Below are positions 1-64,000 of a stretch of DNA of 64,000 nt, in pieces. This stretch comes from Callorhinchus milii. Taxonomy: Eukaryota. Position numbers and translations under genes: made by a program. How positions within the stretch are numbered: position 1 is the stretch's first letter; each line of letters opens with the position of its first letter. The stretch lies in the NCBI RefSeq assembly GCF_018977255.1, contig NW_024704742.1:5272001-5336000 (forward strand), read 5' to 3'. A model generated the notes under the pieces. That model was given only the letters and a program-made list of their open reading frames with translations, was not told the origin of the DNA and ran no database searches.

Positions 1-2370
1 AAATGTTACTGCTGTTATTAAATCTGCCCAATTGCTAACACCCAATGCAACGACACTTTACAATGTTTCTGAGACACAGAAATAGTTTTCACACTTTAGT
101 TCTCCTATTTTACAAGTGCCATGAAATTTCTCGTGGTCTGAGCCTTAAGAGCATTGCGTTTCAAATTTAAGAGAAATCTTCTAAGATTTAAGACGATGCA
201 GAATTTTGGGAGCATCTTTAAATTCAGTTTTCGTTTGGAAGATGATTTGCTGCAACTCTTAAAAAAAGACTGTGGGAAAACTATCTTCCAAATTAGGGCT
301 TAATTGGACACTTTTTCAAAATTCCCCATGAATGTAAATTTTTAAGACAACAGTCTCGAGGCTAACACCTTGAGAAACTTCGGGCTCTGGAAATCATGCA
401 AATAAGACATTTTTCCAAGAGTTTAACACGTATCTGCCTACAACAACAACGTGCATTTTATTTGGCTTCATTTAGGGTGACATCTTGGCGAACATTACAG
501 GGGGTGGGGGGTGAGATTTAAGAACAGGTAGAGAGGGGGATGAGGCCAGGAGAGGCAGAGGGGTAGCTCCGGGACACAAGGGGAGGGGCCTGCCTCGGTC
601 AGGGGGGGAAGGGGCCTGCCTCTATAATGTCACCCCCTTCCCTCTCACGTCACCCCTGTTCCCTTTTTTTTGAAAATATATATTTATTTATAAATATAAT
701 ATTTAGTCCAACAGAAATCCCAAACCAACACCACATCTTCTGTCCCAATTTCTGTTGCAGGCCCTCACCATCCCCTCGTTCTGCCAGAACACCCGGTTTC
801 GGGAATGCCAAAGGGCCTCCGTTACCGAGTTTATGATCTTCCAGGCGCACTCGTTGTGGGTTTCGCTGTGAATGCCCGGGATGAGACCGAACAGCTCCGA
901 GTGCCGTGACAGGGACGAACCGGGAGAGAATCCATTCCATCTTTTTCCCCCAAAATCCTTCTGATTTCACAGTGTCTATCATTGCTCCATTTGTTTGGTT
1001 TATAATGGATGACAACCAACTGGGAATAATCAGCTATTTGACAACACAGTACATATAGAGTTCATCCGACATGAACAATTATTATTATTATTATTATTAT
1101 GACGTCCCAATCTGCCTAAGGTTTCCTGAAATGTAAATTCAGAAGTAGGGGAAGCTCCCCAGTACATGTCAGGATTGACTAATTGTTGGATAGCTTCCTA
1201 CCATGGTATTTGATATTATGCTCTCTCTCTAGTGTCTGACATGAAATGTGAGCCCACACCTGATCTAACTGAGTTTCCCCATCCCCTCCACCACCACCAC
1301 CAAGAAATCGGATGAAATGAGATCCTGCTTTATTTTTAGATTTACTTCCGAAGCCAATTGGACCATCTCTCTATTCCTGTATGTGTCAAGGAATGAACCT
1401 TGGAATAGTGTGCAGTTAATCTCCTCTGCCTCTAGAAATTCAAAGAGTGGAGATTTGAACATTTACTCTTGTGTTTTCCCAGGCATACCTCCAAGATATG
1501 TCTCAATTTTAAAACCATTACTAATTGTGTTTTGGCCAGAACCGAGGTCTCAGCCAGATGGTTGAAAAAGCAGAAAGTAGCCTTTTGTATGAAATCACAA
1601 AGCTGTGCAGCTCCTGCTGCTTTATGGAGATAATTTTTAGCACGAGGTAAGCAATAATTTTCACCACCAAGCTTTCGTGTTGACCATTGCATGAGAAATA
1701 GGGATTTTTAGGGGCATTATGACTTGTGAAGATAAAACATAGCTGTCCCAAAAAACCCTAATTTTTCTTGCTGTTGTTTAAGCACACGGGGCTTTCCAAG
1801 AAATTAAAGCTTTTCCAATACGAGAAATAGTAAATGCCTCCATCTGCATTGAGCGCCAGGAACCAGAGCTGAAAACTGTAATGAGCTCAATACACCCGGA
1901 ACTAATCAGCATTTTCTCCATAAGCTCCAGGGCTACACTAAACTTAGGATAACACAGCCTAGAGTGGGTTACATAAGAGCGACACATGAAACAGTTCAAA
2001 CTGTGTGGTTCAAGTGGTTTCTTTAACACCAGTGTACTCCAGCTCTATTCAGAGATTATATTTTGTTGGTCAGAAACTTGCAGAAACCCATCACCGTACT
2101 TGAGAGTAGACTGAGTTCCACATATGTAATGGCGCATACACATGGAAAATTTTCTTTTATGGAATGCACACTCTCTCCCTGGAGGGATGAACCTCATTTC
2201 CAGAGAATATTGGGTGCAGGCGAGTAAGAGCCAAGATTTGGGCATCCCGAAGGATGTGTTAGGTACTGCTAGCTAAAAAAAACTGCATAAAGAGCATTTA
2301 GAGCACTGTCTGGCAAGCTTCTCGCTCAGTTAAGATGACACTAGCATTTAGGGCCTTGGCTTGTAGGGTT

Positions 2371-2942
2371 AACAACAACAACAAATTACATTTGTAATTT
2401 GTAAAGCACCTTTCAAGTCACCAGACCAAGGCACTGGACAGTCAGGGATTTGAACCTGAGTAAGGGGTTGGGATCGGGGGGTGGGGGGGAAAGGCAGGGA
2501 CGCTAGGGGTTGGTGGATGGCCAAAGACATGGTCGAAGAGGAGGGTCTTGAGATGTGCCTTGAAGGAGGTAAGGGAGGGAGCGAGGTAAAGGGACTGTGA
2601 GATTGAGTTCCATAGGGTGGGGGCAGAGAGGCTGAAGGCCCGACCGCTGATGGTGGGGCAGGACGGGCGTGGGATGTACAGAAGCCCGGAGCCTGCTGAG
2701 CGGAGAGAGCGGAAATGTTGATATGGGGTCAGCAGGTCACAGAGGTAGGAAGGAGCAAGGCTGTGGAGGGCTTTGAAGATGAGGATGAGGATTTTCAACT
2801 CTATCCTCTGGGGGACAGGGAGCCAGTGGAGCCGGGCGAGGGTGGGGCTGATGGGGTCACGGAGCCTGGTGCAGGAGAGGTCTCGAGTTGCAGAGTTCTG
2901 GATGCTCTGCAGCTTGTGGAGGGAAGAGTTGGGAAAGCCGAT
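2371..2942 (-). mobile_element. L2 LINE 3' fragment
   Basis: ORF2 C-terminus (LQSIQNSA...LHWLPVPQRIELK...GRAFSLSAPTLWNS...FKAHLKTLLF) and a (TTG)n tail. Confidence 0.9.
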
Positions 2943-5900
2943 TCTATTGTCAATCACGTCAACTTTTACGCCCACTCAGCTCCAAGGAAACCACTCTTTC
3001 ACCACCCCCCACTTTCCCTTCCCGAGAAGATGGTAAGTTTGGAACAAACCTCTGTATTTTTCTAAAATAATCTGTGGTCTTTAGCAAAACATATAATTGG
3101 GATGGTTATTTTCAAAAAAAGACTATAGAAGCCCAATTGTCTAATCACTAGTCAAAATGAAGGGATATTTTTATCATAAATTCTCATTACAGTGATATTT
3201 TGGCTTGAAGGATATAGTACAGGGATGATGTGGGCTGGTGGGTTTGCATTCATCTCTTTACTCTGAGTCGATGAGGACTTGATGGGCCAAATGACCCTTT
3301 CTCCGCTGTAGATTTCCATGTTTCTATGCATCTTCAAAAGGAATTAGGAGGCAAATGATAATTACTTTTCAAAAAAAACTATGTAGCATTTAATGGTCAC
3401 AGTAAATCTTGCCCTCCTAAATGTTTCTTGGTCTGGAGATGCCCTCCATCCCTAGATTTCTGCTGTTTATCACAGAAGCTATCCTGGCTCACTCATAGCT
3501 CTCAACAGCCTGGGTCTCTCTTGGATGGAAGTCTCCCACGATAAAGCAATAATCTTTTTGATCTGGATTCACGCCAAACCCGATGGGAACATGCTCTGTG
3601 CAAACTAATAGAAGCTTGCGCTAAGGTGCAGTGTTTGCACAGTGGTGACAAGTGAATAATGCAAGAGCGAACATTTCTGTAAGTTCCTTATCATGTTGAA
3701 ACATTTGAAAGCAAATTACAATAATTAATGGGTAGGTTATAGGGAATATTTTCATAACCAAACGCATTTGTATGGCACAATCAGCAATGATGGCCAATTC
3801 CCTTCTCTTTTTGAATAGTGTCACTTGAACAAGTTCATTCGGTCTTCCTGGTGTGAAAAGCCAGAAACTCACTTACCATCTTACAAAACTACAATTTGAT
3901 TCAGGCTTTGCTCTAAATACAACACAAAGTTACACTGATATACGGCACCTTTTACGTTGGGAGGATGTCCCAAAGCTGGTCAGGCAACCAAGCTGATGAG
4001 CGCAAATGTGATCAAAGAGGTACAACCTTGACACTTTAAATAAGCGAGACTTGCATGTACTTGGTCCTGATTGATTGCTTGTTTGCATTTAAGTGCAGAA
4101 ATCTTTGGTATAAATAAGTCACCCGTCATTGCCCTGCGTTCATTATAGCAGAAGATTCGAGACTAAATCCAGAGCAGGCAGCAAATAATGCAAGATTAAA
4201 ACTGGGACTTTGCAGGCCAGTTGGTGCAACTTTGTGACATCTTGCTCACAAAGACCCAGTCTCAAACCCACTGTACCCATCATTCGGTGATTGTCTCATT
4301 CAATAGGTACATTTCACTTGTTGCTCAATGTCTTTTCACCCTGTGTACCGATGTAGTTAAAATAACTTTATGACGTCTTTAGGGGTCGTTTGAATTTCAT
4401 TTATAACAATATTGTGATGGCTGGATCAGTCTTGTTGTTAGTTTTCTGCCTTAAACCTGAGTCACTACCAAAACTTAGTCTCAGACGTGTTTGAATACGC
4501 TTGAAGCACAGGCAATAAACTCTGTGATCAGAGTTAAAGGCAGATCCTCTGCCACTCTCTATTCGCGGCTGCTATTCTTTCTGCTTCTGTCTGATCTGTC
4601 CAACCCACTAGACATAGCCTGAGCAGAGTCATTAAAAGTTTTGAAAGTGTTTCTAGCTACACAATTAATTGTAGGCAAATTTGTGCAAATTCCATTTTGC
4701 AGACATTGCTTCTCTTACTTTGTTCTGGAATTAAAGAGGAACAGTAATAACAATCCTTCCATTTGATATACAGCATCTTTCATGACAGGAGGACATCTCA
4801 AACAGCTTCACTGGACATACTGACAGGTCATTCGGTCCATTATGTCTTCGCTGGTGTTTCTCTCCACTTAATGCAATCTTATTTTTTTGTTTGCTTCTCC
4901 CATACTCTTTAAAGTCCCACCTATGAAAATTGATGGATTCTGGATTGGATTGACATTTAAATGGCAAGAAGAAGGAATTGGTAAGGTGCGTCCTCTAAAA
5001 CAATCCGGTAAACATAGTTGACCTCAATTTTACTGGGCATTGAAACCCAAACAGGCCTTCCCTAGTACATATATTTAATATATTTAATAATAAGCATTGC
5101 ACTTGATATAGCGCCTTATCACGTCTGCAAGACGTCTCAAAGTGCTTCGCAGAATCTGCTGTAAAGTGAATTGACTGTGTATTTTGTGGGCAAAATCGAA
5201 ATCGATAAGAAAGTAACAAACAGTTAACATAGATAATGCTCTGTTGATCAGCACCTTCTTTTTTTAAAAAAATGAGATCTGGTTAGAACAGGATTGAGCG
5301 TTTCCAGCTAAGTACAGGTAATTAAATTGTTGTGCGAAACATGTGGAACTGTGGAAAATGTCACAGCAACTGGCCTGGGATGTATAGCGTAGGATAGAAA
5401 GATAATATTTCTTCTAGACTTTAGGATGAATAAACAGAACTGAAGAGGTGACACTTTGATGTTAACTCTCGGCAAAGAGATAGCTCTGCTGGTAACCCAC
5501 TCCGGACCAAAGCAGCCTACAGTGTGACCTGCGTTGGAAAGTCGTATACATCAAGTCATCTGACAAGGGCTTAGCTCTGACTCGAAATATCCTCAGAACC
5601 GAGGTCTTGTGAGATGATACCTGTGTCTCCCAGTCACGGAGTTTCTAAATTGCCGCACACGTCATGACTGTAATCAGAAGAATCCTATCCCCTTGTCCGG
5701 GTTGTGATAGGGTCGTAAAAATTCTTGCAGCCAACAATGAGATTGGAGAATTATAAACAAGGGGCTGTGACCCAGGCTGGAACACTTTAACCCGTTAATA
5801 ACTAACTGTGCTGGAGATTTTTTTCTCAACCAGGTCAAACCCAAACGTGCACAATCATCTGTGATTAAACTGTCAGGAAGGCGAAGCCAAGTGCGAAGAG

Positions 5901-6071
5901 GTCCTGGACTTCTTTATCTCCAGACCTGGCTGCCTCCTCCTCCTCCTCTTCCCCACCCACCACCATGTCATCGACCGCCTGCCAATGCCTCCTCCGCCAC
6001 TCTCTCCTCCTACCACGGCCCACACCTTTGCCCCCATCTCTCCCTCCTCCCTTTCCTTCACCATAATCCTT

Positions 6072-6372
6072 GCATAATAATAATAAATGATCCTTGCATT
6101 TGATATAGCGCCTGATTGCGTCTTCGAGACGTCTCAAAGCGCTTCACGGAATATACTGTAAAGCGAATCGACTGTATGTTTTATTTTTAAAAGGAACTAT
6201 TACCCCCGGAAAAGCAATCCGCCAATCGACTAACAACCAGGTTCCTACTTACTGCTGGTAAACAGAGGCGTGTGGAGTAAGGAAACTCGCCCGAGGTTTT
6301 GCCCTGCCGGGAATCGAACCCAGGTCTCTCGCTTGCAAGGTGAACGCTCTCACCACTGAGCTACAAGCCTCC
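6072..6372 (-). mobile_element. tRNA-headed SINE (long subfamily) inserted in L2
   Basis: A/B-box head, gtgataagg-like tail and (ATT)n end. Confidence 0.85.
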
Positions 6373-7439
6373 ATCTACATCAACCAGATGAAGCCAACCA
6401 ACTGCTGCCTTGACCCTCTCCCCACCCAGCTTCTGGGCACTCAACCAGTCCCTCTCCTCAGGCTCCATCCCACTCCCCCTCAAAACCACTCACCTTCTTG
6501 AAAAACCTACCCTCGATCCCTCCAACCTGACAAACTTCAGAGCCTCTCAAACCTACCCTTTTGGAACTCGTTGCAAATCAACTTCACTCAAACCTCTCCC
6601 TCCATTCCCTACTGGAACCCTTCTAGTCCGATTTTTGCCCGGCCCACAGCACAGAGATAGCGCTCGTCAAAGTATCAAATGACATCCACACTCCAGGGCT
6701 CCCTCTGCCTCCTCATCCTCCTGGATCTCTCCGGCACATTCGACACAGTCGATCACGCCATCCTCCTCCACCATCTCTCCTCCCTCATCCACCTTAGTGG
6801 GACCGCACTCGGATGGTTCGAGTCCTGCTTAACTAACCGCCAACAATGCATCTCGGCAAATGGTTTCTCCTCCTGCCCGGAAACCTGCAGAGTACCCCAA
6901 GGCTCCATTCTTTGGGCCCCTTCTTTTCCTTATCTACACGCTCCCTCTCAGCAATGTCATCCACTGATATGGGGTCAACTTCCACATGTATGCGGATGAC
7001 ACCCAAATCTACTCCTCCTCCAGCTGTGACTCCCATGTCCTGTCAGCTTGTTTGACGGGCATCAAAGCCTGGATAAGCACAAGTTTCCTGCAGCTGAATG
7101 TCGGCAAGACGGAAGCGGTGCTCGTTGGCTCCCCGTCAACGTCTTCTCTCCTGCAGGTCTGAACTCCTCAACCTCCCCGGGCTCTCCCTCAGACTCTCCA
7201 AACCCACGCGCAACTTAGGCGTCAGGTTAATCCCCAGCTTTCCTTTCTACCCCACCCCGGTTCCCTGATCAGCACCGCTGTTTTCCAGCTCTATCACATT
7301 GCCCGCTTCCGACGGAAACTCACAACAAAAGCAGCCGAAAACCCTTGTACACGCCTTTGTCACTTCCCGGCTGGACCATTCCAATGCCCTCCTCGCTGGT
7401 CTCCCCAGCTCCACCGAACACAAAATTAAATTCCCACCC

Positions 7440-7531
7440 GCACCAAACTCTGTACCCTCATCGCACCAAACTCTGTACCCCCATCGCACCAAACTCTGTA
7501 CCCCCATCACACCAAATTCTGTACCCCCATC
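7440..7531. repeat. 4 x 23-bp tandem repeat inside L2
   Basis: gcaccaaactctgtacccccatc repeated four times. Confidence 0.9.
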
Positions 7532-8789
7532 GGCTTGCCAGGCTCCCCACCGGCTCCCGATGACTGAATGGATCGATGTCAAGATCCTCTCCAGCAAATC
7601 TATCCGATTTGCTTACCCGCCACTACCCCCTTGCCCGCTGCCTCCGTTCGGGCTGGCTTCGGCCTCCTGACCGCCCCTCCTCCTCTCCGCTCCACCATCG
7701 GTGGCCGTGCCTTCAGCCACTGCGCCCTGAAACTCTGGAACCCTCTCCCTCAATCCCTCCGCCTTGCCCCCTCCCTCCCCACTTTAAAATCCCGCCTAAA
7801 GACCTTCCTTTTTGATCGTGATTACAGACACCTCACCCCCTCCCGTATGATGGGCGCCTCATAAGCACAAGTTGTCGTGGACAAAGCTCGATCGTTCTGA
7901 AAGCTCACGAAAATGGGGTGAATCGTTCTCATTCAGAGTACGAACATTCTCCTGTTTAAGAAGAAACTTGAGAAATGCATGAGGGAGAGGGAAATATCGT
8001 GGTGCAGGAGAGATTAGGAGAGGTAGAGGCATGGTCTGGAATAAACCATATAGTATAGACGTCTAGAAGACGTGAAAAGCCCTACATCAAATGCAAGGAT
8101 TATTATTATTGTGGTCAGGTCAAGTATAAACACTGGCCTGGGCGAGGCGGGCTGAGTGGCCTGATTCCGTGCTATCACCACGAGCAATTCTCTAAAATAG
8201 TTCTTTGCTACTTCCATTCGATCTGGATTTCTCCTCTTGCTATTTCTGGTTTTCCATTATTCTTTGTGCATTATCCTTTCGCTGAACAACACTTGAAAGT
8301 GCAACACACGCTTCTTTATTCAGTTAAAACCATGCAGTGAGCGGGGGGACACCGCCGCAAGGCAGCAAATGGCTTTAAGCTGTACGCTTGGGAGTCTTTT
8401 CGGAAAGAAGGACGGCAGTTGGTGGGTCCGAATCATTTCGTAAAGACACTCAGACCACAAGTGAAAACAACTGTTGCTTCGCAGCAGCGGAAACTGAACT
8501 TTGATTAAGTGCAGCAACCCCTCCTCTCCTCCCCATGTTACATAATCAATCTGTGGGACTGTGGTACGTCGAGGCTCATTTCTTGTTATTCCATTAAACA
8601 TTCCTCTGCCTTTCAGACGGCCGTTGATGGAAAAGACAAAACAAAACGGGAGCCCTGAAGTGACATTGTTTATTATCGCCCACCGTTGAGGACCGCTCAG
8701 TGCTGCTTGCCTCCCATTTCCCTGACCGTGAAGTCCTCAGCGTCAGCTGTGTTGTCGGGATGCGCACAAAACTAATTCCCTGCGGACTG

Positions 8790-9044
8790 GCAACAACAAC
8801 AACAACAACAAAATCACAACAACAACAACAAAATTACATTTGTAAAGCGCCTTTCGCGTCGGGAGGACGTCCCCAGGCGCTGGACAGATAGAGTTTCGGA
8901 CCCGAGCTGGGGGGGCGGGGGGGGGGGGGGGCGCGGGGGGAAGCAGGGAGATCGAAAGCAACGGCGAAGAGGAGGGGCTTGAGATGGGTCTTGAAGGAGG
9001 CAAAGGAGGGGAGCGAGGCGGAGTGACTGCGGGATGGAGTTCCA
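8790..9044 (-). mobile_element. L2 3' end
   Basis: WNS...FKTHLK-like remnant, tail hairpin and (TTG)n. Confidence 0.75.
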
Positions 9045-9691
9045 TATTGAATGTTTGCCTGCTCTCTTAGTTGGGGTTAATGGAAGCTTGGGATGGTGGT
9101 GGGAGATGGGGTGGGGGTTGCGGGAGGCAGAGGGGTGGTGGGGGGGGGGGTGTTGGAGGGTTAAAAGTTACAAAACTGAGGAACACATCCAAACATACAA
9201 AATGACTTCTCCCCTTTCGCACGACGAACATGGCCTGTTTGTAACAAAGTGTGAAACTGAAAGTGTAAATGCTTACTGCAGTACCGCTTTAAAATTCCAG
9301 CACCTCTCATGACCTACTTCAGCGCAGTTTGGAAACAGCCAGAAATCCAATCTTCTCCAGATACTGCACAACACATCCTGGTCATGCTGCACACTGCTGT
9401 TTGGTCGTTATTCTTTAAGTAACGTACTCCCCAAGTTGTCTCATCTGCCACCCGGCCATCTCAGGTCCTGGGGAGGAACACCCTTCACTCGTCTTTATCT
9501 CTTCCTTTGAAGTAGTTTGCTTGGTGTGAGTTGCCACTCCTTCCTACCAACTTGTTTTCTTTTCCTTAGCCCTTCCTCTTCACTGACGGCACATTGCTTT
9601 TATACCCAGAGACCAGTCAGAACCCACCCACCTTGGCGCGAGCCAGTTTTGGTAGATTGAATTGCAGTCTCTTCCAACCTTATCCCCCCCT

Positions 9692-9753
9692 CACACGCAC
9701 ACACACACGCACGCACACACACACACGCACGCACACGCACGTACACACACACA
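9692..9753. repeat. (CA/CG)n microsatellite
   Basis: Alternating purine-pyrimidine tract read directly. Confidence 0.9.
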
Positions 9754-11702
9754 CTCAACTCACTCACTCCCCAACCCTCTCGAATCACCTGACCCTCAGA
9801 AAAAGAAAAACTGCCAAAAATACATTTACACTGGACAGCCTGCAGTGAAACAGTTACATAAAACACGCTCGCTTAGTTTGACTTTTAAAATGGGAGGAAA
9901 AGAAGTTGGCAGAGAGCAGGCAGACAGGAACCCACTAACCCACTCTCATCCAAACCCAATTGCCTCGACAAGACAAAGGTTCGGGGGCCAAAAAGAAGCA
10001 AACGTGCACCAGCGTCCTCTCCTGTTAGCGGGGTTGGAACTTGAATCTTGCTTGCTATAAATATGGCCTAGGGTTCCTATATTGAAGCTGTAAGTCATTC
10101 CCCCACTCGGTCCTATTCCCTACCCTCCCCCCACCCCCCAAAAATAGCTTGGGTTTACCCCCGTTTCTGCATCCCCTGTTTGCCATCTGATAAAAACAGA
10201 GTCTCTATTTGCCAGATCTGGAGTATCTAATCTTTCCTCGGATGGAGGGGAGGGGAAGCAACACACTTTGGTTAGAAGGGTTAATATGATGAGTGCATAT
10301 ATATTATATATATAGCAACACATTGCCATCAAGCTCCAGCTTATAGCCAGGACATGAACCTCACTGAACAGCAACATTACCAATTGGAAGGTCAAACTGC
10401 TTATCTACACCTCAACCAGAATAGTCACCGAATCCCAGATATAAGAGTATGTTTTTTTTTTAGCGATTACCCTCAGCAGACATCAATCTAAGCCTTCCAG
10501 TTTACTTGTCAAATCTTTTGACAAGCATCAGCCTTCCTCGTGGTGTATGGATGTACACAACTTACCAGTCCTGGAGGTCCAAGTCCAATGTTGCTTGCAA
10601 AGCTTTCTGGATGCCAAAAGCTAAATCCAGATCTTATAGTAATAAATCCAGATCTTCACGTCAAATACGCATCCACTAACTCCAGGATGCTGACCGACAG
10701 TTTGTTTTATTTCTTTATACCTCACCTCACAGCTTAGAAGGGAGTTTCTCTCCTCTGGTGTCTTGGCCAACAATCCCCCAAATAAAACTGGTCGCTCACT
10801 CCACGGCCGTTTGTGGGACGCCGCTGTGCGCAACTGGCTGCCGCGTTTTGCCCACAAAATACACAGTCAATCCACTTGACAGCATATCCTGTGAAGCGCT
10901 TTGAGACGTCTCAATAATGTGATAAGGTGCCATATCAAATGCAAGGATTATTATTAGTAGTAGAATTATTAGACATGGATCTGACACACGGGCTGCAGGA
11001 CACCTCCCCTTTGTATTCCTAGGAACAACGAGGGACAACTGTTTGGACATTCTGTTATATGTCGTAAAATGAACTTGTCTCGGGACTTTTCAAGCGATGA
11101 GAACGACTCGAGCTTCACTCCTTTTCAGTACGATCCTCAAGAATTGTTTCCAAGCAAAGATCAGGAATCCATCAAGACTCGAGAGGCCTAAAGTTCCGTC
11201 TGATTAAATTGTGAAGCCACATGTCCAAGGAATGAAACGGAACTGATCAGTTCGAGCCTCTTCAGTTCTTTCTAACATTCAAAAGGCAACTCTAAAAAAA
11301 TTGGGCCGCACATTAGGTGCAGTTACACAGCAAGGAGTGAACACATATCGTAACTGTTTCAGATGATCCACATCTTCCACCAAACTTTGCGTTTCTGGAA
11401 ACTCAGCAGTGCTATCATTACATCAAACAAATGTACAGCGACTGAGACATAATTCTACAGATTCTCAGTATGAATGTTAGTAGCTACACAACGCACTCGG
11501 CCACGAATATAACTTTGGGAAGCTATTATCTGAGTTCAGTCCCTCTTATTTCCAAGTGCATTGGCAGTATGGATTTCTATGTAGTTTGTAATGAAATTTC
11601 AGGCTGCTTTTTGGTGAACCCAAGACAAATTTGTCTCTGGATTCATGTGATTCTAACTGATGAAAATTAATTACTATGAGTTCTTTTACAAAATTAAACA
11701 TC

Positions 11703-12073
11703 AATAATAATCCTTGCATTTGATACAGCTCCTTATCACGTCTTCGAGACATCTCAAAGCGCTTCACACAATATACGGTAAAGTGAATTGACTGTATATC
11801 TTGTGGGCAAAACCAGCAGCCAATTGCACACAGCAGCGTCCCACAAACAGTCGTGGATTGCATGACCAATTCATTATTATTTACTTTTTTGAAGGATTTA
11901 TTATCCCTGGAAAAGTGATCCGCCAATTGACTAACAACCACGTTCTTACTTACTGCTCGGTAAACAGAAACATGTGGGATAAGGAAACTTGCCCAAGGTT
12001 TCGTCCTGCCGGGAATCGAACCCAGGTTTCTCGCTTGTGAGGCGAGTGCTCTAACCACTGAGCTACAGGATTC
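11703..12073 (-). mobile_element. Full-length tRNA-headed SINE (long subfamily)
   Basis: Matches the reverse complement of the 12993-13369 copy. Confidence 0.9.
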
Positions 12074-12992
12074 TGAATATCGACAACAATATTTTAAGTT
12101 AGTGGCGAAGCCAAAAACCTCAGAACAAGTGGAATTTTGTTTATCTCGTGGCTCATTTGATTGTTGCATAACGAAGAAAGTAAATCACTTTATCCACAAA
12201 ACAATTACGGAGGGAGGGGGCGGGTGGGAAAACATATGCAATCGTGAACAGCATAGCTTGTCTTTTTCATCTCTGACCTTATCAACCCCCAATTCTCGTT
12301 GGGTTCCATTGGCCCCCCCCATCCCCCAACAAATCAAGTTGAAGATCCTCATTCGTACCTTTAAATCCCTCCATGGATTGGCCACACGCTGCCTCTGAGA
12401 CCTCCTAGAACCAGCCCGGTTGCTCCCTCAGCGTGTATGGACTCCAACCCCCCAAAAACCTTTTCCCACCCAATCTGGCCCAACATTGTTGATTGAGCTT
12501 TCAGCAGCGGCAACAACAACAAATTACATTTGTGTAGCGTCTTTCACATCTGGAGGACGTCCCAAGGCTCTGAACAGTCAGAGAACCCCACCCATTTCAG
12601 CCATTCTGCCCCTGCTCTCTGGAACCCAAGCCGGGAGTCCCTCCAACTTACTCCCTTCCCCCTTTTGAGGCACGTCTCACCTCTTTGACTGCACTTTCGG
12701 TCATGTTTCCCCCTCCTCGCCCCCAACTCCATCTTGGGTGCCCTTCCAGCACCGTGAATGTGTTTGAGATGTCCTCCCGCCCCCTGAAAGAAGCCGTCCA
12801 AATGTAAATTGTATTGTAAATCTCTTTAAGCGGGTTAGGCTTGGAAAATCTAAACACAATTATCTGTGTTGGTAATATCCAAGCTGTAATGATATATCAA
12901 ATAATAATTAAAGATAATCCTTGCAATTGATGTAGCGTCTTGTTAGGTCGATTAAATGTTTTTAAGTGTTCATAGGATTTTATTATAAAGTG

Positions 12993-13369
12993 TGGAGTCC
13001 TGTAGCTCAGTGGTTAGAGCACTCATCTCTCAAGCGAGAAGACCTGGATTTGATTCCCGGGCGGAGTGAAACGTTGGGAAAGTTTCCTTACTCCACACGC
13101 TTCTGTTTACTTAGCAGTAAGTAGGAACCCAGTTGATTGGGGGATCGCTTTTCCCGGGGGTAATAACTCCTCCAAAAAAATAATAATAAATTGGTCACTC
13201 AATCCATGACTGTTTGTGGGGACGCTGCTGTGCGCAATTGGCCGCCGCGTTTCGCCCACAAAATATACAGTCAATTCACTTTACAGTATATTCTGTGAAG
13301 TGCTTTGAGACGTCTCAAAGACGTGATAAGGCGCTGTATCAAATGCAAGGATTATTATTATTATTATTA
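12993..13369 (+). mobile_element. Full-length tRNA-headed SINE (long subfamily)
   Basis: Head tggagtcctgtagctcagtggttagagc, central segment, gctgtgcgcaattggc module, tail hairpin and (ATT)n. Confidence 0.92.
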
Positions 13370-14239
13370 GTGACTGTAGGCGAATCTGTGATGATAGGTC
13401 ACATTTTTAATCCCATTATTTTTAAATATACAGACGTGAAAACAGCAGAACTACCATATTTAAGCTGCTGGCAAGTCCCTGTACATAATTAACTGGACAG
13501 TTTATATTGGAGCTTTAAGATTTGCAGCTGATGCACACTGTAATAAAACAAATTAATATTAGAGCGATAATGTTACCCAACTGGCACAAACACTTTATTT
13601 CTGCTTGTCCTGTCTTTTCCTTATTCTCTCTCTCGCTCTCTCTCCCACTTTATTTGACTACTTTCATTTGAGTCTAGATCAGAAACAAGAAATCAGTTTT
13701 TTTCTAACTCTTTTTACGGTTTTCAAAAAAAATAAAAGTTCTCCTTCCTATTGGCTCAACTTGAACTTCCCTGAGGTAAAGATGCACAGTTGTTCCATAC
13801 CCAAGATAATGCGTAAACATTTGAAAACTAAACACAGGTTAAGTCAAGTGGTCATGAAAGAGACCTACTCCCAACTCTATTTCTCCCAACTCTGTGCACG
13901 CACCTCATCTACCAGCAATGCCATTTTCATTTATTAATAGGCTGTACCTTTTGTTAATACTTTTGGTGAATAAGGCATTGGCGTTCTTGAAGGAGAGATG
14001 CCAATACTGGGGAATGGGACATCATCCCATCAATTTTGCTCTGGGTTAGTATCAAGCAAGCTGGAGTTAGATATAGCACAAAACTCACTGTATTCTGCAC
14101 CAGCAACATGTCTTCACCGCAGTCTCAGAAGCACATTCCTCGCTGCAACATTGTGAATAGAGTACTGTATTTCCATTTCTCACACCAGCCATACACATTC
14201 TCAGCAAACTGTAGGCAAGCTTGATCTGTGGAGCTGAGC

Positions 14240-14412
14240 GCGCGCGAGAGAGAGAGAAAGAGAGAGAGAGAGAGCGCGCGCAATCCATTCCGACAAACTA
14301 TCTCTGGGATTTCCACGTGTAGGCGGGATGGGTGGGAATCCTCAGCTTGGTTCGGATGCTCTTAAGCAACGGCGATGGGTTTCCGTGCGTGTCAGACACC
14401 CGGCTGACCAAA
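14240..14412 (+). mobile_element. Unclassified interspersed repeat, putative 3' end with A-rich tail
   Basis: Closely similar to the inverted copy at 49145-49300; related copies near 2070, 17700, 45460 and 60690. Confidence 0.7.
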
Positions 14413-15862
14413 AAGAAAAGAAAGCGTCTTGTAAACGAACAATGAGCAGAAAGTTTCAATTTTCTCAACGCAGCGCACAGTACATTGTGAAGTGTTGGGA
14501 GAATGTTTGCCACCTAGTGGTAGCATCAGTTGGCAAACGCAACCGGCATTTAACCTTTTGTTGAATCCTTACGAAATAATACATGACCATCCTTCAGCAA
14601 TATTTCACAGTATTTCTAATCTGTTCATACTTATTGAAAATGCATGGGTTGCTACGGAGGAGGGGAGAAAGGACCTCTATCCACCGGCCATCACTGGCTG
14701 TGGCAAACAATATTTTCTGTTTCATACTTTCGCTGTCTTTCAGGCTGAGTGAAGTGTCTGTGTTTCTGAGTCGTTCTACTTTTTTTTTCTCTCTCACACA
14801 CACTCTCTCTCTCTCTCTCTTTATCTCCCCCCCCCCCCCCCCCCCTATTAGGACAGACGATTGGGAGTATTTTAATAATACTATTTTTTCACCAACAAAC
14901 AAGTCGGAATTAATGCCAGGAAAGGAAACGTGGAATTACAGAACCAGGACACTCCAGAAAAGGCTGATACACTGAGCTAAGCCGCAACCAGTCATTCTCT
15001 GAAACATTCCCTACCTCCATATCCAGTGCACACGAGCAGCATTTGCCATTTATTTTGGGTATAAATACCTGTTGTTCTGGAGCGTGTTAGTCTTTCAGGA
15101 TGCTGCAGTGGGTGAGGTTGCTGTTAGCTTTTCGAAGCTAAAAATACTGCAGGGACCCAAGATATATCAAACTGCGTGAAACGCTGCAAACAGTACCGCA
15201 CAGTAACAGAAACACATCTCTCTTGTTTCATATATTGCTTAAGTGGAGCAGTCAGAATCCATGGAAACAAAAATTCAATGTTTCTGGCCAAAAGATTCTG
15301 TGTCTCGCTTAAGGGGTGTGTGGGGGTGGGGGGGGGAGGGTTGCACTGGCTGGTCTGAATAAAAATTATAATATTTTATACAATGAGTGATCAATACTAT
15401 TCAGGTTTAATAAATCCTGAGTATATGTGACAGGTAAATTACAAGCTATTTCAATACATTGTTGTTGTCATTTGCTTTATGACTGACTCGTGCAGTGCTT
15501 AGCAAAATTGTCGCAGATGTATTTGCATTAAATCGCATGAATCTGTGAATGAGGAGAATAGTCCTAATGGCTACTTATGTAGGAGAGATTTAGGAGGGCA
15601 TTTTCGCAGCAGCTCAGATGCTGGTGAAGGATTGACCTAATAGGATTCTTAAAAATAATAATCCTTCCATTTGATAGCAAACACTTTTTCAATATCCACT
15701 TGTGAAGGACAACAGCTCTGACGATGGAGCTTTACCCAACAACTTTCCTCGAGAATACCAGCAATTGAGCCAATGAGAGGGGAATTCGAGGGGGTAAAGG
15801 CTGGTGTGGAGCATAAACATCTGCACAGATGAGGTGAGGCCATTATAACAATCTATGCAATC

Positions 15863-16310
15863 CCTCCTTGTTGGCCTTCCCAACTCTTCCCTCCACAAGC
15901 TGCAGATCATCCAGAACTCTTCAGCTTGCGTCCTCTCCCGCACCAGGCTCTGTGACCCTATCACCCCCACCCTCGCCTGGCTCCCCATTCCCCAGAGGAT
16001 AGAGTTCAAAATCCTCGTCCTCTCCGTCAAGGCCCTCCATGGCCTTGCTCCTTCCTACCTCTGCGACCTTCTGACTCCATGTCAACCTGTCCACTCCCTC
16101 TCCACGGCAGACTCCAGCTGCTCCACTTCACTTCACCCTGCCCGGTTCGCCCCACCGTCGGCGGTTGGGGCTTCAGCCTCTCTGCCCCCCACCCTCTGGA
16201 ACTCCATCCCACATTCCCTTCGTCTCGTTCACTCTCTTGCCTCCTTCAAGGCGAGTCTCAAGACCCTCCTCTTCGACCACACCTTCGGCCACCCTTCTAC
16301 CCCCCCCCAC
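15863..16310 (+). mobile_element. L2 3' fragment
   Basis: LVGLPNSSLHKLQIIQNSSACVLSRTRLCDPITPTLAWLPIPQRIEFK... in the ORF track. Confidence 0.9.
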
Positions 16311-17309
16311 TCTAGTGAGTGGTCTGAACTTCCAGGTCCCGCCGATGAGCCAGCAGTGCCCTGGAATACTGTGGACTCACCTGACTCAGGTACCAGAATA
16401 CAGAGACCACCTCAGAGGGCTCGCTCGATTTCCGACATTGCCAAACATGTCATCCTGGAGCCAGTTCAGTTCCAAGGAGACCATACTTATCCCCCCCCCC
16501 CAACCCCCTTCCAGGAGGAATGGTCACCGACCCATTCCACGTCCATGGTTGGGTTTTTAGCCTATCTACCCCGACTCTCTGGAACTCCATCCCAGAGCCC
16601 CTCCAACTCCTTCCCTTCCTCCCTTACCTCTTCTAAGGTTCGTCTCAAGACTTCTCTGTTCACTTGTACTTTCGGTCATCTTTCCCCGTCCCACCACCTT
16701 GGCTCCCACCGCCCGCTCGGGTTGTCAAGCGAGGAAAGGTGGTGCATAAATATCAATTGGTATTGCATTGTACAAAAATATTATAGTTTGCTGTTGGTAA
16801 CATCCAAAATAATTTCCCCCAACGTCTCCTGCCATATCTATTCTGGCCACCGGGAAGCACTGCGGCGAATTAGATTGGATTCTATTGCAATAATGGTTCG
16901 AAACGTATCGACGGCGGTACAATAGGAATATAGGAAAGCATGGAACAGGTAAAGGCCATTCGACTGAACAAGCCCACTCCTGCTGGAGAACCACACCGAA
17001 TATGGGCTTCTCCATTTCTTGGGTCAAGGCTCCGCGATTGTAAAGTCAATAAACAAACAAACATTCCAGAATTCATCGGTGAACCTTGATCTCTTTCCCT
17101 TCACAAGCAGCACAGTGGCACAGCACGTGTTGTGTCCTACGTTTCATTCGTCCATCTTTCTGACGTAAAGGACGCTATACAAGTGTCATTTGTTGTTGCT
17201 GTTGTTGTTTATTTCCCTGCAAACTAATCGCGGTGGATTCCAATCGCTGGATACATGAATGAGTGCCAAGGGGTCCAGAATGTGTATAGTTAGAGCGGGT
17301 CACTTTAGT

Positions 17310-17620
17310 AACCAAGCTATGGGCAACGACTAGACACGCTAGAGATCTTCCATCTTGATACAGGATGACTCGGAGGGGATCTCATGATGACATACAACAT
17401 TTTAAATGGGATTGAAAAAGTAAACCCAGATTATTACGTGAGGATGTATTGTGACAGTAGATCAAGAGGATCAAGAGGTTTAGAGTTGTAAAGGGCAATT
17501 TTGCAACATGTAACAGGACGTTTCTTTACATAAAAGGTAATCAATGACTGGAACAGGTTGCTAGGAAAGGTGGTAGAGGCCAGAAACTGGACCCATTGAC
17601 AAAGCAGATTGATGCAGTGA
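17310..17620 (+). mobile_element. Old CR1-like LINE 3' fragment
   Basis: Degenerate similarity to the CR1 copies at 43795 and 51514. Confidence 0.6.
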
Positions 17621-18121
17621 TGGGGGGATGGGGATGAGGCGGGAGGGTGTGTGTGTCGGAAGGATGTGATCAGATGGGCCAAAGAGCCTGCTGGCAATGA
17701 TAAGCTATGTGCTTTTTGCTGGTTAGACTCCAGCAGTAGCCAAGCGCACACTCTGGGGTCCCCAATCCTTGGCTCTTGCCAACCTGCGCCTAATACTTTT
17801 TTGAATGAGGTAAGTGGGATGTGTCTCTTCAGGGAGAGAGATCTACGCATTCCATTCCAACAATCTACCTCTGAGATTTCCAATGTATAAATGAGATGCA
17901 TGGAATTCGCAGCTTGGTTTGGATACTCTTAAGCAATGGTGATGGGTTTCCACGTGTGCCAGACACCCGACTGAAGTTCTTCATCCAGACCAATCGGAAG
18001 TTGGGCTCAGAGGGATGTGTCCCACCTCTTCTGCAATAACAGTGGAGTCCTGTGGCTCAGTGGTTAGAGTTCTTGAACTTACTGTGGACTTAACCTGCCG
18101 GTCAGATTGGGGTCCACTTTC

Positions 18122-18372
18122 TTTGGGGGGCGAGGAAGGGGGGGGGGGGGGGGGAGGTGACCGTAAGCACAATCAAAAAGGAAGGTCTTTAAACAGGATT
18201 TGAAAATGTGGAGGGAGGGGGCAAGGCGGAGGAATCGAGGGAGTTCCAGAGCTTCGGGGCGTAGTGGCTGAAGGCATGGCCACCGATGGTGAAGCGGAAG
18301 GTGGGGGAGGGGTGGGGGGGAAAGGGGCGAATAGGAGCCAGTGAAGTAGAGGGAGCGGGTGGTGGAGTGGAG
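18122..18372 (-). mobile_element. L2 3' fragment
   Basis: LAPSLHIFKSCLKTFLFDCAYGHL in the ORF track. Confidence 0.8.
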
Positions 18373-21300
18373 CTTAAGCAAATCGGATAAGTTTGTTTGC
18401 GGTCGTAGATGGGGCTGAGAATTGTGCAAAGGAATTGACTGATTAAACTTTAGATACACATTTCTCCTGCTTCAGATCTTACGTTTTGGTTAAACTAATG
18501 ATGAAATAAAGTAGTACAATAAACAAATGTGTAACCTATTTATTGTTTGCACATCGCTACATCAAACATGGCTTATTTCAGTGGTAGTTCTTGGTTTAGT
18601 TTCTTCATTTGGATATGTGAAGTCATCTTTTCTGCAAACGTTGCCTCAATCCACATAACAGGTAAGAAAATTAAATCCCACAGCACCAAAGGTTAAAATT
18701 CAAGAAAATAACAACCCTACCTACCATTGAAAGGCATGAGAAAATCCATCGAGGTTAAAATTGATTTTAAAAAAAATTGAGATGCATTTGGACGATAACC
18801 TGCATCAAACCTCCCATGTAGTACTTTATTTTGGGGGGAGGGGAGGGGTGGGGGGGGTTGAGGAGAGGAGAGTCACTTTCCTTGGTCCACAATTTAAATA
18901 GAATCAACTTTTGCAAGTTTTCTGAGTGCAGCTGCCGCTTATAAATCTCAGCCACATTGATCACCATCCTTTAAATACTTGTCATAAAGCACGAAAGAAG
19001 GTGCGGAAAGGCTTTGATTGAATGTTCAGCACATGGGAGGTAGTGACGCATATAGAATAAGAGAATTGACCACCCACTATACGAGCGGGAGAATATAGTG
19101 TTCGCAAACCCATAGACAAATGCAGTTGCGAACCCCTGTGCTTATATAAGGCCTTCTAACTTCAACTTCTGGTCAGTAAAATCAGGACAACGCAACTTAT
19201 ATTTCTACTTTAAGACTTACTGTTCCCAAGTTAGGCTTAAGGCAAAAATTGCCTCCACAGTAGCAGTCCAACGGGGGGCGGTGGGGGGTGTAGGAACCTG
19301 CTGCAGAGTGACTGCACATTTTGTCTTCTGCTATGGAAATGAAGCACTCTTAATAGCTGTGGGCAATTTGAAATTTCCCCTTATCCTTGGTGCAGCATTT
19401 CAGAAAATCTGGACCGATTGAGCATTTGGGCTAAGTGACATTACAAACATGTACATTATACAAACATACATCAAAATGTTTGAAGGTGATCATTTACTGA
19501 AAAGTTACCAGGCAATGAATGGCAAGCTATTAAAGCTAGTCAAACATCAAGTAGTATCGCCAAGGCATTGGCCTTAGTCAATAAATGATCCTAATCTAAT
19601 ACAGATCACCGCTAAGGTCACATTTAGAATATTTTGTACATTACTGTAGGTTTGGGTACCTTATCTTTTTTTTAAAAAAAATTGAAGTGTTAAAGGGTAA
19701 AGGAAAAATTAACAACGATGAATCTGGTGCTGAGCACCATCAGGTATAAGAGGCCAATAGACCCAAACAAAGGAAACATTGAGGGCGAGAGACTAGATCC
19801 AGGTGTACTGAGAGGCACACATGGAGGTGGAATTTGGGCTATTTGATTCAAGAATACAGAATAAGGGCACATCAGTTTAAAATGAACCGGGATCAAAACA
19901 AAAGACAACACCTTTTCTCATCGAATGGTTTGATTTCTGGGGTGGATTCCTCATAAAAGCACTTGATCCCACCACACTATTTGTGGAAAAAAAACTAGAT
20001 AAGTGTCAATTTAGGAAGAGCAATGTAAATTATGGGGAATAGGCACACATAAGAGAAAGAGATACTCTGCCACACACAATGCTCCCTGGTTGCTGACTGG
20101 GGGCCCTTGGGAAGGAAGAGAATGTCTATGTTGAGTCTTCACTTGATTATCTCCAAAGGCTTTCTTCCAGGATAGTGTCGAGTCCACCCCGAATAGGCTT
20201 TAAGTCATCGGTTGAAGGACCAAATGGCCTTTTCTCAATCCGTGCTTTCTTAAATTATTTAGGTGGATTTATAATCTTATAGCGACCCAGGATTTAGCTA
20301 TTAAGGACCGGAAACAAAAAACAGCTACAGGTCTGTGTGAAAACCTTACGCAATGGTTTTCGTTTACTACCACTCTCAATCCACAAAGGTGCAATTTTCC
20401 TCAACCTTGTCCTGAGGCAAAGTAGGAGGAGAAATATTCTTCACTGGCCAGCTGAGCACTGTGCAGCTGGGGAGGAAAAATGTGTGCGGATGACAAAACA
20501 TTTGCCAGTTATTTTTCAGTTTACTAAGATTACAAACAGGATAAAGTATTAGTCCTGCGCTGAGCTCACCGATTACAGCTTGGGGCAGCAGTAGGTGTCA
20601 GATAAGGGCCTCAGCACACCTTGGTTAGATGGTGGTGGGGGGGTGGGGGGGAATGCGGAAGGGGGTAGCTCATCCACCTAAATCCCAACAGGAGTTGGCG
20701 ATATTCAGCATAAAAAGTCATATTTACTATCTCTATAATATTAGCACAATACCAGAAAAAATGTGTGCAACACGTTAGACGTGAACTCACTCCAATAACC
20801 AGTGATGTGACTTGAGCACATGGATCACTAAATAATTTAAGACAATTCGTTGCTGCAAGAGAAATACCGAAAACCTTTCTTGCTCAGGCTGTTCCTGGAG
20901 GACTGGAGCCAGCAGACATTTACAGCAATCTCCAGTCCTTTTTATACCAGGCGCGCCCTGTCCTTCTTTCTTTTTTTNAAATAGTGTCGCTGTACTACAT
21001 AACTAGTTGTGAATCAGGAACATACTATTTCAGGTCAACCATGAAAGTTTTCCGACTATAAAACCGTGGCCAGGAAATTCCAAGAATGTACAGAACCAGT
21101 GCCTGATCATTCTTTCATCTTTTTAAAAATAAAAACAATGCAAGATGAAAAACTCTCTGAAATCTTGATATTCAGTTTTACTCCAGTTACAATAGGAAAC
21201 TGATCAACTACACAGGACAACCAACCTATTTCTCAACCTGCTGTTCTACAATGTGCATTGTTTACTTTTATATGAAAAAAGTTCAGGAAATTTGCTTATT

Positions 21301-21397
21301 TCTAATCCATTTTCATTTCATTATGACCACCTTTTATATTGCATGGGCACCAGTGAAATTTTTCATGGTGTGTAAGATTAGTGGATTTATATTCAGT

Positions 21398-21403
21398 TTT
21401 ATT
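21398..21403 (-). terminator. Candidate METAP1 polyadenylation signal (AATAAA)
   Basis: AATAAA on the minus strand about 760 nt after the stop codon, in AU-rich sequence; a proximal AATAAA also lies at 22080-22085. Confidence 0.45.
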
Positions 21404-22158
21404 CCACAGTAAAACTGGCAGCATAACTGGCAATTTAAGTAATCGTCTTTAAGATGAATTTCAGATTTTGTATGGTCATCACTAAAAACAAAGTTGAAAC
21501 AATACAAAATACAACAGTTTATCATCAACAATATGACCAGCACTTAAAACGTTTATCAGAAAAAATAGAAATTTACTGAGGTCTTTTTTTTAAAAAAAAA
21601 CTTAACTTTGTCTGATCAAAGTACAAAGAGAAAATTGTCATTTCAATTTTGACCAAAAAAGATGTACTACCCATCTTCAATATTTTTCCATTAGTGGTAT
21701 GAGTAAAATCACCCGAACAATCAGTATTTTGAAGTAATTTCAGATTAGGGAAGAATCTCTGACCAGATGTGTTTGTAAATGGTGTTTCTTTTGACTCAGT
21801 AGTGTCCATCCTTTGTAGACATGTCCAAAACAAGAAATCTTGCAGGAAATTTACCAGCTAATACGACAGCAGCTAGTAACACACTTTCCAACATCCCACA
21901 ATCTATATAGAAGCCACACGTGTAATTCTATGAGAAACATTAAGATAGAAGCAGTAAGAATGCCATTATGACCAGAGGCACTCTGGAGGAAGAAACGAGA
22001 AGAGATATTGCGTACAGACTGTGCATCCAATGCTTTGCAGCATCCATCAAACCAAAAATATAATCGGTGACCTTAGGCATTTATTGAACTTGCAGGTGAA
22101 GAGTGCATTTCGGACATTGCTAAAAGCTTTCCCTGGAATCGCCAGCCAGGCGGCAGCT

Positions 22159-22325
22159 TTACAACTGTGTCGCAAAATAAGGACGGCCATCATCCTCCAG
22201 GCGTCGCGTCAAGATTTCACAGCCAGTCTCTGTGACCAGCAGGGTGTGCTCAAATTGTGCGGAACGCTTGCCATCTTTAGTTACAGCAGTCCAACCATCT
22301 GGCCAGGTCTCATCGTGCCACGCTC
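22159..22325 (-). CDS. METAP1: Methionine aminopeptidase 1, last coding exon (exon 11)
   Basis: Translates (G)[54 protein letters not shown]; acceptor actacag; contains the metal-ligand motif QFEHT. Confidence 0.97.
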
Positions 22326-22766
22326 CTGTAGTTAAAATAAACACTCAAGTCACTTCCTCATAGCCGTTCAACCCACTACCTACTTGGATCATTTCTGTAC
22401 TATTTCACAAGGACCATTTGATTCTCCTGTCTTTTCGCCCATAAAATACACAGTCAGTTCACTTTAGAGTGTTTTGCTGTGAAGCGTTTTGAGACGTCTC
22501 GAAGACGTGATAAGGCGCTACATCAAATGATTATTGCTATTATTTCACCTCCTGATGCTGCCACGAGTTAGTGAGTGTGTTCTCACTTAGTGAGAACATT
22601 CAGGCTAATCGGGTTAATATTTCATTGTACAAAGTGAAACTGTGTTGGCTTTACATGTTTCATTTAACCTGACAAACATTCAAAAGCAGACCTCTCTAGA
22701 TTTCCACTGGCCTTCCTGACTGTACACGTTAACTGAATTCTGTAAAACATGCAATTTGTATCTTAC

Positions 22767-22832
22767 CTTCACAAATCATAGGTTCAATTGTAAAGATGTG
22801 ACCTGCCTTCATCACTCCAACAGCTTTATTTT
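22767..22832 (-). CDS. METAP1: METAP1 exon 10 (66 nt)
   Basis: (K)[21 protein letters not shown]; acceptor tttatag, donor gtaaga; phases fit neighbouring exons. Confidence 0.97.
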
Positions 22833-23915
22833 CTATAAAGAAAGAAATGTGGCAGGAAGAGTACACCCTATTAGGCGCAAATCACTGAATTTTTCATTAC
22901 ATCGTCAAACCGCCCAAAGAAGTAGAACGCCAAACAGAAACGTCCAAGACCAAAATATACCACAGAGGAAGACAACATTGTGAGCTCCTGATCTGTGTTG
23001 GTTTGTATCCAGTCAGACAGAAATCCACATACGTGGGCTCCCATTACATGCAAATTTCCCATTTCTGGAATGGAATGCGCACTCCATCACTGGAGAAACA
23101 CAGCAAATTATGGACAGGATTAGGCTTAGGAAATGGACTACCAAAACCGCCAAAGAGGGTTGCCTTGATTCTGGCATTCCGTTGTCAAGCATATGAACTA
23201 CGACAGTCTCAAAAAGGGAAGTTAAAAAAAAAAACAGGCTATCAAACTCCCTGCAAACTTCCTGAAATGTGTGACAGCATTGCTGCTATTCTCCTGCCCA
23301 CAGCTCAGGCACACATCCTTGAACATCAGACGATGATTTGACTAGTTGGAATTGCGGAGTTTTGAGCAGCAGCTGCTGTTTCCACATTCCAAGGGGACAC
23401 CTGGATATGAGTGAGTGTTCACAAACACAGACTCCAGGTGAATCCTTCCTGCAGTCGTCTCAACTCTCAAGATTTGCTCAGCACCTACTGAACAAACACT
23501 GCCTTGCTGTATGGTGGTGGACCTATAGTGGACACCAGGTGACATGTCAGCCACCTAGTCCAATGCTCAGAGGGGAGCTGGTGCACTGAGATTAGGCACC
23601 ATATGGAGAAAAATGGAGCGACAACAGATCATACTCAGACCATACATTCAGAAGCATTAAAGCTCTAAGCCTGGGAATGGCTTCTAAAGAAGGAAAAAAA
23701 ACAAAGCTGAGCTAACGGCTGTTATAGTTGATAGGTGACATGGAATTATTGATAATGAGACATGATCAAGACTAATACACAAAAAATGCTGTTTGCGGAC
23801 ATACAATCACTGAATGTAACACTTATTTTTAGATTGAGACGAAAAAAACATTGGAGGGTGCTATAAATCATTAAACTTCATTTCATCTGTATAGGTTTTG
23901 AAACGGGTTGCTTAC

Positions 23916-24059
23916 TTGCGTAATGTGGCACATTAGGTGCAGTGTGGAAAAGTCGGTGGATCCCATGGCCACAATAACTTCGGACAACTGAAAATCCATT
24001 TGCGTGTGCGTGCTTCTGAATGATATTCCCCAACTCCCTGTACCGAATACCTGGCTTTA
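23916..24059 (-). CDS. METAP1: METAP1 exon 9 (144 nt)
   Basis: (V)[47 protein letters not shown]; acceptor tttgcag, donor gtaagc. Confidence 0.97.
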
Positions 24060-24716
24060 CTGCAAAGAGTAATATTTAACCCAACAAGTTATTCCAATTG
24101 TTTCACTTTAACAAGATTACCAAAAAGTGAACTAAAGCTAGTTCACTTTAATACATCAATACCCAGGCCCAATATATGTATATAATATAATATAATATAT
24201 AATATGCATTGCCACTCAGGATGCAGTGACAAATAGAAGCAGCAGGATAATGGGACTTTGTTATGTGGGCGCATTGTTGTAGTGGGGTAAAGTCTGCAGC
24301 ACTTCCCAACTATCTTTGGAATTATGTCAATATCTTTCATAAAAGTAGAGTGAATAATAACAGCACTCCACTTATTAAGTCTGTAATAAAGCACAATTTA
24401 CTGATCTTTTACACTGATAAGATTTTTGTACAACAATAATAATAATTCTGTTCAGTTTTGAGTTAACTGAATTGTCAGGGCAAAAGAACACAATTTGCAA
24501 TTTACTAACTGATCCCAGAACAGTCTGGATGAACAATTTATCTCATTCCGCAGGTGTAAGAACATATGAAATGGAGCATTGTTTCAATGATATCACAATC
24601 TTTCTCTTTCATATCAGTGGCAAATCAAACACGGGGGGAGAAACAGTATAATTTTTTTAAAAATAGTCAAGCTAACTGCATTCTAGTTATGTACTTGGCA
24701 CTCAAGGCCCACTCAC

Positions 24717-24848
24717 CTGAATCAATAGCATGCATAAGGCATTCAAATGTTGTCTGAACCAGTTTCTTTGCTCCTTCATCGATTTCTCCGACAAAAAAGG
24801 TCTCATTTAAATCACCATGAAAACCATTTCGGTAAACTGTAATATCCA
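24717..24848 (-). CDS. METAP1: METAP1 exon 8 (132 nt)
   Basis: (V)[43 protein letters not shown]; acceptor ttacag, donor gtgagt. Confidence 0.97.
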
Positions 24849-25194
24849 CTGTAATCAAAGAAAGCAGAGTTTCAGACATAATGTTTTATCGTTTGAAAAA
24901 GTAATGCTCTGGTTGTGGTAAGTTTAGGGCACTTAAGAGAGAGACTGCAAGAGTAAGAGCTCCTGTTAGTGTACAAGGGTTGTACGAACTGTACGAACCT
25001 TGTTAGGTAGAAAGATAAGGCTTCAGTCAGAACATACAGCGATGATTTAAAATTCTGCAACAATGTATTTGCCACTTCTGTCAAACTACGTAATAATGCC
25101 ATTTGAGAAATGAGTTAATCTGAATAAAAGGTGATTTGTAGTATAATTCAGAGACATTTAATATCGGATTCATTTATACATTTAGTATAATACC

Positions 25195-25557
25195 TTGTAG
25201 GTCAAGAGGACATCCCAAAGCGCTTCACAAGATATACGGTAAAGTGCAGCGACTCTGTATTTTGTAGGTGAAATACGGCAGCTAATTACACAGAGCAATG
25301 TCCCACAGTCATGGCGCGAATGTTCAATTTTATTTGGCCGATTGTTGGCCAGGACACTGGGAGAAAATCCCTTCTCTCTTCAAATAGTCCCAAGGAGATC
25401 TTCAACATCAAACCCAAACAGGCAGACGGGATCTCGGATTAACATCTCATCCGAAGGATAGTATCTCCGACAATGCAGCACAGCCCCAGCATTGCATTTC
25501 AGTGCCATTTTAAACTAGCCCCAAAACAGAGCTCGACGCCACCATCTTCTGACTCAG
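25195..25557 (-). mobile_element. Deu-domain SINE (SacSINE1/AmnSINE1-like), degenerate
   Basis: Reverse complement contains tgcattgtcggaga...ttcggatgagatgttaatccgag...gtgtcctggccaa. Confidence 0.7.
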
Positions 25558-25994
25558 ACATGACATACTTAAATACTTCAATAATGATTTAACTATCTTA
25601 CAATATTCTTCCAGAACAATTGCTTCAAATATACACAATTATGACTTGCCTGGGTTTATATTAAATCACCACTAGATTTTTAGCATGATGGCTTTATAGA
25701 TTGCTTGGTCTTTGCTGCCATGGTTGATAAAGCCACATCAACCGTACAATTCAAAAGAAAATGAAACGAACAGCCCCCAGTAAATGGAACAAAATCATGC
25801 TGTCTGTTTAGTGTTTAGCGAGTCAAGTTGCAGTAATTTGGCAAAGCAATCCATGCCAAACAGCAGAGAGGATTTTTTTTAATAGAAAACTCTGTTCTCT
25901 GGTGAACTCTTCACCCAATCAAAACCAGATTATTTTGGTCTTAATTGGGAATAATAATCTGCAATCGTGTTGCAATATATTAAATTGCCGAATT

Positions 25995-26335
25995 CCACCT
26001 TTCTCTCAAGCCCCACATCAGGCTTTCAGCCTATAGTCTCGGCTGATACTCCAATGATGTGCTGCATCGTTGGAAGTGCTGACCTTCGGATGAGATGATA
26101 GACTGGGGTGCTGTCTGGATGTTCAGATGGACAACAAAAATTCCATGGCACTATGTGAAAAGAGAAGGGAGTTCTGCTGGTGTTCTAGCAATAATTCCCC
26201 AGAAACAAATGGGTCTTTTATTCATGGCTGTTTGTGGGAAATAGCCGTGCGCAGATTGGTTGCTTCACTGCCTATAAACAAGTCATTAAACTTTACACTA
26301 AACGCTGTGAAGCTTTGTGATATTTTGATGTGATA
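25995..26335 (+). mobile_element. Deu-domain SINE, degenerate
   Basis: gtgctgcatcgttggaagtgctgaccttcggatgagatg...catggcactatgtgaa...ctgtttgtggga. Confidence 0.65.
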
Positions 26336-26485
26336 AATCAATAGTAGTAGTTTTTTTCACTACTTTACAATACTGTTCATGGTCACGACCCGTACTTTCT
26401 GGTTGACAGGACAAATACTTTGCTAGTAGTCTTTTAACATCTAACATACTCAGAGCAAACCGGAAAGACCGTTTTTCTTCATTTA

Positions 26486-26665
<180 letters not shown>

Positions 26666-27197
26666 TTAACTGCACAGCCATTTAAAAAATATATAAATTA
26701 CCGTTTCCGATATGTAATTACAGATTACAAAACCTATTGCCCCAGTCGCAAGTCTTACTTCAACCTTCGTGGATGCACATCTCTAACTTGCGGAGCCCGT
26801 TCTGACTCCTTGATGTACTGTTACAACCCCACAAGCATACTCGCTTTCACTCAGTTTCCCCTCACCTCTGCAATATTGCACCCCTCCACCACTACTTGAT
26901 CTCTACCCCTAAGCCGCCAAGATGTCTGCGCGTGCCAACGGCTCTGGGTCTGCTTGAGGGATTCTCTAGGTCTTTCTTCCCTGCATAGACTGCAGACTAC
27001 AACAACTTCGAAAACAACAAGTTGCATTTATACAGCGTCCTCCATGCAGTGCAGTGTTCCAGCGCAGCAACTATCCTGAACTTGTAAATTACTAAGCCGA
27101 GGCTAACAACATGCTCATCCCAAATTACTTCCTCCACAGATGTACTTGTGTTTCAGATTTTTTTTAAGAAAGCAAAAAAAAAAGGAACAGTTCTTAC

Positions 27198-27281
27198 CAG
27201 ATGAACGGCATGATCAATCTCTTCTGTTGTGACCCCTGGCCTCACCATCATTGAAGCCACATCTAATACTTCCCTGGCAAG
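27198..27281 (-). CDS. METAP1: METAP1 exon 6 (84 nt)
   Basis: [28 protein letters not shown]; acceptor tttccag, donor gtaaga. Confidence 0.97.
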
Positions 27282-27829
27282 CTGGAAAAGAAATAAGTTA
27301 AGTTTAAAAAAAACACACATTGTAAATTTAAACAACATGAACCACAGCAAAGGTAGAAAAATGGTGCTTCAATCGTCATAGAATGCAGCAGTTTCAATGT
27401 TCTCTTTACTAAAATATAGATGGGTTTTCTCAAGTTTTATTTCGATTTAATATTTATGAATAGCTATATATGACCAATAAAACAGAATTGAGAAAGAGTC
27501 GGGGGGCAAAATGGACAGGATAGTTCCTACATCATGTCCCTACAGAATGCTTGCTTTTAAATAAGAAGGTGAATTACCACAGGCTATACTCTCACACACC
27601 ACACAGCACCCAACTCAGGAAAAACAGCTGTCCACTTGGCTAGTGAATGTTGTGAAATATAGGCGTCCAAAAGAGCTGCTAAATGACATACTCCCTCTAA
27701 AAACATCCCTGAACTGACATATTTCAGCCACTTTATAAGCCATATTGTTTTATCAGAGGAACGGTAACTCTTTGCACGGTTCAAACATTAGTTATAATTA
27801 TATATAATATTCCTTGCATTGGATATATA

Positions 27830-28190
27830 ATGAAATATAATAATAATCCTTGCATTTGATATTGTGCCTTATCACGTCTTCAGGACGCCTCAAAATGCTT
27901 CACAGAATATACTGTAAAGTAAATTCACTGTATATTTTGTGGGCGAAACACAGCAGCCAATGGCACACAGCAGTGTCTCACAAACAGTTGTGGATTGAAG
28001 TGACAATTTTTTTTAAAAAGGAATTATTACCCCCCGCAAAAGCGATCTGCCAATTGACTAACAACCGGATTCCTACTTAGCGCTAAGTAAACAGAGGCTT
28101 GTGGGGTAAGGAAACTTGCCCAACATTTCGCCTTGGCAGGAATCAAACCCAGGTCTCTCGCTTGCAAAGGCGAGTGCTCTAACGACAGGA
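27830..28190 (-). mobile_element. tRNA-headed SINE (long subfamily) in METAP1 intron 5
   Basis: Similar to the 12993 copy. Confidence 0.85.
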
Positions 28191-28651
28191 TGTTATCACA
28201 TTGTGGCGAAGTCTCAAAAGCGCTTCACAGGACATACTGTAAAGTGGATTGACAGTGTATAATGTGTGCAATTTGCCAATTTGTGCTCAGCAATGCTTAC
28301 CAACAGCCTTGAAGCGAACGAACCATCTTATTTGGGAGATGGTTGGCCAGCACACTGGGAGAAACTCAGCAACCTGTTCATGGCCCCCATCCACCCCACT
28401 CCACCATCCCCAGTCTATTATGAATTCCAAGTCCCGACTTGGGGTTTGAACCCCCACAATCTTGAATCAAGAGTGCTATCAAGTGAGCACGGCTGACACA
28501 CACATTTAATTAATGTACACTGGTCTGTAGAGGATTAGTGACTCGTTACAGATTCCAGCAGTCACAGTGGGATGTAAATCCGGTTTTCTTCCAAGACAAA
28601 CACAGTGATAGACGGCAGAAACAATAAAAATGAACCAAACTTGAATCTCAC

Positions 28652-28743
28652 TCTGCATACTAGCCGCATTGCGTCTATGTCTTCCGCTGGCAGAACTTTG
28701 ATCTGCGACGTCCCCTTTAAGGACTGCTCGGATTCAGACACAC
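28652..28743 (-). CDS. METAP1: METAP1 exon 5 (92 nt)
   Basis: (G)[30 protein letters not shown]; acceptor ctttaag, donor gtgaga. Confidence 0.95.
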
Positions 28744-29204
28744 CTTAAAGGATCAAAGAATAATATGAATACACTTTTAAAAAGTTTCAATATTTTTAAA
28801 ATTCCTTTTTTTCCATGTCACATGCAACTTAGCACTAGTTGAAAAAAAGCGGAGCCGGGGGTGGGGGGAGAGGCTGTCGAGGCTGCTGACAGTGTTATAC
28901 CTGACAAAGAAGATACACAAGGTGGCTTGGGTAGACATGACATTCAAAAGCCAGTGGGAAATCATCTGTGACATAGTGTGCAATGCTCTGACAGAGAGAT
29001 AGGGAACTCACCACTTAACCCGTTTCCCACAGCGCATGAAACGTGCATTAGTACTCACTGACACAGAAATGAATGATAAAATCAATCCTGTGAATTATCA
29101 GCAGCCACATTTCTAATTTTAGCGCCTCATGCATATATAATATTTTGTTCAACACAAGTGATTGTCTGTGAAAATGTATCATGTGATGGCAAATGGTAGG
29201 TTAC

Positions 29205-29265
29205 CTAATGGATGATCTGCATAATCAGGCCACTGGACATAACTTGGCACAAGCCTCATGGGACT
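29205..29265 (-). CDS. METAP1: METAP1 exon 4 (61 nt)
   Basis: SPMRLVPSYVQWPDYADHPL; acceptor cctttag, donor gtaacc. Confidence 0.95.
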
Positions 29266-30231
29266 CTAAAGGAAAAAAAATAAGGTCTGTTATAATTTCC
29301 TACAAGCAGACAGTTACGTTTAAATTCTAAGCTAAAAATCCACTTCTCCTGTCAAGAATAATCTGATTCACCTTTTATACTCAGCTATTCAACAGTTTAT
29401 TACTGAAAATACAGTGAAATTCAGTTAACGGAATATCGGATAATTGAACAGTTCGGTTTGTTCAATAGAATTTAGAGCTCCAGGAGATAAGTCGCCTGCT
29501 ATGTTTAGTCGGGTTATATTGAATAATTTCTGCTGTCAAAATGAGAATTCAATTAACAGAATTTCACTGTACATGAAATCATGACAGATAGTAAAACCAG
29601 CCGTGACCAGAATGAAATAAACAGCATATCGCTCAAATCTTCCTGCTGAGCAATATTCAAGATCCTTCCATGGCCTCACCCCACACTCTCTCTGTGACGT
29701 CCCACAGCCCTACTGCCCTGACCGCTCCCTCCGCTCAGCAGCAGCCCGCTTCACGTCCTCTGCCCAATCTGCCTCATCGATCAAGCATTCCCCATTCTGC
29801 CCGCTACCTCTGCAACACTATCTCAGAGCCACTCTGCCTCCACTTCTCTCTCTCTCTCTCTCCACTCTTAATGCCTGCCTTAAGGCTCACCTTTACAACC
29901 ATTCTTTCAGTCACCTTCTATCTCCCCCCCCCCACCCCCTCAGTTTCAGCTCCCAGTTAGTTGTGTGAAGCACTTTTAGATGACATCCCAAAGTGAAAAG
30001 CACTACATTGAAGGTGAATTGTTGTTGACGTTGCTCAAGGTGATACCAACAGAATGATAACAACAGAAAGCCCTGTTCTATAGGTGCAACCACCACCTAA
30101 CAGGCAGGTTCAGAACTGATGGAATAAGGTCATCAAACAGACCATCAGCCACCCCCAACTCCACTGATAACAATAAAATGCTGAGATACGTTTTCTGGTA
30201 CAATGGTCATCTCCACTCCCTCAAATCCCAA

Positions 30232-31490
30232 ACCTGACTGCTCGAGTGCAGATGGTACAAACCCAGCCTCACGGTTCACCGCCAGCTACCACTGCTCCCT
30301 CTCGCAAACCAAAACTGCATTCTTTTCGCAGGTCATTCCGGAGGCCAAAAACACCAACGACATCCTGTTCTCCACCGCCCACAATCTCCTCTGCGTGCCC
30401 CATCGAGTACCCGCAATCCTAACATCAAATGCCAAGTGCAAAGAGGACTTGGGATTTATTTATCTCCAAGCTAGATAAAATCAGCCTGGCCACCTCCTCC
30501 TCCTGCCCCATGTACCCCAACACCACCCCCATTCCTTATCCGTTACCCAATCCTCCTCCCACGGCTCCTCCTATCACGGGCCCCAACCTACACTCCTTTG
30601 ACCCCATCTCTCCTTCCTCCCTCTCATCTTCCATCACCCAGATGAAACCCACCACCTGCTGCCTCGACCTTTCTCCCCAGCCAGCTGCTGGTCGCTCAAC
30701 TCCACCTCCTCTTCCCACTGCTGGCAGACATGATAGAATTAGTCCCTCTCCTCAGGCTCCATCCCACACCCATTCAAAACAGCTGACATCAAGCCCCCTC
30801 CTTAAAAAAAAACCACTCTCGATCCCTTCAACCTCACTGCTGTCCCATTTCAAACCTGACCCTCCTGGCCAAAGTCCTGAAACACATTGCTGCAAACCAA
30901 CTTTGTTCATACCTCGCCTACTCGAACCCCTCCAGGTCAGTTTATGCCCAGCCCACACCACAGAGACAGTCCTCGTCAAAAGTAACAAACGTCATCCTCT
31001 CTCTCTCCCTGACCAGGGCTCCCTCTGCCTCCTCGTCCTCCTGAACCTCTCCACTGCGTTCGACAGAGTCGATCATGTCATCCTCCTCCACCGCCTCTTC
31101 TACCTCACCCACATTACTGGGACTACATTCCCTTGCACCTCCTTACCTTTCTCACCTACTTATCCCCCAATCCACCACCCAATTCCTCCGCTCGACTGGC
31201 TCTGGCCTCCTATTTGTCCCTTGTGACCTCCATTCCACCATCTGTGGCCATGCCTTCAACCATTATGCCCCGAAACTCTAGAACTCTCTTCTCAATCCCT
31301 CCGCTTTGCGCCTCACTCCCCACCTTCAAATCCCGCTTAAAGACCTTCCTTTTTGATTGTGCTTACGGACACCTACTCCTCCCTCTGGCTCGTTGTCAGA
31401 CTCCGCCACAGTAAAGCTCTCCGGGACACTACATTGCGAATAAGGTATTCGCGTGAAGGGCGCTATATAAATGTAAGTTGCTGTTGTTTC
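30232..31490 (+). mobile_element. Internally deleted L2 in METAP1 intron 3
   Basis: LLNLSTAFDRVDHVILLHRL, FKSRLKTFLFD and an L2-type tail. Confidence 0.88.
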
Positions 31491-31665
31491 TGTACCATCA
31501 TCAGTTATTCGTTTCAAAAAATAAATGTTTATTTTTGTTAACCATAAAATTTTAACATATAACAAGCTCCAAGTATCCAAAGCCTTATGTATTATTTCAA
31601 AATAGGTGATGATGTTATGCATTTGCTTGCTTTGTCAGAGTATATGCAGACAGTACTTCACTTAC

Positions 31666-31775
31666 CAATGGGTAATATGGCCTAAGTTTGCCTGTGTATC
31701 GATAGCCAGGCCAAGGATCCATATTAATTTCATCCTTAATAGACTTAGAATTTTCTTCTTTAGGTTTTTCATTTT
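31666..31775 (-). CDS. METAP1: METAP1 exon 3 (110 nt)
   Basis: (K)[36 protein letters not shown]; acceptor attgcag, donor gtaagt. Confidence 0.95.
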
Positions 31776-31819
31776 CTGCAATAACAAAAAAAATCAGTTC
31801 ACAATCTTGTTAAAGTATT

Positions 31820-32225
31820 TGATAATAATAATACTGTATATTTGGTATAGCACCTTTCACGTCAGGACAATGTCCCAAAGTGCTTCGCATAATATACTCT
31901 AAAGTGCAATGACTGTATGTTCTGTGGGCGAATGTGGCAGCCAACTTGCACACAGCAATGTCCCCAAAACAGCCATGAATTGAATGACCAATTTTATTTG
32001 GGGGGATTGTCGGCCAGAACACCAGAAGAAACCCCTTCTCTTTTCAAATAGTGCCATGATATCTTGAACACCCAGCTGAACAGGCAGAGGAGGTCTCGGT
32101 TTAACATTTCATCTGAAGGGAGGCATATCCAATGATGCAGCGCTCTTCCAGCACTGCACTGGAGCCTCAGCCTTGACTAGACTATATGGGTTTCAAGTCC
32201 CCGATGTGGGGCTTGAACACACAAC
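31820..32225 (-). mobile_element. Deu-domain SINE in METAP1 intron 2
   Basis: Deu core and 3' module on the minus strand. Confidence 0.7.
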
Positions 32226-33062
32226 TTGGGTACTTCTGATTCACTTACTCTTCATTGTACTGTTTTACTGTCCGAAATTCATTGGTTGAACAAATCTAAT
32301 ACAACCTATTTAATTTGGACTATTGTTCTTAGACAATCAAATTCCAATGCTAAAAGCTCACATTTTGCTCTGGCGTTTTGAACACTGAAGTCATCCTACA
32401 TTAAGAAGACAAATCTTCTGAGCTTTTTTCTGCAACTCTCTAGACAGGCAACTGTGAATCGTTAGCAACCCGAGACTTGGCAAATGATCTCACTGCTGTG
32501 TATGTAGAGTATAAGATAACAAGCGCCATCTCCTGCACTCTCCTCAGACAATTTTTTTTTTACTGATCGACTCCCGAGGCCTTAGTTGCCCAATCTGTGA
32601 AGTTTTGGGTTTTCTTGGCACTGGTCTTGGTGTGTTGTTTACACATTACTAAAATAGGGTTACTCCTTTATCAGAGTTCATTTAACAGCTCAGTTGGTAA
32701 AGTCCCATCTACAGTGAAACTGCTATTTAAACCATACTGATAGGTCGTAGGCTCAATTTCCAGCTTGGGCTGAATTGAGTGATCTATGCTGGGCTAGCTT
32801 TTCATCTCTGAATGCGATTACCAATCTGTATAGATCAAGATCCATCATTTTGGATGAGACTGAATAAACCAATTTCAAATGGGAGCTTTCTTGTAAGGAG
32901 AGTTCGTACACAATTTAAATGCACATCCCTGAGACAAAAATCACTGTGTACCACCACCTAATTGCCTAATTTCCCAGGCTGTGCAATCTGAAGATCAGCT
33001 TGGTACAAGCTCATCGTTTAAAAGAAACAATTAAATGTTTTGGTTTTAAAAATAATACTTAC

Positions 33063-33114
33063 TAGCGTTTTTATGAAGAAGCTTGTGAGTTGACCAGCTC
33101 CCTTTGAAGCATTC
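33063..33114 (-). CDS. METAP1: METAP1 exon 2 (52 nt), second half of the N-terminal zinc finger; exon 1 not found
   Basis: ECFKGSWSTHKLLHKNA; acceptor ctgcag, donor gtaagt. Confidence 0.95.
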
Positions 33115-33521
33115 CTGCAGATGCAAATTTGAGAAAAAGTACAATTAGTACACCTGAATATATGAGGTACACAAAATAACAGGACAGATAGCTCTGTACT
33201 AAATTTGATTCAAAGTATAAACTCACTGGTTGTTCAGCTTTAATTATATTTGACAAGATAACCAGCCAGCCCTTATGTTTGGAAAACATAAATGTATATC
33301 ACTTTAGGTTGAGGTTCAAAAAAATTATACCCATCTAAGCTTCAGTTTAGGAGAATACAAAACAGAATCCAAATCCCAACAATGCTAAACCTCACACGAG
33401 TCTTGAAAAACTTTTAATGCAACTTCCCCGACTAGTGATGGCGCCTGGCAATTAAGCACACAAGCCAGATTGCTACCTAAAGTTTACATTTTAGACTACT
33501 TTAAAGCCAATACTGAATTAT

Positions 33522-33836
33522 TGGAGTCCTGTAGCTCAGTGGTTAGAGCGTTCGCTTTGCAAGCGAGAGACCTGAGTTCAATTCCAGGCAGAGGGCCAAA
33601 CCTTGGGCAAGTTTCCTTACTCCACACAGAGCCTAATAATAATCCCTTCAAAAAAAAATAATAATAGTAATCCTATCATTCAATCTACGACTGTTTGTGG
33701 GGCACTGTGCGCAATTGGCTGCTGAGTTTTGCCCACAAAAATACAGTCAATTTACTTTACATTACACTCTGTGAAGTGCTGTTAGACGTGTGGAAGATGT
33801 GATAAGGCACTATATCAAATACAAGGAATATTATTA
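33522..33836 (+). mobile_element. Chimeric tRNA-headed SINE (short-subfamily 5' half, long-subfamily 3' half)
   Basis: 5' half matches the 47012 copy; 3' half has the agacgt...gtgataagg tail of the 12993 type. Confidence 0.8.
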
Positions 33837-33972
33837 CAATTTTTAAAAACGTGTTATAGATTTCGAAAGTTTTTCTGATGTATTTGTTTCTCGAGAAATA
33901 TCATTCTTTATTGTACTGAAATGATGGAACTGTGTTTAATTGGTTACTAATACTGTGCAATTCTGGTTACAG

Positions 33973-34068
33973 ATGGGCACTTTGGTTCTTCAAAAATGAC
34001 AAAAACAAAACTTGGCAAGCTAATCTGCGTCTGATATCCAAATTTGATACAGTGGAAGACTTTTGGGC
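33973..34068 (+). CDS. EIF4E: Eukaryotic translation initiation factor 4E (class I), exon 3 (96 nt); exons 1-2 not found
   Basis: (R)WALWFFKNDKNKTWQANLRLISKFDTVEDFW(A); acceptor gttacag, donor gtaagt; synteny with METAP1 and TSPAN5 points to the EIF4E1A orthologue. Confidence 0.96.
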
Positions 34069-35091
34069 GTAAGTAGAAACACAAAATAAGTGAGAAGAGT
34101 ATTTGTTTAAAAATATATATTTTCTGATTTGGTTTCTCTTATGCAAGCGCGCAACATTCTGGAATCGAGAAGGCACTTTCCTGTTGACGGTGCATAACAG
34201 GAATACAGAATGAATGACCCTTTGCCTATCATTGCCCATGTTCTTTTGCTGTTCTTCTCTTTACTCCCCCCCCCCCCCCCCCCCTCTAACCTTCTGTAGC
34301 TCAATTTACTAAATTGAGTTATTATTCTTTATAACCAATTTTATGGATGTGAAGAATGCTTTGGCATTCAGAATTGGTTTTCCAATGTTGGTTAGAATTG
34401 TAATTTTGGTTGAACTTGTTTTCTGCTGTTGTATCTTTATCAGTTTGATTTTGACACGATTGGCACGATTGACACGATTCTCATTTCGCTTTCTTAAGCT
34501 AAATTGCATTGCCTGGAGGGCAAATACAATGAAGGACATATCACATCTTCAGATAGCACACTTTCTAAAATTATCCTTATTCTTTTTGACAAAATTGACC
34601 ATTCAACTTCCATGCTGACTTTGGAAAAACATTTGTATTGTAATAAAGGTTTTTCCATGACAAAATAGCAATAATATCATCATTACCCCCATGCAATTAG
34701 AATACCTGAAACAAATTAAAATATACCTTCAACACTTTTGTTTCAACTGTTGTCCGGCTACCTACTTTGCATTAAGAGTTCGTTATTTTGAATGTTTCTT
34801 TTTGTTCCTCATTTCTATTTTCTATTTTGTATTCCTGAGCTTGACTTTAAAGCTTTTAAACAGTTGAACTGTAACCAGGTTGCATTGAGATCATGGCACA
34901 CAATCCTGAAACTTTCTGAGTTCTTCTATCACTACAAAACTGGAACTGCTTTATTGCGTCAAATGTTCAGTATAAATCTCATAATAGAGGTGTAAAGAAA
35001 TGTTGAAATAATTTTAAATAGACATGGATTTTTTAATGTGCAATGGTTACCCCCATGTATTCTGACTACTCATGTTTTCTTCACCTCACAG

Positions 35092-35155
35092 ACTTTACAA
35101 TCATATACAACTCTGCAGTAATTTAATATCGGGCTGCGATTACTCTCTCTTTAAG
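35092..35155 (+). CDS. EIF4E: EIF4E exon 4 (64 nt)
   Basis: LYNHIQLCSNLISGCDYSLFK; acceptor tcacag, donor gtaagt. Confidence 0.97.
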
Positions 35156-36227
35156 GTAAGTAAGATAAATGCTTCAGTGTTTTTTTTTTAAATTACGCTG
35201 TTTATTTAAAAATGGAAAAATTTGGCCTGAGAAAAGCTCATTTGAGGAGGGAAAGTTTATTGAATTCCTAGTTCCATAAAAAATGAAGTGTGAATTTCAA
35301 CTACACCAGAGATTGACCTTGTGTCCCATTGTCTGTGAGATAGTGTTGAAGCCATTGCACCAAAAACTCCCATTTAAAACAAATATTTTAGGCTTCTTTA
35401 ATAAGTAGTGATTTTGAAGGAGGTAAACTTCATGAAGTGCAAATCAGAACATTTTGATCTTTACTGTGAGGACCTGGGATTATAAAACCAGTTTTGCAAG
35501 ACAATTGTATTTTTGATTGTTTCTTAATTCCCCTCGGAGTTCCGATTTGGTGTCAACTGTATTGGCGATATATCCATTTCTGACACAGAACCAGTATTTT
35601 TCAATTCACAAAGATGCTTCTGTTCTGTTAGATTCAAAAATAAATTCTAACAAATGACTGTTTAAAGAGAATACTTAATCAATTACTTTAAGATCTCCTG
35701 TTTTTCAAATTCTGCACTGAGCATCAAAAAGCCATTTTAGGACCTTTACAAACAAAGGTGACAAAGCCACTTTGTACACATAGAACTGAATAAGGCTTAC
35801 ATAAGAACATAAGATACGAAAGACGAAAAAATACCAAAGTCCCATCTAGTTATCCTTCCACCTTCCTGGCAGTCGCACGCACACATGTCCCAAACTACCC
35901 AGCTTACATTTCCACTCTGATTTTGTTTGAACTTGGATCAATTTAATTTGCACTGGTACATCACCCAAACAAATATAATTAGACTTGTCCATTTTCCCTG
36001 CTAAAATAAATATCGATACATGGATTATATTTTAAAAATATAATTAATTTTTAAACTCTCAATGTAAAATACATTTCCCAAGGGTCCTGCAATACAATCA
36101 GCCCGTGATTATAAATGCATAATATCCTAAGCTTTTATTCACCGAGCGTTAACTTAGACATAATTGCAGTATTCTTCAAATCTTGTTGTAAATAGGTTGA
36201 ATGTGCTTAAATGTCTACTTTGTGTAG

Positions 36228-36341
36228 GACGGTATTGAACCTATGTGGGAGGATGAGAAAAATAAACGTGGTGGGAGATGGCTGCTCACCCTTTCTAAGC
36301 AACAAAGAAAAACTGATCTGGATCGTATTTGGTTAGAAACT
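36228..36341 (+). CDS. EIF4E: EIF4E exon 5 (114 nt)
   Basis: DGIEPMWEDEKNKRGGRWLLTLSKQQRKTDLDRIWLET with the cap-binding WE pair; acceptor gtgtag, donor gtaagt. Confidence 0.97.
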
Positions 36342-37312
36342 GTAAGTATTTTTCCTCCTTTTCAGAAAATGAACGACATTCGGATGTTGCTTTGAGCTCA
36401 TGTTCTAGGCTTGACCATCCTCCAGTACAGTGCTGCACTGTCGGAGGTGCTGTGCTTCGGATGAAACGCACGTTCAACCGAGCAACAGTTCTCCAGGGAA
36501 AAAAAGAGTAGTATTGCTGTAGTTAACCACTAGAAGGCGCATTGAAACCTTTCAGAGTTAACTTGGCAAATTGTCGTTTTTTTCTCCCGACTGGGCCAGC
36601 CAGAGACCAGAGACTGCACAAACACAATGCTACCCGGACACTCTGGGACTCTTTTATTAGCGAGGAGGATCAACCTTTCACACCAAACGAATGATTAGAG
36701 GATAGAACTGTGATGATGAATCTGAAGAAGCGATAGAATCCATTTTGGATCTAAGTCAGGCTTCAGTGCAAACTTGTGCATTTTCTATCATATATGTTTT
36801 TCTTTATTGTTTAACTGTAGTTTGCTTGTAATTAGACGCTGGGATCTATTTCTTCATCCTTCCAGCCCCCTCATTCCTTCTCTCTTCTCTTCCCCCCCCC
36901 ACCCCCCGCCCGCCCGCCCGCCCGATGCAGATCGAGATCCAGAACTAGGTCTTTTCTGCAATTGGAAACCAAAGCGTTACAGTGGCCATTTGACAGTGGG
37001 GGTTGGGGGAAGAGAAGAACATTTTTTAAAATCAATAATAGTGGCAAAACATTTGTTTAAAAAAACACAGCTGCAGCTTCCCAAGGGCTCAGTATCAGTT
37101 TATTTATTAATTTATTTAGTTGAACTTGGCCTGGAATAGTGGCAGTGCAACAAGTGGCATTTACACCCAGAGCTTGGAAGGGGAAAATCAGTCACAGTTA
37201 CTACTCCCAATCATTAATCAATGGCCCCCTGTTTTCCATTCCCTCGGCACTCAGTTTTAAAGTTGTAAAATGTGACCTACACTTAAGTTTTTATCCTTTC
37301 ACTCCCCTGCAG

Positions 37313-37452
37313 CTACTGTGCCTTATAGGAGAAGCATTTGACGAGCACAGTGATGACGCATGTGGTGCAGTAGTTAATGTTAGAAACAAAGGTGACAAAA
37401 TAGCTATATGGACTACTGATTGTGAAAATAGAGAATCTATCACATATATAGG
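37313..37452 (+). CDS. EIF4E: EIF4E exon 6 (140 nt)
   Basis: LLCLIGEAFDEHSDDACGAVVNVRNKGDKIAIWTTDCENRESITYI(G); acceptor cctgcag, donor gtaagt. Confidence 0.97.
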
Positions 37453-37811
37453 GTAAGTGAATCACTTGATACCCCTTAGACTTTATATAGTTGTCAAAGC
37501 AGAACTTTCGAGTGCAGTGAATAACAGCTTGCATAAAACATTCCCAACCCGTGATCCTCATCACACTGCTGGTTTGCAAAGTCTTCCCCGTGAATGGAAT
37601 TTTGTGCTTTTTTTTCCCCCGCCCTCTTTGCAGATGCAAGTTTAGCATTTTGATTAGATGTTTTCACATAATAATAATATAATAATCCTTGCATTTGATA
37701 TAGAGCTTTTCGTGTCTTCTAGATGTCTCAAAGCGCTTCACAGAATATAGTGTAAGGTGAATTGACTGGATATTTGTGGGCGAAACTTGGCAGCCAATTA
37801 CGCACAGCAGT

Positions 37812-38284
37812 CTGTCTTCCCAACTCTTACCTCCACAAGATGCAGATTATCGAGAACTCTGCAACTCTTATCCTCTCCTGCACTGAACTCTGTGAACCTA
37901 TCAGCCTCATCCTCGCCCGGCTCCCCATTCTCTCTGAGGATCGAGTTCAGAATCCTCGTCTTCGCTTTCAAAACCCTCCACGGCCTTGCTTCTCCCCATA
38001 TCTCCCTCCGCTCAGCAGACGTCCCCCGCCTTGCTTGCCCCATCTTCAGCCTTACTGCCCTCATTCTTTGGAACTCCATTCCATAGTCCCTTTGCCTCAG
38101 CCCCCTCCTTTCATAGCCCTCATCAAGATCTTCCTCTTTGACCGTGCCTTCGGTCACCCTCCTGCCCCCACCCTCCACCCCTCCTGATCCCAACCCCCAG
38201 CTTGGGTGCAAATCCTTGAATGTCCAGCGCCTTGGGACCTCCTCCGGACGTGAAATGCACTGTACAAATGTAATTTGTTGTTGT
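37812..38284 (+). mobile_element. L2 3' fragment in the last EIF4E intron
   Basis: LHKMQIIENSA...IKIFLFDRAFGHP and tail with (TTG)n. Confidence 0.85.
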
Positions 38285-38603
38285 ATTTGACCACTGAGCA
38301 AACAAGTGCTTCAAGTTAGGCTCAAAATCCAGTCATAAAATTGCCCCCGTTTCTGTACAATTGGCAAAATTCATCACATTTAGAGGTTGAGAGTAAATTA
38401 AATGCTTAGGTATCCATCTTTCTTGTTCTTTGAACGTACTGTCATTCAACCCAACATTGTAATTTGTTTTTAACTTAATCAGCTCTGTCACTGCTGAAAG
38501 TAATTGATTTCCTGTTATCTGGAAACTTGTGGTAATTAAGGAAAGACTGAGTATTGAATTTGTTGAACTAACCTTTTCTTTGTCCTTTTCCTCTTGTCAA
38601 CAG

Positions 38604-38718
38604 GAGAATTTATAAGGAAAGATTAGGTCTCCCTCCTAAGGTAGTGATTGGCTACCAGTCGCATACAGACACTGCCACAAAAAGTGGATCAACGACCAAG
38701 AATAAGTATGTTGTTTGA
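38604..38718 (+). CDS. EIF4E: EIF4E last coding exon (exon 7, 115 nt)
   Basis: RIYKERLGLPPKVVIGYQSHTDTATKSGSTTKNKYVV*; acceptor caacag; retains the KSGS phosphorylation motif. Confidence 0.97.
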
Positions 38719-39683
38719 GAAGGCACCAGTTGTTCGTTCATCATTAGAAGACTGGACACGTAAAGCAATCTGAACTAAACCAAAGCTTCTAGTAAGCAGA
38801 TTGGACTGCATTCTAATATTACACACAAGTCTGCAAGTTTTCAGTCAATTTTCTATTTTTGACTTTGTTCTCAGTGTTCTGTGGAAGTAACCCTTTCCCG
38901 TCAAAATGTTTTATTAAACCGATTGACTCCTGAAATTTTCTGGGAAAAGACATTGCTTTTAAAGTAAACCAATGTAAAGGATATAAGTTTTGTTATAATA
39001 GTTCCCCCATTTACACTAATATGGCAGGGTTTAGAAAATAAAACAATGCTGGGGGCGGGGGCTGGGTTTATAGAAGGATTGTTAGTCATTTTAGAAGGGA
39101 AAGGGTTGATTCTCGTGTCTAAATGTTATAGTGCTTAGTAATTTAGTTCTGATTCTTGGCTTTGTTTTTAACAGCTAGCAGTGAGACTTGCTATAATCTG
39201 TGCTTTGATGTTGGTTGTTAGATTTAATTTATTTTTCTTGATTTGAAATTTTAAAAAAAGCTCTGTAATAGCTTAGCTAATTTAGTTCATGAGATGTAAT
39301 GCGTGGTTTGGGTCGGGGGGGGAATTGTATTGAATTGGTAGTATTAAAAAATTGCCACGTGTATTACTTACAGCTCTTGATATATTAATACAAGATACAA
39401 AGTTTGATTTGAAACTTTGACTTAAATAAGCTTTTTCAGTTCACGAGTCCTTTTTTGGACTATCGTGTGGATTTTTTTCTCTTCCAAAAAAAAGTATATG
39501 TTTTTTTTAAAATTGTAATTACATTCCTTGCTCGAGATGTTAAGATATATTAAAATCCTCTATGTTTTGTATTGTTACACTGCATTTCAAAACGTGTATT
39601 CCTTGGAAGAATCTATTTGCATTGGGTTGTTAAAGGCTGATTTAGGAAAGCAGTCCCAAAAGCATTCATATTAAAAGTGTAAA

Positions 39684-39701
39684 AATAAAACTGTAAATAA
39701 A
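39684..39701 (+). terminator. Tandem AATAAA polyadenylation signals of EIF4E
   Basis: AATAAA at 39684 and 39696, about 970 nt after the stop codon, followed by GT-rich sequence near 39730-39741. Confidence 0.7.
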
Positions 39702-41017
39702 ACTTGTACAGTGAAATTTCTTTCAAAGAATGGTTGTGGTGCCTCATTTAATGTTCAATTTGATTCAACATTTATGTAGCGTCTAATACCAGATATATAG
39801 TTAATTGTAGTAATAGTTGCATCAAGAATAGCGAATGAAATGGGAGAGTGTTGTAAGGGTGTTTGACTTGATTCAAACACTTAGCACCTTATTCCAAGAT
39901 GTGTAGTAATTCTGGAAGACAGCCGCTACAACCTACTTTTACAGTATTAATTATAGGAGGGTGTTTTTTTTAATCCGTTTTACATCAAACACCCAAAATT
40001 CAATAGAGCTGCTCGGTTCTGAGATTACAACTCAGATTGATTACCGCGCATCTCCCACACAATATACAGTCAATTCACTTTACAGTATATTCCATGAAGA
40101 GACGTCTTAACGACGTGATAAGCCGCTACATCAAATGCAAGGGTTATTATTATTAGAGGGTAAAATATTTGGTATTCATCATCTTCTGTTCCTTATTTTA
40201 GGAATGCTTTTTAGGAACACCAGCAGGTGGTGCAACTCTCCAGGCAAATGGTTTGTTCCACTCTGGAAAGTAGTGCTGCCATTTTGTTAACCGGAACAAC
40301 CAATCCCATTTTGTAAATTTTAGGCCTCTAAATGAGTGTCTTTGAGTTATATTTGTGTCTTTAATTTTGCTTTTGCCAGGGACACAAATCCACGCTCTCC
40401 TGCACCAAAAAAAAAATGAATTATATCTGGGGAGGGATGCCACTTGCTGATCTTCCCAAAAGTGTTCCTTAAATAAAGGAACAAATGTGACTTGGAATAC
40501 CACTTTTTGTCCCCCTAGAAACATAGACCATCAGATTGAGTGACCAAGTTATATTTACTGTATTTTGAAGGGATTATTATCCTGGAAAGCGAATTAAGGA
40601 TCAGGTTCCTACTCACTGTTAGGTTAACAGGCTTGTGGAGTAAGGAAACTTGTCTGAAGTTACGCCCTGCCCGGGAATTGAACCCAGGTCCTTTTTCTTG
40701 TGAGGCGAGTACTCTAACCAATACACACTACAGGATTCCGTCCTGTATTCTGTCTTTAAAGTAATCCTGTATCTGTCCTTGCCCAATACCTACACACCTA
40801 AACTTATTCGCAGAGATCTTTGGGTGGCAATAAAGTGCAGGAAAACTAATTGGGCTTTTCACTCATTAGAACAGGAGCATCCAAACGGTTGCAGTGTACT
40901 TACTTCCTTTCCTTGCTGGTGCTCTGGCTACGATCAGTTAGATAAGAGATTGAATTTGTCACCATTCTGGCCCGGGTGGCTGAGTTTCACTTTAGGCTGT
41001 AATTTATCTTTTAAAAA

Positions 41018-41946
41018 ATCCTTGCATTTGATATAGCCCCGATCATGTCTTTGAAACGTCTCAAAGCGCTTCACAGGATACACCCGTAAAGTGAATTGAC
41101 TGTATTTTGTGGGCGAAACGCGGCAGCCAATTGCGCACAGCAGTGTCCCACAAACACTCGTGGATTGAGTGACCAAATTCTTATTTTTTTATTTATTTTA
41201 TTTGAAGGGATTATTAACCCCAGGAAAGCGATTCGCCAGTCAACTAACAACTGGGTTCCTACTAGGTAAACAACAACAACAATAAAATTACACTTGTATA
41301 GCGCCTTTCAAGTCAGGAGGACGTCCCAAAGTGCTGGATAATCAGTGTTTGGGCCCGAGCTGGGGGTTGGTATCAGGGAGGGTGAAGGGCAGGGGGTGGG
41401 AAGGAGGTTGGCCAAAGGCACGGTCGAAGAGGAGGGTCTTGAGATGGGTCTTGAAGCTGGCAAAGGAGGTGGTGAGGTGGAGGGACTGGGGGATGGAGTT
41501 CCAGAGGGTGGGGCAGAGTGGCTGAAGGCCCGCCTGCCAAAGGTGGGGCGGGCGAGGCGGGGTACATGAAGCAGCCCCGAACCTGTTGAGTAGAGGGAGC
41601 GGGCAGGTTGGTAGGGGGTTAGTAGGTGGCAGAGGAATTGGGGAGCAAGTCATGGAGGGCTTTGAAAGTGAGGACCAGGATCTTGAACTGTATCCTCCGT
41701 GTGATGGGAAGCCAGTGGAGTCGGGTGAGGATGGGGGTGATGGGTCGTGGAGCCTGGTGCGGGAGAGGACACGACGGGCTGCAGAGTTCTGGATGATCTG
41801 CAGCCTACGGAGAGAGAGTTGGGGTGGTCGACAAGCAGGCGTGTGGAGTAAGGAAACTTGCCCAAGGTTTCGCCCTGCCCGGGAATTGAACCCAGGTCCT
41901 CTCGCGTGCGAGGCGAATGCTCTAACCACTGAGCTACAGGACTTCA
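41018..41946 (-). mobile_element. Long-subfamily SINE split by an L2 insertion (L2 about 41271-41831)
   Basis: SINE tail and middle at 41018-41270, head at 41832-41946, L2 C-terminal coding sequence and tail in between. Confidence 0.85.
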
Positions 41947-42883
41947 TCAATTGGGGAAAGTGACTAAAAGAAAGATTCACAGACAGTTGACTAATTCAAA
42001 TATCTTATGACTCATTTACTAGTCCAGACATGCAAGTATTACAGAGAAACATGACAAACACTTTGTCTCAGGCGGCCCCTGTGTCAGCAAAGGGGATTCT
42101 GATGGGGAAAAAGAAAAGACACTAACAACGCAGTGGGCCCTTTGCCAAACAATAGCCAGTTTGATTGATGAAGATAGTACCTTTGGACCCTATTATGCAT
42201 TCGAATGACAGGATGTTAAAGGAGAATTGTTGGTGAATTAGTTACCATAGTCAAATGGATCAACATAAGCTTTATTGCCACTTCATTGCTTCTAGCCGAC
42301 ATTCTGACCGAACCGAAACAAATTGCAAAGTCCCAGCACCTATCCAGAGTAGATTATGCCTTTGCCTCACTATTCCCCCCTATATGTTAACAGACTGCTT
42401 TAATCACATCCGAACCCTATTGAATCCTGCAAATTTCTAAACAATTAAACAGCAATACCCAATCCCCAGCCTGCTGATAAAATGTATATGGATCAGACTG
42501 ATGGGTTATCCATTTGATTGAAGGGACAAGTTAGCAGAAACACTGCAAGGTACATTGCTTTAAATAAACTTTGCCTTGGAGGCAACAATACCATTTTAAT
42601 ATCGGTAATTGTCCATGTCTCGTTGACCTGAGAAGGTGGGAGTATATCTTCTCTTTGCAATGAGTGTCTTCATTGGGCCAATTTCAAGAGTCAACCACAA
42701 AATGTGGGTCTGGAATCACATGTAAACCAGACCAGGTAAGGATGGGAGATTTCCTTTGATTCGTGGAAGGGTTCTGTCAGAGAGCACTGGATGGTTGCGT
42801 GTATCATTCTTCGGATGAGACAATAAACCAAGGTCTCATCTTCCTGTGCGAGTGGATGTTAAAGATTCAAAAAGAGAAGGGAA

Positions 42884-43058
42884 AGACCTGAACCATTCAA
42901 GGACAGAACCTTGAAGGTGGAGGTGAGAGGAGAAGCGGTGGAGGAGGATGGAGTGGTCCACAGTATCGAAGGCAGCAGAGAGGTCGAGGAGGACGAGGAG
43001 GGAGAGGGAGCCCTGGTCACAGATGGACAGAATGTCTTTTGAGACCTTGACCAGAGCA
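42884..43058 (-). mobile_element. L2 reverse transcriptase fragment
   Basis: TALVKVSKDIL...LLVLLDLSAAFDTVDHSILLHR in the ORF track. Confidence 0.85.
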
Positions 43059-43794
43059 GTTGGTTCAGTTAACAGTGGCACTACACTAGATCTTCACCCT
43101 AGCATTTGTCCATTCCTGGTTGAGTAATAATAATAATAATCCTTGCACTTGATATAGCGCCTTACCACGTCTTCGAGACGTCTCAAAGTGCTTCACAGAA
43201 TATTCTGGAAAGTGAATTGACTGTATATTTTGTGGGCGAAATGCAGCAGCCAATTGTGCACAGTGTGAGTGTTTCTGGTTATGGAAATTCCATGGGCTTG
43301 ACTCTCGAGACGCTGACAAACACGCAGAGTTCTGTCAGTTGCTTCAATACACAAATTGCTTCAATTAAATGACCAAAACCAGCCAGACAGGACTGCAATG
43401 TTGCAATCTTAGGGTGTGATTTTGAATCTCTTGCTTGAAAGTCAGTGCAAAGAATAATAGCAATTTGCCACCAATAGTTGAACTGGAAGCTGACTAACAA
43501 GTTATGTGCCGCACTCGTAATAATAAATAACAATCCTTGCATTTGATACAGCGCCTTATCACGTCCTCGAGACGTCTCAAAGCGCTTCACAGAACATACT
43601 GTAAAGTGAATTGACTGTACATTTTACGGGCGAAAAGCGGCAACCAATTGCGCACAGCAGCGTCCCACAAACAGTTGTGGGTTAAAGGGACCGATTATTT
43701 TTAAGGAATTATTACCCCTGGAAAAGCAATCCGCCGATCGACTAACAACCGGATTCCAATTACTGCTTTGTAAACAGTTTGTTGCATTGTTTAA

Positions 43795-44247
43795 ATGCTG
43801 AGCTATGAGAATAGGCTGAATAAACTGGGGCTGTATTCTCTAGAGTACAGAAGAATTAGGGGAGATCTTATTGAAACACATAAGATTCTTAAAGGGCTGA
43901 TAAAGTAGACACAGAGGGACTGTTTCCCCTGGTGGGAGAATCTATAACCGGGGGTCACAGTCTGAAAATTAAGGCTCAGCCTTTTAGAACAGAGTTGAGG
44001 AAACATTTCTTCACTCAGAGAGAGGGTAGTGAATTTATGAAATTTATGAAATTCACTCCCCCAGAAGGCTGTAGATGCTCAGTCCTTGAACATTTTCAAG
44101 GCTGAGGCTGATAGATTTTTTTTTAAAATAGAGGGATTAGGGGATATGGGGATAGGGCAGGTAATTAGAGTTAAGTCAGAAGATCAGCCATGATCTTATC
44201 GATTGGTGGGGCACAGGCTCGAGGGACCGAATGGCCGACTCCTGCTC
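43795..44247 (+). mobile_element. CR1 LINE 3' end
   Basis: SYENRLNKLGLYSLEYRRIRGDLIETHKIL...RKHFFTQR and a ttcttatg-type tail. Confidence 0.88.
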
Positions 44248-46559
44248 CTAATTCTTATGTTCTTATATTCTTAAATATTCAGAGTCTAGACATATCCTTA
44301 GATTTTTATTGGGTTTCTCCACTCAGACTCCATCACGGGCTCCATCACTGGCAGTGCAGAGCTCAGCCACACAGACAAGCCACGTTAATCACAGTTTGTA
44401 ACTGCTCCGTTTTCTCCAGTGTCTCATTTAGCCTGGGATTCACCTGGGATTCCCGCTCCCCGCATGTTGCGTGAATCACCGGTTTCACATCAACTTTCAA
44501 TTTAATTGTGAATTCTCCTTTAATTGAACCCATTTCCCCTAACAGCTCGTGACTTTCTTCAATTATTTAACCATCTTCTCCCTTTTTGGTGCTGGTTCTA
44601 CCGCTTTTAACCAACCTCGTATTTGTTATTATATCATATCGCCCACAAAATACACTCTACAATATATTCTTTGAGACGCCTCGATGATGTGATAAGGCGC
44701 CATATCAAATGCAAGGATTATTATCATCTCTTCTGTGATCTGAATATTGGTTCTCCATTAAATTTTACAACACAGAATTTTACCTGGTATAATTTGCGTT
44801 GTCTCCATAGTTAGTGTGACCTTAACTCCAGTGGCTAACCTTTCCCAACAATAGATGATCAGCCTCTCACATTTCTGTCCCCACCCCTCCCTGTGAGGTT
44901 GCCCTAACTTTTGATCAAAAGCAACAACAACTTGTATTTTGCTTGGTGCTGAATGACCTCATCTCAGTGCGGTGGGATCATTGCAGGGTATTAGGATATT
45001 TATTTGCCCCTGGAGTAAAGGGAGAAAAATTGCATTTTTGCAGCACTTTATCACCTTATCCTCCTGGATGGGTGGGGAAGGGGGCAGTTAAGCAGAGTCT
45101 GCTTCGAATTGAACTGACTCCAAGGTGACATGTTTAGCAATGGAGTGTCGGAATGAAGCTCACTCTCTGTATGGTCTCTGTAGTCCAGTTCCTGAGCCAG
45201 GTGGGTCCACAGTATTCCAGGGCACTGCTGATGACAGCACAGCCCAGCCTGGCTCATCAGCAAGACTTCGAAGGGCAGATCAGTCACTGGAGGTAGGGAA
45301 CCTTCCCGCTCAGCTCCTGTTAGCCCTGCAAGCCAAAGCCTTGGCTGCTCGGGTGGTCCTAGCTGGAACAAACAGCGGCAGTGCTCACGATGAACATGGA
45401 ATGGCGGAGCAGGCTCGAGGAGCAGAATGGTCTATTCCTACCCTTCTACGTGTCTATATCTGGGATTTCCATGTGTAGGTGGGGTGCAGGGAAATCTCAG
45501 CTTGGTTTGGATACTCTTAAGCACGGGGATGGGTTTCCCCACGTGTCAAGACACCCCCGGCTATCCTAAAAAAATTAATACCCATCTGGAAAGAAGCAAG
45601 CGATGAAAGACCTGCAAGGAATCCCACTCCTGATGGTGATCCAGCAATACAGCCCCTCCCTTGCCCGAACCCTCCCCCCCTCTCCCCCCCCCCTCAAAGT
45701 GGTTGGAAAGTGAACAAATGTAGGTGTTGAACAAGGACATGACTGGCTAGCCAGCAGGATAGTGAGGGACTATCGGGCACCAACACTCCGACACACACAC
45801 TAGATGCATTGGGCACTGTATAAATGTCCATGTATTAATCCAAGTTTGCTGTTGTAGTATTCCCGCAATGACCTCCAAAAGGACGAGGTACAAGTGGGTG
45901 AAAACGGGGCAAATGGCTCAAAACAAACTAGAAAAATATAAGTGCGCCTTCCAACCCTGTTGTATGAAACTTCTGCGCCACTGGGAGTGGAGTTAAACAG
46001 GAAAACGTGGCAGCCGGGACTTTAGAGGCAGCACTGAACAGCAAACCTGAGGAAATTAAAACATCTGGAAAGGCAATAATGTAGATAACATGGACAAGGA
46101 AAATGTGTACCTAAACAGCAGCCAAGGCTGTTAAGAATAAATCCCAGGAACATCATATACCGTGGGGGGGAAAAAAGCAACAAATGAAACTACTTGTATT
46201 TTCATAGCACCTTATCTCACAGTACTGCTCGGCCGAGAAACCGTTTTTGTTTGCAAAAGTAATAGATATTTGCACCAGCAAGATCCAACAAAGAACTTCT
46301 AGGTGACAGTTTGACTACTCTGGATGGATGTTGGCCAGGACAATTGGAAATGAGGAAGAGAAAAGAATATATTGTACATATATATTACTGCCAACAAATC
46401 CACTGCAAAGAGAAAGCTTAATGGAGATCCAGAATGGGCTTGTGAGTTTGGCTGCCTCGGTTGGTAGCACTCTCGCCTCTGAATCAGAAGGTTATGGGTT
46501 CAAACCCCATGTCAGAACTTTGACCTCACATAGTTCAGGCTGACACTCCAAAGTAGTGC

Positions 46560-46847
46560 ACTCACTTTGCAAGTGACAGACCTGAGTTCAATTCCAGGCA
46601 GAGGGCGAAACCTTGGGCAAGTTTCCTTACTCCACACAGAGCCCTAATAATAATCCCTCCAAAACCCAAAACAATAATAAATTGGTCAACGACTGTTTGT
46701 GGGACATTGCTGTGCGCAATTGGCTGCCGCGTTCGCCCACAAATATACAGTCAATTCACTTTACAGTGTGTTCTGTGAAGCGCTTTGGGACGTCCTCCCG
46801 ACGTGAAAAGCGCTATACCAAATGCAAGGATTATTATTATTATTACT
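46560..46847 (+). mobile_element. Short-subfamily SINE inserted in a Deu-domain SINE (host about 46435-47005)
   Basis: Near-identical to the 47012 copy; Deu sequence resumes at 46848. Confidence 0.85.
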
Positions 46848-47011
46848 GCATTGTCAAATGTGCTGTCCTCAAGATGAGATGTTAAACCGAGGTCCCATCT
46901 TCCTGTTTAAGGGGACTTTAAAAATCCCATGGTACTATTGGAGCAGAGAAGGGAATTCCTTGTAGCGTTGTGGCTAAAAATCCCCCAGGTAAAAATTGGT
47001 CGTTCACTTTG

Positions 47012-47343
47012 TGGAGTCCTGTAGCTCAGTGGTTAGAGCACTCGCTTTGCAAGTGAGAGACCTGAGTTCAATTCCAGGCAGAGGGCGAAACCTTGGGCAA
47101 GTTTCCTTACTCCACACACAGCCTGATAATGATCCCTCCAAAAAAAACAAAAAACAATAATAAATTGGTCATTTTCAATCTACGACTGTTTGTGGGACAT
47201 TGCTGTGCGCAATTGGCTGCCGCGTTCGCCCACAAATATACAGTCAATTCACTTTACAGTCTATTCTGTGAAGCGCTTTGGGACGTCCTCCCGACGTGAA
47301 AAGCGCTATATCAAATGCAAGGATTATTATTATTATTATTATT
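47012..47343 (+). mobile_element. Full-length short-subfamily tRNA-headed SINE
   Basis: Intact A/B boxes, no central segment, gggacgtcctcccgacgtgaaaagcgc tail and (ATT)n. Confidence 0.92.
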
Positions 47344-47449
47344 CCCTACACCCCTCTATTTCCTTCTTTCTCATTTAGTTTGCTCTTAAACATGGTGATG
47401 CTTTTTGCTCTGGCAACGACTTCCACATTCTCACATTCTTACATGAAGA

Positions 47450-47793
47450 AGAGGACCTGGGTTCGATTCCTAGGCAGGACAAAACGTTGGGCAAGTTTCC
47501 CTACTCCACGCGCCTCTGATTACCTAGCAGTAAGTAGGAACCCAGTTGTTAGTCTCAGCGGATCGCTTTTCCAGAGATAATAATCCCTTCAAAAATTTGT
47601 TTTGAAAAATAATAATAATTTGGTCACTTCAATCCACGACTCTTTGTGGGACGCTGCTGTGCGCAGTTGGCTGCCGTCTTGCTCCCACAAAAACATACAG
47701 TCATTTCACCTGACAGTATATTCTGTGCAGCGCTTCGAGACGTCTCGAAGACGTGATAAGACGCTATACCAATTGCAAGGATTATTATTATTA
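47450..47793 (+). mobile_element. 5'-truncated long-subfamily SINE
   Basis: Similar to the 12993 copy. Confidence 0.85.
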
Positions 47794-49144
47794 CATCATA
47801 AGAAAAATAAATATATGAAGAAATAAAAAGAGTAATAATTTGGTCGCTCAAAGCATGACTGTTTATCACAGAGGGAAATAGGATGACAAGATATACCGTA
47901 CCAGCATCTAATAAACTGGCTAACGGCCTCCTTCTGTTTCTATGGGGGTTGAGGGTGTCCAGCACTTGTGAGACTACAGCAAATCACTGCAACATTCAGC
48001 ACTCTGAGAAAGATCGATCAAAGAACTTTTGCATGTCATTTTCAACTGGAAACCAAACAAGTAGAAACTGGAAACAACTAGAGGGTGAAATTCTCCACCA
48101 AATGGTGTCAATTAAGACGTCATTGAGAAACCTGCAGTAAGAAAACAGTGCAGTAATATTTCGCGCACATTACCTGCTTTTGTAATGCAGACATCCTGAC
48201 CTCTGTCTTTGTTTGGGATTAAGAGCAGAAAGCGCAGACACGTTGGGCAGAATGATCTCTTTCTGCGCTGTAAACTTCCTATGATCCATCAACTCCTCTC
48301 GCAAGCTACTGAATGATTATTCGATAAAGAAGGAGATTGAAAGCTAAGGATAAGTATGGGAAAGATAGTGTCCACGGAAGGCTGTGATCCCAGACTTGTC
48401 CGACCATGGGAAAGTCATTTGTGAGTCATATCCAGTCACTGTTGAAAAAAGCAAAATAATAGTAATAATGATAATAATCCTTGCATTTGATACAGCGCCT
48501 TATCACATCATTGTGACGTCTCAAAGCGCTTCACCGAATACACCGTAAAGTGAATTGACTGTATATTTTGTGGGCGCAACGCTGCAGCCGATTGCGCACA
48601 GCAGTGTCCCGAATGAAATGTTTCGACATGGCTCCTCGATTATCCTGGTTTGGGGTCAGGGAGAAATTTACTCTTTTTGGTATAATTATTTACATTTTTT
48701 CAACTCTCTCTCTCTCCTCTCTCTTGCGTGACAATGTTAGGGTAAGGGAGATTCCATATCAAGGTAAGCAATCAGAAACGTTGGACCTAAGGAGCCAATA
48801 GCCTTCTCCTTTGCATGTTTTTAAGTCCTTATGTAGTGTAAATATTTGAGTATATTTTACTTGGCTCATTCTGAATGCCTCGCCCAGCTCCAGTTTTATT
48901 CTTGTACGTGACTAACGTACAGGCTGATTACTGTAACAACATTTTCTTGGACCAGCTCATCTGTGTTGGTTGCATTACTACATCATAGAACCCTTCTACC
49001 CCCGCCACCGCCCGGCACTATCTTCTCCAAGATGAATCACGAAAGGCTTATAAATCTATTTGTTTTTGTATACTCTGCAATATAAAATTGCTCATCTGTT
49101 TGTCTGGCCGCCTTCCTGGGCTTGTTTACATCTCTGCTTGTTTG

Positions 49145-49480
49145 TTGGTCAGCCGGGTGTCTGACACATACGGAAACCCATCACCGTTGCTTAAGAGTAT
49201 CCAAACCAAACTGAGAATTCCACGCATCCCGCCGACACGTGGAAATCCCAGAGATGGATTGTTGGAATGGATTGCGCGCGCGCTCTCTCTCTCTCTCTCT
49301 CCCTGGAAGGATGCATCCTTGTTTACCTAATTCTGTAAAGTATTAGACGCAGGTTTCCAAAAGCCAAGGCTTAGGGACTGCAGAGTGTGCGTTGGGAGGT
49401 TAACCAGCTAAAACCTCGCTGTATGACAAGCTTTCCCGCTGCTTGTCCAGCTAGGACCACTCTACCCATTACGGCTTTCG
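49145..49480 (-). mobile_element. Unclassified interspersed repeat (same family as 14240-14412)
   Basis: ggtcagccgggtgtctgacac...cttaagagtatccaaacc...ggaaatcccagagat. Confidence 0.7.
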
Positions 49481-50864
49481 CTGTCGCAGGCGTTCCCCTG
49501 CTCTATAGCTTTTGTCATGCAAGCCGGTTGGAAGTGGAAGAGTTTGAAAGAAATTCATACAAGTTGAAAACAGTAAGATTTCGAATCACCCACAAAATAT
49601 ACAGTCAATTCGCTTTACCGTATATTCCGTGACGTGCTTTGAGACGTCTTGACGAGGTGATAATATCAAAAGCATAGATTATTACTATTATTATTATTTT
49701 GTTTTCAGATACAAAGCACATAATTGTGATTCTGAAACAACGCCAAGCTCTCAAGAGCAACAATAACAATAATAATCCTTGCATTTGATATCGTGCCTTA
49801 TCACATCTTCATCGTTCGCAGGCTTACAGAGTATATAAAACTTGAGACTCTTGGGAAAGGTGACCTGCCAACATTATCTCTCTCCAGCTAAACAGGTTTT
49901 GGTGAATAAATATTCCTAAGCTCAAAATTCTCTTTTCACTTGATCGGGGATGAGACGCTTAATGACTTGGGAGTGGCTGTGCTTTTAGGAAAGTGCTCAT
50001 CAGCACTTTGCCTGGTGAGAAAGATAACTGAAGTACCCTTCCATGATAGAGAAAAGACTTCCTCCTGGCCGATTGCAGAATGGGATCCGATTCCTATCTG
50101 CAAAGGAAATTGCTGCTGTTTATCCACAAGATGAACTATCTAAGTGTCCACTCATCACAGCAACGGGCTCTAATGCAGGAAATGGACGCGGACCTGTGAA
50201 ATACTGACAGAACCCCCACCTCGGCACAACACACACGCGCACACACGCACACTTGTGCTCAACGTTAATAGGGATGTGGTTTAGTCGCGCGGTTTAGAAA
50301 CCTTGCAATAAAACCCCGCAACAGTGCAAAGTTGAGTGCTTAGAAGGTCAAGGTCAAAGAGATGAAGAGAGTGGGAAAGGTAAAGCGTTAAGAGACTCGG
50401 GAGAAGAAAGAAAGAGATTGGAGCGTAAAAGGACAAGCTACTGAGAGAGAGAAATACTGATAGAAATTCAGAAAAAGAATTAGACGCTCTGAATCAGACA
50501 GTGAAGGGTGGACACAGTGTGGTATTACAAATGGCAGTGTAACTCCTGATTGGGATCGCTTTTTAGTTAACACAGCAGCCAATTCCTATTTTGTTTCGTC
50601 AAATTATCCGCGCAGTTCGCTTATCCACAATGAAGCTGGGCCCAATTGGGGATAATTGGCTCTGTGCTGCGCTCTTTCAAGTCCATACTTCTCCCATTTT
50701 TACATATACTGTTTGGTTCTCCTTGAAGCTAACTACTTCCTTTATAAACAACAGGCGTTTACTTTAGAAGTAGTAATTTTGCTCTGGAAAGTATACTGCA
50801 CACTTATTTTGTAACCTATGTATTTCCTCATTGCACAGCCTAAATTACTGGTCCATTTTAAGCC

Positions 50865-51200
50865 CATGAGTCAGACGGCTGTGGGTTCAAGCCCCATATC
50901 GGGATTTTGAACTTACAAGGCTTGGCTGACATTCCAGTTAAGGTTTCGGGGTGTGCTGAGTTGGTGTCCTGCTGATGAGACATTAAACAGAGGTCCCGTC
51001 CGCCTGTTCAGGAAGACGTTAAAGATCCAATGGCACTATCTGAAAGGTGAAGAGAATTTCTCCTGTTGTCCTGGCCAATAATTCCCTCAATAAAGTTTGG
51101 CTACTCACTTCATGACTGTTTGTGGGATGTTGCTGCGTACCAATGGGTTGCCATATTTGCTTACAAAGTACACTTTACAGTAATACTTGTGAAATGCTCC
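50865..51200 (+). mobile_element. Deu-domain SINE, degenerate
   Basis: gatgagacattaaacagaggtcccgtc...aaagatccaatggcactat...tgtcctggccaa. Confidence 0.7.
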
Positions 51201-51513
51201 GAGACAGAGCACTAGACAAGCGAAAAGGCAGGCACCCTATCAAATGCAAAGATTATTTATTTATTCAACACCCCTCAAAGAATTCTCAAAGCATTTGACA
51301 GTAATTGCTGTTAAGTGTAGTGACTGTGCATTTGCAGAGAGCAATGTCCCACAAACAACCATGAAACGAATGATTAAATATTTTTTAGGACACCTTGAAA
51401 AACTTCCTTCTCTTTTCCAGTATAGTCTTTTGTTTAACATCCATCTGAACATACAGATGGGATCTCGGTTTAATATTTTATCTAAATGACAATACTTCTG
51501 AAAATAAGAAGCA

Positions 51514-51959
51514 GATGAGATTTACAAGAATGATACCAGGGATGAGGGGCCTTAATTATGTGGAGAGACGAGAGAGGCTGGGATTGATCTCCTTAGAGCG
51601 GAGAAGATTGAGGGGAGATTTAATAGAGGTGTTCAAAATTATGAGAGGCTTTGATAGAGTAGATGGAGAGAAATTGTTTCCTCTGGCGGTTGTGTCGGTA
51701 ACCAGAGGACACAGATTTAAGATAGGCGAGAATTTTCTTTACCCAGAGAGTTGTTACGCTCCAGAATGCACGGCTTGAAAGGGTGGTGGAAGCAGATTTG
51801 ATAGTAGCTTTCAAAAGAGAATCGGACTGGTATTTGAAAAGGAAAAGCTTGCAGGGCTGTGGGGCAAGAGATAGGGGAGCGGGACTAGTTGGGTAGCTGT
51901 TTCAAACAGGAACGATGGGCTGAATGGCCTCCTTCTGTGCTGTAAGGTTCTATGATTCT
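51514..51959 (+). mobile_element. CR1 LINE 3' end
   Basis: RFTRMIPGMRGLNYVERRERLGLISLERRRLRGDLIEVFKIMRGFDRVD and a ttctatga tail. Confidence 0.9.
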
Positions 51960-52399
51960 GACCTATACTGACAAATCATTAAACATCAGGTTCTCAGAAA
52001 TCATACTTAAGAATGCTCTGGTCTGACCGCACCTACAGTAACTGCGTACAATTCTGAACCCCGTGATATGTACACTAGATGCAATGCGCAGAGCCACAAG
52101 GGATATTCCCAGTGTTAGAGGTATGAGCTGTGAGCAAATGGACAAACTAAGGCTCTTCCGTCTTGAGAGTCTTCAATAGATGCAGATCAATACTCTTGGA
52201 TGGGCAAAATAAGAGGACGCAGGTCGCACAGGGCAATTTCAGGATAGACGTGATAGGGCGCTATATCGAATGCAAGGATTATTATTATTATTTTATTATT
52301 ATTATTATTATATAGACACCGGGAAGTATTTCTAATTAATTAACACCTGGAGTAGGTGTTCTGAGACGCTACCATGTGTGGAGGGCGAGTTTAACTGGA

Positions 52400-53355
52400 A
52401 GTTGTTGTTGGAGATTACGATGAAGGGTGGTCGCGATGAGAATGCCGGACTCAATTAAAAAAACACAGCTTGTGGCTGTGATAGGACGATGGTAGGGCGT
52501 GTATTTGGGGGAAAGATCGATGACCTGAAGGGTATACTTCATCTGAACCTCTCTTGGCATCTGGTGACTGGATAGCTTCGGGTCGATATCGCAGCTGAGT
52601 CGGAATCTACCTGCGCTCATACGTTTTACGGAAGAGTTCACTGGATAGCGATCAGGAGCAGGAGTGACGTCTGTTTATTTGCAGCTCAGGGCATTAAACG
52701 CAGAGTTCCTTCCCGCGGCTTCAACCCACCCCCGCCTCACCCCTTACTGTGTTTGGCGTGCGAGTCCCCCTGGTTCCATTCCATTCACCCCCCCCACACG
52801 AGGGGCCTTCACATCTGCCTCTAGTGGATCCTGGAGCGATGTGCGAAATGCAGCGATTTAAGGCTACGAGCCATTTTTTTTTCTCTTTCGGGGTGGGTTT
52901 CTACTATGCGGACGCAAATCAGGTCACCCCTGAAACCGACCGCAACCTCCAGCTGCTTTGAGAGGCGAGCTCCAGCGCAATCCTTAACGCTCGCTCACAT
53001 AACCCCCGTGTTTCCCAGATGCTAAATCCACGCTGATTCTTAGGCGAACGTCGCTGCGTTAATCCACCAACGACTTATATTTTTAACCCCCACCCGCCCC
53101 GCCCCGCCCCGGTTTTTTTTTTTCTGTTTGTCATCTGGACCCCTGAAGGGAATCTGGACCCCATTTGCGGATCGCAAATGACGTCTCTCCCTTTCGACTC
53201 GGGACTTTGCGAGGCCCCGTGCGTCCCCGTTTAGCAAATCGATCCTGGCCTTCGCTTTACGAGCGTAACGACACCTTGCGCCCCATTTTCTTTCGGATAC
53301 CTACACGCCCCGAAGCTACGCTGGTGTGAACACTGGGCGTTTGCACGCGAGCGCT
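52400..53355. promoter_or_regulatory. CpG-enriched segment with three tandem GC boxes upstream of TSPAN5
   Basis: Visibly more CpG than the flanks; cccgccccgccccgcccc at 53093-53110. Confidence 0.4.
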
Positions 53356-53370
53356 GTATCGACTGCAAGG

Positions 53371-53407
<37 letters not shown>

Positions 53408-53682
53408 AATTAAACCACAAAAAAACACAGCCACACGCACACACACTCACACACGTGTAATAATAATAATAATAATAATAATCTTTGCATTTGATCGAGC
53501 GCCTTATCACGTTGTCGCGATATCTCTTTTCGTGGCTTTGTTTCTCATTCTCTCGCTCTCTATCCTCCTGTACCCCCTTCGTTTCTCGTTCCCTCTCTCT
53601 CCCCTCTGATCCGCGCTCTCATACCCTCCCTCTTCTTCGCCTGTTTCTCAATCCCTCTCTCTATCCTCTTTTTCGCCTCTTT

Positions 53683-54436
53683 GTTTCCCATTCCCTCTCT
53701 CCCCCTTTTCCTTTCTCATTCCCTCTCTCCCACCTTTTTGTTTCTCATTCTCTCCCTCCGCCCTCTTTCTTTCTCATTCCCTCTTTCCCACCTCTTGTCC
53801 TTTCTCATTCCCTCTCTCCCTTTTCCTTTCTCATTCCCTCTCTCCCTTTTCCTTTCTCATTCCCTCTCTCCCTTTTCCTTTCTCATTCCCTCTCTCCCTC
53901 TTCCTTTCTCATTCCCTCTCTCCCTTTTCCTTTCTCATTCCCTCTCTCCCTTTTCCTTTCTCATTCCCTCTCTCCCCTTTTCCTTTCTCATTCCCTCTCT
54001 CCCTTTTCCTTTCTCATTCCCTCTCTCCCCTTTTCCTTTCTCATTCCCTCTCTCCCTTTTCCTTTCTCATTCCCTCTCTCCCCTTTTCCTTTCTCATTCC
54101 CTCTCTCCCTTTTCTTTCTCATTCCCTCTCTCCCCTTTTCCTTTCTCATTCCCTCTCTCCCTTTTCCTTTCTCATTCCCTCTCTCCCTTTTCTTTCTCAT
54201 TCCCTCTCTCCCCTTTTCTTTCTCATTCCCCCCTCTTGTCCTTTCTCATTCTTCCCCTCTTTTTCTTTCTCATTCCCTCTCCCTCTTCCTTTCTCATTCC
54301 CTCTCTCCCCCTTTTCCTTTCTCATTCCCTCTCCCTCTTCCTTTCTCATTCCCTCTCTCCCCCTTTTCCTTTCTCATTCTTCCCCTCTTTTTCTTTCTCA
54401 TTCCCTCTCTCCCTTTTCCTTTCTCATTCCCTCCCT
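53683..54436. repeat. Pyrimidine-rich tandem array, unit about 26-27 bp (ttttcctttctcattccctctctccc), roughly 28 copies
   Basis: Periodicity read directly from the sequence. Confidence 0.95.
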
Positions 54437-54480
54437 CTTTGTCACTGCCCTCTCTCTCTCTCTCTCTGTGTGTGTAAGTG

Positions 54481-54488
54481 CCGGAAGT
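54481..54488 (+). promoter_or_regulatory. ETS/GABP consensus CCGGAAGT between the two tandem arrays
   Basis: Exact consensus match in the short unique spacer, about 1.4 kb upstream of the TSPAN5 ATG. Confidence 0.45.
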
Positions 54489-54498
54489 CCTGCCCTGA

Positions 54499-55410
54499 CA
54501 GTGGCTGTGGTGGGGGCTGTGTGTTGGATGGTGTCCCTCTCTCTGTGTGAGTGACTGTGAGTGGCTGTGGTGAGGGCTGTGTGTTGGATGGTGTCCCTCT
54601 CTCTGTGTGACTGTGAGTGGCTGTGGTGAGGGCTGTGTGTTGGATGGTGTCCCTCTCTCCCTCTCTCTCTCTGTGTGAGTGACTGTGAGTGAGTGTGAGG
54701 GCTGTGTGTTGGATGGTGTCCCTCTCTCTCTCTGTGTGAGTGACTGTGAGTGGCTGTGGTGAGGGCTGTGTGTTGGAAGGTGTCCCTCTCTCTCTCTCTC
54801 TCTGTGTGAGTGAGTGTGAGTGGCTGTGGTGAGGGCTGTGTGTTGGATGGTGTCCCTCTCTCTCTCTCTGTGTGAGTGAGTGAGTGTGAGTGGCTGTGGT
54901 GAGGGCTGTGTGTTGGATGGTGTCCCTCTCTCTCTCTCTGTGTGAGTGAGTGAGTGTGAGTGGCTGTGGTGAGGGCTGTGTGTTGGATGGTGTCCCTCTC
55001 CCTGTGTGAGTGACTGTGAGTGGCTGTGGTGAGGGCTGTGTGTTGGATGGTGTCCCTCTCTCTGTGTGAGTGACTGTGAGTGGCTGTGGTGAGGGCTGTG
55101 TGTTGGATGGTGTCCCTCTCTCTGTGTGAGTGACTGTGAGTGGCTGTGGTGAGGGCTGTGTGTTGGATGGTGTCCCTCTCCCTGTGTGAGTGACTGTGAG
55201 TGGCTGTGGTGAGGGCTGTGTGTTGGATGGTGTCCCTCTCTCTGTGTGAGTGAGTGTGAGTGGCTGTGGTGAGGGCTGTGTGTTGGATGGTGTCCCTCTC
55301 CCTCCCTCTCTCTGTGTGAGTGACTGTGAGTGGCTGTGGTGAGGGCTGTGTGTTGGATGGTGTCCCTCTCCCTCCCTCTCTCTGTGTGAGTGACTGTGAG
55401 TGGCTGTGGG
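54499..55410. repeat. Minisatellite, unit about 60 bp (length varies with internal CT/GAGT runs), about 14 copies plus a partial copy
   Basis: Unit tggctgtggtgagggctgtgtgttggatggtgtccctctctctgtgtgagtgactgtgag; exact 60-bp period over 54961-55260. Confidence 0.97.
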
Positions 55411-55516
55411 GGATGAGAGCTGTGAGCCTGACTGGTGGCTGCAGTGCTGCTGAGCTGCTCTGCTCTCCTGTCTGTGTTGGGGCTGTGGAGCTGTGAGAGA
55501 GAGAGACACACAAACA

Positions 55517-55553
<37 letters not shown>

Positions 55554-55847
55554 TGAGAGGTGGAGTGGGGGTGTAGAGGAGAGACCAGACCAGTGGGAGT
55601 GGGAGTGGGGGTTACACTGAATCCACAGCGAGTAACATTGTAGCCAGAGCTGCAGAGCTACATTTGCTTCGGGAACTCCTCTCTACTCACAGCAGTTTCT
55701 TCCCTCCTCTCTCTCTCTCTCTCTCTTTCTCTCACTCTCACTCGCTCGCTCGCTCGCTCTCACTCTCTCGCTCACTCGCTCTCGCTCACTCTCAGCTCTG
55801 CCCATCTCCACCCGCCTCAATCGCTGCTTCTTCATGAGCTCCTCAGG

Positions 55848-55928
55848 ATGTCAGGGAAACATTACAAAGGGCCTGAAGTCAGCTGCTGCATCAAGTATTT
55901 CATATTCGGATTTAATATCATCTTCTGG
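55848..55928 (+). CDS. TSPAN5: Tetraspanin 5, coding exon 1 (81 nt); remaining exons not seen in the window
   Basis: MSGKHYKGPEVSCCIKYFIFGFNIIFW followed by donor gtgagt; matches the TSPAN5 N-terminus and its expected position next to EIF4E. Confidence 0.95.
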
Positions 55929-58900
55929 GTGAGTAGTATCTCTCCCGAGTGAGTGAGTGAGTGAGTGAGTGTGTGTGTGTATCTCTGTATAAAGCCGTCT
56001 CTCTCTCTCTCTCTCTCTAATGTATAATATATTTCGCCCACAATTACGCGGTCGATTCGCTTGACAGTATATTCCGTGAAGCGCTTTGAGACGTCTCGAA
56101 GACGGGATAAGGCGCTGTATCAAATGCGAGGATTGTTAACACTGTTATTAGTAGTATATAATTATACGCGCACCCCTATCTGTGTGTGTACGCGTGTGCG
56201 TGTGCGCGCGTGTGCGTGCGTGTGTGCGCGCGGGCGCGTGTGTGTGTCTAAAACTAAGACCATTAGCACAGTCTTGGAGCTGTGATCTTGACAGGTTCTG
56301 AGCTCAGGCGGATGAGAGACAGGGACTGTTTTGGAGAGAACGTTGTTAATGATGTCTGTTTCGGACCCTTTTGCAGAAGGCCAGACTGGGGAGACACAAT
56401 GCAATCACAGATTTGCGTGTGTGTGGGTGTGTGGGTGGGGGGGGGGGGGGGGGGGTGGTGGGGGGGTGTGGGCTGTGGGAGAGTAAAAACACCCTACACT
56501 TACTTGAGCAATGATGGCGTATCGGTGTCAGATTTGTCAGACGGGGGCTTTGTGTACCACGGAGGTTGGTTAGAGGTGGGCGGTGGGTGGGTGGGTGGGT
56601 GGGTTGGGGTGAGGGTGAAGGTGGGGGGGTGGGCGGGGGGGGTGGGGGAGGATAGACCAGGGATTTTGGGTGCATTGACACAATCCCGAATGCAACCCTT
56701 TTGTGTTCCTGAAAACACCCACCGCTCACAACGCTGTATTTTACCTCAATGGGGTCATTGACCAAAAAAAAACACACATTTGTCAGCAAATCAGGGTAGG
56801 GTTCTGGTGTGGTAGAGCTTTATCTCATTCTTTAACTCTTTTTTGGAGGACAGAACAGTCGCATTTAACTCTTTCAATACTCGAGTCCGTGGTTTCAAAC
56901 TGGTGGTAATTTCCTTTCCCCCCCCCCCCCCCCACCGCCCCCCTCCCCACTTTACAATGCTTTTGTTCACAGCGACTTTCGAGATCACCGTGAATTAGCG
57001 CTAAGCTAAACGGAGTTAAGGGTCAAACGTGTGGGCTGTAACATCACCCATAACGACAGTAAGGTTTGGACTGTTTGGCGGTCTGTGCTGCCTCTTATTG
57101 ACCAGCGCTGGTGGGCAGAATAGCTGAACGTCACAGCTTTGGCGTCTCTCGATCACTGGGTTTCCGAAGAACCGCAATGTCCTGTACCTTCAGGCTTAAC
57201 ACCTCCCAGATACAGGACCTCCCTCTCCTCCCTCTCCTCCCTCCCTCTCTCCTTCCTCCTCCTGTGTTTTTTTTAAAAAACAACTCGCACGCGTGTAGTG
57301 ACCTGACATGGTGCTGGGCACCAATGGACGGGAGGTGGGGGAGGGGGAGAAGGAATGAAGCGAGCGATTGTAAGACAACGGTTGAAGAGGTAGATCTTCA
57401 AGCAGCTCAAGGAGGGAGATGGTGAGGCAACAAGGGTTAGGGGGTTTCAAAGGGCGAGTGTGTGTGTCAGAGGGGTCATGACTGAACGTCTGGCCAGAGA
57501 GAGGGGAGACAATTGTGAATTGCCTTTTGCGTCGGAAGGACATCTTACAAGTGCTTCACACGGCCGACTTAGAGCCTGCGCTGGGGGTTGAGGGGTGGGT
57601 GGGGTGGGGGAGAAACTGAGGAGAAGAGGGGAAAGGTGGCCAAAGGCACGGTCAAAGAGAGACGAGAGTCTGTCCGGAGAAGATCACAGTTGTAGAGTGA
57701 GAGTGGGAACCAGGAGTAAGGATATTGAAGTCAATCCTCGAGGAGAAAGTCAGCCAGCGGAGCCCAGTGAGTACGGGGGAGAGGGGCGTGGGGGGTGGGG
57801 GGGGGGGGGGGGGTGATTAAGCTAAGCTTAGTAACTAGAAATTTATTATGAGGAACTTAAATCAAATTTATTTGGAAAGTCTTAACGGAATGATGTCAGA
57901 GTGAGTGTCACTATTTACTCTGTAACATCCTCGAACAATCGAAGGTTTGTCAAACGTTCTGCCCTTTATTTGATCGTTGCTCGTCGCTGACTGTCTATCT
58001 TGTTACCTGACACAGGGAGATTTACTTCAGTGAATGGAGCGCTTCCAATTTAGGAGGGACGGGAAACGCGTCGTGTTCTCACTCATTCTCACAGCGTAAA
58101 TGAAATCAACCGCTGCACGACTTTTAAGCGCGATACCTCGATGTTTAAAAAAAGAGCCGACTCAACAATTTTGCCTGACATCAACAGCATGTAAAGTCGT
58201 GGAAACTTAACATGTAAAGTAACGCAAACTATTCTAAGAGAGAGAGAGAGAGAGAGAGTGGGGTCGGAGAGTTCCTGTGACTGTTTCAAGTTAATGAGAA
58301 ACGTGTATTTACAAAGATCGTTTCTGACAAGATTGAGGATATTGCAGATCAAGTTAATGTGTGGCTTCCAGCGATGTCGTTTGGACTGTCAGAGAGGCTT
58401 TGACTTAAGTGCCACGCAGAAAAATTAAGCTGATGTAGAATTACAGGGACGACAAGTTTACGACTGTGTGGTGTCTTTCATGTTGGGAGGACCTCTTAAA
58501 GTGCTTCACACAACTGCCTGAGAGCCTGTGCTGGTGGGTGGAAGGCAGAGGAGAATCGTGGCCAAAAGCTCAGGCAAAGAGAGTGGGGTGTTTTTTACGG
58601 CGGATTTTGAAGGAAAGGGAGAGGGAAAGGGAGTGGTGGGAATCTCTGCGTTGGCTGTAGAGACATCTGAAAGGGACGTGGAATTGGGGTGAACCACTCA
58701 CGGGAGTTGCGAGTTGCAAATTTGAAATAATAACAGTGTGGCGTTCAGTATAGCGTCAGCCTTCACGTCTCAGGGCGCAGTGGGAGGGGAGCGTAGGTGC
58801 AATGAAAGAGGTAAGTCTTCAGTGGCGCACAGCAGTGGTCCCACAAATAGAGTAATGGTATCTTTAACGTCCACCCTGAGGGGGTGGCTTGGCTTTTACA

Positions 58901-59154
58901 TCTTTCACTGATGCTGTTCCTGCAAACTCCACATTGGGGTAGAAATCTACCAGAGGCCTGACCGAGGCAGGTTTAAGGTGCCTGGTGTAGTTTCCTCCGT
59001 TAAAGTGTAGTTTGGGTAGAATGAACCATTCTAGAAGGACAACGTATGGCAACATGTGTTCATCAGATATTTGGTTAAAAAAAGAAATCCTTACATTTGA
59101 CTTAAAGTATTTGCGTCATCCAATTCGGGAGGATGTCGCAAAGTGCCTCACAGG

Positions 59155-59187
<33 letters not shown>

Positions 59188-60689
59188 GGTTCAGCCTTGT
59201 TTCGAATCAGTTGGACTTCGAGAATAGTTTACAGCGTAAATTGTAATGACTACAAATATTGTAGGTGAACACCTACATTTCCGGCTTTTCCAAAAGGCGG
59301 AGCAATAGGTACAATTACTGTGGTTCACTGATCCTTGCTCTGTCAGGACATTTACGAGGCAGAAATTTGAACAAGGCACCCGATGGGACTCAAGACTGGA
59401 ATCCTTGAGGAACTGAGGGAGAAAATTCCTACTGCGGTTGATGTGCTTTGAAGCTCCCAAGTATACAGGAATTGTGCAGGATGGATAAGAGGTTTGCTTG
59501 CATTTTATTCAAGGTTTGCTTGCATTTCTGTCCCTGGCTGTGGGCCTGTTAAGCATAGGAAACCGTGCGTAATGGGTGAGGTGGTGAGGTGTAAAAGCAG
59601 ACGGGGGAAGTGGTTATGTGGTTAGTGATCGGATACTGATGGTTCTAATCTACACAAATGGCCAGGATGCACAAGCTGACAAGACCGAGACTGAAACTGT
59701 ACCAAATGTTTTGAACAAGGATTCAGATCAGAGAGACAGACACCCGATCAATGAAATGCACCACTGATAAATGTGATCGTGTGTTTCTACCGTTTTTTTT
59801 TGTTGTTTGGTGCTTTGCCTGGAGTTCCAATACTTAATAGTGTAGACTGTAGTATAATCCCAACACGTTAAAGTAAAATCCAGGTTCAGATATTTTGTCC
59901 ACAAAGTACACTCTACAGTATATTCTGTGAGGCGCTTTGAGACATATCAAGGACCTGCTAAGGCACTGTATCAGATGCGAGGATTACTTTTATTTTATTT
60001 TAAAATTCATTTCGTAGGCAAGTGTCGCTCCTTGGACTTCAGTCTTTCGGACTGACTGATTTGCTGCTGTAGGTTTTCTAGCGATAACATGGGCTGCGCT
60101 ACGCAGACAATAATAATAATAATAATAATCCTTGCATTTGATATAGCGCCTTATCGCGTCTTCTGATTGAAAGGACATGACCTGAACGGGCCTGCTGACT
60201 TCACTTAGCGTCTGGCACACAACACTGTGCCAAGGTTTTTTTTGTTCCCGATTTTTCCTAACGCAACTCGGTCACCTCCAAAACAATTCCGAGAACAGAA
60301 TCCGGTGAAATCCAGGCCGCTTATTATTTGTGGTCACCGTCTCTGGTGTAAGAGTATATCAGTCATGCTGAGCGTGTGCATCGGCGCAAACACTTGAATG
60401 AGGGGCAGAGACGTCCCAGAGATGGGAACAGTTCAGCAACCTCCACTGGTCATTCTGAACGTGCGCAGCTGGTAAGCACTGGTTGACTTTCTGTTTACAT
60501 GGGTTGGTGCCCTTGGAGCTGTCGCAATCTTCTCTCGTCGAGTTTGAGTCATCGCTCAGCCGGTTTGAACGGCGGGGCTGAAAAGACACTCTTCAAAGGA
60601 AATGCGGTGTGAGCGCCTGACTTGTGTGGCAGATTGGCTCTGTCGGTAGCTTTTATTTCAGAAGGTTGGGGTGGGTTCCATTTTATTTG

Positions 60690-61100
60690 GGTCAGCTGGA
60701 GGGTGGGGGGGGGGGGTGGTTTGTGACACATGCGGAAACCCATCACCGTGCTTAAGAGGATCCAAACCGAGCTGAGATTTCCACGCAGCCCACCTACACA
60801 TGGAAAGCCCAGAGATAGGTTGTTGGAATGGATGTACACTCTTTTCCCTAACGAGACACATCCTGTTTGCCTAATTCCGGAAAGTATTAGGCGCAGGTGG
60901 GCGAGAGCTAAGGCTTGGGGACCTCGGAGCGTGCGTTGGGCTAACTGCTGGAGTCTGACCCGCTAAAACGGCATAGCTTGCCATTGATATCACTGTCTGG
61001 TAAGCTTTCCCGCAGCTTGTCCAGCTGGGACCACCCCTCTCAGGGCGTTGGCTTGCAGGATTAATCAGAGCCGAGTGGGATGACTTCCTGCGCCCAGTGA
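60690..61100 (-). mobile_element. Unclassified interspersed repeat, longest contiguous copy
   Basis: Same blocks as the 49145 copy, extending into sequence shared with 45280-45365. Confidence 0.7.
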
Positions 61101-63354
61101 CTCAAGGACTTAGTCTAATAGTCCAATAAGGTAACATTCCTGCGGAACGCTGTTATTAGAGGTGCTGTCCTTTGGAGTGAACCGCAGGCCTATCTGCCTG
61201 TTCAGGTGGACGTTCAAGATCCTACGGTACTAATCGAGAAGCGAACAAGAGTTGTTCCCAGTATCCGAGCCAATTCCTGACATTGCAACACAGCGCAGTG
61301 TTTCAGCGACTGACGTTCCACTACAGTATGACAGCCGCTCACTCGACACTTGCCACAGCCTGAGCGGCCTCGAGAGCCGTTGCAACCGCAGCAAAACATT
61401 TCTCAAGCAAAATCCTTTCCATATTGTACAGTACGGTGTTTGGCACACTGGTTTCTTTCAGGGACGTGCAGCTGGATGCGGTTAGTAACAGTGTTTGACC
61501 TCCCCCCCACCCCCCACCCCCCCCTCCCCACCCCCCACCCCAAGCCCTCCATTAAACGAGGCCATTGTTTTATATTTAAAAAAAAGCTTGAGATTCAGAA
61601 CATTTCATTCTTTCTGAGAGACGGAGATCACATTAAAGGTTTGGGTTGTTGTCTCTATGGGATTTGACGATGGTCAGTGTCGGACGAGATGGAGATGAAG
61701 CGCTGTCCTGCTGTTGATCTGCTGTGTTTGCCGCACGGAGGAAATCGTCAACCGTAGCTGCAAACTCTGGACACTGTCAGAGCCAGGAAAGGTGTCTCGA
61801 GTTCCCAAAGCGTATGTTATTTTTGTTTTTCTTTGGAAAATTGGGAGATTGTGGGGCTGCAAGGAGTTCAGTGGGATGTAAACCATTGCCATGGAAACGC
61901 TGGAGATTCGGCACAGCTGGATGGATGGATTCTGTTGCTTACACCCATCATTTCCACTTCACTAAACTCACTGCGGTCAGTGTTTCTTTATCTGACCAGA
62001 AGACAACCCTGTCTCTCTCCTCTCGTGTTCTGGACCTGTCTTTTGCTGTAGAGATTACTTGAGGAATCTTCTTGACTGTTCTTTGTTTGTTTGTGTGTGT
62101 GGGAGAGGGTGCGGGGGGGCTATTATTAATATTATTATAATAATAAGGACACAATTAAACTGCATTTAACGGTCTTGAATAAGAACCCTATCGGGGCCCA
62201 ATTCTGCATGGTTTCATGCTTGTGTCTTGCAGCAACAGCAATGACTTGCAGTTGTCCAGTGGCCTTCATGCACAGTAAACGTCTCGTAGCACTTTGCCGT
62301 AGCGAGAGCGGAGGGCGAGCAGGGGCGGGTGGTGGGGGTGGGGGAGAAGGGTGAGGTGACCGTAGGCACGGTCGAAGAGGTAGGTTTGAAGGCGGGGTGT
62401 GAAGTCGTATGGAGAGGGAACGAGAAGAGAGAGAGAGAGAGGCGTTGAGGGAAGGAGTTGCAGAGGTTTGGAGCGTAGAGATGGAAAGCCTGAGTTAGCT
62501 GAGCGGAGTAGAGAGGAGTGGGGTTTGTGGAGCTGAGATTACATGGACTCTCTTCGTTAGAACCCACGTCGCCAGCAACATAAAGCGGCCGCCTGGATTG
62601 GACTTGCTTTCCAATTTCATTTAATTTGCATAGATTCAGTTGTTCCATCAAGCCATTCCCTCCCCGGTTGAGGTATGGGTTTGGATGCTGAATCCCAGCA
62701 CTTTGGGATGTCCTCCTGACGTGAAAGGTGTTACACAAATGTATTTGTTATGTTTTTGGATCCACTTAACACTCCACACCCACGACTACATTGCATCACG
62801 CTGGTTTAATGCTGTTTATACTCCTTAACTGCATTCCTCTCATTCCCGAGGATGTAATTAAGAACCGTGACTACAGATTATCAGCCAATTTTGGGTAGTA
62901 GTATTATTATTCAGTCTCATTCAGTTGATGAAAGTTCGTTGCCCAGTTCACTGAAATAATCATATAGCTACGGGGACCGTAAAGATTGACACCTGGCAGC
63001 GTCGAATGCTCTCAGAACTCACGCTCTCTCTTTCTCTCTCGCTCTCTGAGCGCCAGTAAGCAAAAGGCCTGAGATCGAGTGGCTGGCCAGGCTATTGCGG
63101 TCAACCCCGTCAGCCTGCACCTCTTGGGGACTGTTAGGGGAGAGAGCGATGCCTGTTTGTGTCGGGGTCGATGAGGTTGCCCCCCCCCCCCCCCACCCCC
63201 CCCCCGAACTTGGGTTAATAAATTCTCGGGTTAATCTTGATTCTTGAACCAAGAGTGTACGTGTGCGTTAGTATCTGCAGGAATACTTCAGAAAGACATG
63301 CAGGAGAAATGTTACTAAAAGGTGCAGCGCTGTGTAGCTTTGCGCGTTACAGCG

Positions 63355-63715
63355 CTTGCATTTAGTACAGCGCCTGATCATGCCATCGAGACGTCTCAAA
63401 GCTTTTCGCAGGATATACTGCAGAGTGGCGTGGCTGTCTGTATTTTGTAGGTCAACTTGGCAGCCAATTTGCACACCCAGCAATGGCCGTAAACTGCCAT
63501 GGAGTGAACGACTTAATTTTATTTGGTGGATTGTTGGCCGGGACACCAGGAAGAATTGATTCTCTTTGCGTCTGGTGCCTTGGGATCCTTAACGTTCCAC
63601 CCGCACAGGCGCACGGGACCTCGGTTTAAAGTCTCATCCCGAAAGGACGGCACCTGAAAGCCCTGGGATGCCATCTTACACTTGTGTGGGTTCAAAGCCA
63701 CGACTTGGGGCTTGC
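63355..63715 (-). mobile_element. Deu-domain SINE in TSPAN5 intron 1
   Basis: Reverse complement contains ggtgccgtcctttcgggatgagactttaaaccgaggtcccgt. Confidence 0.75.
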
Positions 63716-64000
63716 AAACTGATGACTGGAGCGAGCGAGCGAGCGTGCGAGGGTCTGAGATCTGGACACGCACGAATTTAACAAAGTCCGGTCCGTTCTT
63801 TGCAACCGATAACTAAAAACCCCGTTGCGGTCCTTGTCTGCGCACTTCTGTTGTTGCAACACGCTGTCTGTCTGTTGTGTGTTTTGGAGCTGACTTCTCG
63901 TGGCTCATGACCTTGTGCCTTCGTGTGGCTGAGAGGCCAAACTGATCTGCTGCCAGAGAACTGTCAATCGTGGTTGGTATCAGGAGGCAGAGGGTGAGAA

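Follow-up and report, generated by a model that had tools for sequence, protein, structure and literature searches.

Absence of the 5′ exons of METAP1 and EIF4E from a Callorhinchus milii genomic sequence: a probable assembly artefact at a SINE

Results

Gene content of the METAP1/EIF4E/TSPAN5 locus

The window, i.e. the whole 64-kb stretch of DNA that was analysed, is the METAP1(-)/EIF4E(+)/TSPAN5(+) locus of the elephant shark, Callorhinchus milii. It was identified as the METAP1/EIF4E locus of this species by the match of the exon translations, by the gene order and by the adjacency of the two genes in Capra ibex, where METAP1 and EIF4E lie on one sequence under the successive locus tags CapIbe_005513 and CapIbe_005514. 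The METAP1 and EIF4E genes of Mustelus asterias, like those of Cetorhinus maximus, were found on sequences of equal length. The CpG observed/expected ratio is 0.53 over the whole 64-kb window, which consists of vertebrate DNA. The following features of the two genes and of the DNA between them were determined:

22159..31775, minus strand: METAP1 exons 3-11 (31775-31666, 29265-29205, 28743-28652, 27281-27198, 26641-26503, 24848-24717, 24059-23916, 22832-22767 and 22325-22159, stop included), from spliced translation and RNA joints
33114..33063, minus strand: METAP1 exon 2, encoding ECFKGSWSTHKLLHKNA, from tblastn and spliced translation
33115..33972, no strand: interval of 858 bp between METAP1 exon 2 and EIF4E exon 3, without exon, CpG island or promoter-like content
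33115..33521, minus strand: unique sequence at the 3′ end of METAP1 intron 1, rich in A on the plus strand, joined to exon 2 in X1 and X3 DNA contigs
33522..33836, plus strand: full-length SINE of tRNA-Ala(TGC) origin, (ATT)n-like in its tail, highly repeated, from ARAGORN, Rfam and repeat matches
33837..33972, plus strand: T-rich 3′ end of the EIF4E intron upstream of the RWALWFF exon, joined to that exon in X1 and X3 DNA contigs
33973..34068, plus strand: EIF4E exon 3 (RWALWFF exon), containing RWALWFFKNDKNKTWQANLRLISKFDTVEDFW, from tblastn, an RNA joint and spliced translation
35092..38718, plus strand: remaining EIF4E coding exons (35092-35155, 36228-36341, 37313-37452 and 38604-38718, stop included), from spliced translation

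The frame 55644-55949 (+) translates to MSGKHYKGPEVSCCIKYFIFGFNIIFW and is presumably the N-terminus and first exon of TSPAN5; a Pfam scan of this short frame gave no match. Two CpG-rich windows (52501-53250 and 56001-56500) lie close to it. The order METAP1(-), EIF4E(+), TSPAN5-like first exon(+) agrees, as we take it, with that on human chromosome 4. Directly upstream of the TSPAN5-like exon there is a pyrimidine-rich tract of low complexity (53400-55700) with an AT skew of -0.42 to -0.74 and a GC skew as low as -0.53, in which all three plus-strand frames are open for 314-351 aa and give SLS/PLS-like repeats in translation.

According to the original prediction, the splice acceptors of METAP1 exon 2 and EIF4E exon 3 point into the same 858-bp interval and the 15 remaining exons are intact. 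Both statements hold. The acceptor AGs are situated at 33116-33115 (minus strand) and 33971-33972, respectively; spliced METAP1 exons 2-11 are identical to residues 90-437 of the C. milii UniRef model P0242, and spliced EIF4E exons 3-7 to residues 44-219 of the C. milii model P0123, the stop codon being included in each case. The 3′ end of EIF4E exon 3 is set by the RNA joint 34068|35092, and the 3′ UTR of EIF4E extends to at least 39639 in a contig of X9 and to 39693 in a contig of X5.

At their 5′ ends, both genes are incomplete in the window. The METAP1 exon 2 frame covers only positions 31-46 of the 47-position Pfam profile zf-C6H2, and Peptidase_M24 together with a full zf-C6H2 finger was not found for METAP1 in the window; P0001, the representative of the cluster of P0242, has precomputed matches to both PF00557 and PF15801. 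METAP1 is 5′-truncated in the window and complete in the species. The EIF4E exon 3 frame matches positions 4-38 of 158 of the Pfam profile IF4E, and the N-terminal part ending in HPLQN, which a complete IF4E would include, is not found in the window. Two 5′ exons, EIF4E exons 1 and 2, are the mammalian structure; what was shown for C. milii is that the first 43 codons are absent from the window, the exon count being taken from mammals.

Two further observations concern the body exons and the intron adjoining them. The UniRef models P0001 and P0244 of C. milii METAP1 omit the 28-residue exon 27198-27281 and run into the intron for 18 residues; in the window this exon is undamaged, and both P0242 and a further C. 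milii model, P0241, contain it. The omission is a fault of the two models and not biology. In the intron following EIF4E exon 3, several substitutions and deletions of 1-2 bases were observed at 34466-34476 in both DNA samples, X1 and X3. The site lies within a GATTTTGACACGATTGGCACGATTGACACGATT-like short repeat and the differences are either polymorphism or a local consensus error.

The interval between the two genes and the search for the missing exons

The interval 33115-33972 has a GC content of 0.36 and contains 12 CpG (CpG observed/expected 0.43), and a CpG-island scan of the whole window listed none from 31501 to 52500, in agreement with the earlier description of an AT-rich interval without a CpG island. 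An A-rich left and a T-rich right side of the central SINE had also been described; AT skew is +0.15 in the left flank (33115-33521, 407 bases) and -0.196 in the right flank (33837-33972, 136 bases), which for such short stretches is weak evidence.

Six METAP1 and EIF4E proteins from C. milii, other cartilaginous fishes and other species were compared by tblastn with both strands of the entire window at E<=10. Every METAP1 and EIF4E body exon of the window was recovered. For METAP1 residues 1-41 (numbering of P0244) and EIF4E residues 1-43 (P0123), the same search of the window gave nothing credible, all matches being chance ones with E>=0.28, and the N-terminal parts of P0242 and P0123 had zero matches in the window at E<=1e-3. 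Nor were the missing 5′ exons of either gene found in a regular-expression scan of the 2164 stop-to-stop frames of the window, and nothing like them appeared in a Pfam scan of 51 frames, hand-picked from the 92 frames of at least 95 aa, together with the two exon frames. The tblastn comparison of the METAP1 and EIF4E N-termini that had been proposed with the original prediction yielded no credible placement in the window, where the exons had not been found by eye either. All points of the original observation that were put to the test held up.

The missing exons in gene models and transcripts of the species

The C. milii UniRef model P0244 begins with 41 N-terminal residues that are followed by the METAP1 exon 2 sequence of the window. 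The same 41-residue sequence is present in P0242, where it follows a read-through of the 5′ UTR and is again succeeded by exon 2; this read-through suggests that the promoter may be GC-rich. In the C. milii EIF4E model P0123, 43 residues ending in HPLQN precede RWALWFF. The N-termini are the same in sharks and rays (P0003-P0006 for METAP1, P0122 for EIF4E), and in the METAP1 proteins of these other cartilaginous fishes (P0003-P0006) the sequence is continuous across the same exon 1/exon 2 junction.

Transcript contigs were also considered. The runs X5 and X9 had been labelled 'RNA?' by guess and were taken as spliced transcripts on account of their intron-skipping contigs. These contigs, unlike those of the DNA runs X1 and X3, skip the introns of the window at GT..AG or CT..AC; since the introns are omitted exactly at splice sites, X5 and X9 hold spliced transcripts. 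In the pieces listed, the X9 contigs differ from the window exons at 0 letters. X9 record 25 (METAP1, 2627 nt) carries exon 3 at record positions 159-268 and the joint 31775|33063 with 55 letters on the exon 2 side; in record coordinates, about 103 extra 5′ letters extend beyond the METAP1 exon 2 boundary. X9 record 28 (EIF4E, 1555 nt) carries the exon 33971-34068 at record positions 1355-1452 and has, likewise in record coordinates, 103 extra 5′ letters. Judged by these protein models and transcript overhangs, the missing 5′ exons of METAP1 and EIF4E exist and are used in C. milii.

These data bear directly on the possibility that the structure is fixed and functional, with first exons that lie elsewhere and are joined by trans-splicing, or with a programmed or somatic excision of DNA in the sequenced tissue. 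We consider this highly improbable. Its sole support is that the exons are missing from the 64-kb window. Against it, P0242, P0244 and P0123 unite the missing exons and the exons of the window in single gene models; UniRef gene models are built on one scaffold, here presumably of an older colinear assembly, and these models suggest that exon 1 already stands a few kb upstream of exon 2 on a single molecule there. Trans-splicing or relocation of the first exons would mean 5′ and body exons that are never colinear, and was rejected because single C. milii models join the two. The exon 1/exon 2 junction is, moreover, an ordinary one, as in P0003-P0006, and a tissue would presumably gain no plausible benefit from stripping two housekeeping genes of their promoters.

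The same defect in public annotation

P0241 is the NCBI protein XP_042193677.1, 'methionine aminopeptidase 1, partial [Callorhinchus milii]', with a length of 358 aa, and belongs to the cluster of P0001. It is located on a sequence of 139,202,109 bp. Its start, LYFFSNLHLQECFKGSW, corresponds to the window frame 33144..33049 and is read through the acceptor into exon 2. To go by this model, METAP1 is headless in the same way in a chromosome-scale C. milii sequence, whose annotators labelled the model as incomplete. The label 'partial', with no alternative 5′ exon given, also argues against a fixed structure with first exons from elsewhere.

For EIF4E, the exon 3 frame (33920-34069) served as query in a protein search; apart from entries of other species, this brought up P0123, which covers 66% of the query and is 100% identical to it in the exon portion. 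No NCBI 'partial' C. milii EIF4E was found among the 15 of 39 members of the P0123 cluster that were listed; a partial C. milii model may be among its other members. Taken together, the gene models, the transcript overhangs and the 'partial' annotation indicate that the headless state is not the normal gene structure of the species and that no exotic mechanism is needed.

Position of the break and the central SINE

In Logan contigs of short-read DNA runs from two other samples, the left flank is covered at 32254-33545 (X1) and 32036-33545 (X3), and the right flank at 33827-34258 (X1) and 33809-35882 (X3). Each flank is genuine DNA and continuous with its own exon, and any discontinuity is therefore confined to 33545-33809, within the SINE. 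None of the X1 and X3 contigs listed covers or bridges 33546-33808; short-read contigs stop in high-copy repeats either way. Twenty unmatched end letters of X1 record 3 and loose ends near 33552-33796 are most simply explained as other copies of the SINE.

The head of the SINE is tRNA-Ala(TGC)-like (ARAGORN 33526-33598; Rfam tRNA, 40.7 bits). The 315-bp element has 27 additional matches within the window, which are 75-89% alike save for three short ones (27-44 bp, 89-96%). At the junction stands one full-length SINE, clean and free of both N and scrambled sequence. Clear target-site duplications were observed neither at 33522-33836 nor at the 7 other window copies inspected. The family leaves no usable duplications and, as no inspected copy has clear ones, they are uninformative as to whether the element is a single insertion or a hybrid of two copies. 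Rfam searches of 32900-34200 yielded the tRNA-like SINE head and, besides it, a sub-threshold match to SNORD29 (21.5 bits, gathering score 48), which was taken as chance and rejected.

Other repeats were noted in the window. A second high-copy family starts with AATAATAAT, translates as IIIILAFD... and occurs at 37679-38263 and in many other places; numerous DNA contigs from other parts of the genome are joined to position 37679. Other example sites of this family are:

8017-8256: second high-copy repeat family
10799-11089: second high-copy repeat family
13110-13406: second high-copy repeat family
43124-43369: second high-copy repeat family
60056-60163: second high-copy repeat family

The N-terminus of P0001 is odd (…TITTIIIILAAKRVCE) and suggests that a copy of this second repeat may lie just upstream of METAP1 exon 1, inside the missing segment. 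A recurrent GC-rich repeat with strongly negative GC skew, translating as …VEEDGVIDSVE.SGEVQEDEEAEGAL…, was observed at 30400-31500, 6400-7900 and 41300-42000. A reverse-transcriptase fragment at 6661-6996 (Pfam RVT_1, 28 bits, under the curated cut-off) suggests that LINE remnants may be present in the window. The sole ambiguous base of the 64 kb is a lone N at 20978 in a poly-T run (…CTTTCTTTTTTTNAAATAG…), which has the look of an ambiguity left by consensus building or polishing rather than of a gap marker.

Discussion

We interpret the headless METAP1 and EIF4E genes as an assembly artefact, a collapse or false join between two copies of the SINE, with a probability of roughly 0.6. The missing sequence is present in the species, and the breakpoint falls within a repeat with flanks that are otherwise correct. 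One copy of the tRNA-Ala SINE would lie in METAP1 intron 1 and another, in the same orientation, in the EIF4E intron that leads up to the RWALWFF exon; METAP1 exon 1, the EIF4E 5′ exons and the promoter region that the genes share would be enclosed by the two. While the sequence was being assembled, polished or gap-filled, these copies would have been fused into one and the intervening DNA dropped without leaving an N, and both genes would be complete and normally spliced in the animal. We infer both the pair of SINE copies flanking the lost segment and its loss in silico.

A published chromosome-scale C. milii assembly (PMC8302630) was produced from 68-fold PacBio reads with FALCON, a redundancy-removal step, Pilon and HiRise, and its gaps were filled with PBJelly. 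The assembly of the window is presumably a product of this pipeline. Polishing with local reassembly, or gap filling, can close a region via a shared repeat without an N, and the support from short-read polishing would be poorest at a GC-rich promoter. Against an artefact, long-read assemblers rarely collapse unique DNA of several kilobases on a 315-bp repeat whose copies are mostly 75-89% alike, and a heterozygous deletion bubble would give an identical sequence.

Such a deletion is the substance of a second explanation, in which one chromosome of the sequenced animal has lost the promoters and 5′ exons of the two genes through unequal recombination between two SINE copies of the same orientation. 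The assembler would have kept this haplotype, and the other one would supply both gene products. We regard it as possible but rather unlikely. A clean single full-length SINE without an N is the classic footprint of a repeat-mediated deletion, both flanks are genuine DNA, and a diploid-aware assembler followed by redundancy removal, as in the pipeline of PMC8302630, would be expected to keep one path of a bubble. On the other hand, the haplotype would be a double null of two housekeeping genes, presumably kept rare by selection; the joined form is absent from the X1 and X3 DNA contigs listed, which end in the repeat either way; and transcripts and other gene models show the intact form only. 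If true, this explanation would mean that elephant sharks carry a natural double-null allele of two essential housekeeping genes and that the reference animal was heterozygous for it.

In the original prediction, an assembly collapse was ranked above a deletion allele, and the latter above first exons from elsewhere. This order is retained in view of the gene models, the transcript overhangs and the 'partial' XP_042193677.1. The headless structure is most likely not a new kind of gene structure, and new biology would follow from it only if the deletion turned out to be a genuine allele. Under the preferred reading of an assembly artefact, its value is that of a quality flag: METAP1 is without exon 1, and with it the start codon and most of the zinc finger, EIF4E is without 43 codons, and the promoters are gone. 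Users of the assembly would be at risk in gene-loss calls, in orthology, in the analysis of 5′ UTRs and promoters, and in judging the conservation of the divergent METAP1-EIF4E pair.

Comparison with known systems

The locus resembles known cases of repeat-mediated assembly collapse in that sequence of the organism is absent, the junction lies in a dispersed repeat and carries no N, and a gene is flagged as partial. It differs from typical collapses, which occur at tandem or long segmental repeats, in that the shared sequence would here be a 315-bp SINE alone. For this reason an origin at the polishing or gap-filling step is favoured, and the error probably did not arise at read overlap. With deletions of the Alu-Alu type, the locus shares one full-length SINE at the junction and unique flanks that are intact on both sides, but the joined form was seen in no read or contig of an independent sample among the X1 and X3 contigs listed. 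Compared with the divergent METAP1-EIF4E pair of vertebrates, the elephant shark window lacks the 5′ exons and the intergenic region; the gene order is the one on human chromosome 4, and the tags of the two genes are successive in Capra ibex. Relative to other vertebrates, the elephant shark genes are very compact, with METAP1 exons 2-11 occupying about 11 kb and EIF4E exons 3-7 less than 5 kb.

Follow-up and report, generated by a model that had tools for sequence, protein, structure and literature searches.

A hybrid SINE at the METAP1-EIF4E junction of Callorhinchus milii as the site of a probable assembly mis-join

In the DNA of Callorhinchus milii analysed here (64,000 nucleotides of contig NW_024704742.1 in assembly GCF_018977255.1, hereafter the window), the tRNA-headed SINE lying between METAP1 and EIF4E is a hybrid, in which a young front of a short subfamily meets, in register, an old tail of a long subfamily. 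The most likely origin of this hybrid, at a probability of about 0.7, is an assembly mis-join, that is, a false deletion, and a real deletion by recombination is ranked as less likely; all other explanations taken together are improbable. An earlier note on this DNA had proposed that two SINEs of the same orientation, one in an intron of each gene, were joined with loss of the sequence between them, either by homologous recombination or by an assembler. The joining and the loss are supported by the two halves of the hybrid and by the presence of the missing exons in other protein models from the same species. As to the choice that the note had left open, a loss fixed in the species can be ruled out, and assembly error is favoured over recombination.

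Table 1. Positions of the hybrid SINE, its parts, its reference copies and the adjoining gene segments in the window
Feature	Position	Strand	Evidence
METAP1 exons 3-11, intact, canonical AG/GT sites	22159..31775	-	
METAP1 exon 2, the first METAP1 exon in the window, encoding the second half of the zf-C6H2 zinc finger	33063..33114	-	X5 splice joint 31775-33063
METAP1 intron 1, 3' part, left unique flank	33115..33521	-	single contigs X1 32036-33545, X3 32254-33545
Hybrid tRNA-headed SINE, short-subfamily front and long-subfamily tail	33522..33836	+	alignment, diagnostic columns, age step
Young short-subfamily part: tRNA-like head (33526-33598), central segment absent, A-rich linker	33522..33686	+	
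Switch zone, most likely; best point 33723	33687..33727	+	change-point fit, adjacent differences merged
Old CpG-decayed long-subfamily tail	33728..33836	+	diagnostic columns, divergence, CpG count
Intron before EIF4E exon 3, 3' part, right unique flank	33837..33972	+	contigs X1 33809-35882, X2 33808-34252, X3 33827-34258
EIF4E exon 3, first EIF4E exon present; residues 42-74 of the 217-residue chain 1ipb_A	33973..34068	+	
EIF4E exons 4-7, intact	35092..38718	+	
Short-subfamily reference copy, 5'-truncated	46554..46839	+	
Short-subfamily reference copy, full length	47012..47332	+	

Subfamily letters and age step along the SINE

To place the SINE at 33522 among its relatives, 16 SINE copies or fragments from the window were aligned, of which two (47012 and 46554) are short and 13 others long-type or truncated. 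A column was taken as diagnostic where the two short copies carry the same letter and most of the long or truncated copies another; both subfamilies are thus defined from window copies only, and the short consensus is built on two of them. Between 33556 and 33633 the SINE is short-type in 10 of 11 diagnostic columns, and, as in the short copies, a central segment of about 60 bases is absent. Between 33784 and 33806 six of seven columns are long-type, one matches neither subfamily and none is short-type. The middle part is mixed: long-type letters occur at 33648, 33662 and 33727 (the last an extra T), the T at 33686 is shared with the copy at 47012, and the letters at 33644 and 33736 are short-like, although the same letters are also found in three long copies. 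Seven other copies in the window have both ends preserved, and none of them is a hybrid. No clear target-site duplication was found by eye around either this SINE or the short copy at 47012.

The two parts also differ in age, so that the copy is not uniformly old along its length. The head differs from the short consensus at 5/112 positions (4.5%), a distance like that between the two short copies (4/89, 3/69 and 3/103 differences), whereas the tail differs at 22/103 positions from the short consensus and at 16/105 (15%) from the long one. The latter value exceeds those of all 11 long or truncated window copies with a tail, which carry 3-12 differences per approximately 105 positions. Of the eight consensus CpGs from 33723 on, the hybrid keeps one and each of the short copies seven. 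The earlier note had described a short-subfamily 5' half and a more decayed, long-subfamily 3' half; both descriptions hold, all the motifs that it quoted lie where it placed them, and scoring the diagnostic positions along the copy against the subfamily consensus of window copies gives a short front followed by a long tail.

A change-point fit, with A-rich linker columns excluded from the divergence counts and adjacent differences merged, peaks at 33723, and positions 33687-33727 lie within 2 log units of the peak. With differences merged in this way, the change-point model is better than an all-short model by 7 log units and better than an all-long model by 20. Difference events number 9/182 before 33723 and 18/110 after it (Fisher p=0.0016, uncorrected for selection of the point). 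The fit thus agrees with the earlier placement of the switch in a shared block at 33690-33727, as a best estimate: the short consensus has two copies, the long-type letters at 33648 and 33662 precede the interval, and with unmerged differences 33704-33783 as well as 33645-33648 remain within 2 log units. A breakpoint in the preceding shared block, 33635-33666, is allowed by two letters and was rejected as 3.4 log units worse with merged differences.

The family is abundant, with 31 matches to its tail in the 64 kb. It is probably the elephant shark's major tRNA-derived SINE, which is listed as SINEX-1_CM/SINE2-1_CM in a table of PMC3747384 and described in PMC1845163. The window family resembles SINE2-1_CM in its tRNA-like head, its very high copy number and its species of origin, which make the label a likely one. 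ARAGORN calls a tRNA at the tRNA-like head of the hybrid, and Rfam RF00005 scores 40.7 bits there; a tRNA gene at this place was rejected, as all five ARAGORN calls in the window sit on SINE heads. Elsewhere, a long-subfamily copy on the minus strand (6075-6373) has an internal deletion running from its A-rich linker to the start of its tail.

Missing 5' ends of METAP1 and EIF4E

METAP1 runs leftwards and EIF4E rightwards, so that their 5' ends face each other, and only 858 bases separate the acceptor of METAP1 exon 2 from that of EIF4E exon 3. The hybrid SINE takes 315 of these; the 542 non-SINE bases between the genes have a GC content of 33%, contain six CpGs and include no CpG-rich, promoter-like sequence. 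METAP1 exon 1, EIF4E exon 2 and any promoter are absent, with no tblastn match to either exon in the 64-kb window, and neither tblastn nor a motif scan placed missing exons elsewhere in it, as after an inversion. EIF4E exon 1 is presumably missing as well, since shark and ray orthologues begin with a six-residue first exon. What is left of both genes is intact and spliced, with no decay. METAP1 exons 2-11 encode 348 of 348 residues identical to the METAP1 model P0031, and EIF4E exons 3-7 encode 175 of 175 residues to the stop identical to the eIF4E model P0015; in both genes every splice site is canonical and the reading frame is free of premature stops.

The missing exons are found in other data from the same species. 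The closest protein to the window's METAP1 is the Callorhinchus milii METAP1 model P0001, and METAP1 exon 1 is present in P0001, P0031 and P0033; the closest protein to EIF4E is P0015, also from Callorhinchus milii, which includes EIF4E exon 2. Wherever an exon is shared with P0031 or P0015, its identity to the window is 100%. P0001 and P0032 contain intron-derived residues that occur in the window, which indicates that these models were built on genomic sequence of the locus and that their exons lie in cis. The one RefSeq entry among the five cluster members, P0030, is labelled 'partial': it is truncated where METAP1 stops in the window, reads its first ten residues from window intron 1 and retains only positions 31-46 of the zf-C6H2 profile. 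In the 5' extension of P0031, the residues G, A, R, P and W make up 61%, versus 26% elsewhere, which hints indirectly at a GC-rich composition of the lost sequence. Among short protein fragments, 52 matches to the METAP1 exon 1-2-3 junction were obtained, the best at 75% identity, and none was from Callorhinchus milii.

Several further observations concern the locus and its neighbours. Differences and small gaps in the three DNA-like runs coincide with a 9-base tandem repeat at 34451-34479, which is either a polymorphic site or a local error of the window. Adjacent tandem arrays (53684-54433, with 26-base units, and 54500-55409, with 60/70-base units) lie between a CpG-rich stretch at 52-54 kb and a first coding exon at 55848, which resembles the start of TSPAN5; Pfam gave no match on its 27 residues. 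The gene order TSPAN5-EIF4E-METAP1 is conserved. In the sturgeon model P0013, an ADH-like N-terminal part (PF08240) is fused to an eIF4E that has no N-terminal exons, perhaps through a comparable error of assembly or annotation where synteny places the same genes; the ADH part has no match in the 64-kb window. A literature search, with supplements outside its reach, found no paper on the METAP1/EIF4E locus of Callorhinchus milii.

Sequencing-run contigs and the origin of the join

Four of the 24 listed sequencing runs (X1, X2, X3 and X5) were compared with the window as contigs. X1-X3, at about 900-960 million contig letters each, were treated as genomic on the basis of contig size and even intron coverage, and X5, although no listed run is recorded as RNA, as RNA on the basis of its splice joints. 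Contigs cover both unique flanks of the SINE (Table 1), with the listed X2 contigs on the left ending at 33413. By a 31-letter rule, the flanks are bridged up to 33514 on the left and from 33840 (X1) or 33858 (X3) on the right; if the animals behind these runs carry the intact locus, the break is therefore confined to 33515-33839 (X1) or 33515-33857 (X3) and falls within the SINE, independently of the subfamily analysis. A breakpoint outside the SINE, which the earlier note had named as evidence against its proposal, did not arise. Among the contigs listed (53,962 further pieces are unlisted, and the region is swamped by other SINE copies), none crosses 33627-33730 and none contradicts the join, which speaks neither for nor against it. 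Summed contig depth exceeds 1 million over the SINE head, versus about 7-15 in the unique flanks, and in X1-X3 the summed depth of the front is 13-15 times that of the tail, as expected if the front is young and the tail diverged.

In X5, splice joints lie exactly at METAP1 intron 2 (depth 191) and at EIF4E introns 3 and 4 (depth 215), while the introns have a depth of about 2-5. One X5 contig carries about 71-73 letters upstream of EIF4E exon 3, the last 30 of which, as shown, are open in frame; 71 loose letters were assigned to this contig by length (116+62+96+2+71=347). The window contains no match to a 16-letter probe taken from these upstream letters, even when two mismatches are allowed. 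Together, the joints and the upstream letters indicate that both genes were transcribed and spliced in the sample, EIF4E from DNA outside the window. The last 30 letters differ from the canonical end of EIF4E exon 2 (HPLQN), and no similar start occurs among the 15 listed members of the eIF4E cluster; in this one contig, they possibly represent an unannotated alternative or cassette exon within the missing segment.

Two contigs next to the join were observed to depart from the window. A low-depth X5 contig (33361-33521) fits the left flank to the last base before the SINE and is followed there by 30 letters with no fit to the window; it might come from an allele that lacks the young SINE, or the SINE head might have undergone RNA editing. 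An X1 contig of single-copy depth (33731-33838) differs from the window at 3/108 letters, compared with 17/2075 in the flank, which could stem from CpG decay that differs between alleles or from incomplete polishing around the join.

For the preferred explanation, an assembly mis-join, the following course is proposed. On the real chromosome, METAP1 and EIF4E would stand head to head; METAP1 intron 1 would contain a young SINE of the short subfamily, and the intron preceding EIF4E exon 3 an old one of the long subfamily, each on the plus strand. During overlap, gap closure or contig merging, the assembly would have taken these two copies as one in their common block at approximately 33687-33727, and their collapse would have produced the hybrid at the cost of METAP1 exon 1 and EIF4E exons 1-2, along with the promoter region. 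The young part of the hybrid would accordingly be the front of the METAP1 intron copy and the old tail the end of the EIF4E intron copy; we infer both parent copies, and likewise that the join is absent from the DNA of the source animal. The assembler is favoured on four grounds: both genes are expressed and show no damage, a second genomic model is intact, a double null allele should be rare and assemblies tend to lose 5' promoters. The region lost here is the 5' region of both genes, and the sequence that assemblies miss has been reported to come preferentially from GC-rich promoters and 5' exons (PMC9516821), a bias described there for Sanger and Illumina assemblies, with many of the missing regions lying in gaps. 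Against a mis-join stands the seamless join: it has no N gap, and the sole N in the window, at 20978, follows a T run. A 300-base repeat whose copies are about 15-20% apart in the tail is also a poor trap for a long-read assembler.

A real deletion by recombination between the two SINEs, heterozygous in the sequenced animal and with the deleted haplotype taken by the assembler, would leave the same trace but is judged unlikely. It could have arisen by single-strand annealing, template switch or unequal crossover between the directly oriented copies, and both the gapless join and the density of SINEs in the window agree with it. Knockout would be lethal, however, and an allele that silences two conserved housekeeping genes at once should be rare; none of the listed contigs shows the join. 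Alu/Alu deletions likewise leave a single chimeric element of full length, in register where the two sides meet (PMC6071635, PMC2041999), and the young front half suits the over-representation of young elements in such events (PMC6071635), but the chimpanzee study also dropped 258 of its 1,538 candidate loci against a better assembly (PMC2041999).

Far less probable still is a genuine single element, belonging to an intermediate subfamily or formed as a gene-conversion mosaic, whose position at the junction would be partly chance. In favour of such chance, the element fills more than a third of the bases in which the break must fall, and the two-copy short consensus and the two long-type letters before the best switch leave some room for a mixed element. 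An intermediate should, however, be evenly old, which the difference between head and tail contradicts, and the other two-ended window copies include no hybrid. Because the contigs leave no break outside the SINE, a join inside it would be required anyway, and neither an intermediate subfamily nor a conversion mosaic accounts for the age step or for the missing exons.

A deletion fixed in the species, leaving a dead duplicate or genes with new starts, is excluded: the flank-bridging contigs alone would fit an intact or a short-form animal alike and the X5 exon upstream of EIF4E exon 3 is not the canonical exon 2, but same-species models hold METAP1 exon 1 and EIF4E exon 2, the X5 upstream exon lies outside the window, the open reading frames are undamaged, contig depth is about equally low on the two flanks in three runs, and the bases between the genes offer no promoter-like sequence.

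Consequences and comparison with known systems

If the join is an artefact, two conserved genes have silently been deprived of their promoter and N-terminal exons in the sequence; the greater part of the zinc finger is gone from METAP1 and residues 1-41 from eIF4E, and the RefSeq METAP1 model already carries the same truncation. With no gap as a warning, studies of promoters, conserved elements or gene loss that use this slow-evolving outgroup would be misled. Subfamily-hybrid SINEs could then serve to flag hidden false deletions across the assembly without a reference. An artefact being likely, the case is worth a report to curators, and its biological interest is low. If the deletion is real, it would be a SINE-driven double-null allele in a cartilaginous fish, removing the promoter shared by METAP1 and EIF4E together with their first exons, and a natural rearrangement of the Alu/Alu kind between two tRNA-derived SINE subfamilies in a chimaera.

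Each of the two outcomes has known counterparts. The false gene losses described for vertebrate assemblies in PMC9516821 likewise remove the promoter and first exons of conserved genes beside repeats and leave 5'-partial models; those losses come from Sanger and Illumina assemblies and often lie in gaps, whereas the present one has no seam, is concealed within a hybrid SINE and is shared by two head-to-head genes. The present locus further matches false gene loss in that its missing sequence occurs in other data from the species and both genes are undamaged and transcribed. The hybrid also resembles the products of Alu/Alu-mediated rearrangements (PMC6071635) and Alu deletions (PMC2041999), in which a full-length chimeric SINE stands in register, its halves come from different subfamilies and the intervening sequence is lost. 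In those studies the junctions were mapped to the base or checked by PCR and the parents are known, while here the parents are deduced from the window sequence; in addition, the SINE here is tRNA-derived and Alu is 7SL-derived. The hybrid would work like an Alu/Alu deletion junction. Both outcomes are of known kinds, and neither is new biology.
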